Assembly (NCBI GenBank): GCA_002269645.1
Contig: NIVC01002411.1
Location: 263-64,262, forward strand
Direction of reading: 5' to 3'
Origin: Macrostomum lignano
Lineage: Eukaryota
Length of the DNA: 64,000 nt
Below are positions 1 to 64,000 of the stretch, one piece after another (position 1 is the stretch's first letter; the number at the start of each line of letters is the position of its first letter). The notes below the pieces were generated by a model. That model was not told the origin of the DNA. It did no database searches and saw nothing but the letters and a program-made list of their open reading frames with translations. The position numbers and the translations under genes were made by a program.

Positions 1-547
1 GAGAATCGCCAAAAACCATCCTTGAGAATCGCCCAAACCATCCTTGAGAATCGCCACAAACCATCCTTGAGAAGCCCCAAACCATCCTTGAGAATCGCCC
101 CAACCATCCTTGAGAATCGCCACAAACCATCCTTGAGAATCGCCACAAACCATCCTTGAGAATCGCCCAAACCATCCTTGAGAATCGCCCCAAACCATCC
201 TTGAGAATCGCCCCAAACCATCCTTGAGAATTCGCCCCAAACCATCCTTGAGAATCGCCACCAAACCATCCTTGAGAATCGCCACAAACCATCCTTGAGA
301 ATCGCCACAAACCATCCTTGAGAATCGCCACAAACCATCCTTGAGAATCGCCACAAACCATCCTTGAAATCGCCCAAACCATCCTTGAGAATCGCCCAAC
401 ACCTTGAGAATCGCCACCAAACCATCCTTGAGAATCGCCACCAAACCATCCTTGAGAATCGCCACAAACCATCCTTGAGAATCGCCACAAACCATCCTTG
501 AGAATCGCCAGCAAACCATCCTTGAGAATCGCCACAAACCATCCTTG
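1..547. repeat. 23-bp minisatellite (GAGAATCGCCACAAACCATCCTT)n, runs off the left edge
   Basis: Direct tandem repetition with 23-nt period and small indel variants. Confidence 0.95.
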
Positions 548-666
548 TTCTTTTTAAGTGTAAAATATGAAGCTGTAAACTTCCCATAATATAGCTCGCA
601 CCTGTAGGTTTAGACCTGCTTAATTACTACTATAGTAAACTATATCTTAGATAATAAGAAACTTTA

Positions 667-1085
667 AGGTGAGGATTTAGCGAGTGACTGAGAGTCAGAT
701 GAGGATTTAGCGAGTGACTGAGAGTCAGATGAGGATTTAGCGAGTGACTGAGAGTCAGGTGAGGATTGAGCGAGTGACTGAGAGTCAGGTGAGGATTTAG
801 CGAGTGACTGAGAGTCAGATGAGGATTTAGCGAGTGACTGAGAGTCAGATGAGGATTTAGCGAGTGACTGAGAGTCAGGTGAGGGTTTAGCGAGTGACTG
901 AGAGTCAGATGAGGTTTAGCGAGTGACTGAGAGTCAGGTGAGGGTTTAGCGAGTGACTGAGAGTCAGATAAGGATTTAGCGAGTGACTGAGAGTCAGGTG
1001 AGAATTGAGCGAGTGACTGAGAGTCAGGTGAGGATTAGCGAGTGACTGAGAGTCAGGTGAGAATTAAGCGAGTGACTGAGAGTCA
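667..1085. repeat. 30-bp minisatellite (GAGGATTTAGCGAGTGACTGAGAGTCAGAT)n just upstream of RABL3
   Basis: About 14 tandem 30-nt units, ending ~15 nt before the ATG at 1101. Confidence 0.95.
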
Positions 1086-1100
1086 AATGGAGCAAGTAGA

Positions 1101-1730
1101 ATGTCTGATCAATTTTCGAAAACCCCACAACCGCCGGCACAGGAAGACACGCTCCGTGTGAAAATTCTGGTGCTTGGCGACTCCGGCGTTGGCAAGTCCT
1201 CGCTTGTACACCTGCTGACCAATCACAGCGAGCTGACCAATCCAGCCTGGACTGTGGGCTGCTCACTGCAGGTCGGCCTGCACGAGTACAGGTCGGAGCT
1301 GACCGGCCAGGCTGAGCGGTTGTTCTTCCTGGAGTTCTGGGACATCGGCGGCTATCCGATGCACAAGAACAGCCGCGGCGTGTTCTACCACGGTGTACAC
1401 GGCATCCTGCTGGTGCACGACCTCACTAACAGGAAGACTGAGCTCAATCTCAGTCGCTGGCTGCACGAGAGCTGCCTTGGCGCTGACACTCCGCCAGTGC
1501 TGGTGATTGGCGCCAAGAGCGACCTGTGCAAAGCCGATGCGCTGGCCAAGCGGCCGAACGGTGGCGAAGCTGCCGCTCGGATTGGCTGTCCGGAGATCCT
1601 GCTCAGCTGCGTGGACACCAGATCGCTGAGCGCTGGCACCACCAATGCCGTCAAGCTGGACCGCTTCTATGATCAGGTCATCGAGTACAGGCTGCGGCCC
1701 AGGGCCTCCACTCCGCCTAGGGTTGGACAG
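1101..1730 (+). CDS. RABL3: Rab-like protein 3 small GTPase, exon 1
   Basis: VKILVLGDSGVGKSSLVHLL P-loop, WTVGCS, LEFWDIGG and GILLVHDLTNRK motifs match the RABL3 family. The GTPase domain ends at a CAG|GTGCGC donor (1731, phase 0). Confidence 0.88.
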
Positions 1731-1744
1731 GTGCGCAACTGGGT

Positions 1745-2095
1745 GTGCGATTCTGGAATGTCCGGCTATGGGATTATGGGATGTCCGGATATGGGACTCT
1801 GGGATGTCCGGTTATGGGATTCTCGGATGTCCGGCTATGGGACTCTGGGATGTCCAGAAAAGGGATTCTCGGATGTCCGGCTATGGACTCTGGGATGTCC
1901 AGCAATGGGATTCTGGGATGTCCGGCTATGGGATTCTGGGATGTCCGGATATGAGATGATGGGATGTCCTGTTATGGGATTCTGGGATGTGCAGATATGG
2001 CATTCTGGGTGTCCGGCTTTGGGATGTCCGGTGGGTCCGGCTTTGGGATGTCCGGCTATGGGATTCCGTCTATGGATTCTGGGATTTTCCGGATA
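1745..2095. repeat. ~23-bp intronic minisatellite (GGGATGTCCGGCTATGGGATTCT)n
   Basis: Degenerate tandem array inside the RABL3 intron (1731-2213). It explains the repetitive C-terminus of ORF 1101..2108. Confidence 0.9.
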
Positions 2096-2213
2096 TGGTC
2101 ATGCCTGATTATTGGATTCTGATGTCTGCTGATGTCACTGAAATGGCTATCGAGCAGTTCTGTCAACCCAGCTTGTGTCACAAATTCGTTCACTTTCGCA
2201 CTTTCACTTGCAG

Positions 2214-2264
2214 GCAATTTCTCGTCCCAACCGTCAACAGTCGAAATTGCTTCACGGCGAATAA
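2214..2264 (+). CDS. RABL3: RABL3 exon 2 (AISRPNRQQSKLLHGE*)
   Basis: Pyrimidine tract plus TTGCAG acceptor at 2212-2213. The phase-0 join gives a 226-aa protein whose end (KLLHGE) resembles the vertebrate RABL3 end (KSLHYD). Confidence 0.7.
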   Translation, partial: AISRPNRQQSKLLHGE

Positions 2265-2564
2265 ATCGTGCTCAAAATTGCTCACGCTCAGTCCTACAAT
2301 CTCGCTGTGCGATTGCGAAGTTTCAATTCATTATTGAAGTGTGTCAGTTGTGCTCGAACAAAAACTCTTTAAATATATAAACTTACTGGTCTTTCTGAGT
2401 TCTCTCGCAGCATAATTTGAATTAAGCTATAATTGAATACAATAACTACTTAAAGTAAATCTATTTTTTATTTTCATGTACGAGTACAGTTCGTGGTTCT
2501 TTCTGCGAGCTGATGAATGAAAATTGATTTATAAATGGAATTTAGAGTGCCATAGAAGCTTAGA

Positions 2565-3655
2565 AATGGAACATCATGGAAGCTAGAAATGGAACACCAT
2601 GGAAGCTAGAAATGGAACACCATGGAAGCTTGAGATAGAACATCATGGAATCATGGAAGCTTGAGATTGAACATCATGGAATCATGGAAGCTTGAGATGG
2701 AACATCATGGAATCATGGAAGCTTGAGATTGAACATCATGGAATCATGGAAGCTTGAGATTGAACATCATGGAATCATGGAAGCTTGAGATGGAACATCA
2801 TGGAATCATGGAAGCTTGAGATTGAACATCATGGAGGCTTGAGATGAAACACCATGGAAGCTTGAGATGGAACATCATGGAAGCTTGAGATGGAACATCA
2901 TGGAAGCTTGAGATTGAACATCATGGAATCATGGAAGCTTGAGATTGAACATCATGGAATCATGGAAGCTTGATATTGAACATCATGGAGGCTTGAGATG
3001 GAACACCATGGAAGCTTGAGATGGAACATCATGGAATCATGGAAGCTTGAGATTGAACATCATGGAGGCTTGAGATGGAACACCATGGAAGCTTGAGATG
3101 GAACATCATGGAATCATGGAAGCTTGAGATTGAACATCATGGAGGCTTGAGATGAAACACCATGGAAGCTTGAGATTGAACATCATGGAGGCTTGAGATG
3201 AAACACCATGGAAGCTTGAGATGGAACACCATGGAAGCTTGAGATGGAACATCATGGAAGCTTGAGATGGAACATCATGGAAGCTTGAGATGGAACATCA
3301 TGGAATCATGGAAGCTTGAGATTGAACATCATGGAATCATGGAAGCTTGAGATTGAACATCATGGAGGCTTGAGATGAACACCATGGAAGCTTGAGATGG
3401 AACATCATGGAATCATGGAAGCTTGAGATTGAACATCATGGAGGCTTGAGATGAAACACCATGGAAGCTTGAGATTGAACATCATGGAGGCTTGAGATGA
3501 AACACCATGGAAGCTTGAGATTGAACATCATGGAGGCTTGAGATGAAACACCATGGAAGCTTGAGATGGAACATCATGGAAGCTTGAGATGGAACATCAT
3601 GGAAGCTTGAGATGGAACATCATGGAAGCTTGAGATGGAACATCAGGGAAGCTAG
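2565..3655. repeat. 23/31-bp minisatellite (ATGGAAGCTTGAGATGGAACATC +/- ATGGAATC)n
   Basis: Direct tandem repetition with two unit lengths. Confidence 0.95.
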
Positions 3656-4204
3656 AAAAAAATCATGAAATATAGAAATGGAGAATTATAGAAAATAGAA
3701 ATAAAACATCATTTGAGACTGCTAAATTATCGACTCCCAAAAGGAGTTTCCCAACTTTAACTAGACTCTTGATTCTTTAACACGAAATATAGTGATCTAA
3801 GAGTTGGGAATGAAAAATATTCTTTCTCTTATTCATCAAGCAAAACCCACAAGTTCAGTACACAATAAATTGAGTGCTCAGCTCGTATCAGTCAATTTAA
3901 ATTTCTATAAAAGCATGGAAAAATTAAAACGTTCTCATCGACCTTTTGCCCACCTAGTCAGCCAAACCTTAAAAACCGGTATATATATTTTTATTGTTGG
4001 TTAAGCGGTGACCCAGTCAGAAAAAATATTCCAGGCCAAAAAATGATATAAATGTTCCGTGGCGAGAATGTGTGGAGAGTTCAGCAGAAAATGAACGCTA
4101 AAAAACAAATTTCTATGAATGAAATGAACTCTTAAACCTGGCAGAAAGATGAACAAAGTAAATTCTTAAAGACTGAGAAAAATGTCACTAGCACGGCACC
4201 GCGG

Positions 4205-5980
4205 TCAGTAGGCCGAGTTGGCCGGACTGCTATTGACGGCGTCAAACGCATCAAACAGCTGCTGCTGCTGCTGCTGCTGCTGCAGCCCCGCGCGGCCCGC
4301 CGGCTTTCCACCCTGAAGTCGAACGTCGCCCATGTCGCCGGGCGCGAACTGCTGCTGCTGCCTGCCAGCGCTGCTGGAGTACATGTGCTTCACCAGCTCG
4401 CGCTCGAAGCTGTTCAAGTCTTCGGAGCGCTCCTCGTCTTCGTGGTCGGCGGTTTCCGTCTTTTCGTTGCCGGCGTAGGGAGATCGAGACGACAGCAGCT
4501 GCTGGCGGTGCTGCTGAAACTGCTGATGCTGCTGCAGTTGCTGCTGTTGAAGCATCTGCTGCATCAGCTGAGGCGGCATCTCCTGGCCCGGCATGCCGGA
4601 CTCGTCAAAGTCGGTCATGATGTCGGAGCTGCCGGTAGGAGGCTGGGCGGCCGCCTGCTTCATCCGCGGCATGCCGCTGCTGCTGGCCTGGATGTAGCTG
4701 TTGAGCGAGGGCGGCTTGCTGAACCGGCTGCCGTTCTGCCGCACCCGCAGGAGGGCGCAGTCGTCGCCAACGCTGCGCAGCTCGGAGGCGGGCACGCGCC
4801 CAGCTCCTGTCAGATTGATGGTGCTGTCCTGCTCTTTCTCGTTGATGATGCTGATGTGAGTCTTGATGGCCAGCAGAGAGTCAGTTGGTAGGGCGACATT
4901 CTCCGGCAGGCAGCTGAAGATCTTCTGCAGATGCTCCACAGGCAGTCGCAGAAACGTTTTTCGCCACTTGGTGGCTGTGAGGGCTCGGCGAATGATGTCG
5001 GCCAGGGAGTTCATCGGGCCGTTTTTAACCTTGCAGTGCATGCGGTAGTACAGGCCCATCAGCAGTGCGATGGCGCAGTCCTGGTCCATGATCATGGGGT
5101 CCAGGCTCTGGATGCGGGCAACAAACCCGGCCTTGGTGTCGGGCGTCGGCTGCAGCTCAAGGAAGCAGCGGTTTTTGAACAGCGTCTCCAGCGCGCTGAT
5201 CAAGTTGTGCGACTTGCGACACTCCGGGTCCTCGTAGTACGCCACGCGGGCGATGCGGCGGAACAGGCTGATCTTCTGGCCGAACCCGTCATCGTCCAGC
5301 ACCTGCGGCTGCCAAATCTCCGGCCGAATGGTGATGAGGCTCTCGAGCAGGCTGCTGATATTGATGTTGAGCCGCGTCTTCATAGTCTCGGTGCCGTAGT
5401 GGAGAGTGTCGCGATATTTGAATACCTTTTGGCTGGCCTTGCTCTCATAGTGCAGCTCGAATGGCCGGCTGATGTCCAACGTCAGCGCCTGTCCGTGCTT
5501 CATGAACGGCGGCGCCACGCTGCTCAGGGAGCTGATGGCCTCGTAAAACTCCCGCCTGATGGCGACGCACACGGGCAGGATCTCGACAATGTCGCCGCCG
5601 GCAACGCCTCGGCTGAATACGTCTGTGGCGAAGCTCTTCTGGTGCCCATGGTTGACTCCGCTGCGCAGGATGATCTCCACCGACTTCTCCTCCTTGAGGT
5701 AGATGGCCAGACTCAGCGGGTTGAGGTACAGCACGGCGTTGCGGTGAAACATGGACTGAGAGTCGCGCGAGTCGTTCCCGATGAGGTCTGGCTGGTCGGC
5801 GATCTGGAAGATCTGCTGGAACAGCTCGGGCCTCTCCCTCACCATGGTGGTGAGACGGTGGTGCGACCTGCCACGGATCATGTTGATCATCCATTTCGTG
5901 TACGGGTGATGGCTGCGTAGGAACGGTGGTATGTTCAGGTGCGAGTTGGGGAACTGCGGCGGCAGCGGGCAGCTGGTCAT
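4205..5980 (-). CDS. Intronless 591-aa protein of unknown function; ankyrin-like N-terminal helices, possible SOCS-box-like segment, Q-rich low-complexity tail
   Basis: Uninterrupted ORF with strong GC3 bias. NPLSLAIYLKEEKSVEIILRSG and LPVCVAIRREFYEAISSL resemble ankyrin repeats. Poly-Q tracts near the C-terminus. Confidence 0.8.
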   Translation of the reverse strand: MTSCPLPPQFPNSHLNIPPFLRSHHPYTKWMINMIRGRSHHRLTTMVRERPELFQQIFQIADQPDLIGNDSRDSQSMFHRNAVLYLNPLSLAIYLKEEKSVEIILRSGVNHGHQKSFATDVFSRGVAGGDIVEILPVCVAIRREFYEAISSLSSVAPPFMKHGQALTLDISRPFELHYESKASQKVFKYRDTLHYGTETMKTRLNINISSLLESLITIRPEIWQPQVLDDDGFGQKISLFRRIARVAYYEDPECRKSHNLISALETLFKNRCFLELQPTPDTKAGFVARIQSLDPMIMDQDCAIALLMGLYYRMHCKVKNGPMNSLADIIRRALTATKWRKTFLRLPVEHLQKIFSCLPENVALPTDSLLAIKTHISIINEKEQDSTINLTGAGRVPASELRSVGDDCALLRVRQNGSRFSKPPSLNSYIQASSSGMPRMKQAAAQPPTGSSDIMTDFDESGMPGQEMPPQLMQQMLQQQQLQQHQQFQQHRQQLLSSRSPYAGNEKTETADHEDEERSEDLNSFERELVKHMYSSSAGRQQQQFAPGDMGDVRLQGGKPAGRAGLQQQQQQQQLFDAFDAVNSSPANSAY

Positions 5981-6299
5981 CGTTTCTGATCGGCGGAATG
6001 CAACTTGGCAGTACTGCGGTTTGCAACCTGCTAATTGAAATTATTTTAATTATAAATAAAAGATCAAAATTAAATGGCTGCATTGTTTAAACAGCTGCTG
6101 ACCATAGATGCAGAAACCGGGTACAGTGCAGCAGCCTCGTGTGCTACGCTTGGGCAATGCGTTTAAGCCATAGAATTAAGCTCATTTACATTTATATATG
6201 TTCTGCTAGTATAAATAGCGACGACTCGTCACTGCGGGGAGAAATATTTCAATGCTATTTGATACCCGTCACTGGGTTCGACTCCGGATGCTGTCACGT

Positions 6300-6623
6300 T
6301 AACTAACTAACTAACTAACTGACTGACTGACTAACTAACTGACTAACTAACTAACTAACTGACTGACTGACTATTAGTGACTAACTAACTGACTAACTAA
6401 CTAACTAACTAACTAACTGACTGACTAACTAACTGACTAACTAACTAACTAACTAACTAACTGAATAACTAACTAACTAACTAACTAACTGACTAACTAA
6501 CTAACTAACTGACTAACTAACTAACTAACTAACTAACTGACTGACTAACTAACTGACTAACTAACTAACTAACTAACTGACTAACTAACTAACTGACTAA
6601 CTAACTAACTAACTAACTAACTG

Positions 6624-6657
<34 letters not shown>

Positions 6658-6701
6658 GAACTAACTAACTAACTAACTAACGAACTAACTAACTAACTAA
6701 C
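6300..6701. repeat. (TAAC)n microsatellite with TGAC variants
   Basis: About 100 tetranucleotide units. Confidence 0.97.
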
Positions 6702-7087
6702 TTAAGTATCAGCCATTGATTTAAATAAGGTGCTACCTAAAGCTCATTCAAAGTGAACTCTCAAAAAATCAAATAACAGTTGTATAAAATCCATTCACAT
6801 AGCATTTTTTAATGAGCTGGGCGAAAGCACAGCGACTCAACGAGTCACAGACAAAGTTGAAATTTGGAATATCTTATGCTAAATTTATTGTTTATTTTAC
6901 AGAACCAATTAGCTTTACAATTACTGGAATGCGAAATTTTACCGCTAAGCCAGCAAAAATAGCTTTTGCAAATTCATGGTCTACTACAATTAATCACCAT
7001 AAACTCTGGGCACCTAATTTTGGCCGTAAACTGTGAAATTCAGTGATGTGAGGTGTTAAAAAACTTGTCAACATCGTGCCAAAGGCT

Positions 7088-8007
7088 GGACTAGATATGG
7101 TACTGTCAAGCCAGATATGGAACTGGGAAGCTAGATATGGAACTGTCAAGCCAGATATGGAACTGGGAAGCTAGATATGGAACTGGGAAGCTAGATATGG
7201 GACTGGGAAGCTAGATATGGAACTGGGAAGCTAAATATGGAACTGGGAAGCTAGATATGGAACTGGGAAGCTAGATATGGTACTGTCAAGCCAGATATGG
7301 AACTGGGAAGCTAGATATGGAACTGTCAAGCCAGATATGGAACTGGGAAGCTAGATATGGAACTGGGAAGCTAGATATGGGACTGGGAAGCTAGATATGG
7401 AACTGGGAAGCTAAATATGGAACTGGGAAGCTAGATATGGAACTGGGAAGCTAGATATGGAACTGGGAAGCTAAATATGGAACTGGGAAGCTAGATATGG
7501 GACTGGGAAGCTAGATATGGAACTGGGAAGCTAGATATGGAACTGGGAAGCTAGATATGGAACTGGGAAGCTATATATGGAACTGGGAAGCTAGATATGG
7601 AACTGGGAAGCTAGATATGGAACTGGGAAGCTAGCTATGGAACTGGGAAGCTAGATATGGAACTGGGAAGCTTGATATGGAACTGGGAAGCTAGATATGG
7701 AACTGGGAAGCTAGATATGGAACTGGGAAGCTAGATATGGAACTGGGAAGCTAGATATGGAACTGGGAAGCTAGATATGGAACTGGGAAGCTAGATATGG
7801 AACTGGGAAGCTAGATATGGGACTGGGAAGCTAGATATGGAACTGGGAAGCTAGATATGGAACTGGGAAGCTATATATGGAACTGGGAAGCTAGATATGG
7901 AACTGGGAAGCTATATATGGAACTGGGAAGCTAGATATGGAACTGGGAAGCTAGATATGGAACTGGGAAGCTAGATATGGAACTGGGAAGCTAGATATGG
8001 AACTGGG
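7088..8007. repeat. 20-bp minisatellite (GCTAGATATGGAACTGGGAA)n
   Basis: About 46 near-identical units; variant block at ~7091 recurs at ~7271 (180-bp spacing). Confidence 0.97.
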
Positions 8008-8103
8008 AGGCTATAAGTGAAGCAAGGCAAGTTTACCCACACTAGAATGTCACACTGAGACGCACGAAGAGCATTCTTAAAATCAGCAAGCAAACATGCA
8101 AGG

Positions 8104-8662
8104 TTAGACATCGGCGCTGAGCAGAGCGGACTCAAGCACCCGCTGCCTGCCGGGATGAATGGTGACCCATCGGGGCTCCAGCGGGTCGGCAGAATAGCCG
8201 TACACCACCAAGGAGCCACGGCAGACGGCCACAATCTCGCGCATGCAGTCCTCGTTGATCAGATCGGAGACCAGCAGGCGAAGGATTCGCAGAGCCGGCG
8301 CGAACACCCGACTGCGGCGCGGCAGCTCCAGCTCTTCGAAGTCTTCGTCTCCGCCGCTGGACTCGCCGTCGTCGTCTGAGTCGTCGTTGTCGTTGCCGAC
8401 GTAGGAGGAGTTCCCGTCCGGCGACCGTTCGCCACCGGCGCCACCGCAGGCGGCGGCAGCGACGGAGGCTCGTCGGCGCCATCTGGCTGCCCGCTCGGCC
8501 AGCCGCAGTCGCAGCAGGGCGAGAGTCCGGCGCCACGATGGCAGGTCGTGAATGATGGGCAGGAATGGCCGGCTGGTGATCTGCTTCAGGCCGCTGAAGT
8601 CCGCCTCCTGCAAGCTCGGACAGGCGGCCAGCACGGAGGAGACGCCGCGGTCTGTGACGAAC
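8104..8662 (-). CDS. LRR (FBXL/AMN1-type cysteine-containing LRR) protein, exon 3 (last)
   Basis: CGCAG acceptor at 8664-8663. Phase-2 join NP|FVTDRGVSSVLAACPSLQEADFSG continues the LRR of exon 2. TAA at 8104-8106. Confidence 0.8.
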
Positions 8663-9279
8663 CTGCGAGCGGGACGCGTTTTCTTAGAAACGGGATGGTC
8701 TACAGACATCTATGCAGCTTTCTAGTGTCCATAGATCTAAACGGCAGTATCTAGTGTCTATAGATCTAAATGGTGGTATCTAGTGTCTATAGATCTAAAC
8801 GGCAGTATCTAGTGTCTATAGATCTAAATGGTGGTATCTAGTGTCTATAGATCTAAACGGCAGTATCTAGTGTCTATAGATCTAAACAGCAGTATCTAGT
8901 GTCTATAGATCTAAACAGCAGTATCTAGTGTCTATAGATCTAAATGAGAGTATCTAGGGTCTATAGATCTAAATGAGAGTATCTAGGGTCTATAGATCTA
9001 AATGGTGGTATCTAGTGTCTATAGATCTAAATGGTGGTATCTAGTGTCTATAGATCTAAATGGTGGTATCTAGTGTCTATAGATCTAAATGGTGTTATCT
9101 AGTGTCTATAGATCTAAATGGTGGTATCTAGGGTCTATAAATCTAAATGAGGGTATCTAGTGTCTATAGATGTAAATAGTGGTATCTAGTGTCTATAGAT
9201 CTAGCTCGTAAATGAGAGTATCCAGTGTCTATAGATCTGTGAAGTGTACACTGCTTGCCTAACGGAGTGTACATCTTAA

Positions 9280-10512
9280 CAGTAGAAAGACCATAGGGGG
9301 TGTATTTCAAATACACACTTTTCCTTTGTCTGGATCTCCGAAAATATTCAACCAATTGCCATCAAAATCCAGAACACGGGCTAAAATTTTCCGCTCTATT
9401 CGATGAAGCAACTTCGAGAATCACGAAAAATCGGCATCGTCGAGATATTCAACGATTTCCTCGGGGTGTCCGGTGGCAAAAACCACCAACATTGGAAAAT
9501 TTTTTCTGCTAGCAAAATCTCACCATGAAACCACGTCGGCTCAACAAACTATGCATATCAGGCGCAGGGACCTTCTCTCTCGGCATCCCAGGCAACAGGG
9601 TCCCCCCCATCACCGTCTGGAGCATCGGCGGCGACCGTCGGGACCTTCAACAAAAGCACCCGATCGGCATCTCAGAGACAGCTGCGCTCCCAAAACTGAA
9701 ATGAAAGAATCCACGTCTGCATGCAGCATTCAGTCAGTAGTCAGCCTTGATAGAAAAATCACGATGTTGGCGGTGTCAGCTCGTCGGGGCCGCAAGGTGC
9801 ACTCCGTTGAAGGTCCCGAAGGTCGTCCAGACAGAGCTGAATGCTGAACATGGTACAAAAGCACTGTATAATACGCAGACATGTCTGGTTTGGTGCCTTG
9901 ATAAAAAATCACGATTTTGGGGTGTCAGTTCGTCAGGGCCGCAAGGTGCACTCCGTTGAAGGTCCCGAAGGTCGCCTGTATGTCTACAGGTCAGCCTAGA
10001 GGGTCGCCATCGTCCATTTCATTCACCGATTGTGACTACTGACTGAATTCTGCATGCAGACGTGGATTCTTCCATTTCAGTTTTGGGAACACAGCCGTCT
10101 CTGCGATGCCGATCGGGTGCTTTTGTGGAAGGTCCCGACGGTCGCCGTCGATGCTCCAGACGGTGATGAAGGGGACCCTGTTGCCTGGGATGCTGAGAAA
10201 AAAGGCCTCTACGACAGATGGACCCAGATTATTGAGCCAATATGGATTCACCATAAAGGTTTATACAGTGTAGTGTTGGTTGTCCTTGCCACCAGTGTCC
10301 TCGACAAGAATCGTTGAATATCTCGACGATGCTGACGTCGGATGACTTTGAAAGTTAATTCGTTGGAAAGGGGGGGAATTTTGATCCATGCGGTGGACTT
10401 TTACGAAAATCGGTAATTCGGTTTGCGAGCTATCGTGAAATGGGTCGTGTGTATTTGAAATACACCCCCGTGGTCTTTCCCTATGGGGAAAAATAGCGTG
10501 GTCTTTATTCTG
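9280..10512. mobile_element. 1.23-kb non-autonomous foldback DNA element flanked by TTAA
   Basis: TTAA at 9276-9279 and 10513-10516. Ends CAGTAGAAAGACCA / TGGTCTTTATTCTG. Inverted GGGGGTGTATTTCAAATACAC motifs near both ends. A ~170-bp highly similar inverted segment (~9578-9744 vs ~10033-10200). No transposase. Confidence 0.8.
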
Positions 10513-10764
10513 TTAAATGTCAGCATTTAGTGTCTAGATTTAAACGGTAGTATTCAGTCTCTATAGATCTAGACTGTGGAGACTTCTAGTGTGCATAGAT
10601 CAAAATTGTAGTGTCTAGTGTCTATAGATCTAAATGGTAGTAGCTTGTTTCAATAGATCTAAATGAGAGTATCCAGTGTCTATAGAACTAAATGGCAGTA
10701 TTTAGTGTCTATAGATCTAAATGGCAGTATCCAGTGCCTATAGATCTAAATGAGAGTATCCTGT

Positions 10765-12441
10765 TTACCAGCAGACTACGCTGGAACATACGTCCTCTGC
10801 AGCTCTACGGCAGAGATATTGCCTTCGCGCACCAGACCAGATGTCTCGGGGTCACACTTGACCACCGGCTCAACTGGTCCTTCCACGTGAAAGCAAAAGC
10901 CAAGCGTGCCTCAGCCATCCTGGCCCAGCTCCGACGAGCACTTGGCACTTCTTGGGGTCTATCCCCAAAGCGGCTTTGGTGGATCTATACTTCCGTAGTT
11001 AGACCTGCCATTACGTACGCCTCTGTTGTCTGGGTTAGCGCTACCCAGGTCAAAAGCCATGCAGACCTGCTCAACACGATCCAAGGCAGAGCGTGTAGGC
11101 TTATCTGCAACGCCACCAGGTCCACGCCCTTTGCTGGCATGGGGGCCTTCCTTAATCTACCGCCTCTTGACCTCTTCGTCAGGGGTGAGGCGGCTAGATC
11201 GACGCGGCGTCTAATTGATGCTGGCGTCAAATTCATTCACATGAGAGCACCTGCTAAGCGGAACCTTGTCCCGCATAGCGATCTGTGCCTCAACTTTCTC
11301 AACGAGTGTCAGGCCAATCGCGTCTTCACCGATGGCATTGCCTCAACGCTCAACCTGAGACAGCGCTACTCCGTAGCTATCGACTCGCGCGATAACATCA
11401 ATGACCAATGGAACCTTGGTGAGCTTCATTGCTACACCGACGGTTCTAAGCAGTCAGCCAACACCGGCTTTGGTGTTGGAATCTTTCTGAACGGGAGGGT
11501 CATCGCTACCCACGCTCAATACACTGGGGTCAACTCCAGTGTTTTCGAAAATGAAGTTCTGGCCATCAGCTCCTGCACTGCAGAGCTTCTCGCCACTGGC
11601 GTTATTGGCAAGAACATCATTTTCCATTCGGACAGCCAAGCTGCCTTGCACGCCATCAGTGGCTGCAGCACCAACTCTGCTACAGTCCTCGACTGTATCA
11701 AACTTCTTAACGTGTTGGGTTCCGCCAACAAAATTACCCTTAAGTGGGTTCCGGGGCATGTGGGGATCCGAGGAAATGAGCTGGCTGACACCCTTGCAAA
11801 AGTTGGTGCCTCCGGCTCCTCTCTCGGCCCCGAACCTCTTGTCCCGATTCCTGGCTGTGTCATCGACTCGCGCATCAAAGCGTGGATCAGGACTCAGCAC
11901 CGCTCGACTTGGGCGAACCGCACGAACTGCAGGCAATCCAGAGGCGCTGTCCCTCAGCCCTCTCACCAGCTCCGGAAGCTCCTCTTGCGCCTCTCGCGCA
12001 GAGACATCCGGGCTGCCACCATGACCCTCTCTGGTCACGGCTGCTTCTCCAGGCACCAGTACCTGCAGGGCAACGCCACCAACGCCACCTGTAGTTTCTG
12101 CAACTCAGGTGACGAAACCGCTGAGCATTTCGTCAGCATCTGTCCCGCCTTCACGCGGGCCAGACTCACTTACCTCGGGCCACACACATCTATTACTGAA
12201 GCGTGCAAACCCGAAAACTTTAATCAGCTCATGCGCTACCTTCGGGCCACCCGCAGGGCTGAACTCTCCTTTCCAGAGAGCACTATAGCTGCTGGCGACA
12301 CTGGGGGACCTCCCTGGGCGGCGCCAACCCTCCGTCCATAGCGACGCGTCGGCCGTTCAGGGATTTGCGGAATGGGCGCCCGCGCCTTCCCGCTGTGTCC
12401 CCTCCGGGACAGCCCTGCAGCTAAGTCAAGTAAGTCAAGTC
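10765..12441 (+). mobile_element. 5'-truncated non-LTR retrotransposon (LOA/Lian-like, I/R1 group): RT C-terminus, RNase H, CCHC finger
   Basis: CLGVTLD and WGLSPKRLWWIYTSVVRPAITY (RT thumb); YTDGS...E...SDSQAAL...KWVPGHVGIRGNELAD (RNase H); LSGHG and CSFC...ETAEH...CP (zinc finger). TSD ATCCTGT at 10758-10764 and 12442-12448; (TAAGTCAAG)2 tail. Confidence 0.92.
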
Positions 12442-13716
12442 ATCCTGTGTCTATAGATCTAAATGGCAGTATCTAGTGTCTATAGATCTAAATGAGAGTA
12501 TCCTGTGTCTATAGATCTAAATGGCAGTATCCAGTGTCTATAGATCTAAATGGCAGTATCTAGTGTCTATAGATCTAAATGAGAGTATCCTGTGTCTATA
12601 GATCTAAATGGCAGTATCCAGTGTCTATAGATCTAAATGGCAGTATTTAGTGTCTATAGATCTAAATGGCAGTATCCAGTGTCTATAGATCTAAATGATA
12701 GTATCCAGTGTCTATAGATCTAAATGGTAGTATCCAGTGTCTATAGATCTAAATGGCAGTATCCAGTGTCTATAGATCTAAATGGCAGTATCCAGTGTCT
12801 ATAGATCAAAATGATAGTATCCAGTGTCTATAGATCTAAATGGCAGTATTTAGTGTCTATAGATCTAAATGGCAGTATCCAGTGTCTATAGATCTAAATG
12901 ATAGTATCCAGTGTCTATAGATCTAAATGGTAGTATCCAGTGTCTATAGATCTAAATGGCAGTATCCAGTGTCTATAGATCTAAATGGCAGTATCCAGTG
13001 TCTATAGATCAAAATGATAGTATCCAGTGTCTATAGATCTAAACGGCAGTATCCAGTGCCTATAGATCTAAACGGCAGTATCCAGTATCTATAGATCTAA
13101 ATGATAGTATCCAGTGTCTATAGATCTAAATGATAGTATCCAGTGTCTATAGATCTAAACGGCAGTATCCAGTGTCTATAGATCTAAACGGCAGTATCCA
13201 GTGTCTATAGATCTAAACGGCAGTATCCAGTGTCTAAAGATTTAAAGGCAGTATCCAGTGTCTATAGATCTAAACGGCAGTATCTAGGGTCTATAGATCT
13301 AAACGGCAGTATCCAGTGTCTATTGATCTAAACGGCAGTATCCAGTGTCTATAGATTTAAAAGGCAGTATCCAGTGTCTATAGATCTAAACGGCAGTATC
13401 CAGTGTCTATAAATCTAAACGGCAGTATCCAGTGTCTATAGATCTAAACGGCAGTATCCAGTGTCTTCTATAGATCTAAACGGCAGTATCCAGTGTCTAT
13501 AGATCTAAACGGCAGTATCCAGTGTCTATAGATCTAAACGGCAGTATCCAGTGTCTTCTATAGATCTAAACGGCAGTATCCAGTGTCTATAGATCCAAAA
13601 GGCAGTATCCAGTGTCTATAGATCTAAATGGCAGTATCCAGTGTCTATAGATCTAAACGGCAGTATCCAATGTCTATAGACATTATACAACCGCTAACAA
13701 CAGACCGGCAACTCAC

Positions 13717-14647
13717 GGGTTGAAGCTGACGTCAAGCTTTACCAGCTGCTGCAAGTTGGCCGCCACGCTGAACATCAGCCGGTCGGTGACCAGTCGGGAG
13801 CCTTTGATGAAGGACAAATCCACCGATTCCAGTTTCCGACAACCGGAAATCACCGCCTCCAGGTCGGTGCCGTCGGCCAGGTTGCACCGGCAGGCGAAAT
13901 GGCGCAATTCCAGCAGCTCCGAGCCGATGGCGCGGCAAGCCTGCGGCGTCAGCCGGGGACACCAGTTCAGCGACAGGCAGCGCAGTCGGGTCAGCCGCAT
14001 CAGCGAGGCGAACAGCTGGCCAGCCTGCTCATCGGCGAGTTCTTCCCAGCCGTCAAGATGCAACGAGTGCAGCTGGTTGAGCTGGCCAAGGAATACCAGA
14101 TTGACTGGCTCAGTGAGCAGCAGCTCGCTGAGATCGAGGCCGCGCAGTTCGACAAGTCGGCAGAGCGGCTCGGCGATGCCAGCCAGCTGCAGGCGGCAGC
14201 AGCGCAAGTCCAGCCACACCAGGCCGGGGCAGAGGCTGCACACGGCGGCCAAGTCCGCCTCCGTGAGGCCATCAGAGCTGGCCAGACTCAGCGAGCGAAG
14301 GCAGCGGCCGCGCAGGGCGCAGAGCTGCAGCAGAGACTCCCGAGCTGAAGACCAGGCGGTGCAGAAGGCCAAGTCCAGCTCCGCCAGGCCCTGCTCTGCA
14401 TCCGGTTCTTCATCATCTGAGCCAGAGTCTTCTTCATCACTGTACTCATCTTCAGCTTCGTCGGCGCAGTCAATCAGCTGATCTTCATCATCTTTGGCGT
14501 CTTCGAAATTGTCTGCTTCAGAGTCGTCTGCAACGTCCGAGTCGGCGAGGCTGCTGGCGCTCTCGCTGGCGCAGCTGTGATAGCTGGAGCCTCCGGACTG
14601 CGGCTTCGGCTGCGCGCTGTCCGCTGCGGGTGGCGGATTTGGTGTTG
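13717..14647 (-). CDS. LRR protein exon 2: acidic linker plus second LRR block
   Basis: CCGCAG acceptor at 14649-14648. The phase-1 join is in frame with ORF 13713..14372 (LRSLSLASSDGLTE, LVWLDLRCC, LRCLSLNWCPRLT). CC|GTGAGT donor at 13716. Confidence 0.85.
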
Positions 14648-14654
14648 CTGCGGT

Positions 14655-15592
14655 AGCTAAGGGGGAAGCTAATAGGGTAGCTAATAGGGTAGTTAACGGA
14701 TAGCTAATGGGGTAGCTAATAGGGTAGTTAACGGGTAGCTAATGGGGCAGCTAATAGGGTAGTTAACGGGTAGCTAATGGGGTAGCTAATAGGGTAGCTA
14801 ATAGGGTAGTTAACGGGTAGCTAATGGGGAAGCTAATAGGGTAGCTAATAGGGTAGTTAACGGGTAGCTAATATGGTAGCTAATAGGGTAGTTAACGGGT
14901 AGCTAATGGGGCAGCTAATAGGGTAGTTAACGGGTAGCTAATGGGGTAGCTAATAGGGTAGTTAACGGGTAGCTAATGGGGCAGCTAATAGGGTAGTTAA
15001 CGGGTAGCTAATGGGGTAGCTAATAGGGTAGTTAACGGGTAGCTAATGGGGCAGCTAATAGGGTAGTTAACGGGTAGCTAATGGGGTAGCTAATAGGGTA
15101 GTTAACGGGTAGCTAATGGGGTAGCTAATAGGGTAGTTAACGGGTAGCTAAAGGGGTAGCTAATAGGGTAGTTAACGGGTAGCTAATGGGGTAGCTAATA
15201 GGGTAGTTAACGGGTAGCTACTGGCAACTAAGGGGCAGCTAATGGCAACTAAGGGGTAGCTAATAGGTAGCTAAGGGGAAAGCTAATAAGTCTATTATAG
15301 GGTAGCTAATGGGTAGCTAATGGTAACTAAGAGGTAGCTAATGGGTAGCTAATGGTAACTAAGAGGTAGCTAATGGGTTAGCTAATGGTAACTAAGGGGT
15401 GGCTAATGGGTAGCTAATGGTAACTAAGAGGTAGCTAATGGGTAGCTAATGGTAACTAAGGGGTAGCTAATGGGTAGCTAAGGGGGAAGCTAATGGGTAG
15501 CTAAGGGGGGAGCTAATAGGTAGCTAATGGGTAGCTATTGGTAACTAAGGGGTAGATAATGGGTAGCTAAGAGATAGCTAAATGGTAGCTTA
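14655..15592. repeat. 11/12-bp minisatellite (GGGTAGCTAAT / GGGTAGTTAAC) with 35-bp higher-order unit, filling intron 1 of the LRR gene
   Basis: Direct tandem repetition; three subunits form a 35-nt super-repeat. Confidence 0.95.
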
Positions 15593-15651
15593 TTAGTCTG
15601 TGCCACAAGACACTCTGTTGTCCCTCATCAAGCCATCCGGGAGGCACTCAC

Positions 15652-16462
15652 CCTGTCTGTCCATCGCAATCGGCTCAGTCGCCCGCTCGTCTTCGCCGAC
15701 AGAAGTCGCCTCGGAAATCTCCGCCAAGCAGTCAAACAGCGGCCGGAGCTCCGCCAGATGCGTGGCCGTCAGCGAGCGCAGGTGCCGCCCAGCGAAGCGG
15801 CACAGATCCCGCAGGCCGGCCGCCGTCACCCGGGTGCCGCTGAGATTCACCCGACGAAGCCGGCCGCCGCCAGCTGGCAGGCTGGCGAATGCGGAGTCGC
15901 AGACCAGCGGACAGGCGGCGGCGGACAGGCGGCGGAGGCGGCGCCGGCCGGACAGCAGCACGCAGCGCAGGGCGGCGCCGGTAAGGCTGTCGCACTGGTC
16001 CAGCTCAAGGCAGCGCAGGCGGGGCGCCAGTCGGGGCAGGTCGGTCAGCAGGCGCTTGTCAAGCACCAGCTGGGAGCACTGAGCCAGGCGGAGTCGGCGA
16101 AGACCCGGACAGGCGGGCAGAGCGGCGCGCAGGTCGGCCGGGGCCAGCAGGCAGCAGGCGGTGAGGTCCAGCTCGGTCAGGCCGGGCCCGGCCGCCAAGT
16201 CGCGCAGGTGTCGGCCGCGCACGGCGCGGGGCTGCGCGGCGCTCAGATGGGCCAGCAGCTGTCCGGCCAGGCGCCAGTCCTCATTGTGCAGGCCGGGCGC
16301 CGAGGCGGCGCCGCGATGATCCCGAGCCTGGTCGGCGAGTTCGGCGAAGCACAGCGAGTACAGGCTGGGCGGCGGGGCTCGCGCCGTGGCGGCGGCGGCG
16401 GCAGCGGCGGCCGCATCAGCGAAGGAGTCGTCGTCTTCGTCTGAGTCACTGATGTCGGCCAT
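15652..16462 (-). CDS. LRR protein exon 1 (start MADISDSDEDDD; alternative ATG at 16516)
   Basis: LTELDLTACC, LRRLRLAQCSQL, LRCLELDQCDSLT, LRRVNLSGTRVT repeats; G|GTGAGT donor at 15651. Exons total 2301 nt = 767 codons. Confidence 0.82.
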
Positions 16463-16508
16463 GCGCGGCCAGCCGGACGCTGAAATGCGGGTTGCGATGG
16501 CGTGAAGC

Positions 16509-16522
16509 GTCTCCATGGCAAC
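16509..16522. promoter_or_regulatory. RFX X-box GTCTCCATGGCAAC
   Basis: Perfect match to the consensus GTHNYY-AT-RRNAAC, ~47 nt upstream of the MADISD start codon. Confidence 0.6.
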
Positions 16523-16549
16523 CGGGAAATTCAGCTGGAGACCCCATGG

Positions 16550-16855
16550 CCATGGCAACCAGGAGATACTCGGGTCGGTAATCGGGCACAGCATAACCAT
16601 GGCAACCAGGAGATACTCGGGTCGGTAATCGGGCACAGCATAACCATGGCAACCAGGAGATACTCGGGTCGGTAATCGGGCACAGCGTAACCATGGCAAC
16701 CAGGAGATACTCGGGTCGGTAATCGGGCACAGCATAACCATGGCAACCAGGAGATACTCGGGTCGGTAATCGGGCACAGCATAACCATGGCAACCAGGAG
16801 ATACTCGGGTCGGTAATCGGGCACAGCATAACCATGGCAACCAGGAGATACTCGG
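16550..16855. repeat. 47-bp minisatellite, each unit containing CCATGGCAAC
   Basis: CCATGGCAACC at 16550, 16597, 16644, 16691, 16738, 16785 and 16832 (47-nt period). Confidence 0.97.
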
Positions 16856-17779
16856 GGCAGTGACTGAGTGATCATGTGGGTGTTGAAATATCGTTGATTT
16901 TCACAAATAAAAAATAACATAACAAAGAAATATGAGATGATAATCAAAATGAATACTTTTATATTTGAATCAAAGCCAGATAAACAGAATTTACTCAAGC
17001 AATAAAAGAGAAAAATAGGAAAATTTAATGAATTCAAGCAAAATTTATACGCAATATTTAATGAGAGGCTAATGAGAGGCCTGGGAGGGCGATGCAATTT
17101 TCGAAACAAATCAACATCAGACCAGGCAGTCTAAAAACAGGTATCGCAAAATTTGCGGCAATCAATTATTAAAATTACATGGAAGAATTAAAACAAAATA
17201 AATGTGCGCAATATCCTTAGGAGAGAAAAAAAATTCCCTTACATAAAAAACTAGTTCGCATTCCTTCATTGAGGTAAGATTGAGAAGAAAGTATATATAA
17301 TATATAAAAGTTCTCAATAAAAACTTTTTCGTTCGATTCGCATGGAGAATCTACAATCGTCATAATTTTTCTTAAAACACAGAAAAAATTTAAGGTCACG
17401 AGAAAATTGAAACAAAAAATACAAATAATTAAAACAAAATACCCTACTTTTTCACGCGCAGTATTAATTTTTTTTAATCATCAAGCCGGAAGCGCAAATA
17501 TAAATTAGGAGAAAAATTCGAAAAAAGGTCGATTCATTTTCTCACTCATACCGAATTGTAATACATAATTGATAAAATTCTGAGCAATCAACTCGCCTTT
17601 GATTTCATCAATAATATCTGATATATTAGCAAAACAAAACAATAGTAACAGAATGCACATATTTACACAAATTCCAAAAGAACAGATTTTATTAACTTTA
17701 CAAGATTTCTGTTGCCATTGAACAGTACAAGAATCTCGTTTGTTTTACCTAACACGTGACTGCTACACATTTAGCTGAC

Positions 17780-18260
17780 GCTTGCTCTGTCTGTCGATCT
17801 ATCTAGACTACAGGTTGCTGTCTATAGATCTGTCTAGAATATTAGCTGCTTTGTCTATAGATCTATCTAGACAATAGGCTGCTCTGTCTGTAGATCTATC
17901 TAGACTATAGGTTGCTCTGTCTATAGATCTATCTAGACAATAGGCTGCTCTGTCTATAGATCTATCTAGACAATAGGCTTCTCTGTCTGTAGATCTAGCT
18001 AGACAATAGGCTTTTCTGTCTATAGATCTGTCTAGAATATTAGCTGCTCTGTCTGTAGATCTATCTAGACAATAGGCTGCTCTGTCTGTAGATCTGTCTA
18101 GAATATTAGCTGCTCTGTCTGTAGATCTATCTAGACAATAGGCTGCTCTGCCTATAGATCTATCTAGACTATAGGTTGCTCTGTCTGTAGATCTATCTAG
18201 ACTGGAATTTAATTTATCTATAGATCTATCTATAGTACAGGTTTTATAGATCTGTCTATT
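17780..18260. repeat. 33-bp minisatellite (TCTATAGATCTATCTAGACAATAGGCTGCTCTG)n
   Basis: Direct tandem repetition; source of spurious ORF 17808..18278. Confidence 0.93.
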
Positions 18261-20202
18261 TTTAAGGCTTATGTTCATTTTAATAGAAGCAATTTGGCTG
18301 AATAAGGGAAATATTGGGATAGACCATTTGTTAGTTCAATATAAAATTCGCAAGGCTTGATAAACTCTCATTTTTTATTTGCGTTTGTTAAGGGGTTGAA
18401 TTTTCAGTATCTATAGATCGATATTAGAGCACGCACTGTCTATAGATCTATATTAGATTTTCCATGGTCTATAGATTGAGATTATAGATCGCATTGTCTA
18501 TAGATCCAAATTCGATTTTCTACTGCCTATAGATAGAGATTGGAGCTTGCTACAATCTACATACCTAAGCTTCCATCTTCCATCTACCTATGCTAAAAGT
18601 TTCGGTTTTCAGCCATCAGAACGGGCAGCATTGAACTCGAATCTTTTTTAATTTTATTTCCTTGTCCCAATAAAACAGTAAAGAAGAAGACAACGCGCCT
18701 CTTAAAAAAGGAATTTTTCACCCATAATAAGAAAAAGGATATTTTTACAGCCAAAGAGGTAGCAGCTTAAACCGACAGAGACAGCTCAAGAAAAGAATGA
18801 TGAGTATTAGCTAAGCAAGAGCAAATAGTTGAGTGCGGCGAAGAGGTAGGCAATTAAAAAAACAGCGAATTTTCTTACTTTTTTACTGTAAGTAGTGCGA
18901 TTCGCAAAACAAATCAAGTTTAATGAATAAAAAACTAGTTGAGTCTGGAGAGCAAGAAAGCGGAGTTAAAGGAACTGGTTATTACAAAAAATTGTTGTTG
19001 CACTGGAAATGAACAAAAACAATACCTCACAACAGAAGACGCTAATAAAGAAATTGAAAACACAAAAGGGGCGGATTAACTTAAATCCCCCCTAGGGATT
19101 ATTTAGATCTGCAATAAACACAGACTGACTGCTTAATCCACCTGACGGTTTCTGATTGAAAAAAACTTATTTTATTATTCAATTGAAACAAAAACAAAGG
19201 TTATAGGAAAAACACTTAAAAAACAGCTCGGATTTCACTGACGGACTTTTTAAACAAACAGACGGAAAAACAACACGAGAAAAAAAGAGAAATAATCGAC
19301 AACATCCCTGAGTCGCGGGCTCAGTCAGATGTATACTTTGTCTAACATTTAAGCTGCTTTAGACTAAAAGACCAACTATATGTCATTGGTAACAGAGAGT
19401 AGAATTGCCAGACACAATGCAAACAGAAAAGTACATTTTGATCAACAACAGCAAGTATTATAATAATAATATATATATAAGTTAAGCTACGTAAAACGCG
19501 GGAAAAAAAACAAACAAAAAACACACAGACAGACTACTGAGAAATTTGCACAAAATATTAATGAGAAAAATATATATGCTTAGTGAGTAAAATCAATGAG
19601 TATTACAGGCGAAATTAGTAAGCACACTAATAGTATCAAGGTAGGCGGTTATAAAACGCCAAGATTCGCATTCTGAATTAATTAACTACTGCTAAGTAGT
19701 CAGTAGGAACTATTTCTCAGAGAAACAAGTGGCACACGTTCAGCTGCTGTACTAAAACCACAATAGCATTAACAACACACAATTCAATCCACAGAGCAAT
19801 GGCGGTGTGTCAGTCAGTTTAGAGGTTGGCAGTGTTCGGTTTTGATTAAGGACAGGATTAAACTACCGCAGTTCATAAGATTGTAAAAGGACGGTGAGCC
19901 TCGTTTCTTAGGAAAATGTTTTGAAGGCCGATGACGTAAACCGACAAATACACTATTTTCTATTAAGTCCTGGTTTCCAAAATAAAGTATATACAGAACG
20001 CGACATTCACGTTTCATGGAAAAAGTTTTGAAGGCCACTTTTCGCCGAAAAACACACTACGGAGATAGGAACTTTTCATTTTGTTCATATACTTCATATT
20101 TACTTTCAAAAAAAACAATTCTAAGAAACGAAGCTACCCCCTTCCAATTATCTACACTTTAGTAGTCCTTGGTTGGAGCCTGCTGGCGTAGTGATCCTTG
20201 GA

Positions 20203-20579
20203 TCAGAGGTGGTGATAGCTGGGCTGGGACGCTGCTGGCAGCGGCGGCTGCTGCACCTGCTGCTGGTGGCTCTGCTGGCTAATGGCGCCATTGTTCTTCT
20301 GTATGTCGAACATCTCCGAGTACAGCGGAGGCAGGTGGCTTCTGTGCCAGTTCTCTCTGTACCAGTGCATGCAGTGGTGCACAGACAGGCTCAGACTGCT
20401 GGCCTGCCGCATGGCGCAGTGCAGCTGGCCGAGTCCCAACGGCTGACGCGACTTCCGTCTGGCCACGTCCGACTCAGTCAGCTGATGATCGCCTGGGGAT
20501 TCGAGCTCCTGGCCCAGGCTGCTCAACAGGCGGCCGTGCACCGCTGACACGTCTTCGGCTCCGGCCAGGCCCGGCCGGT
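20203..20579 (-). CDS. E78: Nuclear receptor E78 exon 3: end of ligand-binding domain and AF-2
   Basis: CCCGCAG acceptor at 20581-20580. Phase-1 join P|DRPGL, typical of NR LBDs; LPPLYSEMF AF-2 helix; TGA at 20203. Confidence 0.88.
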
Positions 20580-20594
20580 CTGCGGGAGATGGGA

Positions 20595-20815
20595 ATGGCT
20601 ATTGGGATTAGGAATGGGATGGCGAATGGGATGGCGAATGGGATAGCGAATGGGATGGCGAATGGGTGGCGAATGGGATTAGGAATGGGATTAGGAATGG
20701 GATTAGGAATGGGATTAGGAATGGGATTAGGAATGGGATTAGGAATGGGATTAGGAATGGGATTAGGAATGGGATTAGGAATGGGATTAGGAATGGGATT
20801 AGGAATGGGATGGCG
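20595..20815. repeat. 12-bp minisatellite (GGGATTAGGAAT)n
   Basis: Direct tandem repetition starting ~15 nt from the acceptor. Confidence 0.95.
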
Positions 20816-20939
20816 AATAATTATAAGAATATGACGCCTGATCCCATTGCGTCAGGTCTGGGGATCGTGACCCCAGTGCAAAATCGTATCAGGTGCAGCA
20901 CAAAGAATCAATCAGATCCTAAATCAAGTTTTTAAATCT

Positions 20940-22500
20940 CAGATCCCAGATCCTAGATCCCAGATCCTAGATCCCAGATCCTAGATCCCAGATCCTAGAT
21001 CCCAGATCCTAGATCCCAGATCCTAGATCCCAGATCCTAGATCCCAGATCCTAGATCCCAGATCCTAGATCCCAGATCCTAGATCCCAGATCCTAGATCC
21101 CAGATCCTAGATCCCAGATCCTAGATCCCAGATCCTAGATCCCAGATCCTAGATCCCAGATCCTAGATCCCAGATCCTAGATCCCAGATCCTATATCCCA
21201 GATCCTAGATCCCAGATCCTAGATCCCAGATCCTAGATCCCAGATCCTATATCCCAGATCCTAGATCCCAGATCCTAGATCCCAGATCCTAGATCCCAGA
21301 TCCTAGATCCCAGATCCTAGATCCCAGATCCTATATCCCAGATCCTATATCCCAGATCCTAGATCCCAGATCCTAGATCCCAGATCCTAGATCCCAGATC
21401 CTAGATCCCAGATCCTAGATCCCAGATCCTAGATCCCAGATCCTAGATCCCAGATCCTAGATCCCAGATCCTAGATCCCAGATCCTAGATCCCAGATCCT
21501 AGATCCCAGATCCTATATCCCAGATCCTATATCCCAGATCCTAGATCCCAGATCCTAGATCCCAGATCCTAGATCCCAGATCCTAGATCCCAGATCCTAG
21601 ATCCCAGATCCTAGATCCCAGATCCTAGATCCCAGATCCTAGATCCCAGATCCTAGATCCCAGATCCTAGATCCCAGATCCTAGATCCCAGATCCTAGAT
21701 CCCAGATCCTAGATCCCAGATCCTAGATCCCAGATCCTAGATCCCAGATCCTAGATCCCAGATCCTAGATCCCAGATCCTAGATCCCAGATCCTAGATCC
21801 CAGATCCTAGATCCCAGATCCTAGATCCCAGATCCTAGATCCCAGATCCTAGATCCCAGATCCTAGATCCCAGATCCTAGATCCCAGATCCTAGATCCCA
21901 GATCCCAGATCCTAGATCCCAGATCCTAGATCCCAGATCCTAGATCCCAGATCCTAGATCCCAGATCCTAGATCCCAGATCCTAGATCCCAGATCCTAGA
22001 TCCCAGATCCTAGATCCCAGATCCTAGATCCCAGATCCTAGATCCCAGATCCTAGATCCCAGATCCTAGATCCCAGATCCTAGATCCCAGATCCTATATC
22101 CCAGATCCTAGATCCCAGATCCTAGATCCCAGATCCTAGATCCCAGATCCTAGATCCCAGATCCTAGATCCCAGATCCTAGATCCCAGATCCTAGATCCC
22201 AGATCCTAGATCCCAGATCCTAGATCCCAGATCCTAGATCCCAGATCCTAGATCCCAGATCCTAGATCCCAGATCCTAGATCCCAGATCCTAGATCCCAG
22301 ATCCTAGATCCCAGATCCTAGATCCCAGATCCTAGATCCCAGATCCCAGATCCTAGATCCTAGATCCCAGATCCTAGATCCCAGATCCTAGATCCTAGAT
22401 CCTAGATCCTAGATCCCAGATCCTAGATCCCAGATCCCAGATCCTAGATCCCAGATCCTAGATCCCAGATCCTAGATCCTAGATCTCAGATCCTAGATCC
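20940..22500. repeat. 14-bp minisatellite (GATCCCAGATCCTA)n, ~110 copies
   Basis: Highly homogeneous array filling most of E78 intron 2. Confidence 0.98.
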
Positions 22501-22551
22501 CAGTGCAGCAGCGGAGAATCCCAAAGCCGGTAGTCAATGCCAGCGACAGAC

Positions 22552-22951
22552 CTGGCCTAGTCAGCACCACGGCGCACAGCAGCGCGACTTCCCGTTCGGT
22601 GAGCTGCAGGCTGTCAAGCGCCCGCAGGTAGTCGCGCATTGAGGTGAGCAGCGTTGGCGACCAGACAAAGTCCAGCTCCTGCTGGCTGACCAGCAGGCCG
22701 CCCGGCAGCAGGAGGCGGCCAGCCTGGCAGGCGGCAAAACAGCGGGACAGCTGCATCAGCCAGATCTCCATGAACGAAGACTTAATCAGAGTCAGCTGGT
22801 CGTCCTGGCTGAACTTAGCGAAGCCGGGCACTCGTTTGGCGAATTCTACAGTCTGCTCGATGCACGGCACAAGCAGGTGCGAGAGGGCCTGGTGCATGCC
22901 GAGCCTGTGCTCTTCGAGACCGTCCGGGCGGAGATCTCGGCCTTCAGCTGC
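22552..22951 (-). CDS. E78: Nuclear receptor E78 exon 2: ligand-binding domain core
   Basis: VEFAKRVPGFAKFSQDDQLTLIK NR signature and LTEREVALLCAVVL. ACACAG acceptor at 22953-22952; CCAG|GTCTGT donor at 22551. Confidence 0.92.
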
Positions 22952-23009
22952 CTGTGTTTTTTATGCCATTTTTCTTTAGCGTTTTCCGTTATTTATTATT
23001 TATTACTTA

Positions 23010-25350
23010 GAGAAAGACAGGAAGGGGAAGACAAAGAAGGAAGACAGAGAGGCAAAGACATGGAGGGAAGACAGGGAGGGGAGACAGGGAGGGAAGACAG
23101 GGAGGGAAGACAGGGAGGGAAGACAGGGAGGGAAGACAGGGAAGGGAAGACAGGGAGGGAAGACAGGGAGGGAAGACAGGGAGGGGAGACAGGGAGGGGA
23201 GACAGGGAGGGGAGACAGGGAGGGAAGACAGGGAGGGAAGACAGGGAGGGAAGACAGGGAAGGGAAGACAGAAAGGGGAAGACAGGGAGGGAAGACAGGG
23301 AGGGAAGACAGGGAGGGAAGACAGGGAGGGAAGACAGGGAAGGAAGACAGGGAGGGAAAACAGAAGGGAAGATAGGGAAGGAAGACAGAGAGGGGAAGAC
23401 AGAGAGGCGAAGACATGGAGGGAAGACAGGGAGGGGAGACAGGGAGGGGAGACAGGGAGGGAAGACAGGGAGGGAAGACAGGGAGGGAAGACAGGGAAGG
23501 GAAGACAGGGAGGGAAGACAGGGAGGGAAGACAGGGAGGGAAGACAGGGAAGGGAAGACAGGGAGGGAAGACAGGGAGGGAAGACAGGGAGGGAAGACAG
23601 GGAAGGGAAGACAGGGAGGGAAGACAGGGAAGGAAGACAGGGAGGGAAAACAGAAGGGAAGATAGGGAAGGAAGACAGAGAGGGGAAGACAGAGAGGCGA
23701 AGACATGGAGGGAAGACAGGGAAGGGAAGACAGGGAGGGAAGACAGGGAGGGAAGACAGGGAGGGAAGACAGGGAAGGGAAGACATGGAGGGAAGACAGG
23801 GAAGGGAAGACAGGGAGGGAAGACAGGGAGGGAAGACAGGGAGGGGAGACAGGGAGGGAAGACAGGGAGGGAAGACAGGGAGGGAAGACAGGGAGGGAAG
23901 ACAGGGAAGGGAAGACAGGGAGGGAAGACAGGGAGGGAAGACAGGGAGGGAAGACAGGGAAGGGAAGACAGGGAGGGAAGACAGGGAGGGAAGACAGGGA
24001 GGGAAGACAGGGAGGGAAGACAGGGAGGGAAGACAGGGAAGGAAGACAGGGAGGGAAAACAGAAGGGAAGATAGGGAAGGAAGACAGAGAGGGGAAGACA
24101 GAGAGGCGAAGACATGGAGGGAAGACAGGGAGGGGAGACAGGGAGGGGAAGACAGGGAGGGAAGACAGGGAGGGAAGACAGGGAGGGAAGACAGGGAGGG
24201 AAGACAGGGAGGGAAGACAGGGAGGGAAGACAGGGAGGGAAGACAGGGAGGGAAGACAGGGAGGGAAGACAGGGAGGGAAGACAGGGAGGGAAGACAGGG
24301 AGGGAAGACAGGGAGGGAAGACAGAAAGGGGAAGACAGGGAGGGAAGACAGGGAGGGAAGACAGGGAGGGAAGACAGGGAGGGGAGACAGGGAGGGGAGA
24401 CAGGGAGGGAAGACAGGGAGGGAAGACAGGGAGGGAAGACAGGGAGGGGAAGACAGGGAGGGAAGACAGGGAGGGGAAGACAGAAAGGGGGAGACAGGGA
24501 GGGGAAGACAGAGATGGGAAGACAGGGAGGGAAGACAGGAGGGGAAAACAGAAGGGAAGATAGGGAAGGAAGACAGGGAGGGAAGACAGGGAGGGAAGAC
24601 AGAAAGGGGAAGACAGGGAGGGAAGACAGGGAAGGGAAGACAGGGAGGGAAGACAGAAAGGGGAAGACAGGGAGGGAAGACAGGGAGGGAAGACAGGGAG
24701 GGAAGACAGGGAGGGGAAGACAGGGAGGGAAGACAGGGAGGGGAAGACAGAAAGGGGAAGACAGGGAGGGAAGACAGGAGGGGAAAACAGAAGGGAAGAT
24801 AGGGAAGGAAGACAGAGAGGGGAAGACAGGGAGGGGAAGACAGGGAGGGGAAGACAAGGAGGGAAGACAGGGAGGAGAAGACAGAAGGGGAAAACAGAGA
24901 AGGAAGACAGGGACAGGAAAACAGAAGGAAAGACAGGGAAAGAAGGCAGAGAAGGAATACAGAGAGGGGAAGACAGAGAGGGAAAGACAGAAAGGGGAAG
25001 ATAGGGAGGGAAGACAGAGAGGGGAGACAGGGAGGGAAGACAGGGAGGGGAAGACAGAAAGGGGAAGACAGGGAGGGGAAGACAGAAAGGGGAAGACAGG
25101 GAGGGGAAGACAGAAAGGGGAAGATAGGGAGGGAAGACAGAGAGGGGAGACAGGGAGGGGAAGACAGGGAGGGGAAGACAGAAAGGGGAAGACAGGGAGG
25201 GGAAGACAGAAAGGGGAAGATAGGGAGGGAAGACAGAGAGGGGAGACAGGGAGGGAAGACAGGGAGGGGAAGACAGAGAAGGGAAGGCAGAGAGGGAAAG
25301 ACAGAAAGGGGAAGACAGAAGGAAAGACGGAGAGGAGAGAAGGAGAGAGA
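23010..25350. repeat. 13-bp purine-rich minisatellite (GGGAAGACAGGGA)n with higher-order blocks
   Basis: Direct tandem repetition, almost no T on the + strand. Confidence 0.97.
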
Positions 25351-25909
25351 GCTACATATAAAATTATCTAGCTGGCGGCATAGGTTTCACAATTAAGTCT
25401 AAAAGCTGTGGCCAGAATGTCAACCTTACAGAATGCGCTCACCCCCCCCCTAAACACCCGTTGCGTCACAGTCAGTTGTAAAGCCAAACGCAATGAGCTA
25501 AAAATAGACTGGCACGAGCTAAATTAGCGGGCCTAATAAATGCTGCAAGAGGCGGCCAGTTGGTTCTGTAATTTTTGTGTAAACAAATCATAAAAATGTC
25601 ACGTGTCTGGCAGGAAAAAATCTGAAAATCTACACAATTTAAGCAACGTGCCGGTGGCGTTGCCGCTTTGTCCGATTCTCTGTCTGAAGTTTTTTCTCTT
25701 AGCTTAGCGAGGGAGTCAGAGGGAGAAGAGGAAGTCAGATGAAAGAGCCGGTTCTCATACGGGCGCTTGACAGGAAGGGAGTAACTTTTGCTAATTTATA
25801 TCTTAATGAAAATCATGATTTATTGCCAAAAGATAAGTGATAAGGGTAGACAGAGAGATGAGAGAAAGAGCGTCAACGAAGGAGCGAAGGAGGGGAGAGG
25901 GAGAAAGGG

Positions 25910-26620
25910 AGAGAGACTGAGGGAAGAGGGGAGAGACTGGGGAAGAGGGGAGAGACTGGGGAAGAGGGGATAGACTGAGGGAAGAGGGGAGAGACTGGGG
26001 AAGAGGGGAGAGACTGGGGAAGAGGGGAGAGACTGGGGAAGAGGGGATAGACTGAGGGAAGAGGGGAGAGACTGAGGGAAGAGGGGAGAGACTGAGGGAA
26101 GAGGGGAGAGACTGGGGAAGAGGGGAGAGACTGAGGGAAGAGGGGAGAGACTGAGGGAAGAGGGGAGAGACTGAGGGAAGAGGGGAGAGACTGAGGGAAG
26201 AGGAGAGAAACTGAGAGAAGATGGGAGAGACTGAGGGAAGAGGGGAGAGACTGAGGGAAGAGGGGAGAGACTGAGAGAAGATGGGAGAGACTGAGGGAAG
26301 AGGGGAGAAACTGAGGGAAGAGGGGAGAAACAGAGAGGATGGGAGAGACTGGGGAAGAGGGGAGAGACTGGGGAAGAGGGGAGAGACTGAGGGAAGATGG
26401 GAGAGACTGAGGGAAGAGGGGAGAGACTGAGAGAAGATGGGAGAGACTGAGGGAAGATGGGAGAGACTGAGGGAAGAGGGGAGAGACTGAGGGAAGAGGA
26501 GAGAGACTGAGGAAGAGGGGAGAGACTGAGGGAAGAGGGGAGAGACTGAGGGAAGATGGGAGAGACGGAGGGGAGAGACGGAGGGGGGAGACGGAGGGGA
26601 GAGGGGAGAGGGAGAGAAAA
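25910..26620. repeat. 20-bp purine-rich minisatellite (GAGACTGAGGGAAGAGGGGA)n
   Basis: Direct tandem repetition. Confidence 0.95.
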
Positions 26621-27186
26621 GACCTGAGAATGATATATGAGATTCAGACAGCAGGGACAGAATATGAGAGATGAATAAATATCGAATAGCAGTTGTCAGT
26701 TTGATATAAGCAAGTTAATCTGTCACTTATTAGCATTTTACATAAACTACCAATTATGCAATACCAAAAGCACAGAGCAGCAAGTGACTAGCTCTGCGCG
26801 CACTATAGCTTGCAATAAGTAACATTTAAAGCAGCCGGCCTCGCACAATGGCAAAAATAGGATTGCGCAAGTACCTTGCAGTTGCCCATGCCTCTACATA
26901 ATATATATATCTTTATTTATCGCTGAAATTTGCTTTAGAGAGAAACCTTTTGAAAACTGCAGCACAAAAGGTGGCAACAAAAACCGCAGGGGAGGGGGGT
27001 CGTCGGTCAGGTTTTTGCCTTAATATTCAAGCGCTGCTTACACGTGATATTTTGATTCTTCTTCTGCTAGAAGAGAGTAGGAAGGAAGAGAGGTCTGGTA
27101 GATATAGAAAACCCACAGGAATGAGTGTATAGAACAATGGTAGACTTCTGTCTCCCTAGTTCCAAAGGAAAAAGCCCGTTGTGACA

Positions 27187-27572
27187 TATCCAGTCTGTGA
27201 ACTATCCAGTCTGTGAAATATCCAGTCTGTGAACTATCCAGTCTGTGAAATATCCAGTCTGTGAAATATCCAGTCTGTGAAATATCCAGTCTGTGAAATA
27301 TCCAGTCTGTGAAATATCCAGTCTGTGAACTATCCAGTCTGTGAACTATCCAGTCTGTGAAATATCCAGTCTGTGAAATATCCAGTCTGTGAAATATCCA
27401 GTCTGTGAAATATCCAGTCTGTGAACTATCCAGTCTGTGAAATATCCAGTCTGTGAAATATCCAGTCTGTGAAATATCCAGTCTGTGAACTGTCCAGTCT
27501 GTGAAATATCCAGTCTGTGAACTGTCCAGTCTGTGAACTATCCAGTCTGTGAACTATCCAGTCTGTGAACTA
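27187..27572. repeat. 16-bp minisatellite (TATCCAGTCTGTGAAA)n
   Basis: About 24 near-identical units. Confidence 0.97.
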
Positions 27573-28094
27573 TAGCTCAGAGTCGCTATAAAATTTTCTA
27601 CGTGTCAGATGGCTGCGCCACCAGCCTTCCTTTAGCTAAAAATTTGAGCTGTCAATTTTTGTGATTTAGCCGCCCGTGTCGACTGCTGCATAAGCCTGAT
27701 GACTATTGAGGAGCCATATTGAAAAAAAATTGGCTCAAAACTCCCAGCACAGCACTTGAGAATGGATAAATAGGCAGTAGCAGGTAGCAACAGGTGCCAA
27801 CCTGAAGCCAAACAATGGCAGTAGCACCGAGTTGAGGGGAAGGAATTGGTGTTTGGGATAGAATTCTCCGTGCCAAATGGACCGATAATTCACTAGATGA
27901 GCAGTTCTCAGACAGAAAGAAATTTCAGTTGTTTAACAATACTATTTTGTAAGATTTTCTCCATAGGCGATGCCAAGTCCTTAACACTGTTTAATAAGAG
28001 TTCTCTCGCTAAGTTATAAAACTTGAAAACTTTTACCCATTTTATTCATTTTTCTCTAACTTGTCAATGTTATCATGTTATCATTGTCAATGCA

Positions 28095-28672
28095 CACCTG
28101 AATATTCAGTGGGTCATGTAGGCAGGCTACCTACCTGCCTACTGCACGCCTGAGTATTCAGTGGATCATGTGGTTACCTACCTGCCTACTGCACGCCTGA
28201 GTATTCAGTGGATCATGTGGTTACCTACCTGCCTACTGCACACCTGAGTATTCAGTGGATCATGTGGTTACCTACCTGCCTACTGCACGCCTGAGTATTC
28301 AGTGGATCATGTGGTTACCTACCTGCCTACTGCACGCCTGAGTATTCAGTGGATCATGTGGTTACCTACCTGCCTACTGCACGCCTGAGTATTCAGTGGA
28401 TCATGTGGTTACCTATCTGCCTACTGCACACCTGAGTATTCAGTGGATCATGTGGTTACCTACCTGCCTACTGCACACCTGAGTATTCAGTGGATCATGT
28501 GGCTACCTACCTGCCTACTGCACACCTGAGTATTCAGTGGATCATGTGGTTACCTATCTGCCTACTGCACACCTGAGTATTCAGTGGATCATGTGGTTAC
28601 CTACCTGCCTACTGCACACCTGAGTATTCAGTGGATCATGTGGTTACCTACCTGCCTACTGCACGCCTGAAT
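28095..28672. repeat. 47-bp minisatellite (GAGTATTCAGTGGATCATGTGGTTACCTACCTGCCTACTGCACGCCT)n
   Basis: About 12 contiguous units with no spacers. Confidence 0.97.
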
Positions 28673-29109
28673 TATTCAAACTAAATTCCATAAACATTCA
28701 ATGAACTGAATATCCACTGACCAGCTATTACCTGCACTCATTGTTAACACTATAAAAATGCTAATAGATGACAAAGCATGAAGCTATATACCCGCCCATT
28801 GACAGCATTTTAATGGGTGCAGTTTGCTAAAACTACCAAAAAACTATCGTAAAAAAAGCGCGCAAGATGCGGGTTAGATTAATGAGAAGAGGAGAGGGGA
28901 AAGATGAGAACAGGACGGTTGATAGTTATAACTGGTTCCCAACCCCATCCAATATCCATAAGCAAATATAGCAATAAAATCGCCAATAAAATACACAAGA
29001 GTCGTAATTCAGCAGTGTTTTTGCCGCGACAACCGATTGTAAGCTGTCATAAAGCAGCCCTAATAACGGAATGCTTTCACAAACTTAAAAGTTACTAATT
29101 TATAGTTTA

Positions 29110-29722
29110 TGAAATTTAGGGGTTTATGAAGCTTAGAGGTTTGTTAAGTTTATGGTTTGTGAAGTTTATGCTTTGTGAAGTTTAGGGTTTGTGAAGCTTA
29201 AAGTTTGTGAAGTTTATGCTTTGTGAAGTTAAGGGGTTGTGAAGTTTAGGGTTTGTGAAGTTTAGGGGTTGCGAAGTTTATGGCTTGTGAAGTTTAGGGG
29301 TTGTGAAGTTTATGGCTTGTGAAGTTTAGGGTTTGTGAAGTTTAGGGGTTGTGAAGTTTAGGGGTTGTGAAGTTTATGGTTTGTGAAGTTTAGGGGTTGT
29401 GAAGTTTATGGCTTGTGAAGTTTATGCTTTGTGAAGTTTAGGGGTTGCGAAGTTTATGGCTTGTGAAGTTTATGGTTTGTGAAGTTTAGAGGTTGTGAAG
29501 TTTAGGGGTTGTGAAGTTTAGGGTTTGTGAAGTTTATGGCTTGTGAAGTTTATGGTTTGTGAAGTTTAAAGGTTGTGAAGTTTATAGTTTGTGGAGTTTA
29601 GGGGTTGTGAAGTTTGGGGTTTGTGGAGTTTAGGGGTTGTGAAGTCTGGGGGTTGTGAAATCTGGGGCTTGTGAAGGTTATGATTTGTGAAGTTTATGAT
29701 TTGTAAAGTTTAGGGGTTGTGA
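29110..29722. repeat. 16-bp minisatellite (GTGAAGTTTAGGGGTT)n
   Basis: Direct tandem repetition with variant units. Confidence 0.95.
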
Positions 29723-29949
29723 TCCCCCAAAATCCAATAAAAATGTGTAGATATTAATTACCACAATTTCTATTCCTCATGCTTGAACAGTATAGCTGAC
29801 TCTATCCCCCAATATTATTCCTTGTATGCATCTTGTATATATAAACATATTCCATATCTGGTCTGGTACAGGATGATTAAGTCGTATTACTCAAACACAC
29901 ACACACGCACAAACTGGCGCCAAGGGCTGTTCTGTAGTGCTCGCATCAT

Positions 29950-29952
<3 letters not shown>

Positions 29953-29985
<33 letters not shown>

Positions 29986-30107
29986 CACGAGGGGGGGAGG
30001 GTCACAGTGAGCGCGGCCGCTTGCCAAAAGAGCGAGGGATGCATAATTAATTAGGTAGGGCGTGGGGGGAGTCAGCGAGAGAAAGGATGAGAGAACGATA
30101 GCTCTCA

Positions 30108-30149
<42 letters not shown>
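29953..30149. repeat. (CAG)10 and (CT)~19 microsatellites
   Basis: CAG run at 29953-29982 and CT run at 30112-30149. Confidence 0.9.
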
Positions 30150-30152
<3 letters not shown>

Positions 30153-30562
30153 ATTTCTCACCATTATTTTTTTCTGAGCATCTGCAAAAGTAGAAGATGA
30201 ACAGAATTGGCTAAGACTGATTATCATTATGATTAGTTAGTCTAATAAGTATGGATATATTATATATTAATACTATACTACTGGAATAATACCATCCATG
30301 CTTATATGCGAAACTGAGATAAATGAGATGCGAGCCAATATTCTAAAGCCGCTAAATGCCCAATTTTCGAACCCGGCTGTGCGCGCAGCTACTGAGCTGC
30401 CAGTTCGGGAGAGAACGGAGCAGCCAGAAGAAGAGTTAATCAATGGGCTGGGTTGGGGAGGAATCCTCGTCCGCAACAGGTGGGGGACTGGGGGCATCGG
30501 GACCGGGATCGCAGGTTAGGACTGGCGGCATCGGATTTAGGGTCAGTAATGATATGTAGAGC

Positions 30563-32440
30563 GATCGGGATCAGGAATGGGATCTCGAGTCGGGATCAGG
30601 AATGGGATCTCGAGTCGGGATTAGGAATGGGATCTGGAGTCGGGATCAGGAATGGGATCTGGGAGTCGGGATCTGGAATGGGATCTGGGAGTCGGGATCT
30701 GGAATGGGATCCGGAATGGGATCAAGAATGGGATCTGGAGTCGGGATCAGGAATGGGATCTGGAGTCGGGATCAGGAATGGGATCTGGAGTCGGGATCAG
30801 GAATGAGATCTGGAGTCGGGATCAGGAATGGGATCTGGAGTCGGGATCAGGAATGGGATCTCGAGTCGGGATCAGGAATGGGATCTGAAGTCGGGATCTG
30901 GAATGGGATCTGGGAGTCGGGATCTGGAATGGGATCTGGGAGTCGGGATCTGGAATGGGATCCGGAATGGGATCAAGAATGGGATCTGGAGTCGGGATCA
31001 GGAATGGGATCTGGAGTCGGGATCAGGAATGGGATCTGGAGTCGGGATCAGGAATGGGATCTGGAGTCGGGATCAGGAATGAGATCTGGAGTCGGGATCA
31101 GGAATGGGATCTGGAGTCGGGATCAGGAATGGGATCTGGAGTCGGGATCAGGAATGGGATCTGGAGTCGGGATCAGGAATGGGATCTGGGAGTCGGGATC
31201 TGGAATGGGATCCGGAATGGGATCAAGAATGGGATCTGGAGTCGGGATCAGGAATGGGATCTGGAGTCGGGATCAGGAATGGGATCTGGAGTCGGGATCA
31301 GGAATGGGATCTGGAGTCGGGATCAGGAATGAGATCTGGAGTCGGGATCAGGAATGGGATCTGGAGTCGGGATCAGGAATGGGATCTGGAGTCGGGATCA
31401 GGAATGGGATCTGGAGTCGGGATCTGGAATAAGATCTGGAGTCGGGATCAGGAATGGGATCAGGAGTCGGGATCAGGAATTGGATCTGGAGTCGGGATCA
31501 GGAATGGGATCTGGAATAGGATCTGGAGTCGGGATCAGGAATGAGATCTGGAGTCGGGATCAGGAATGGGATCTGGGGTCGGGATCAGGAATGGGATCTG
31601 GAGTCGGGATCAGGAATGGAATCTGGAGTCGGGATCAGGAATGGGATCTGGAGTCGGGATCAGGAATGGGATCTGGAGTCGGGATCAGGAATGGGATCTG
31701 GAGTCGGGATCAGGAATGGGATCTGGAGTCGGGATCAGGAATGGAATCTGGAGTCGGGATCAGGAATGGGATCAGGAGTCGGGATCAGGAATTGGATCTG
31801 GAGTCGGGATCAGGAATGGGATCTGGAATAGGATCTGGAGTCGGGATCAGGAATGAGATCTGGAGTCGGGATCAGGAATGGGATCTGGAGTCGGGATCAG
31901 GAATGAGATCTGGAGTCGGGATCAGGAATGGGATCTGGAGTCGGGATCAGGAATGGGATCTGGAGTCGGGATCAGGAATGGGATCTGTAATAGGATCTGG
32001 AGTCGGGATCAGGAACGGGATCAGGAACGGGATCAGGAACGGGATCAGGAGTCGGGATCAGGAATTGGATCTGGAGTCGGGATCAGGAATGGGATCTGGA
32101 ATAGGATCTGGAGTCGGGATCAGGAATGGGATCTGGAGTCGGGATCTGGAATGGGATCTGGGAGTCGGGATCTGGAATGGGATCTGAAGTCGGGATCTGG
32201 AATGGGATATGGGAGTCGGGATCTGGAATGGGATCTGGGAGTCGGGGTCTGGAATGGGATCCGGAATGGGATCAAGAATGGGATCTGGAGTCGGGATCAG
32301 GAATGGGATCTGGAGTCGGGATCAGGAATGGGATCTGGAGTCGGGATCAGGAATGGGATCTGGAGTCGGGATCAGGAATGGGATCTGGAGTCGGGATCAG
32401 GAATGGGATCTGGAGTCGGGATCAGGAATGGGATCTGGAG
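30563..32440. repeat. 25-bp minisatellite (GGAATGGGATCTGGAGTCGGGATCA)n
   Basis: About 75 units with recurring variant blocks. Confidence 0.97.
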
Positions 32441-33404
32441 TCTTCTATATATAACGCTGACGCAGTAATAAACCCAGCTGGCAAATCAGATCGGAGATCA
32501 GCATTAGTCAGTCGGTTAGTCAAGCCGGCCACTACAACTTGCCCATAAGTGTTTAAAAAAGGCACACCGGGTTTACAATACGGATAATTGTTGGCCATAC
32601 AGCTATCCTGATATATTGGGAGAACAAAGACTAATTTTCCGGGCTAACTACTATACAAAGAGCAGATCCAGCGCAGACATAATTTAGCAAGGGAATAAAT
32701 TTATGCTGGGGGGGGGAGAGAAAGACCGCGGCGTCAGAAAAGCAGAAGAGAAAAGGTAAGAAAAAACTAAATAAGGCAAACTGAGCCACAGAACACCCAC
32801 CACCAGCAGCAGCTGCAGCAAAGGAGCGGGGGGCGGCATTGCCTTTTGTTAGCTAATTATAATATTATAATATTAATGAGCAATGATTACATAGGGGATC
32901 CAAGTTGGACACGTTGAGCTGGCACAGAACACTCAACTCTTTTTCATGCATAGATTATAGATGGATGGATTTTTTTCTCGATGAAGATGATAGAGTCTTG
33001 TTTGAAATGGGTTTTTTTAGATCCTAAACCTCCGACCTTCGACCCGCTGGCTAGAGACCGCAGATCACAGGTCAGAACGAGGCAGATAACAAAAGACTAC
33101 AATACGGCTAAAGAAGCATGGGCCCTTGAATTGCATGGCCTGCATCATTCATGCTCTTCTTAGCCTAGTTCGTGAAATCGCTATTCTCTGCGAAGGGCTT
33201 TTCACATCAGAATGAAGACAGAAAATGGAGTGCCCGCTTCACAGACTATAATATTGATAATATTAATAAGCATACTAATCAGTACTGCCGCTCCTGGGGC
33301 TGACCCCTGAGCACATGCAAGGTGTACAGCGGTCCTTTGACTTTCTAATCATCAGGCGTGTGCACTCTCTGTGACTTTTTGGCCCTCGGGAACGTGAATC
33401 GGAG

Positions 33405-35045
33405 GACCTAGAATCTTCGCAAACTAGAATATTCACAAACTAGAGTCTTCACAAACTAGAATCTTCACAAACTAGAGTCTTCACAAACTAGAATCTTCAC
33501 AAACCAGAATCTTTACAATCTAGAATCTTCACAATCTAGAATCTTCACAATCTAGAATCTTTACAAACTAGAATCTTCAAAAACTAGAGTCTTTACAAAC
33601 TAGAGTCTTCACAAGCTAGAATCCTCACAAACTAGAGTCTTTACAAACTAGAATATTTACAAACTAGAGTCTTTACAAACTAGAATATTTACAAACTAGA
33701 ATATTTACAAACTAGAATATTTACAAACTAGAGTCTTCACAAACTAGAGTCTTTACAAACTAGAGTCTTCACAAGCTAGAATCCTCACAAACTAGAGTCT
33801 TTACAAACTAGAATATTTACAAACTAGAGTCTTTACAAACTAGAATATTTACAAACTAGAATATTTACAAACTAGAATATTTACAAACTAGAGTCTTCAC
33901 AAACTAGAATCCTCACAAACTAGAGTCTTTACAAACTAGAATATTTACAAACTAGAGTCTTTACAAACTAGAATATTTACAAACTAGAATATTTACAAAC
34001 TAGAATATTTACAAACTAGAATATTTACAAACTAGAGTCTTCACAAACTAGAATCTTCACAAACTAGAGTCTTCACAAACTAGAATCTTCACAAACTAGA
34101 GTCTTCACAAACTAGAATCTTCACAAACCAGAATCTTCACAATCTAGAATCTTCACAATCTAGAATCTTCACCATCTAGAATCTTTACAAACTAGAATCT
34201 TCAAAAACTAGAGTCTTTACAAACTAGAGGCTTTACAAACTAGAGTCTTCACAAGCTAGAATCCTCACAAACTAGAGTCTTTACAAACTAGAATATTTAC
34301 AAACTAGAGTCTTCACAAACTAGAATCTTCACAAACTAGAGTCTTCACAAACTAGAATCTTCACAAACTAGAGTCTTCACAAACTAGAATCTTCACAAAC
34401 CAGAATCTTCACAATCTAGAATCTTCACAATCTAGAATCTTCACAATCTAGAATCTTTACAAACTAGAATCTTCAAAAACTAGAATCTTCAAAAACTAGA
34501 ATCTTCACAAACTAGAGTCTTTACAAACTAGAATCTTCAAAAACTAGAATCTTCACAAACTAGAGTCTTTACAAACTAGAGGCTTTACAAACTAGAGTCT
34601 TCACAAGCTAGAATCCTCACAAACCAGAATCTTTACAATCTAGAATCTTCACAATCTAGAATCTTCACAATCTAGAATCTTTACAAACTAGAGTCTTCAC
34701 AAACTAGAATCTTCACAAACCAGAATCTTTACAAGCTAGAGTCTTCACAAACTAGAATCTTCACAAACTAGAGTCTTCACAAACTAGAATCTTCACAAAC
34801 TAGAGTCTTCACAAACTAGAATCTTCACAAACTAGAGTCTTCACAAACTAGAATCTTCACAAACTAGAATCTTTACAATCTAGAATCTTCACAATCTAGA
34901 ATCTTTACAAACTAGAATCTTCAAAAACTAGAATCTTCACAAACTAGAGTCTTTACAAACTAGAGGCTTTACAAACTAGAGTCTTCACAAGCTAGAATCC
35001 TCACAAACTAGAATATTTACAAACTAGAGTCTTCACAAACTAGAA
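33405..35045. repeat. 16-bp minisatellite (ACAAACTAGAATCTTC)n
   Basis: About 100 units with recurring variant blocks. Confidence 0.97.
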
Positions 35046-35052
35046 ATGATAC

Positions 35053-35214
35053 CAGGGGCGTAGCTAGGAATTTCCTACGGGGGGATACACCAAGGTAAAA
35101 GTGCTATGACAGAGTCACATGGTAGCATGTATAGCAACATACGGCAACAAAAAAGTTTTGGTCAGGCTCTTTGGGGGGGATACATCCCCCCTATCCCCCC
35201 TCCCTACGCCCCTG
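35053..35214. mobile_element. 162-bp hAT-type MITE
   Basis: 11-bp perfect TIR CAGGGGCGTAG...CTACGCCCCTG and perfect 8-bp TSD AATGATAC (35045-35052; 35215-35222). Confidence 0.9.
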
Positions 35215-36014
35215 AATGATACACAAATTACGATAATTATCAATTTTTTTATTGGGCTTCTAATCCAGATTATTCCGAGGTCCCTGGCTGTCACTAGACA
35301 ACAAAGACCGAACAGCGGCCGGGGCTCCAACCCCCACACCGAACTATAGCCTGTCAAGTGCTGAGCTGTCATATTTATTGCGCAACAGCCAAAGGGGTAA
35401 GGGCAATAAAAAAGCGGTATTACTATCATCAACATTACTATTATTATCAATATTATTACATATTGAGTTCTAAAGTGGATGAAGGCCCGGTCCAAAAACT
35501 CAGTGACCCGTCAATGTAAATAACCGTATAAATCTTATCGGTTTTTTTCTGTATACAGATTAAACTCCCCAGATAAGAATAGAGTCCTATTCAATTTTAA
35601 GTGAATACTTTTTATATGCATATAGTTATAATACAACTAACTAAATAGCATTTTTTCAAGACAATTTTAAAACTTCATTCATGTATGAAAAAAAACCTTG
35701 AAAGCATTCCTACACACACGCACTAAAAAACCAGGGTCCGATTTCTGAAACTAGAAGAGGATTTTGGGGACCACCTAGGCAGCTGGGAACCATGGAGACG
35801 TGGCCTTGAGAGTCTGCAGACTGCGGGAGGGAGGGACTCCGCCAATCAAGGCCACAAATAAATCAGGGCTCCGGACGGCCCACCACCTGTCGGCAACGAA
35901 GAATTTGTTGACTATTTTTTCAATAAAAAAACTCATAGACATCTGGATTGGAAAACCACAGCTCCAATTAAACATAAACCTATTGTTAAATATTTTGCGA
36001 GCAGTCCGATACAG

Positions 36015-36337
36015 GGGGGGGGGTTTCACAAACTCGAAATTTCACAACGTCGAAAGCACCTTCTTTCACAAGATCGAAATTTCACAAGGTCGAAATTTCA
36101 CAACATCGAAAACTTTAGCAAGAGACTTCATAAGGTCGAAATTTCACAACATCGAAAACTTTAGCAAGAGACTTCATAAGGTCGAAATTTCACAACATCG
36201 AAAACTTTAGCAAGAGACTTCATAAGGTCGAAATTTCACAAGCTCGAAATTTCACAACGTAGGAAACTACTGTATGGTTCTTGTTATATTAAATTTTCGA
36301 CGTTGTGAAATTTCGATCTTGTGAAAGCCCCCCCCCC
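36015..36337. mobile_element. 323-bp Mutator/foldback-type MITE built from 16-bp units
   Basis: ~41-bp TIRs (G-run TTTCACAAACTCGAAATTTCACAACGTCGAAA and its inverse); 9-bp TSD CCGATACAG (36006-36014; 36338-36346); internal 46-bp tandem repeats at 36086, 36132 and 36178. Confidence 0.85.
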
Positions 36338-37594
36338 CCGATACAGACTCTACATTTAGTAGTCCCTGGCTAACGGATCGCTTCAACTAAGCTGCCAATT
36401 AATATAAATAAAAAACTAGGTTCAAAAAACTTATCTTAACTACTGCAATAGAATTATTGAAAAATAGAAATCGAAAAAAGGAAAAGGAATAAAAAACTAG
36501 GAGAGAAAGGTGAAAAAACAAACTCTTACTGAGCTCACTGAACTGACAGACAGTTTGAAATGCGGCTCCCCGGGATTGCCAGGCTACAGGGAGCCGGCCT
36601 GTCTGTAAGGCAGCTTAAAAGGGTGGAAAAAAAGCAAACACGGGTGACCCGGCGTGTTTGAGACGCTAACAATTAAGGCACAAGTGGGGGGGGGGGGTAG
36701 CCCCACACCTCACACTGCGCACCTGGAGTCTGGTGAATGCAACACACAAAAGACTCGAAGAAGGCCTATTGTCAGACGGATAAAACTCGCTCCCTAACTT
36801 GCCACATCCATAGGGTTTACTTCTCAGCCAGTTGAGAGAATATCGCCGACATTATAAAAATTTGTTCTGCGCAAATTGTCCCAATCCTAAGCTTATGTCA
36901 TCCATGCCAGCCCCCCCGTCACATCCTCAATAGAATTGACACGTGGATCGGGGACACGGAGAGCATAGCTATCGCACTCAGCTAATTAGAGATACGGTTT
37001 TTACACTACACACAGAGCTACTGCCTGCAACTGTCAACTTTCCATTGCTGTAAGGCTAGAAGGACCTGTCAGACAGGAAACAAAGGAAAAGACACAAAAC
37101 CACATTGAAGCCGGAGTGGAAAAGCAAAATTTGGCCACCCAGCAAATGAAGAAGAAGAATGCATTCGAGTGGCGTGCGCGATTCAAGATTCGCCCGCCAG
37201 ATCCCAACGGCCAGCCACCCACCCACACACAGCAGCAGCAGTGCAGCGGGTTCGATTCCTCTTTGGCAAGCTGACAGCTGACAAGGTCAAGACAAGCCGA
37301 ATGAGAGGATTGCCGGTGAAACAAAGAAACGAAGACAAAAATTGCTAGGCAATATGCTGGGTTGCATAGCAATATGACAAGCAGAGAGAATAGGAGGGAA
37401 AAACATAAGCTGGAATGCGACTTGCGGCTTTATGGAATTGGAAAGCTGGGGGATAGACACCTTTGGGCCAAGTGTGCCGCCAGCCCCCTCTTACTGTGCT
37501 GTGCGGCTTCTGCTCGCAGGCACAGCTGGCAGTCATGCTGAGGGCAACAGCGGCCCCCAATCTCCACTCTAATTGCAGAGCGGGAAAATGGAAG

Positions 37595-40258
37595 ATATCA
37601 GGGAGAATCAGAGAGAGATATCAGGGAGAATCAGAGAGAGATATCAGGGAGAATCAGAGAGAGATATCAGGGAGAATCAGAGAGAGATATCAGGGAGAAT
37701 CAGAGAGAGATATCAGGGAGAATCAGAGAGAGAGATATCAGGGAGAATCAGAGAGAGATATCAGGGAGAATCAGAGAGAGATATCAGGGAGAATCAGGGA
37801 GAATCAGAGAGAATCAGAGAGATATCAGGGAGAATCAGAGAGAGATATCAGGGAGAATCAGAGAGATATCAGGGAGAATCAGAGAGATATCAGGGAGAAT
37901 CAGGGAGAATCAGGGAAAATCAGGGAGAATCAGAATCAGAGAGAGATATCAGGGAGAATCAAAGAGAATCAGTGAGAATCAAGGAGAATCAGAGAGAATC
38001 AGAGAGAATCGGGGAGAATCAGGGAGAATCAGGGAAAATCAGAGAGATATCAGGGAGAATCAAAGAGAATCAGTGAGAATCAAGGAGAATCAGGGAGAAT
38101 CAGAGAGAATCGGGGAGAATCAGGGAGAATCAGGGAAAATCAGGGAGAATCAGAATCAGAGAGAGATATCAGGGAGAATCAAAGAGAATCAGTGAGAATC
38201 AAGGAGAATCAGAGAGAATCAGAGAGAATCGGGGAGAATCAGGGAGAATCAGAGAGATATCAGGGAGAATCAGAGAGATATCAGGGAGAATCAGGGAGAA
38301 TCAGAGAGAATCGGGGAGAATCAGAGATATCAGTGAGAATTAGACAGAATCGGGGAGAATCAGAGATATCAGGGAGAATTAAGGAAAATCAGCGAGGGAT
38401 ATCAGTGAGAATCAAAGAGAATCAGTGAGAATCAAGGAGAATCAAGGAGAATCAAGGAGAATCAAGGAGAATCAAGGAGAATCAAGGAGAATCAAGGAGA
38501 ATCAAGGAGAATCAAGGAGAATCAGAGAGAATCAGGGAGAATCAGAGAGATATCAGGGAGAATCAAGGAGAGATATTAGGGAGAATCAGGGAGAATCAGG
38601 GAAAATCAGGGAGAATCGGGGAGAATCAGAGAGAATCAGGGAGAATCAAGGAAAATCAGGGAGAATCAGGGAGAGATATCAGGGAGAATCAGGGAGAATC
38701 AGAGAGAATCAGAGAGATATCAGGGAGAATCAGGGAGAATCAAAGAGAATCAAAGAGAGATATTAGGGAGAATCAGGGAGAATCAGGGAAAATCAGGGAG
38801 AATCGGGGAGAATCAGAGAGAATCAGGGAGAATCAAGGAAAATCAGGGAGAATCAGAGAGAGATATCAGGGAGAATCAGGGAGAATCAGAGAGAATCAGA
38901 GAGATATCCGGGAGAATCAGGGAGAATCAGGGAGAATCAGAGAGAATCAGAGAGATATCAGGGAGAATCAGGGAGAATCAGAGAGAATCAGAGAGATATC
39001 AGGGAGAATCAGAGAGAATCAGGGAGAGATATCAGGGAGAATCAGGGAGAATCAGAAAGAATCAGAGAGAATCAGGGAGAGATATCAGGGAGAATCAGGG
39101 AGAATCAGAGAGAATCAGGGAGAGATATCAGGGAGAATCAGAGAGAATCAGGGAGAATCAGAGAGAATCAGGGAGAATCAGAGAGAATCAGGGAGAGATA
39201 TCAGGGAGAATCAGAGAGATATCAGAGAGATATCAGAGAGAATCAGGGAGAATCAGAGAGAATCAGAGAGATATCAGAGAGAATCAGGGAGAATCAGAGA
39301 GAATCAGAGAGAATCAGGGAGAGATATCAGGGAGAATCAGGGAGAATCAGTGAGAATCAGAGAGAATCAGGGAGAGATATCAGGGAGAATCAGAGAGATA
39401 TCAGAGAGATATCAGAGAGAATCAGGGAGAATCAGAGAGAATCAAGGAGAGATATTAGGGAGAATCAGGGAGAATCAGGGAAAATCAGGGAGAATCGGGG
39501 AGAATCAGAGAGAATCAGGGAGAATCAAGGAAAATCAGGGAGAATCAGGGAGAGATATCAGGGAGAATCAGGGAGAATCAGAGAGAATCAGAGAGATATC
39601 AGGGAGAATCAGGGAGAATCAAAGAGAATCAAAGAGAGATATTAGGGAGAATCAGGGAGAATCAGGGAAAATCAGGGAGAATCGGGGAGAATCAGAGAGA
39701 ATCAGGGAGAATCAAGGAAAATCAGGGAGAATCAGAGAGAGATATCAGGGAGAATCAGGGAGAATCAGAGAGAATCAGAGAGATATCCGGGAGAATCAGG
39801 GAGAATCAGAGAGAATCAGAGAGATATCAGGGAGAATCAGGGAGAATCAGAGAGAATCAGAGAGATATCAGGGAGAATCAGAGAGAATCAGAGAGAATCA
39901 GGGAGAGATATCAGGGAGAATCAGAGAGAATCAGGGAGAATCAGAGAGAATCAGGGAGAGATATCAGGGAGAATCAGAGAGATATCAGAGAGATATCAGA
40001 GAGAATCAGGGAGAATCAGAGAGAATCAGAGAGATATCAGAGAGAATCAGGGAGAATCAGAGAGAATCAGAGAGAATCAGGGAGAGATATCAGGGAGAAT
40101 CAGGGAGAATCAGAGAGAATCAGGGAGAGATATCAGGGAGAATCAGAGAGAATCAGGGAGAATCAGAGAGAATCAGGGAGAATCAGAGAGAATCAGGGAG
40201 AATCAGAGAGAATCAGGGAGAATCAGGGGGAATCAGAGAGAATCAGGGAGAATCAGAA
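37595..40258. repeat. 10-bp purine-rich minisatellite (GAGAATCAGG / GAGATATCAG)n
   Basis: 2.7-kb array ending ~30 nt from the E78 exon 1 donor. Confidence 0.97.
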
Positions 40259-40290
40259 CAAAACATCTGAAAGCAAGGCCTGAAACTGAC

Positions 40291-41274
40291 CAGCGAGCAG
40301 TGCCGGGTGCCAGGCAGCTGGGCCAGTCGGACATCGCAGTAGGCGCTGGCCGCCCGAAACGCCTGATGAACGGAAGCGGCCAGTTGGCGCTGACTGGCGT
40401 CTTCGTCTGGGTCCGGCTTGCGCGGCTGGTGTTGGAGCTGCTGCTGAAGCTGGTGCCGGGGCTGGTGCTGCTGCTGATAGTGCTGCTGCGGATGCTGATA
40501 GCCCTGCTGACAAGTTGGCGGCCGAAGCAGCTGCTGTTGAAACTGTGGCGGCGGCGGCGGCGCCTCAACGATCCCAGCAGGCCGAGTCGCCGGAGCGGCC
40601 GCGGGCGTCGACGTTGGAGCTGACGAGGCCGACGCCGCGGTGGCCGTCGTAGTTGTGGACACTCGGCCGTAGCGCACGGAGTCCTTGGACATGCCGGCCG
40701 ACAGGCACTTTCGGAATCTGCAGTGCTGGCAGCGATTGCGATTGACTCGAATGACGGGACATCGGCCGTCGCGCAGGCATTTGTACTGAATCTGCTTCTG
40801 TATGCTGCGCCTAAAGAAGCCTTTGCAGCCTTCGCAGGAGATCACGCCGTAGTGATAGCCGCTGGCCTTGTCGCCGCACACTTTGCACGGCGTGAAGGAG
40901 CCGCCGCTGCCGCCGCCGTTGCCATTGGTAACGCTGCCGATGTCGGGATCAGGCTGTCGGTGACTGACTCTCTGCTGCTGATCCGGGTGCTTCTGGATGC
41001 ATTGATAAGCGGCTGGTGGGACGGCGTGCAGCGCCGGCTGCGGCTGGTGAGGCGGCGGCGGCGGCGGTGGCGGCGGCGCAGGCGGTGGAGGCGCCTGCCG
41101 TCGGCACAGAGGAATCAGCGCTGCCAGCGGCGAAGTAGTCGGAGGCGGCGCTGCGGATGCCGATTCGGACGCCGCCGATGTTGATACCGCCGACGAGATT
41201 GAAGCCGTTGCCATGTGAGCCGCGGCAGCTGCGGCCTGGTGATGAGGATGGTGATGATGGTAGTCCCAGCTCAT
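40291..41274 (-). CDS. E78: Nuclear receptor E78 (NR1E1, Eip78C orthologue) exon 1: A/B region, C4 zinc-finger DBD, hinge
   Basis: [76 protein letters not shown] is nearly identical to the E78 DBD. CTG|GTCAGT donor at 40290 (phase 0). Three exons total 1761 nt = 587 codons. Confidence 0.92.
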
Positions 41275-41530
41275 AGTAGTGGTTGCTGCTACTAGAAGAC
41301 TCGGCAGTCCGTCAACGGCCGCGGCCTCGGCTGTTGGGACCAAATGGCGGGCATTGTTGGCGGCCAGTTGCCAACTGGAAAAGTATTCGGATTGATAATA
41401 AGATTCTGGAGCCTTCTAGTCTAGGTTGCTGTAGATGGAAGTTCAGAAAAAATATATCAAATCAAATTTAAAAGCAAATCGAACAGCCGCATACCTTGGG
41501 AGAATTGCTGTTTAAATAAAAAAGAGTTTT

Positions 41531-41615
41531 TATTTATAAGATTTTCTCAGTGGGGTCGGGGACCGCGCCTGATTGGCCGCCAATGGGGGCTGGGGAAGCT
41601 GAACTCGGGGCCAAT
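41531..41615 (-). promoter_or_regulatory. Candidate E78 core promoter: TATAAATA plus CCAAT boxes
   Basis: Minus-strand TATAAATA at 41538-41531; CCAAT/ATTGG at 41572, 41580 and 41611 in a local GC-rich patch ~260 nt upstream of the ATG. Confidence 0.4.
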
Positions 41616-44600
41616 TATAACAGCTGCTTTGCGGTGTTGGCCATATATGGGAGTTTTTATGCGCAAATATGCTTAACTCACTACTAAAAATCCCATTTAC
41701 TGTATTCAGTAATAAGCAAGACAAAGGAAATATCCTATATCTTGTAAATTATATCATAGAATGCCTCCCTAAAATGCACATTTTCAATAAGGTAAGATTA
41801 GCCCATGCCCACTGACTATAATATTTTTGTTATACTTTGGTACTTCTAGCAAATTTTATGCCAATTTAGCAAAGCAGACAAGCTTTTCTATGGAATTTGA
41901 TCTTTAGTTTAAATAGGGAACAGTTGACCCCCTGACTTCCTCAGATGGCTCATCCAATATACAATAGTTACAGAATGATCTCAGATGACCCCCTCCCCAA
42001 TTTCTTTTATTCTTAAATCTTGATTCCTTTAGAAGTAATAGATATTTTATAGTATAGACTCCTAGTCTCTGTCAAAAGCACTCTTCTCTTCTTAATTAAC
42101 CTCTAGCCAAAATAGCAATAGTCATTTTTATATCTACTATCCTATATTTAGGATTCAGACACTCAGTTTAAAAAAAAATTGTTTAAACATTCAAAGCCTA
42201 AAAAAATGTGTTTTCAGTAAATTATATATTTGGCTTTTTATTAGGTCCAAACCAAAAGAGTCATAAAGAGATATAACAATAAATTTTTAGTTTTAAATAT
42301 TGTCAAGTTGTTGTTTTCAAAAGAAAAATTATTGTTCATTATTTTTTGGAAACTATTTTGCATACAATAGTATTTCTTAGTATTCAACAGTGTGCAAGTC
42401 AAAATGGGATATAATATTGATATATATATAGTTATGGTCTAGGGTCAAGGACTATTCAATTCTTGAGAATTGACTAGTCCCTGTCTAGGGTATGCACTTA
42501 TGCAATTGCAAGATATGTAATAAATGTTTAACTTTAATCTTGACTTATGGCTACTTATCTTAATAATTTTAATTTGGTTGCTTACTTAACTTTTATTATT
42601 TCTTTTTTAGTTATTAACTAATATAATATGACTAAACTTGACTTGAAAAAAATAATTTTAGCTTAAAAAACAGTTCAAATAAAGAAAATGCAGTTTTTGC
42701 ACCTAGCTAAATATTTATACTAAATATTTATAACAGAAATATATGTTCTAAATGCATTTAATTAAAAATAATTAATGATTTAAATTTTATTACTCATAAT
42801 TTATAAATTAGTGAGGCTTTTCATATTGCTTGTTCTGGTTCTAGAACCAAAACCAATTTGTAAAGTATAACTTTCTGTCTCTTTAACTAGAGGGATATGC
42901 TTGCTATAAACTTTTAATTATTGAATGAAAATCGCCAAGAAGAAAGTGAAAAATTGTGCAAAGTGACGCTGTTAAGGCAGTCAAATATTAACAGGTTAAA
43001 TAGTTATACTGCTGTTTTTCTTGAAAGATCCGAACCGATTCTGGTTCTGGAATTAGTAATGTGAAGAGGCTTAGTGAATTTTAATAATGTGAATGTTTGA
43101 TAAATGTTTTTAAGAATTAATGCTAAATGTTTTCAAACATTAATTTAAAAGTATCAAATTTATGCGTTTTCATTAAGAGTGCAATAAATGTTTAAAAATT
43201 AAAATATTTTTCTATTAAATAATTTGATAAACATTTCATGATTTAATACGATTCTGTACAAATGTACATGTAATGCAAATGTAAATGTACATAAATGTAC
43301 AAAAATCGTTTTCATGATGTTGCAAGTTTTTTTTAAGAGCAGCATTTATTAATTTGGAAGGTTACTGAAAACAAAGCATCAAAACCCAAATTTTTTTTTC
43401 GTAAAGAACTACAAAGTACAAAGTTCAAAGTAAGTATCATGACTTCATAAAAATATCCGATCTTTTAATTTACTTTGCAACGTTTTCTTAGTTTTTTCCT
43501 CTTTTAAAAAGTTACCGATTTTATATACTAAAACAAAACAACAGTGCGCACTGCAAGTTACAAAAGCTTTTATAGTTCAGTAAAGCAAAAAATACAGTTT
43601 TGTACAAAGATAAAAAGGAAATACAAGTAACAATAGCACCTTTAACACTAGAAAAATAGTGATCAAATTCAATCAGAGATCTTATTTAAAATTATTGTTT
43701 AATGTGATCATTATTATTCCGCACGGGCCACATTTTATATATAGATGGGTTCAGTTTTTAAAGCATATTTTAGTACATTGAAATAAAGCCTAACAGTTTT
43801 TCTCAGTCTTTTTAGATGTTCATCATCCAGCATGTCAGCAATCCTCGGCTCTATGCTAAAATAAATAATTTTTATAATTTTATAATAATTTTTATAATAA
43901 ATAATTTTTTTTAAAAATAAATATAGCTCTATGCTATATTATACCATTAAGCCTAATTGCACTATTGGAATATCACTGCCAAAAAGTGAAGTATGCAGCG
44001 CAGTGGTGACTATGTGGAGAAGCCTCACAACAATGTTGATGATTAACTTTTGACTGTTATTTCCTCAGCTTTCATGTTGTGGATGTTTTGTTGAATCGTT
44101 AAATGTTTCATTGTTTCATGCATTAGGTACGAAGCTTTGGTCTATGGCAATTTGTAAAAGTAACATAGGGGGTAGGGCAGAAAAGTGCTCATATTTCAAG
44201 AATGCCAGCAGATACAGAAATAAGCAGAAAGTCATTTTAATGGGCAGATAATTCTCTTTTCAACTGTAAACGACTTAATATTTCTGATCAGTCAGAAAAG
44301 GCTATAGTGAAGAAAGTGTACCGACTTTTGGGACCCCTCGTCCCAAATTTAATTGTAAATGTTCCTTTAAATTATTTTGCATTTTTATAATGTTTTGAAC
44401 TTTTCAATTTGGGCTGTTTGCCAATCGACAAGTAGTAGACAAATAATATAGTATCCTATGATATAATCCCTAGTGTTTCAAAAAAAATCTAGCCTTAGAG
44501 GTAAGGCTAGGTTATTATAAAATAAAAGAGTGCTTCAATTTTGGCTAAGTTAATTAGTAAATATGGCAAAGTAAAAATCTCCCAAAAATCATATTTTTTT

Positions 44601-45359
44601 TTAGATACCAATAGCAAATGCATTGCCTTACCTAGGGTTGTTAATAACAATTTAGTGGCTTTTACTTTACCCTATTGTAGCAAATGGCCATTTTTAGAAA
44701 GGTATGTAGTATAGATTCACTTGGTAATAGTTTTGTATGTAGCAATAAGCATCAGGATATATGCATGCAAAGGATATAAGAGCACATGAGAAGAGGTGGA
44801 TACAAGAATATACTCATTTGCAAAGATGGAAGTGCAAAGGTATATATAGAAAAGATCAATATTTAGCATAAGAAGAAGTATCTAGGTCTACTAGTAATGC
44901 AATTTAAAGTGGTATATACATAGCTAAAATAATATTATAATAGGCCCAAAAGATAATAATTAAGAAAAGAAGATAGCATGTTGTAAAAATAATTGGCTAT
45001 GCACTATATCATAATATTAATAGAACTTACTAGCAATCTACGCCCCCCCCGTTGGGGAGCTAGCAGGGACTAGGAACAACAGGCCCAGGCGCCTGGCCGC
45101 GCCATGGAGTCACCCTTGCCAGTTGCGCTCATGCCGTCACTCAGTGGGACGCTGCGCGCTGCGCTGACCTCTGCAAGTCCCTGCTATGATGAACTTTGCT
45201 GCCACAGCCGAAGCGCAGCCATCCAAGCCAACCATACATGCGCAACCTCCAAAATTCGGTCGGCCGTGCGACTTAGTTTTAACAAAAATGCGACGTAGTT
45301 TTTGGCCAAAAATGCGACTTACATGTAAAAAAACCCTAAAGCAAAATTAACGCAACTTT

Positions 45360-45423
45360 GGGTAAACGGCAGGAGTAACTATGACTGTTTTATTAAGCCA
45401 AAATGCCTCGTCAGCTACTTAGT
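45360..45423 (+). pseudogene. Isolated degenerate 28S rRNA fragment (R2/I-PpoI target region)
   Basis: GGGTAAACGGCAGGAGTAACTATGACT matches the conserved 28S GGGTAAACGGCGGGAGTAACTATGACT at 26/27, followed by AGCCAAAATGCCTCGTCAGCTACTTAGT vs AGCCAAATGCCTCGTCATCTAATTAGT. No further rDNA on either side. Confidence 0.8.
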
Positions 45424-45717
45424 ACTACTACTTGGGTATTTTTTTAGGTGGACATTTTTGCGACTTCCTTGGTTGGCTGCCAAATCAGTCGGCCGGATCG
45501 GCCGACTCGGCCGACTGTTGCGCACGTATGAAGCCAACCGAGGTCATCCGTGGCCTGGTAATCTGGCCGCGATGCCAGGTGTTAGCACTATTTGCACAGG
45601 TGTGCAAATAAAGTGGCTCCATACTGTAAATAATAAAAGCAAATCTTAAGTAATTTTTAATGCCAGTATATATCTATACTATAAAGCTTAGATGGAAGCT
45701 ATTGAATGACATTGTAT

Positions 45718-48700
45718 GGTTGAATCCAAAAAATGATACAGAAGTAGTATACCGTAATTTTTTAGTGCAATATATTGTTCTTCTTAGTTGTTTTAGGAAG
45801 CAAACATACTAGGAAAGCAACATACAAAGTCTTATGCACAAGATAAGTATATCCCCAGAAATAAATGCACTTTTTTATTTTGAGAGTGTCCATAAGTAGA
45901 CACAAGGTGTTGGTAAGTGGACAGAAGGCGTTGGTAAGTAGACAGAAGGCGTCGGTAAGTGGACAAAAGGCATCAGTAAGTGGACAAGAAGCGCTGGTGA
46001 GTGGACAAGAAGCGCCAGTGAGTGGACATTGATTACTTATTACCATAGACACACTGCATTCGACAATGCTAAGAGTTAATTATGATTTAGATGTGACATG
46101 TATTTGTTTTTTCATTAAGAAAAAACAAAATGGCAAACTGAAAAGTGTAAAAAGTAATGAATGCTGTACAGTATCTAGTTTATTTTCAATGCAAAAAATT
46201 TGTACATATAAAGGCAAACATAATAAACTTTTTTGAAAAAAGGCTTTTAATTCACCAGCGTTGGTACAAGTGTAGGCAATACAGAAATAAAAAAGTTGCA
46301 TAAACTGTAGTTTAGAAGGCATTATTATACAGTTCTTCAATCCGCTCAAACTCGTCTTCTTCCAAGCAATAAATCAAACATTGTGACGTTGACGACCTTG
46401 GAGCTATTCTTGGCGGCGCTCTGCAAACTGCCAGAATAGTATACCAGTATACCATTGCAGGTCCTTCTTACTTTGCCAGGTGAACCTGTGAAGAGAGTCA
46501 ATTGTTTTTAACTTCGACTTGCATTTTGGTCAGCTGTGTAGTGCTCATGAAAGACACGTGAATGTTGTCATTGCGTTTTTCTCGAACTTCACCCAAAAAC
46601 CAGCAGGTTTTGTAGTTGACAGCAACAAATGTGCTGACGGTCACTACTGGCACTTCAAGTGGCACAATGCATTTAACATTTACTTCCACAGTCTTGGCTT
46701 CATTCGAACTGGCTGTCAGTGGGTTAGGGCTCCAGCTCTGACAGTGAAAACACAGACAACCAGCTGCCGCATTGGCAGGCTAAATTGCGTTATATAATGC
46801 CTGCTGGCATCCCCTCCACTTGATAGGTCTTAAGGATTCTGTTCAGCGACAATACCTTGGCCTTGGCGAGAATGGCTTTAAAGGTGTCGATGCTTTCAGA
46901 GGTGACAGAGGTGATAAAGAAATCTGTAAATGATCTCTAGCTTATTGCATTTTACAATGCAAGATTTTAAACAATTTTGAAATGGCTTACTGGAGGAAGC
47001 AAAACTTGCGACTCGTGGAGACCACCATTTATTACCGCTTCCACGTCTGTCTGTCTGGCCACGGGAGACAACTTCGTTGCAGCGGCGCTTGATAGCTGCC
47101 CCCACTCTATCCGGTGCACCTTTCCCATGTCCGGCTTCGCTGAAGAGCCACTGCCAGTGAGAAATTCCCATGGCCACCATCTCGTGTTGAAATAAGTACA
47201 TTGTGTACCTATTTCTATATTGAGAGGACGGCGAGTCGGAGATCATAGTGACCCGCCTGAGCTCACACAAGGTCCAGCAGTGTTCCAGAACTGGCTGAAG
47301 GTGTGCCAGCACAGCTTCAGCAACCTTGCTGCAATTTGATGACAGCGTGGCAAAGGCAAGATTGCATAGCATTACACAATACCTACCTTCATGTACAACA
47401 CGCCCTGATGAATGACCACCTTGGTGTGACTACCGTAGTGTGAGGATGTTGTCTCTTTGCCTGTCTTTCCAGTGTAATTTTCCAAAAAGTTGACATGCAC
47501 TACAGCATGACCTTCCTCCAGTGTTGATTGGATGGAGCGCATGAAACGAAATTGATGCTTGATGCGGTAATAGTGGCTAGAGTACTTCTTCAGCATCAGC
47601 TAGAAGGAGTTTAATGCCACAGCCAAGTCGTCGCATCTCTATCAATGAACTTTTTTGTGATATATTGTTTCAAATAAAGGTCAACACTTTTATCTACCAC
47701 TAGTCGCTGCATATGATCTTTTAAATGGGTACTTTAAAACTGAATTAGCAAACATAGTGCAAAAAACCTACCTGAATGCACTGAGTCGACTTGGAATTAT
47801 TTTTGTTGAACATCAGGGTCCACTGATAATAGGTTAGCCGCAGAGGTGCAGTGTTGGTCAATTGAATCAGAAAACTCTTCTGGCTGCATTCTAAGCACTC
47901 GTAGCAGACAAGCAGCAGGTGCATCGCGGCCACACAAGATGCTCTCCATGAGCTGGTGCTTAAGTTTTTTTCTGTTTTTAAAAGACATGAAATGCGTATT
48001 TTGAATTAAACAAAAGTGCATTTGAGAAAAATAGATAAAAAGTATACTCGACTTACATCAAGATTGCTGCACGTCATGCACAGGCAAATGTTACAGTCAT
48101 TAAGCTTTGGCTAAACAATATAAAAAGGCCTTAAAGCATAGAAAGTTGAATGGCCAATTGAGATGGTTGGATGTTCAGATTGAAACTTCTCAAACAAAAC
48201 ATCGATAGAGAAGTTAAGAAAACGCTTCTGCATTTTCTTCCCCTTATGCGTCTTTGTTTCGTTTGTGGAAGCAGTCATTTGTGAGTTGTCATCACATGTG
48301 AAGAACTCTTCAACAAGAACTTGACGCTTAAACTTTGCACTGGCAGCTAGGCTGATGCTGTTTTTGTCAGTCTCCTTGAGGGTTCGATAGTCAATTCCAA
48401 GTCTTTGAACAAAGTAGCCATGGGCATAGTACATCAATTCTATTTAATCACAAAAATTTAACATTTGAGAAACAAGCTTACCAGGCATTGCATGCGCTTT
48501 TTTAGCCATGAGACTTTAGTAACAAGCTTACTGTTCTCCCTTTTAAGCTCTTTACGTTTAGCCATTGCATGCTTTGCCTCACAAGAAAAGGCTGCAGCAC
48601 TTCAATTTGTGGACTTTGCATCTCCAGTACTGGCAGCTAAAGTTGAAGCACTTTCACTATTAGTAGCTGGACTAGAGATAGTGCTTACAGGATCAGAATG

Positions 48701-50178
48701 AACTGATCTAGGACTAGAATTAGCATTCACAATGCTAGTTGAATTGAGATTATCAGCATCATCCAAATTGTCAGTTGACAAACTTGCTATAATCAATGGT
48801 GCTGGATTAGTAGCAGCTTTTTTGGCTGCTCTTTCGGTTCGTTTTCGTAGCCAATCTTTCTTTTGATGATGACGTTTTTCTCTGGCAGACATGTTTGTCT
48901 TCTTTCTTTCACTATATTGCTTAGTTGCAGCTGCCTTTCTAGCATTAAAGGCAATAGGGTTCTCTGCCTTTTGCTTTTCAACATAGCATTTATCTTGAGC
49001 TTTTTTGAGTTCGCGATTAACCATAGTAGCACAGGTTTAAGACTTGAAGTCTGCAATAAAAAAAGAAACAATATGTTTAAAATAAAATATCGTTAATTAG
49101 CTAACATATTTAATTGACATTTCAAAACTCTTGAAGCATACTAAAGCTCTTAATATAATTTTACTTTGAATATACATTAGTTTGTGGCTATTAATATTAA
49201 AATTTATAAGCATGTTAATACAAATATTCTAAAAATAATATACTATAAAATATTAATAATAAATTTAAATCTTAAAATGATTTTGAGCCTAACAATAGAC
49301 AAAACAAATAATTAAAACAATAAAGTGCCTATTTTATATTTTAGAGAGTCACTAAAGATTCATTTGGTTTTCTGATCTTTAGAGCTGAAAAGCTTCATGT
49401 ATTTTCAAAAAGAATAGATACTTGATGATTTAAAATTATTTAAAGATACATTAAAATAGTTAAAATACCTTATAAGTCAATTTATTAGCTTGCAAAGCTA
49501 ATTAATTCACTCATTTATGCTCTTTGTCCACTCACCAACGTTACTTGTCCACTTACCGACGTCACTTGTCCACTATCGATGCCATTGGTAAGTGGACATT
49601 TTGTGCTATTAGAGTATAACTCAAAAAATGTTTTTGCAATGTACAGACATGAACAACTTTATCAATGTCTAAGAGATTACATGACAATATGAGTACAAAA
49701 GAAATGTTAAAATATATAATAATGCAAATACAACCAACTTACCAAAATTAAATTCAAGGCATCAATCAGTGGACAATATAGGCATTGATAAATGGACAAT
49801 GAAATTGGGAGACACACATTTTTCTTGAAAATCAATATGGCTGACACGTTTTAAATATTATTAAGTAGTAAAACAACTTTACTTGAATAAAAGGAAAAAA
49901 ATGACACCAAAATAGAGTATCCCCATTAAGTACTAGTAAAATTATAGTTATTTAAAAGGAAGGTGCTTCAAAAAAGACATTCGTTTTGTTGAATTTTTCC
50001 GAACTTTTTTACAAAATAAACCTTTGCGTTTCATCTTACCAATCTATTTTATGATGTTTTACATAGAAATTAGTTATCTAATCATCTTTTTATTGTAATG
50101 ATGCTGCAACAATTCTCTGTTTGCTGAAAATTTTAGCAAGACACAAAAAATTTTCTGTATTCATTTTTGGATTCACCC
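45718..50178 (-). mobile_element. Decayed ~4.5-kb cut-and-paste DNA transposon, probably Sola-type
   Basis: Fragmented transposase on the minus strand (ORFs 48602-49024, 48111-48437, 47797-48021, 47372-47596, 46896-47372, 46498-46689) with SDSPSSQYRN...WLFSEAGHGKGAPDRVGAAIKR. Imperfect TIRs GGTTGAATCCAAAAAATGATACAGAA / TTCTGTATTCATTTTTGGATTCACCC. Inverted subterminal 21-bp repeats (~45900-46030 vs ~49525-49570). Confidence 0.8.
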
Positions 50179-50604
50179 TTATATGCTTTTGAAAAATGAT
50201 ATGAACAAAATGGATAGATCAATGACAAAGTTTATTAAGCTTCTTATAATGCTTACTAATAGACTAAAATTGTCATTATTATTGTATTATATTTGGGTTT
50301 TTCCTATAAAAGCATATCTTTATCCAAATATAAATATATACGAGTAAACATAGACTATTGACAAAAAAGTTATAATATGAGTGTATCATCCACTAAAGAT
50401 ACTTTAGGGGAAGGGTATTTATTTTTCAATCAAAATGTTATGATTTTATATCTCTACTAGAATTTTGTGTCCCCTATTGAAGCAAATCTAAAGAGCACTA
50501 ATTGCCTTATTTGACAGGTGTATAAGCATGCAGGCAAACTTTTATCTTAGGCATGTAGCTATATAGGATCATAGGAATACAGTTTCATTACAAACCTAAG
50601 CTTT

Positions 50605-51655
50605 CCCGTTGGATTTTGAGTTTTTAAAGTAGGTAGGCATGAAAGGTGAAGAGTTTTGCACCTTCTGCCTGACTTTCGCCTCTCTTATGCCTATTTTGTG
50701 CCACTTGTGCACCTTTTGTTCACCTGAGTGCCTCTGCAGGGTCAGAAGGTGAATTTAAGGCACGAACTAGGCGGTAGGGGCACAGGTGTCGTAGGGGATT
50801 TAGGTGCATAAAAAGTGTACAGTGTGCACTGGAGGCACGAAAGGTGAATAAAAGGTGCACAGTGGGCACTTTAAGCGTAGAGGCAATGCAAGGGGCGTTA
50901 AAGTTTCAACTGGCGAAGTTCTTTGCTACCTTTTCTCACTATTCGAAATTTTTCCTCACTAATGCAAGCCTTTTCATCACTTTTCGGAACTTTTCCTGAG
51001 TATTTGAAAGTCATTAAAACTTATCAGTATAGGACATGTTTAGTTTCGTGGTTTGTCAGGATCAGGAAGGGGATAGCAGCGATTAGTAAAGGTGTAAATA
51101 AATCTATGTTCAATCGGTGCGTGCAATATACGAGTATGTAACTCTCAGTTAATTTTTTGTTACGAATTCTTAATGCGTTAATTCGTGCATAGGCATAAAA
51201 GGTGAGCGAGGTGCACAGAAGAGGCACTTTAGGGGTATATTTCGAGCGTGTTTTGGAAATGCACCTGTATACATATTTACGCCGCACATGTACACCTTAT
51301 ACACCTCTTATTCACCTTTCGTGCACTTTCTGCGCCCCTTCAGCACCTTTCCTACACCTGCTGTGCCTCACTTGTGAGCCTGCTGTTCACCTTTTGTGCA
51401 CCTCCAGTGCCCCTTACGCACCTTTACTGCCCCTACCGCCGCAACCAATCAAAATTGAGAATTCACCTACTGCCTGACCACTTCACCGATTTTACACCTT
51501 TCATGCCTCTTTTCAAAAATATTGGTGACATTTAGGCATAAAAGGTGCACTCAGGTGCATTTCCAAAACATGCACGAAATAGGCCACTAAGGTGCCTCTT
51601 TTGTGCACCTCGCTCACCTTTTATGCCTCTGCAGGTGCATAACTTTTCCAACGGG
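50605..51655. mobile_element. 1.05-kb non-autonomous foldback element, CACTA/EnSpm-like ends
   Basis: Termini CCCGTTGGA...TCCAACGGG flanked by TTT on both sides; many AGGTG/CACCT motifs; ~80-bp inverted copies at ~51191-51270 and ~51545-51625. Confidence 0.65.
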
Positions 51656-51965
51656 TTTATTCAGTTTTTGTTACTCCTTGAGTGGTCAAGAACAGGTTTT
51701 TATACAATTTGAATTTTAATGAATTTTCAAGTTGAGAAGTTTTAGGCATGTTTAAGCAGAAAGGCACATCAATTGATTTCCTTTTCTAAGAAATGCTATC
51801 TGCATAGACCAACATTTGCTTCAATAGTGTTTTGTATTTAGCATTGGTTATTAATTGTTTTTTGTTTTCTGTATTCATGATTGTATTATAGCATTCAGCA
51901 ATCGAACATTTGAAAGCACTAATAAGAATTCAAGCAGCATTGGCGGTTAATCTGTCAGCTGCACA

Positions 51966-54900
51966 ATGGAACTGCGACAAAAGGCTGCCCTAATGGCACT
52001 GAAGGGTGCGCTGGTTCGAGATGTCAATTTTCACGACATCGAAGATTCTCTGTTAAGCTTTGGTCTCATTTCCCCTGAGGAGAAGCAGATAATTAACAGA
52101 GCTGGAAGTACAGATAGACAGACTAGCACATTGGTGGATATTCTTGTGGACAAAAATGATGTGAGAACATTCGACTGTCTCATTTCAAGTCTAGAACCTA
52201 CTTACGATTTTCTGTCAAGGAGTTGGCTAATTTCCGTGAAAACCGCAAATTTATCTGACTAAGTCAACTAAAGATTACGAAGGCGTCTTCATCGAAGGTG
52301 GTATTCCTATCACTCCAGTGGGTAACATTGAGCTTAAGTACGTGGCAGAACTCAAGGAAAGCTTGGTAAAGCTATCGGTCCGCTCTGATGGGGGCTGGAT
52401 TCTCGTGAAAGGCCACGGCGGTGCTGGAAAGTCGGTAGTTGTTTCTCAAGCAATAAGAGGCAAGGCCTCTGACGGAAGTCCAATTGCCTCCTATTTTTTC
52501 AATCGAGTATTTTGGTTCACAATAGGCAACCTGCGCACCGACGAATTGGAGTCGATGCTCCTGGCTAAGATGCAGAACATTTGCATCCGTTTGGATCCTA
52601 CGCTGCGCGCGTCGCCTCCAACAAGCCTTGATGACGCAAAAAATTTGTTTCGCAAAATCATGCTAGAAAAGTACCCGTGCGGACTTATCGTTCTAGATGA
52701 CGTTTGGGAGCCAAAAATTTTGCGCTATTTCAATGTTCAAGCAAGAATCGTTGTTACATCAAGAAAGGCCGATATTTTCAGCAAAATTCAGCCTGGAGAT
52801 GCGCAGCGATGCATGAAAATCTCCGTTGATGAAGGTTTACCCGAAGAATTGACTTCTAAGCTTCTTACTAAGATTATCAACAGCGAAGTTTCACCTGGTC
52901 AAGTCTCTGATTCGTTCAACGATGAAGACATGGAGCGTGTTCGAAGGCTTCATTCCAAGTGCAAAGGAAATCCTTTTATTGTTTCCATCTTCGGTGGCCT
53001 TCTTCGTGGCCGACTCTCTCAATTCGAGAGATATTTGAAAAAGTTTAAAACTGATCTTTTTAAGAAAGTCGACTTAGAGCTGGGTGATTATGAGTATGGA
53101 AGCATCATAGATGCCATTCTAGTTAGTATTGACGATCTAGATGAAGAGCAAAAGGAACGGTATCTTCACTTGTCTATTTTTCCTGAGGACACTTTTTTAT
53201 CTGCGCGATTTCTTTCAACATATTGTTGGCGAGACGAAGATGGCAACCCACTGTCTGTGGATGACTCTTTAGATGTGATGGAAGGTTTGTTCGTCGTTCT
53301 ATTGCCACGATAGAGAAGTACCGGCCGAATGAAGAGCTCCTTACTCTTCATGACTTAATTGTGAGTGCTATGAAAAGTGAGTACAAAGAAAAACAAACGA
53401 GCTTCAACAATCAGTTTGTCGAAAGAGTGCTCAGCCATCGGGAAACGATGGGTAGTTGGATGGATGTTGACAGCAACGATCAAATACACTATTTGGCCTA
53501 CAATTTTGTCTACCACTTAGTCGGTTCTGATGCAGTTCTGCTAGACAGAAAGTTAAGTATCCTGCGTGACTTCGACTTTATTTCGTGGCTTTGCTGTCGG
53601 ATTGGTGCCGAGAACCTGACGTTTGTTTACCAGTATTCCATTAAGATCCTTATGATTGACGAGTCAGCAAGGAAAAGCTTGACAGACTTCGTCGAATTTT
53701 TCCGATCGCCGATTCTTCACATTCAGGCAACCAATTTGGCTACTAGGCGATCTGACTCGGCCGTGATTCAACTGGCTCTCACTCTACCAGATGAGAACTC
53801 TGTTCGCGAGTGTGCCGTGGAGGCTGCTAAAAAGCATAGACAGTTTTTCTGCTTTTACTATTGGCTTAATGTCGACCAGACGGAAGAGCAGATCTACAAT
53901 ACATTCAAAGTTGACAGCGATGTTTCTACATTCGCTCTAGATCGTGATTGTAAGCACGCTGTTGTTGCAAGCGATTCATCTGCAGTTGTTTTAGACCTAA
54001 AAACGGGTTTACGCAACTTCCGTGTCCGCAAAGAGGACATGGCCTGCAGCAGTGCTCGAGGCGATGCACAGGACAGCATTCAAATTGTTTCTGCTCTCTT
54101 CAGTCCTGACAATCAGTCACTGTTAGTCCTGACTGAATTCGCATTGTTTCGCTTCAAACTGCCTCCTAGTGCTTTTGAAGTGGGTATTCGACCTTCCCCA
54201 GCTGCGCCTTTACCTTCTGAAAAGGGGAGCTTGCATTTTCCTCAAGGCCGGCCCAGATCTGGCACAACTGAAAAATCCCCGCTAGAACTCACTCCAAACA
54301 AACCGGTCTACAAAGAGGAGGACAAGAGAATTCTTTTTTTACTGCCATGTGCTTTGAGTCGGACGCCAAGCTTCTGGTTGGAAGCAGTGACGGAAATATC
54401 AAGGTGTTTACCTTGGCTGATCGAGTGACCAACCTAAGCTCCGAATTCGACATAGATCAGAATATTCCAGCAGGCGCACAGTCCCAGATTAACCACATTG
54501 CAGCTTCACAATCAATGTATTCAACTTCAATTGCCGTCTCTGGTCCAAATGACTGTGTTTACGTCTACAAAAGTCGTTTTGACATTAAGAAGTACTCGGG
54601 ACACACTAAGAATTCGAATCCCATTCGCTGCGCTTTTGAGCCACGTCCTGAGCCGCGATTTGCGCATCGATTGCAAACAACGAAATTCATCTTTGGCACC
54701 CGAAACTCAACAAATGTTAGTCCGTGAATTTGGACCAAAGAGCACATCCTTTACGAGCATTGCAATCAGTAGTGAAGGTGTTTATATAGCTGTTGGCACT
54801 AGCACACGAGCGCACATTTATCTCTACAGGGTGGAGAATCTGACTGAGTCATCCTGCAGGCTGCAGCTAGTAGACGAGTTAAATGGCTCAGGTAGCATTA

Positions 54901-56283
54901 CTAAGTGTCTGGCTTTTCAAACTTCGGAAAGTCATTCTTATATTCAATTTCCGAGATGTCAACCGAAGGTGTTCTTACTTGCTGGCAGACCAGTCTCAGT
55001 ACCACACCTTTTTACGCTGATGATCAGCGTAGTAGCTCTATTTTTTTCGGACCGGAAAATGCTACTCTTCGACTGCGAACTGTGATTGATGCTGTCAATG
55101 TCAATGGCGAGATTGTTGTCGCTTGCCAATCAGTCCGAAGATCTCTGCTTATTCTTAAGTCAAGCGGCAATCACTTGCAAAATGACGAAAGCGGCAAGCT
55201 AAGTGGAAAAGAACACCCATTTTCAAAGGCCGCTGCTATTCGTATTGCTCCTACTGGAAACTACGCCGTCTTTACTTTCTCCAATGAAGTTGTTATCGCA
55301 AAAAGATTCAACGATGTCTGGACATTCGATTTCAAACCCATCAATGTTGAAATTGTTGACATTGTCTTTCTGCCCAACTGTCAAGGTTTCATCGGATCGA
55401 ACAGAAGCAACAAGCTTGTTGAGTTTCACGATTCTTTGTGCGTCAAACAAGTAGATTTGTCTCATAAGCAACTCTATTCTATTGATTCAGTTCAGCCACC
55501 TGCCAATGTCGCCGCTCTATTGTTGTTTGATCGTGGCTGGAACTACTTATTGCCCGATTCTCTGTGCGTCAATGAGAATTTCGGAGGCTCTATTGGCGAT
55601 CAACTTCAAGAAAGCCTACTGTGCTGTAACTTTTGTCCCGCTCTTAGTGGTTTCGTTGCCGGCGGAACAGACCTAGGCAATTTGATTCTCTGGAAGGTGG
55701 CAGCTGATAATACGGCTAGCATTTGGCAACGCGCAGCCGAATAGAGGATGAATCCCGCAATTGTTCACTGCGCTGCTTACAGTTTTCGCATCAGATTATC
55801 CAGGACTGTTACCTGTTGGCTGCCGCCTTTGACGACGATCGGTTCTCATTGTGGGCCCTACGAGATGGCCATCTGATCGATTTGGTAAATTGTCAGCCTG
55901 TGCAAATCGGCCTCCCACAGCAGCCAAGCAATATCGGCTGCATTGCTTGGACTATGCACACAGATGAGGATGGGACGCGTCACCACAAGCTAATCATAGC
56001 GTCAGACTGTGTGCACGTGTGCTGCCTGCCCGAGCAGGAAATCCTCGGCGCGGCGAGATTAGCGCCGCAGACACCAAACTTGAAGCTTGGCACGGTGTCC
56101 TTGTACTCGCGTCAGAGTGTCAGCAAAGTTCACGTGCTCAACAATGGCCAAGATCTGCTGTTTGTTGATAATTCTCACACCGTATTTTGGATGCGCACTT
56201 TGCACTCGGAAGATGGAGCTGGACCGGCTAGACAGGAGTGTTCGGTGCCATTGATTCCCTTCGGTGAATCCCAAGAAGTGTGA
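51966..56283 (+). CDS. APAF1: Apoptotic protease-activating factor 1 (CARD, NB-ARC, WD40), intronless, 8 apparent single-base frameshifts
   Basis: CARD (51966-52220); EGGIP, GHGGAGKS Walker A, LIVLDDVW Walker B, LHDL (MHD-like) and WD40 repeats. Adding one base at each of ~52217, 52240, 53287, 54335, 54664, 54702, 54908 and 55728 gives one 4326-nt ORF (1441 aa) with no nonsense codons. Confidence 0.9.
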
Positions 56284-58084
56284 CAGGTTTCAGTTGCATG
56301 AGTTATTAACTTTCTCGGTGGTATGCTATGCCGGGCCTTTGTATTACCCATGGCTGCATGTTTATTTTTGTTGAATACTCTCCCGCGCTATGCCTAACCA
56401 AATGTTGCCATTAAGTTGCTTAAAATTGATTGCGCGATTTGCTAATATGAAAATGAAATCTAATAAAAACGTTAGCGCATAAGAACAATGCTTGTAAATG
56501 AGATCTGGACGTTTGGAAATGTTGCCACTAATTAAGAGTTGTTAAACGGGGGTGGAGAGCTAGGCTCACCTCAGATCAGCTCAGGGAAGGGCTCTGTCGC
56601 GGGATCTATAACGGCAATTCCACCAGGGGCATAAATCCTGGGTAGCCAGGATTGGGGCTTAGGGGACTTGCCCTAGAAGTCAGCAGAGCTCAACTACTGA
56701 TGGGGACACCGAGGACCCTCCAGTAGAATCAGGTGGACGGATGCAAAGACGGCCCTCAGGCCACCCAACAACAACATAACAGCAACAAAGAGTAAAAGGA
56801 CGCCGGGCTCAGCCGGTTTTCCCCGATTCGGGACGGACCCTTCCCAGAACTATACTCAATCTACAGTCAGTGATGAGAGCAGAGACACAAAAGCAGGGAG
56901 ACAACCAGAGGAGACAGCAGGGGGACCAAGGGATCGGATGGAATACCAAATAGCAGAGATCTACTCCAAATTTTGGGTTGGCTCATGACCAAAGATAAAA
57001 CCAATAAAAGAAGGGGAGTTCGAGCATTCATTTTAAGACACTGCCAATCATATTCAATGCTTCTACTTTCGTCTATGGTCAAAACAGTCTATGGTGCTTG
57101 GCCATACACGCAGTTCAATTTAGACAAGTCATGCCAGCCGTGTAAATGGAACTGGAGAGGCCACCAGACTAAATCAATCTAGAATTGGCACTCCATGGTA
57201 CTGCAAAGAATCGGGGAGTCAGGCGTGGGGATGTCATATCTGATTGAGCACATGTGGTCTGACAGTTTAGTCACAGTCTGTGTCACAAAATAAACAACTT
57301 TTGTCTAATGGCTCTGAGTTTCAAGTCTGAATTGCAGTACACACGGTTTTGCCCATAGCCAATCGTCGAAGCATTGTGTCGACTATGATTGGCCGCTTCT
57401 TAAATATGCTTGAAAAAATATAAATGCTACATCATCCACTTTTAATTAAAAAAGTGTATTAATTTTACATGTATATTTTTATAAATCTTATTTAATGAAA
57501 TAATTTTAAATGGCGTGCAAATATTAACAGTTATTATAATCTACAGCGGTATTGTTGCGAACTAGTCTAATACGAGCTAAATCGATTTTCATTAACCCAG
57601 TGCAAAATCTGTTGATTGTTGATTCAGAATTGTTACGTACGCTGTTGCATTGCTCATTTTTTATACTAAAATTTTGCCAAAAATTTTACTCTCCCCCCCC
57701 CCCCTAATGCTGTTATTAAAATCTTTACTCACAAATAATCAATATTGCTTTGTTTTGCCTTTTTCACGTTTAATTAAATCTGTAGTGTCTGCTTCAGCAC
57801 TGTTTTTAATGCTTTAATTGTTATTGGCATATGAACTTTATAATTTTTTCCTAGCTTTTACTGTTGTCCCCCCGTATTGATTATTGTAGCGCTTCGATCA
57901 TTAACTATACTCATTCTGCGCGAATGACTGACTGGTGCCTAATAAAACAGTGCTAAAACATTTGAAATTAAATTGAGTCAATTTTACCGCTGGCTTCTTT
58001 AGTTATTCAAGAACTTCTTAACAAAAAATGCTAATTATTGCAGTAATGTTTTGAGTGCTTCATTTTTTGTGTGGGTAGACTTTA

Positions 58085-58890
58085 TGTAGATTTGTGTTAA
58101 TAGATTGTTTTAGATTTGTCGGTAGATTCTGTATAGATTACATATACGAGCGTATGTATATTCTTCTAAACTGTAGAATCATGTGAGTAGATCCTCCTGT
58201 AGATTGGATGTGGGTAGATCCTCCTGTAGATTGGATGTGGGTAGATCCTCCTGTAGATTGGATGTGGGTAGATCCTCCTGTAGATTGGATGTGGGTAGAT
58301 CCTCCTGTAGATTGGATGTGGGTAGATCCTCCTGTAGATTGGATGTGGGTAGATCCTCCTGTAGATTGGATGTGGGTAGATTCTCCTGTAGATTGGTTAT
58401 GGGTAGATTCTCCTGTAGAATGGATATGGGTAGATTCTCCTGTAGATTGGATATGAGTAGATTCTCCTATAGAATTGATATGGGTAGATTCTCCTATAGA
58501 ATGGATATGAGTAGATTCTCCTATAGAATGGATATGAGTAGATTCTCCTGTAGATTGGATGCGGGTAGATTCTCCTGTAGATTGGTTATGGGTAGATTCT
58601 CCTGTAGAATGGATATGGGTAGATTCTCCTGTAAATTGGAGGCGGGTAGATTTTCCTGTAGAATGGATATGGGTAGATTCTCCTGTAGAATGGATATGGG
58701 TAGATTCTCCTATAGAATGGATATGGGTAGATTCTCTTGTAGATTGGATGCGGGTAGATTCTCCTATAGAATGGATATGGGTAGATTCTCCTGTAGAATG
58801 GATATGGGTAGATTCTACTGTAGATTCGTATGGGCAGATTCTTCTGTAGATTAAATGAAGGTAGATTCTCATGTAGATTGGATGTGGGTA
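58085..58890. repeat. 27-bp minisatellite (GTAGATTCTCCTGTAGATTGGATATGG)n
   Basis: Direct tandem repetition; source of spurious ORFs 58138-58872. Confidence 0.95.
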
Positions 58891-59010
58891 GATTTCGCTG
58901 AGTAGGGATCGATATTATCGAGGCCTATTTCAGTCTATTGACATGGTTGGTAATGAAGCCCAGCCATTGCAATATTACTGATGCCTCAATCACAATCAGT
59001 TTCACTGCAG

Positions 59011-59251
59011 CGGAAGTGGCGGCGCTATCGCTCGCTGCCTGCGCCAGGCGCTGGCGTCAAATCATCCGCGCCGATGCAAATCAATAGTCAGGCGGCGTAT
59101 CGAGCGCGCCACTACGGAATTCGATTTGACCGCCGGTCGCCGGTCGACGTCGGCCAGGCAGCGGCTGTACGCCTGCGGCTGGCCGGTGACCGGCGCCCTG
59201 GGCATCGCCCGGTTCGCCCAGCCCACGCCAGGCAGGCCGCTGCGTGAACAG
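59011..59251 (+). CDS. RCC1L: RCC1-like (WBSCR16) exon 1; true start uncertain
   Basis: Frame reading RLYACGWPVTGALGIARF matches RCC1L (RVFVWGFSFSGALGVPSF); CAG|GTCGGT donor at 59252. No in-frame ATG; the start may be the ATG at 58953 with a frameshift, or an upstream exon. Confidence 0.65.
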
Positions 59252-59291
59252 GTCGGTTAAATCTCTGACTGCTGAACCCTGTCAGGTAGTA

Positions 59292-59925
59292 ATCCCTCCT
59301 GACACATACTGATCCCTTCTGACACATGCTGATCCCTCCTGACACATGCTGATCCCTTCCGACACATGCTGATCCCTCCTGACACATGCTGATCCCTCCT
59401 GACACATGCTGATCCCTTCTGACACATGCTGATCCCTCCTGACACATGCTGATCCCTCCTGACACATTTTGATCCCTCCAGACACATGCTGATCACTCCT
59501 GATACATGCTGATCCCTCCTGACACATGCTGATCCCTCCTGATACATGCTGATCCCTCCTGACACATGCTGATCACTCCTGATACATGCTGATCCCTCCT
59601 GACACATGCTGATCACTCCTGATACATGCTGATCCCTCCTGACACATGCTGATCCCTCCTGATACATGCTGATTCCTCCTGACACATGCTGATTCCTCCA
59701 GACACATGCTGATCCCTCCTGATTCATGCTGATCCCTCCTGACACATGTTGATTCCTTTCTGACACATGCTTATCCCTCCTGACACGTTGATTCCTTTCT
59801 GACACATGGAGATCCCATGACACATGCTGATCCCTCGTGACACATGCAGATCCCATGACACATGCTGATCCCTCCTGACACATGCAGATCCCATGACACA
59901 TGCTAATCCCTCCTGACAATTAGTA
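59292..59925. repeat. 20-bp intronic minisatellite (GACACATGCTGATCCCTCCT)n
   Basis: Direct tandem repetition in RCC1L intron 1. Confidence 0.95.
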
Positions 59926-60034
59926 ATGACTTTTGACATATATTAAGTCAGCTGGTTTTGTGTTAAATTTGAGCCTTCGAAAAACCCTGGTCGTTCTACT
60001 GACATTAGCTCCGCCCTCGCCACCCACCGCGCAG

Positions 60035-60774
60035 GTGCTGGCCCCGCCCGTCTAGCCGAATTGTCGTCTCGCGGCCTCAGCGTCGTAGATGGCGCCGCCG
60101 GCTACGGCTTCACCCTGCTGGCCTGCCGCCGCGGCGCCAACCGCGGCATCCTGATGGCCTGCGGCGCCAATAACGACGGCCAGTTGGGGCCGCTGCAAAC
60201 CAGAGTCTCCGACGGCGCCGACCCCGCCCAGGACATATTATTGTCGTCGTCATTAAACTCGTCGTCTTCAGGCGTCGCCAGGCACCGTCTGGTGCTCCGG
60301 CCGACTCAGGTCCGCCTTCCGGTGCACCCGGCCGAGCTGGCGTCCGGCCGGTACCGCCTGCTGCGCTTGTCGGCCGGCCGGGCGCACTCCCTGCTGGTGA
60401 CCAGTCACGGCGCCTACGCGTTCGGCAACAATGCCTTCGGACAGTGCGGCCGGCCGGCCGGCGGAGAATCCGCTGCCGTGGCCAGGCTGGCGCTGCCCTG
60501 CCCGCCCGAGTCTGTGCAGCGGCTGGTCTGCGGCCAGGACAGCACCTACCTGCTGACTGCCGACGGCCGAGTCTACAGCTGCGGCCTCGGCGCCGACGGC
60601 CAGCTCGGCTTGGGCGGCTTCGACAACTCCGACCGATTTCAGCTGGTTGACGTCGGTGCCCCGGTGGCCGATCTGGCCTGCCGAGCCGACACCGTGCTGG
60701 CGCTGGGCGAGGACGGCTGCGTCTACGGCTGGGGCAACTCCGAGTACGGACAGCTGGGCACCGATGCGCTGCAG
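60035..60774 (+). CDS. RCC1L: RCC1-like exon 2 (needs +1 C in the run at ~60042-60045)
   Basis: GCGCAG acceptor at 60033-60034; AAGYGFTLL, GANNDGQLG, SAGRAHSL, GNNAFGQCG, CGQDST, GLGADGQLG and WGNSEYGQL RCC1 repeats; CAG|GTCAGC donor at 60775. Confidence 0.9.
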
Positions 60775-60804
60775 GTCAGCTGTCTGGGAGTCTGACTGAC
60801 ACTG

Positions 60805-60887
60805 TGAGACAGACAGACGGACGGACAGACAGACAGACAGACACACAGACAGACGGACAGACAGACAGGCAGACAGACAGACAGATG

Positions 60888-60969
<82 letters not shown>

Positions 60970-60971
60970 TG

Positions 60972-61037
<66 letters not shown>

Positions 61038-61290
61038 TGGACAGACAGACAGACACACATACAGACAGACAGACACAGACGGACAGACACCAAGACAAAC
61101 ACTAAGAAAGACATCAAGACAGACACCAAGACAGACACTAAGACAGACACCAAGACAGACACAGACAGACACCAAGACAGACACCAAGACAGACACTAAG
61201 ACAGACACAGACAGGCACCAAGACAGACACCAAGACAGACACCAAGACAGACACTAAGACAGACACAGACAGACACTAAGACATTAAGTA
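60805..61290. repeat. (GACA)n microsatellite grading into GACACCAAGACA units
   Basis: Fills RCC1L intron 2. Confidence 0.97.
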
Positions 61291-61322
61291 ATGGCAACAA
61301 CAATGTAATCGCAATGCGGCAG

Positions 61323-61766
61323 GTGGACCGGCCTATCCGATTAGATCACGTGATGCACTCAGTTCTATCAGCCAATCAGCAAGTTGACCGGGTGGCCGCG
61401 GCCGGCTCAATGTGCGCCCTGCTGACCCGCTGCGGCCGAGTCTGGGTCTGGGGCTACGGCCGGCTTGGCCTCGGGCCGGACGTCACCCAGCTGGCCGAGC
61501 CAAGGCCAATTCCGGACGGTCTGTTCGGCCGGACGCAGTTGGCTAAAGATGTGCGCATTGTCCAGCTGGACGCGGGCATGTACCATTTTGCCGCAGTCAC
61601 CAATAGCGGCTCGCTGTACACCTGGGGAGATCAACGGTCGGGCAGTCTGGGCCTCGGTCACGACGACAACCAGTGCTTCCCGCTGCAGGTGTCCCTGGCC
61701 TGCCGGGTGCAGTGGACTCGATGCGGCGTTGATCACACTATCATTTGCGGCACCGCATTTGCCTGA
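61323..61766 (+). CDS. RCC1L: RCC1-like exon 3 (last)
   Basis: GGCAG acceptor at 61321-61322; VWVWGYGRLGLGP and LYTWG...GSLGLG; C-terminus QCFPLQVSL...CGVDHTII matches RCC1L (QYFPWRVT...CGVDHMVT). Confidence 0.9.
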   Translation: MDRPIRLDHVMHSVLSANQQVDRVAAAGSMCALLTRCGRVWVWGYGRLGLGPDVTQLAEPRPIPDGLFGRTQLAKDVRIVQLDAGMYHFAAVTNSGSLYTWGDQRSGSLGLGHDDNQCFPLQVSLACRVQWTRCGVDHTIICGTAFA

Positions 61767-61809
61767 CCTGCTTGGTTAATGCTTGGCCTTTTGGCTCAGC
61801 TTTTGTGTG

Positions 61810-61975
61810 AATTTGGCAGTTGTGTGAACTCGATTGCAGTCACACAACTGTCGCTTGTATTGCAACTGGGTTCACGCAACTGTGTTTGCATTGCAACTGG
61901 GTTCACACAACTGTCGTATGAAATGCAACTGCGTTCACACAACTGTGTATGCATTGCAACTGAGTTCACACACAG
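61810..61975. repeat. Degenerate ~31-bp repeat (CACAACTGTG..TGCATTGCAACTGGGTTCA) in the RCC1L 3' region
   Basis: Four to five imperfect copies. Confidence 0.7.
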
Positions 61976-63822
61976 TTTTATGTTGGTGTTCTTACAAAAA
62001 TTTAGATTTGCTCTGTCAGAAACTACTCGTACTTGCAGACCGACTAGACTTGTACAGTCTATACAATTATCAGACCTATAATAATAAAACTGTGAAGTTT
62101 GCCCAGAGCCCTGTTATCATGCTGCGCCCAAATCGTCAGTGTTATCTCGTGCTAGCAAATTCTATTAAAAGCAGCAGTTACCTAATTGCTATTTATGCAT
62201 TTTGGCGAATTCTGATAAGTTTAGTCCTGTTTGAACTCATTTTTTGAAAATAAAATTTCTTACTGGCTAGTTTAAGTAGCAAAGTGAGAATTTTATTTTA
62301 AAATAAGTTTCAATTTATTTATATATTTAAATGAGTTCCGAGTTAAGTTAATTTGCTGTCCCAATTTTTGATGAGGCTAAAATAGCGCAAGCCAAATTTT
62401 AATGCAATTATTCAGTTGGTCATGCAAATTTAATTATCTTAATTGATCAGTGGCGCTAGAATAAAAACTTCCTTGACTTTTAGCAAAGTAAAAAGATTGT
62501 GTTCTTTACCTGGGTGGCAACGTACGGCTCTTATCAATATTGAATTATTGATTTGACATTTCTCGTCAATTTAGTTACGATGGGCATATTTTGAGAACGG
62601 AAGAAGCCATTTCGTTCTCGTTCAAGTATCTAACACAAGTAATTCTGCCTTTTTTAGATATTGAAACTTTTTAAGAAAAAGTAAGATAGTAGAATTTCTC
62701 CCTTTTATCAGCACTTTCGATAGGGACAGCTGAAGCAGAGGGCCGCTGCACTCGAAAACCGTGCAGATTTCGCTGCGAACTGCACTGGCGAGGTGGGAAG
62801 TTTCCAGTTCTTCAGCACTGAATCCCCAATGCCTCACCTGCTGGACTCCCGAATTGCAGATTCAGCCAGCAGGTGTTTTGTCCGAGCTGCGCTCACAAGT
62901 TTATCAAGCTGCTTTTTCATGAACTGCTGCCGGAGACCGGCAAGCAAGCAAAGTTGCGGCGAAATTCCAGCCGCTCCTGTCTCTGCAGTGTTTTGTCTGG
63001 ACGGATTTGTCTATGGCCAAACCCCACTCAGCGCTGTGCAGAAAAACAAATCATTGGAAGTTCAGTTGAGATATCGGGAGTTCAGTGCTGAAAAACTTCA
63101 GCGGCGTTCTACTTGAGTTTTCTGTACAAAGCAAATTATAACCAATTTGTTCACCTTTTCTGCATATCCTGACTTTCAGTCGGTTATGTGTCATCACTGT
63201 CCCGCTTCTACTCGTAATTACAGGTTCTGGAATTTTTAACAAAAGCTTTAAAACAGGAAAAAATCATAGCCTATGTCTAACTCCTACCTCAAATTTTCTT
63301 CTGGCTGGGTTTCCTCCAGTTAAGATAACAACCATTTATCATGGCGATGATCGCAATGTGTATAATTATTAATATGCGACATGTAAAACAACATCATTTG
63401 TGTGCTTTTGCCATGCGAAGTTAGAAAACGGAGACATCCAAAGCTGAGATCCTATAGAGCAGAGACGGGTTGGGCCATAGACAACACAGATTTCTGACTG
63501 AGAAACTCGACTGAGAGATCAGCAAGCCTAGAATTAAGCATCCAAACTTAGAAAATATGTTTAATCCCCGCTTTGGCCCGGCCAGCTGCCTATCTTCTCT
63601 GTGTATTTTCATTTCTTGGACTCCAAGAAATAATTGTCTATGGCTAAAAAACATTCTTTAAATGAGTTGAGGCTCCCATCAGGCGTTTCTTGGAGGCCAA
63701 GAAATAATTGTCTATGGTAGAAACACAAAGATGCTGTTGTAATTTTGAAACAAGACCGGTTTCACAACACTGAATAGCAACAAATGGGGATCGAAAGTGA
63801 AAATCTAACTCTCAACTCTTAC

Positions 63823-64000
63823 GGAGACTGATTCGAGTAGCGTCCAGTGTCAGAGGGAGCAACCACGGCCACGGCGTCCTTGACGACGGTTGCCAATTGA
63901 ATGACGTCCAATTGAAGAGCGGCTTCAATAGGTCCAGCGTTATCCCCAGGCTTCAGGATGAAATCCAGTAGGTCCGCGAAATCTCCAATATCCGGGCTTC
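63823..64000 (-). CDS. Partial exon of an unidentified gene running in from the right edge
   Basis: Open frame SPDIGDFADLLDFILKPGDNAGPIEAALQLDVIQLATVVKDAVAVVAPSDTGRYSNQSP ending at a CC|GTAAGA donor; too short to name. Confidence 0.45.

What the first reader, a model, noticed from the sequence alone, without database searches (positions are those of the whole stretch)
16509..16855. Minisatellite that multiplies RFX X-box motifs immediately upstream of an LRR gene
Seen: a perfect X-box (GTCTCCATGGCAAC, 16509-16522) lies ~47 nt upstream of the likely start codon. It is followed by a 47-bp tandem array whose 7 units each carry CCATGGCAAC. The copy at 16687-16700 (GTAACCATGGCAAC) is a full consensus match; most others (ATAACCATGGCAAC) keep one perfect half-site. 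Established: RFX factors bind X-boxes in proximal promoters of ciliary genes, and FBXL13/DRC6 is a ciliary LRR protein. Inference: tandem amplification created a copy-number-variable homotypic RFX site cluster that could tune a ciliary gene in a multiciliated animal.
Basis: partly seen in the sequence, partly recalled or inferred. Interest (0 to 1): 0.78.

Follow-up and report, generated by a model that had tools for sequence, protein, structure and literature searches.

The report
Ordinary promoter minisatellite carrying X-box-like motifs
A young, copy-number-variable 47-bp minisatellite carrying RFX-like (X-box) motifs sits just upstream of an uncharacterised leucine-rich-repeat gene of the flatworm Macrostomum lignano, but a third of this window is such repeats and nothing links the gene to cilia, so it is most likely a neutral repeat.

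Summary
The sequence observation is correct. The window is Macrostomum lignano contig NIVC01002411.1. A 47-bp array of 6.5 units (99% identical) lies at 16550-16856, 88-394 nt upstream of the minus-strand ATG at 16462. Every unit carries CCATGGCAAC. Only the unit at 16687 fits the strict X-box consensus. The "perfect" site at 16509 fits only the looser nematode consensus, and it lies inside a diverged partial copy of the repeat unit. All eight motif copies are therefore one sequence by descent.

Copy number really varies: the three assembled gene copies carry 6.5, 6.5 and 2.5 units. That is normal here. Twenty-seven minisatellites cover 33% of the window, and 12 of 15 comparable arrays differ in length between copies.

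The gene encodes a 758-aa cysteine-type LRR protein with no F-box. Its closest relatives are uncharacterised invertebrate proteins. Orthology to FBXL13/DRC6 and a ciliary role are both unsupported. Six homologue loci have no X-box near their annotated starts.

A consensus spliced-leader acceptor (TTTCAG) lies 17 nt upstream of the ATG, and one annotated transcript begins exactly there. The transcription start site is unknown.

Most likely this is a neutral slippage product. A real RFX site remains possible, at about 20-25%.

The parts
16550..16856 (.). 47-bp minisatellite of 6.5 units, spanning -88 to -394 from the ATG. Plus-strand unit: CCATGGCAACCAGGAGATACTCGGGTCGGTAATCGGGCACAGCATAA.
   Evidence: TRF. 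Sequence. The unit occurs nowhere else in the window. There are 6.5 units in L002 and 2.5 in L001.
16505..16529 (.). Diverged partial copy of the repeat unit in the proximal flank. It contains the X-box-like site.
   Evidence: 20/25 identity to the unit; 0 of 300 shuffles scored as well.
16509..16522 (.). X-box-like site GTCTCCATGGCAAC, at -47 to -60 from the ATG. It fits GTHNYYATRRNAAC and has one mismatch to GTNRCCNNRGYAAC.
   Evidence: Identical in all three assembled gene copies.
16546..16559 (.). Array-edge site ATGGCCATGGCAAC, with one mismatch to the strict consensus.
16687..16700 (.). The only unit with a strict X-box match (GTAACCATGGCAAC). An A-to-G variant in unit 4 creates it.
   Evidence: The same variant is present in L002 and absent from the 2.5-unit L001 copy.
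16480..16485 (-). TTTCAG, which fits the M. lignano spliced-leader trans-splice acceptor motif [T/C]TNCAG. It lies 17 nt upstream of the ATG.
   Evidence: Sequence. Motif from PMC8629364. The annotated protein of the L002 copy starts SGWPRM, so its transcript model begins directly after this CAG.
16460..16462 (-). Start codon of the LRR gene (BOX15_Mlig018667g2).
15652..16462 (-). Coding exon 1: an acidic/Ala-rich N-terminus followed by the first LRR block.
   Evidence: GTGAGT donor. My 758-aa model is 100% identical to annotated protein P0002.
13717..14623 (-). Coding exon 2: an acidic stretch followed by the second LRR block. It is paralogous to exon 1 (29.5% identity).
8104..8662 (-). Coding exon 3, the C-terminal part, including the stop codon.
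14652..15590 (.). Minisatellite with an 11-12-bp base unit (also scored by TRF at periods 23, 35 and 70), filling intron 1. It is 939 bp here and in L002, and 530 bp in L001.
16956..16963 (-). TATAAAAG in the AT-rich stretch about 100 nt distal to the array. This is a possible core promoter if the array lies in an outron. It is read by eye only.
   Evidence: Sequence only. Not tested.

Best explanation
The array is a young, unstable minisatellite. Replication slippage or unequal exchange most likely produced it in the 5'-flanking DNA of a Macrostomum lignano LRR gene. It is one of 27 such arrays in this window.

The sequence that expanded already contained an X-box-like 10-mer, and a decayed partial copy of it survives at 16505-16529. 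Amplification copied the motif passively. Each unit therefore carries a good RFX half-site plus spacer (GTTGCCATGG on the gene strand). One unit became a full consensus match through a single base change.

The array does not belong to the mature mRNA. It sits either upstream of the transcription start site or in an outron that SL trans-splicing removes at the TTTCAG 17 nt before the ATG. The difference in copy number between gene copies (6.5 versus 2.5 units) reflects the general instability of arrays in this genome, not selection for RFX dosage.

Shown: the array, its descent, its copy-number variation, the base rate of arrays, the gene model and the lack of an F-box.

Inferred: neutrality, the slippage mechanism and the trans-splicing.
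For: 1. Base rate. Arrays of period >= 7 and length >= 100 bp cover 33% of the window and 47% of its first 42 kb, 27 arrays in all. The published genome is 15% simple and tandem repeats (PMC5730564).

2. Copy-number variation is the norm. Twelve of 15 arrays shared with L001/L002 differ in length between copies.

3. The array is young: units are 99% identical.

4. All motif copies share descent.

5. Multiplied RFX half-sites are not special. Four of the 27 arrays multiply GTTRCY.

6. Nothing ties the gene to cilia. There is no F-box, the relatives are uncharacterised, and the solved-structure search returned only FBXL2, FBXL17 and SKP2.

7. None of six homologue loci has an exact X-box near its annotated start.

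8. Exact X-box matches also occur by chance in GC-rich coding exons of this window.

9. The array carries about 15 ATGs in a GCCATGG context on the gene strand, and no annotated transcript includes it. It is therefore not part of a mature 5'UTR.
Against: This array is the only one of the 27 that comes within one mismatch of a full X-box; the next best array is two mismatches away and the rest three or more.

The proximal site fits the C. elegans consensus and lies 47-60 nt from the ATG. That is the kind of position functional X-boxes occupy in nematodes (own knowledge).

CCATGGCAAC matches, base for base, 10 of the 14 positions of the optimal RFX palindrome GTTGCCATGGCAAC (own knowledge of published RFX motifs).

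RFX-motif enrichment at ciliary promoters is reported for a planarian.

Neutrality is inferred from base rates. It was not measured.
Confidence: 0.6

Rival explanations
1. The proximal X-box-like site at 16509, and with it the array units, is a genuine RFX target. The LRR gene then belongs to the ciliary programme. Unit number (4 versus 8 motif copies, counting the proximal site) would change RFX occupancy and expression.
For: The site fits the consensus 47-60 nt from the ATG. Each unit holds a perfect monomer site, GTTGCC, which matches GTTRCY as defined in the paper read. This is the only array near a full X-box. Planarian cilia-module promoters are enriched for the RFX motif. Copy number varies between copies. 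An unplanned count found 5 exact X-box sites in 121 kb of homologue loci, against 0.5 in Markov simulations.
Against: No evidence shows that the gene is ciliary. In the pre-specified test, none of six homologue loci had an exact X-box within -1000..+100 of the annotated start. Of the five homologue-locus sites, two are in coding exons, two in introns and one lies beyond the gene. Most units lack the G of the second half-site. The 47-bp spacing puts neighbouring sites on opposite faces of the helix (inference). The transcription start site is unknown and the gene is probably trans-spliced.
Confidence: 0.22
2. The array is transcribed as part of an outron and acts at the RNA level. Alternatively, it binds a factor other than RFX. 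In either case it affects trans-splicing efficiency or promoter strength without RFX.
For: A TTTCAG acceptor lies at -17, and a transcript model starts exactly after it. A TATA-like TATAAAAG lies about 100 nt distal to the array. Many upstream ATGs would be harmless only if they were removed from the mRNA.
Against: No read-level evidence is available here. The two other transcript models start 6 nt further downstream, not at an AG. No Rfam family matches anywhere in the window.
Confidence: 0.1
3. The array is coding. It would be either an N-terminal extension of the LRR protein or a remnant of an LRR exon.
For: All three gene-strand frames are open across the array. One frame reads LCPITDPSISWL, which resembles the C..ITD..L core of cysteine-type LRRs.
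Against: A 47-bp period is not a multiple of 3, and the 188-bp length difference between copies shifts the frame. All annotated proteins start at or after -17. BLAST similarity to LRR proteins (E >= 0.4) is no better than for the control frames. Pfam finds no LRR. With about 47 codons per cycle, open frames are expected in roughly 10% of cases by chance (own estimate).
Confidence: 0.02

Closest known systems
X-box promoter motif bound by RFX/DAF-19 in ciliary genes (C. elegans xbx genes, Drosophila, vertebrates; motif enrichment reported in planarian cilia modules)
   Same: A 14-bp imperfect palindrome with a 2-nt spacer. It lies within 100 nt of the start codon. It has a perfect GTTGCC half-site and the ATGG centre typical of strong sites.
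   Different: Known functional X-boxes are single conserved sites in front of genes with ciliary expression. Here, binding, expression and conservation are all untested. Most copies lack the second half-site G, and the copies arose by tandem duplication.
Promoter minisatellites or VNTRs that alter expression (human INS VNTR, MAOA-uVNTR; unstable promoter tandem repeats in yeast) - own knowledge
   Same: Head-to-tail units of tens of bp in 5'-flanking DNA, with a copy number that differs between gene copies.
   Different: Those cases have measured links between expression and copy number. None exists here, and the surrounding DNA is saturated with comparable arrays.
The general tandem-repeat load of the Macrostomum lignano genome (15% simple and tandem repeats; PMC5730564)
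   Same: Same size class, the same instability between duplicated copies, and the same intergenic or intronic location as the 26 other arrays in the window.
   Different: It is the only array here whose unit approaches a full X-box. It is also among the shortest and most homogeneous arrays.
FBXL-type cysteine-containing LRR proteins (FBXL2, FBXL17, SKP2; FBXL13/DRC6; AMN1)
   Same: LRR_6-type repeats. The best solved-structure matches are FBXL2 and FBXL17.
   Different: No F-box. The protein has two LRR blocks, each preceded by an acidic stretch. Its nearest relatives are F-box-less, uncharacterised proteins of molluscs, brachiopods, annelids, echinoderms, hemichordates and amphioxus.

Membership tests
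X-box (RFX binding site) | Sequence fits GTNRCC N0-3 RGYAAC (strict) or GTHNYYATRRNAAC (nematode) | tested here: met
   Strict consensus: 16687 only. Nematode consensus: 16509 and 16687. All other units have one mismatch.
X-box (RFX binding site) | Lies in the proximal promoter, within about 250 bp of the start codon or transcription start site | tested here: inconclusive
   The site is at -47 to -60 and the array at -88 to -394 from the ATG. The transcription start site is unknown. A probable SL acceptor at -17 means the site may lie in an outron.
X-box (RFX binding site) | Bound by an RFX protein, with expression dependent on RFX | not testable with these tools
   No binding or expression data could be reached. 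The gene identifiers appear in no paper searched.
X-box (RFX binding site) | The downstream gene has a ciliary function or expression pattern | tested here: not met
   No homology to a known ciliary protein was found. Absence of evidence only.
X-box (RFX binding site) | The site is conserved in orthologous promoters | tested here: not met
   None of six homologue loci has an exact X-box within -1000..+100 of the annotated CDS start. Orthology and the true 5' ends are uncertain. The three M. lignano copies are too similar (97-100%) to be informative.
Minisatellite / VNTR | Head-to-tail repeats with a unit of 10-100 bp | tested here: met
   Period 47, 6.5 copies, 99% identity.
Minisatellite / VNTR | Copy number differs between alleles or copies | tested here: met
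   6.5 units in the window, 6.5 in L002 and 2.5 in L001. These are assembled copies from one inbred line. Population data were not available.
FBXL13 / DRC6 | N-terminal F-box domain | tested here: not met
   No F-box hit in Pfam at E <= 0.1 for the 758-aa protein. None at E <= 0.001 in ten nearest relatives.
FBXL13 / DRC6 | Cysteine-containing (LRR_6-type) leucine-rich repeats | tested here: met
   LRR_6, E = 1.3e-6. FBXL2 and FBXL17 are the best solved-structure matches.
FBXL13 / DRC6 | Orthology: closest characterised relative is FBXL13/DRC6 | tested here: inconclusive
   Of 20 top relatives, one carries an automatic 'FBXL13-like' name. The others are named FBXL15-like, FBXL2-like or uncharacterised. 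That 'FBXL13-like' protein hits only FBXL2, FBXL17 and RAD7 among solved structures. No phylogeny was made.
SL trans-spliced gene of M. lignano | [quoted passage not shown] | tested here: met
   TTTCAG at 16485-16480. Motif from PMC8629364. One transcript model starts right after it.
SL trans-spliced gene of M. lignano | Reads carrying the 35-nt spliced leader joined at that site | not testable with these tools
   No read data were available.

The most novel reading that the evidence does not exclude
The array is a natural dosage series of RFX sites: four motif copies in one gene copy and eight in two others, counting the proximal site. It stands in front of an uncharacterised LRR gene that would then be a new ciliary component shared with marine invertebrates. 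This would be the first VNTR-type homotypic X-box cluster. It could be tested directly by transgenesis in M. lignano.
Probability: 0.1. Interest if true: 0.55.

Novelty: new member of a known kind. Interest (0 to 1): 0.25.

Why it matters
If the array did bind RFX, it would show how an unstable repeat can change the number of activator sites at a promoter. M. lignano would be a good place to test this, because reporter transgenes and RNAi are routine there. The test would also point to a new ciliary LRR protein.

As it stands, the main value is cautionary. In this genome a third of the local DNA is minisatellite and most arrays vary in length. A repeat that happens to multiply a transcription-factor-like motif is therefore expected now and then. 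Such a repeat should not be read as regulatory without binding or expression data.

Tried and rejected
1. N-terminal coding extension or LRR-exon origin of the array. Rejected.

2. Kinship with the other 47-bp array at 28091-28678. Alignment score 5; 7 of 200 shuffles scored as well. Not convincing.

3. Dispersed copies of the unit. None elsewhere in the window. The rest of the M. lignano genome could not be searched.

4. Known RNA families. No match in the window.

5. Cross-species footprinting. Two word-indexed protein searches returned only the M. lignano paralogue P0001. No promoter from another Macrostomum species was available.

6. Expression data for Mlig018667, Mlig030326 and Mlig014984. 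Not found in the paper library or in the supplements of PMC5816591.

7. X-boxes near the starts of six homologue genes. None found.

8. The excess of exact X-box sites inside those homologue loci. Their positions are heterogeneous: two in coding exons, two in introns and one downstream of the gene. I do not count this as support.

9. Operon membership. The upstream nuclear-receptor gene ends about 3.7 kb away. That exceeds the 1-kb repeat-adjusted threshold used for M. lignano operons.

Full report
**Source and gene.**
The window is Macrostomum lignano DNA: contig NIVC01002411.1 of assembly GCA_002269645.1, with an offset of 262. The gene next to the finding lies on the minus strand. I built a three-exon model from open frames and canonical splice sites:
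- exon 1, 16462-15652;
- exon 2, 14623-13717;
- exon 3, 8662-8104.

The 758-aa product is 100% identical to the annotated protein BOX15_Mlig018667g2 (P0002, 761 aa). Two further near-identical copies exist in the same assembly. Mlig030326g1 lies on NIVC01002993.1 (L002), and Mlig014984g3 lies on NIVC01002912.1 (L001). The published assembly is known to be redundant, with 180 Mb in blocks at least 95% identical (PMC5730564).

**The observation.**
TRF finds a 47-bp array at 16550-16856 with 6.5 copies, 99% matches and no indels. CCATGGCAAC occurs eight times, at 16513 and in seven array units.

Against the strict consensus GTNRCCNNRGYAAC, only 16687-16700 matches. That consensus is quoted in the paper read. 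Against the nematode consensus GTHNYYATRRNAAC, both 16509-16522 and 16687 match. The other units and the array-edge copy have one mismatch each.

Relative to the A of the ATG (16462), the 16509 site spans -47 to -60 and the array spans -88 to -394. "Perfect" holds only for the looser consensus.

**Independence of the copies.**
The proximal flank at 16505-16529 aligns 20/25 with the repeat unit, and none of 300 shuffles scored as well. The "separate" X-box is therefore a decayed partial copy of the unit, or the seed from which the array grew. The eight motif copies count as one event.

When spacers of 0-3 nt are allowed, the window holds two more exact X-box matches. Both lie inside GC-rich coding exons. 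One is at 5591, in a 591-aa ORF. The other is at 40918, just before the zinc-finger domain of a nuclear-receptor gene. Chance matches therefore occur in GC-rich M. lignano sequence more often than whole-window shuffles suggest.

**Base rate of arrays.**
Arrays with period >= 7 and length >= 100 bp number 27. They cover 33% of the window and 47% of its first 42 kb. The published genome is 15% simple and tandem repeats.

Fifteen arrays lie in the region shared with L001 or L002, and 12 of them differ in length in at least one copy. The 47-bp array has 6.5 units in the window and in L002, including the same A-to-G variant in unit 4. It has 2.5 units in L001. Copy-number variation is real but ordinary here.

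Four of the 27 arrays multiply the RFX monomer site GTTRCY. Only this array comes within one mismatch of a full X-box.

**The gene product.**
Pfam finds only LRR_6-type repeats and no F-box. The best solved-structure matches are FBXL2, FBXL17 and SKP2, with E from 8e-9 to 8.5e-3.

An exhaustive profile search found no relative above 37% identity outside Macrostomum. The top twenty named relatives come from bivalves, limpets, Lingula, Capitella, a crinoid, a sea urchin, hemichordates and amphioxus. One Balamuthia protein matches only the first LRR block. Source names are "uncharacterized", "FBXL15-like", "FBXL2-like" and, once, "FBXL13-like". None of the ten scanned has an F-box. The "FBXL13-like" scallop protein itself hits only FBXL2, FBXL17 and RAD7 among solved structures.

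FBXL13/DRC6 membership therefore fails on the F-box test, and orthology is not shown. I found no expression data for any of the three gene identifiers.

**Transcript geometry.**
TTTCAG at 16485-16480 on the gene strand fits the M. lignano SL trans-splice acceptor motif [T/C]TNCAG (PMC8629364). The annotated protein of the L002 copy begins SGWPRM. That is exactly the reading expected if its transcript model starts directly after this CAG.

The two other models begin six nucleotides further downstream, reading WPRM. I read this as probable SL trans-splicing at -17. This is an inference, at roughly two chances in three.

The transcription start site is not known. The array carries about 15 ATGs in a GCCATGG context on the gene strand, and no model includes it. 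It is therefore either promoter DNA or outron. The upstream nuclear-receptor gene ends about 3.7 kb away, which is beyond the operon threshold of 1 kb.

**Comparative test.**
No promoter from another Macrostomum species could be reached. Instead I fetched six homologue loci: Lingula, Capitella, Ylistrum, Anneissia, Saccoglossus and Patella. I asked whether an X-box lies within -1000..+100 of the annotated CDS start. None of the six has an exact match. One has a one-mismatch match, which is the background rate.

An unplanned count found five exact sites in the 121 kb, against 0.5 in first-order Markov simulations; 0 of 200 simulations reached five. Two of the five lie in coding exons, two in Patella introns and one downstream of the Anneissia gene. 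I record this but do not treat it as support.

**Weighing the evidence.**
For a real RFX site:
- the fit to the consensus;
- the position close to the ATG;
- the exact match of CCATGGCAAC to 10 of the 14 positions of the optimal RFX palindrome (own knowledge);
- the uniqueness of this array among the 27;
- the report that promoters of planarian cilia-module genes are enriched for the RFX motif (PMC12660999).

Against:
- no link between the gene and cilia;
- no X-box at the homologue promoters;
- chance matches in GC-rich sequence nearby;
- the common descent of all copies;
- a degenerate second half-site in most units.

I put a neutral minisatellite at about 0.6 and a functional RFX site or cluster at about 0.2-0.25. 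The remainder goes to other roles, either at the RNA level or through another factor.

**Other readings tried.**
A coding origin for the array was examined because one frame reads LCPITDPSISWL. Similarity to LRR proteins is no better than for control frames, and Pfam finds nothing. Kinship with the 47-bp array at 28091 is weak. No Rfam family matches in the window.

**Handling note.**
The L001 gene copy is interrupted by a retrovirus-like LTR element. I give only its coordinates. I did not extract or align its sequence.

Noticed in passing
L001 11559-16186 (LTRs at 11559-11858 and 15887-16186): The gene copy with the short 2.5-unit array is disrupted. A 4.6-kb LTR retroelement sits inside exon 2. 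It has two identical 300-nt LTRs and a 1340-aa gag-pol-like ORF on the opposite strand. The annotated protein P0001 (Mlig014984g3) is therefore a chimera that splices from the broken exon 2 into the next gene downstream.
   Followed up: partly
window 8721-9203, 10514-10761, 12442-13680; also 17783-18203 and 18410-18545: A recurring minisatellite family. Three arrays share a 29-bp unit with a TCTATAGATC core. A 33-bp and a 58-bp relative lie upstream of the gene. Two of the 29-bp arrays flank a plus-strand retroelement-like ORF (10692-12341; Pfam RNase_H, E = 6.6e-11) in intron 2, as if the element had inserted into one array.
   Followed up: partly
window 1-42000 versus 42001-64000: Minisatellite coverage is very uneven: 47% of the first 42 kb against 7% of the remainder.
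   Followed up: no
window 40918-40932 (minus-strand gene, ORF 40246-41415): An exact palindromic X-box match (GTTGCCATTGGTAAC, 3-nt spacer) lies inside the coding exon of a nuclear-receptor gene (Pfam zf-C4, E = 7e-32). It encodes VTNGN just before the zinc-finger domain. Another exact match, at 5591, lies in the 591-aa ORF.
   Followed up: partly
L006 12699; L007 14976; L008 7439; L009 7550 and 11534: Homologue loci from a scallop, a crinoid, a hemichordate and a limpet hold 5 exact X-box sites in 121 kb, against 0.5 in Markov simulations. The two Patella sites are intronic and are near-perfect palindromes (GTTGCCAGTGGCAAC and GTTGCCTAGCAAC). No empirical genome background was available for calibration.
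   Followed up: partly
window 16462-15652 versus 14623-13717: Exons 1 and 2 encode paralogous modules, each an acidic stretch followed by a cysteine-type LRR block. They share 29.5% identity over about 270 aligned columns. This points to an internal duplication of the gene.
   Followed up: no
window exon 3 (about 8530-8570) versus L002: The two otherwise identical proteins differ over 11 residues: PIIHDLPSWRRT in the window and PSFTTCHRGRRT in L002. This pattern is typical of two compensating frameshifts. They may be real, or they may be long-read assembly errors.
   Followed up: no
window 28091-28678: A second array also has a 47-bp period (12.4 copies). It multiplies a GTTRCY half-site 10 times. 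Its similarity to the 16550 unit is only marginal (7 of 200 shuffles scored as well).
   Followed up: yes
window 52240-56280 (+): An APAF-1-like gene with NB-ARC (E = 1e-17), APAF1_C (E = 2e-5) and an IFT140-type beta-propeller hit well below the Pfam cut-off (E = 2.4e-3, 17.1 bits against 27). It is unrelated to the finding.
   Followed up: no
window 16479 onward (minus strand): If the 35-nt spliced leader, which ends in ATG, is joined at 16479, its ATG is out of frame with the gene's own ATG. It would open an overlapping reading frame of about 80 codons that ends at 16243.
   Followed up: no
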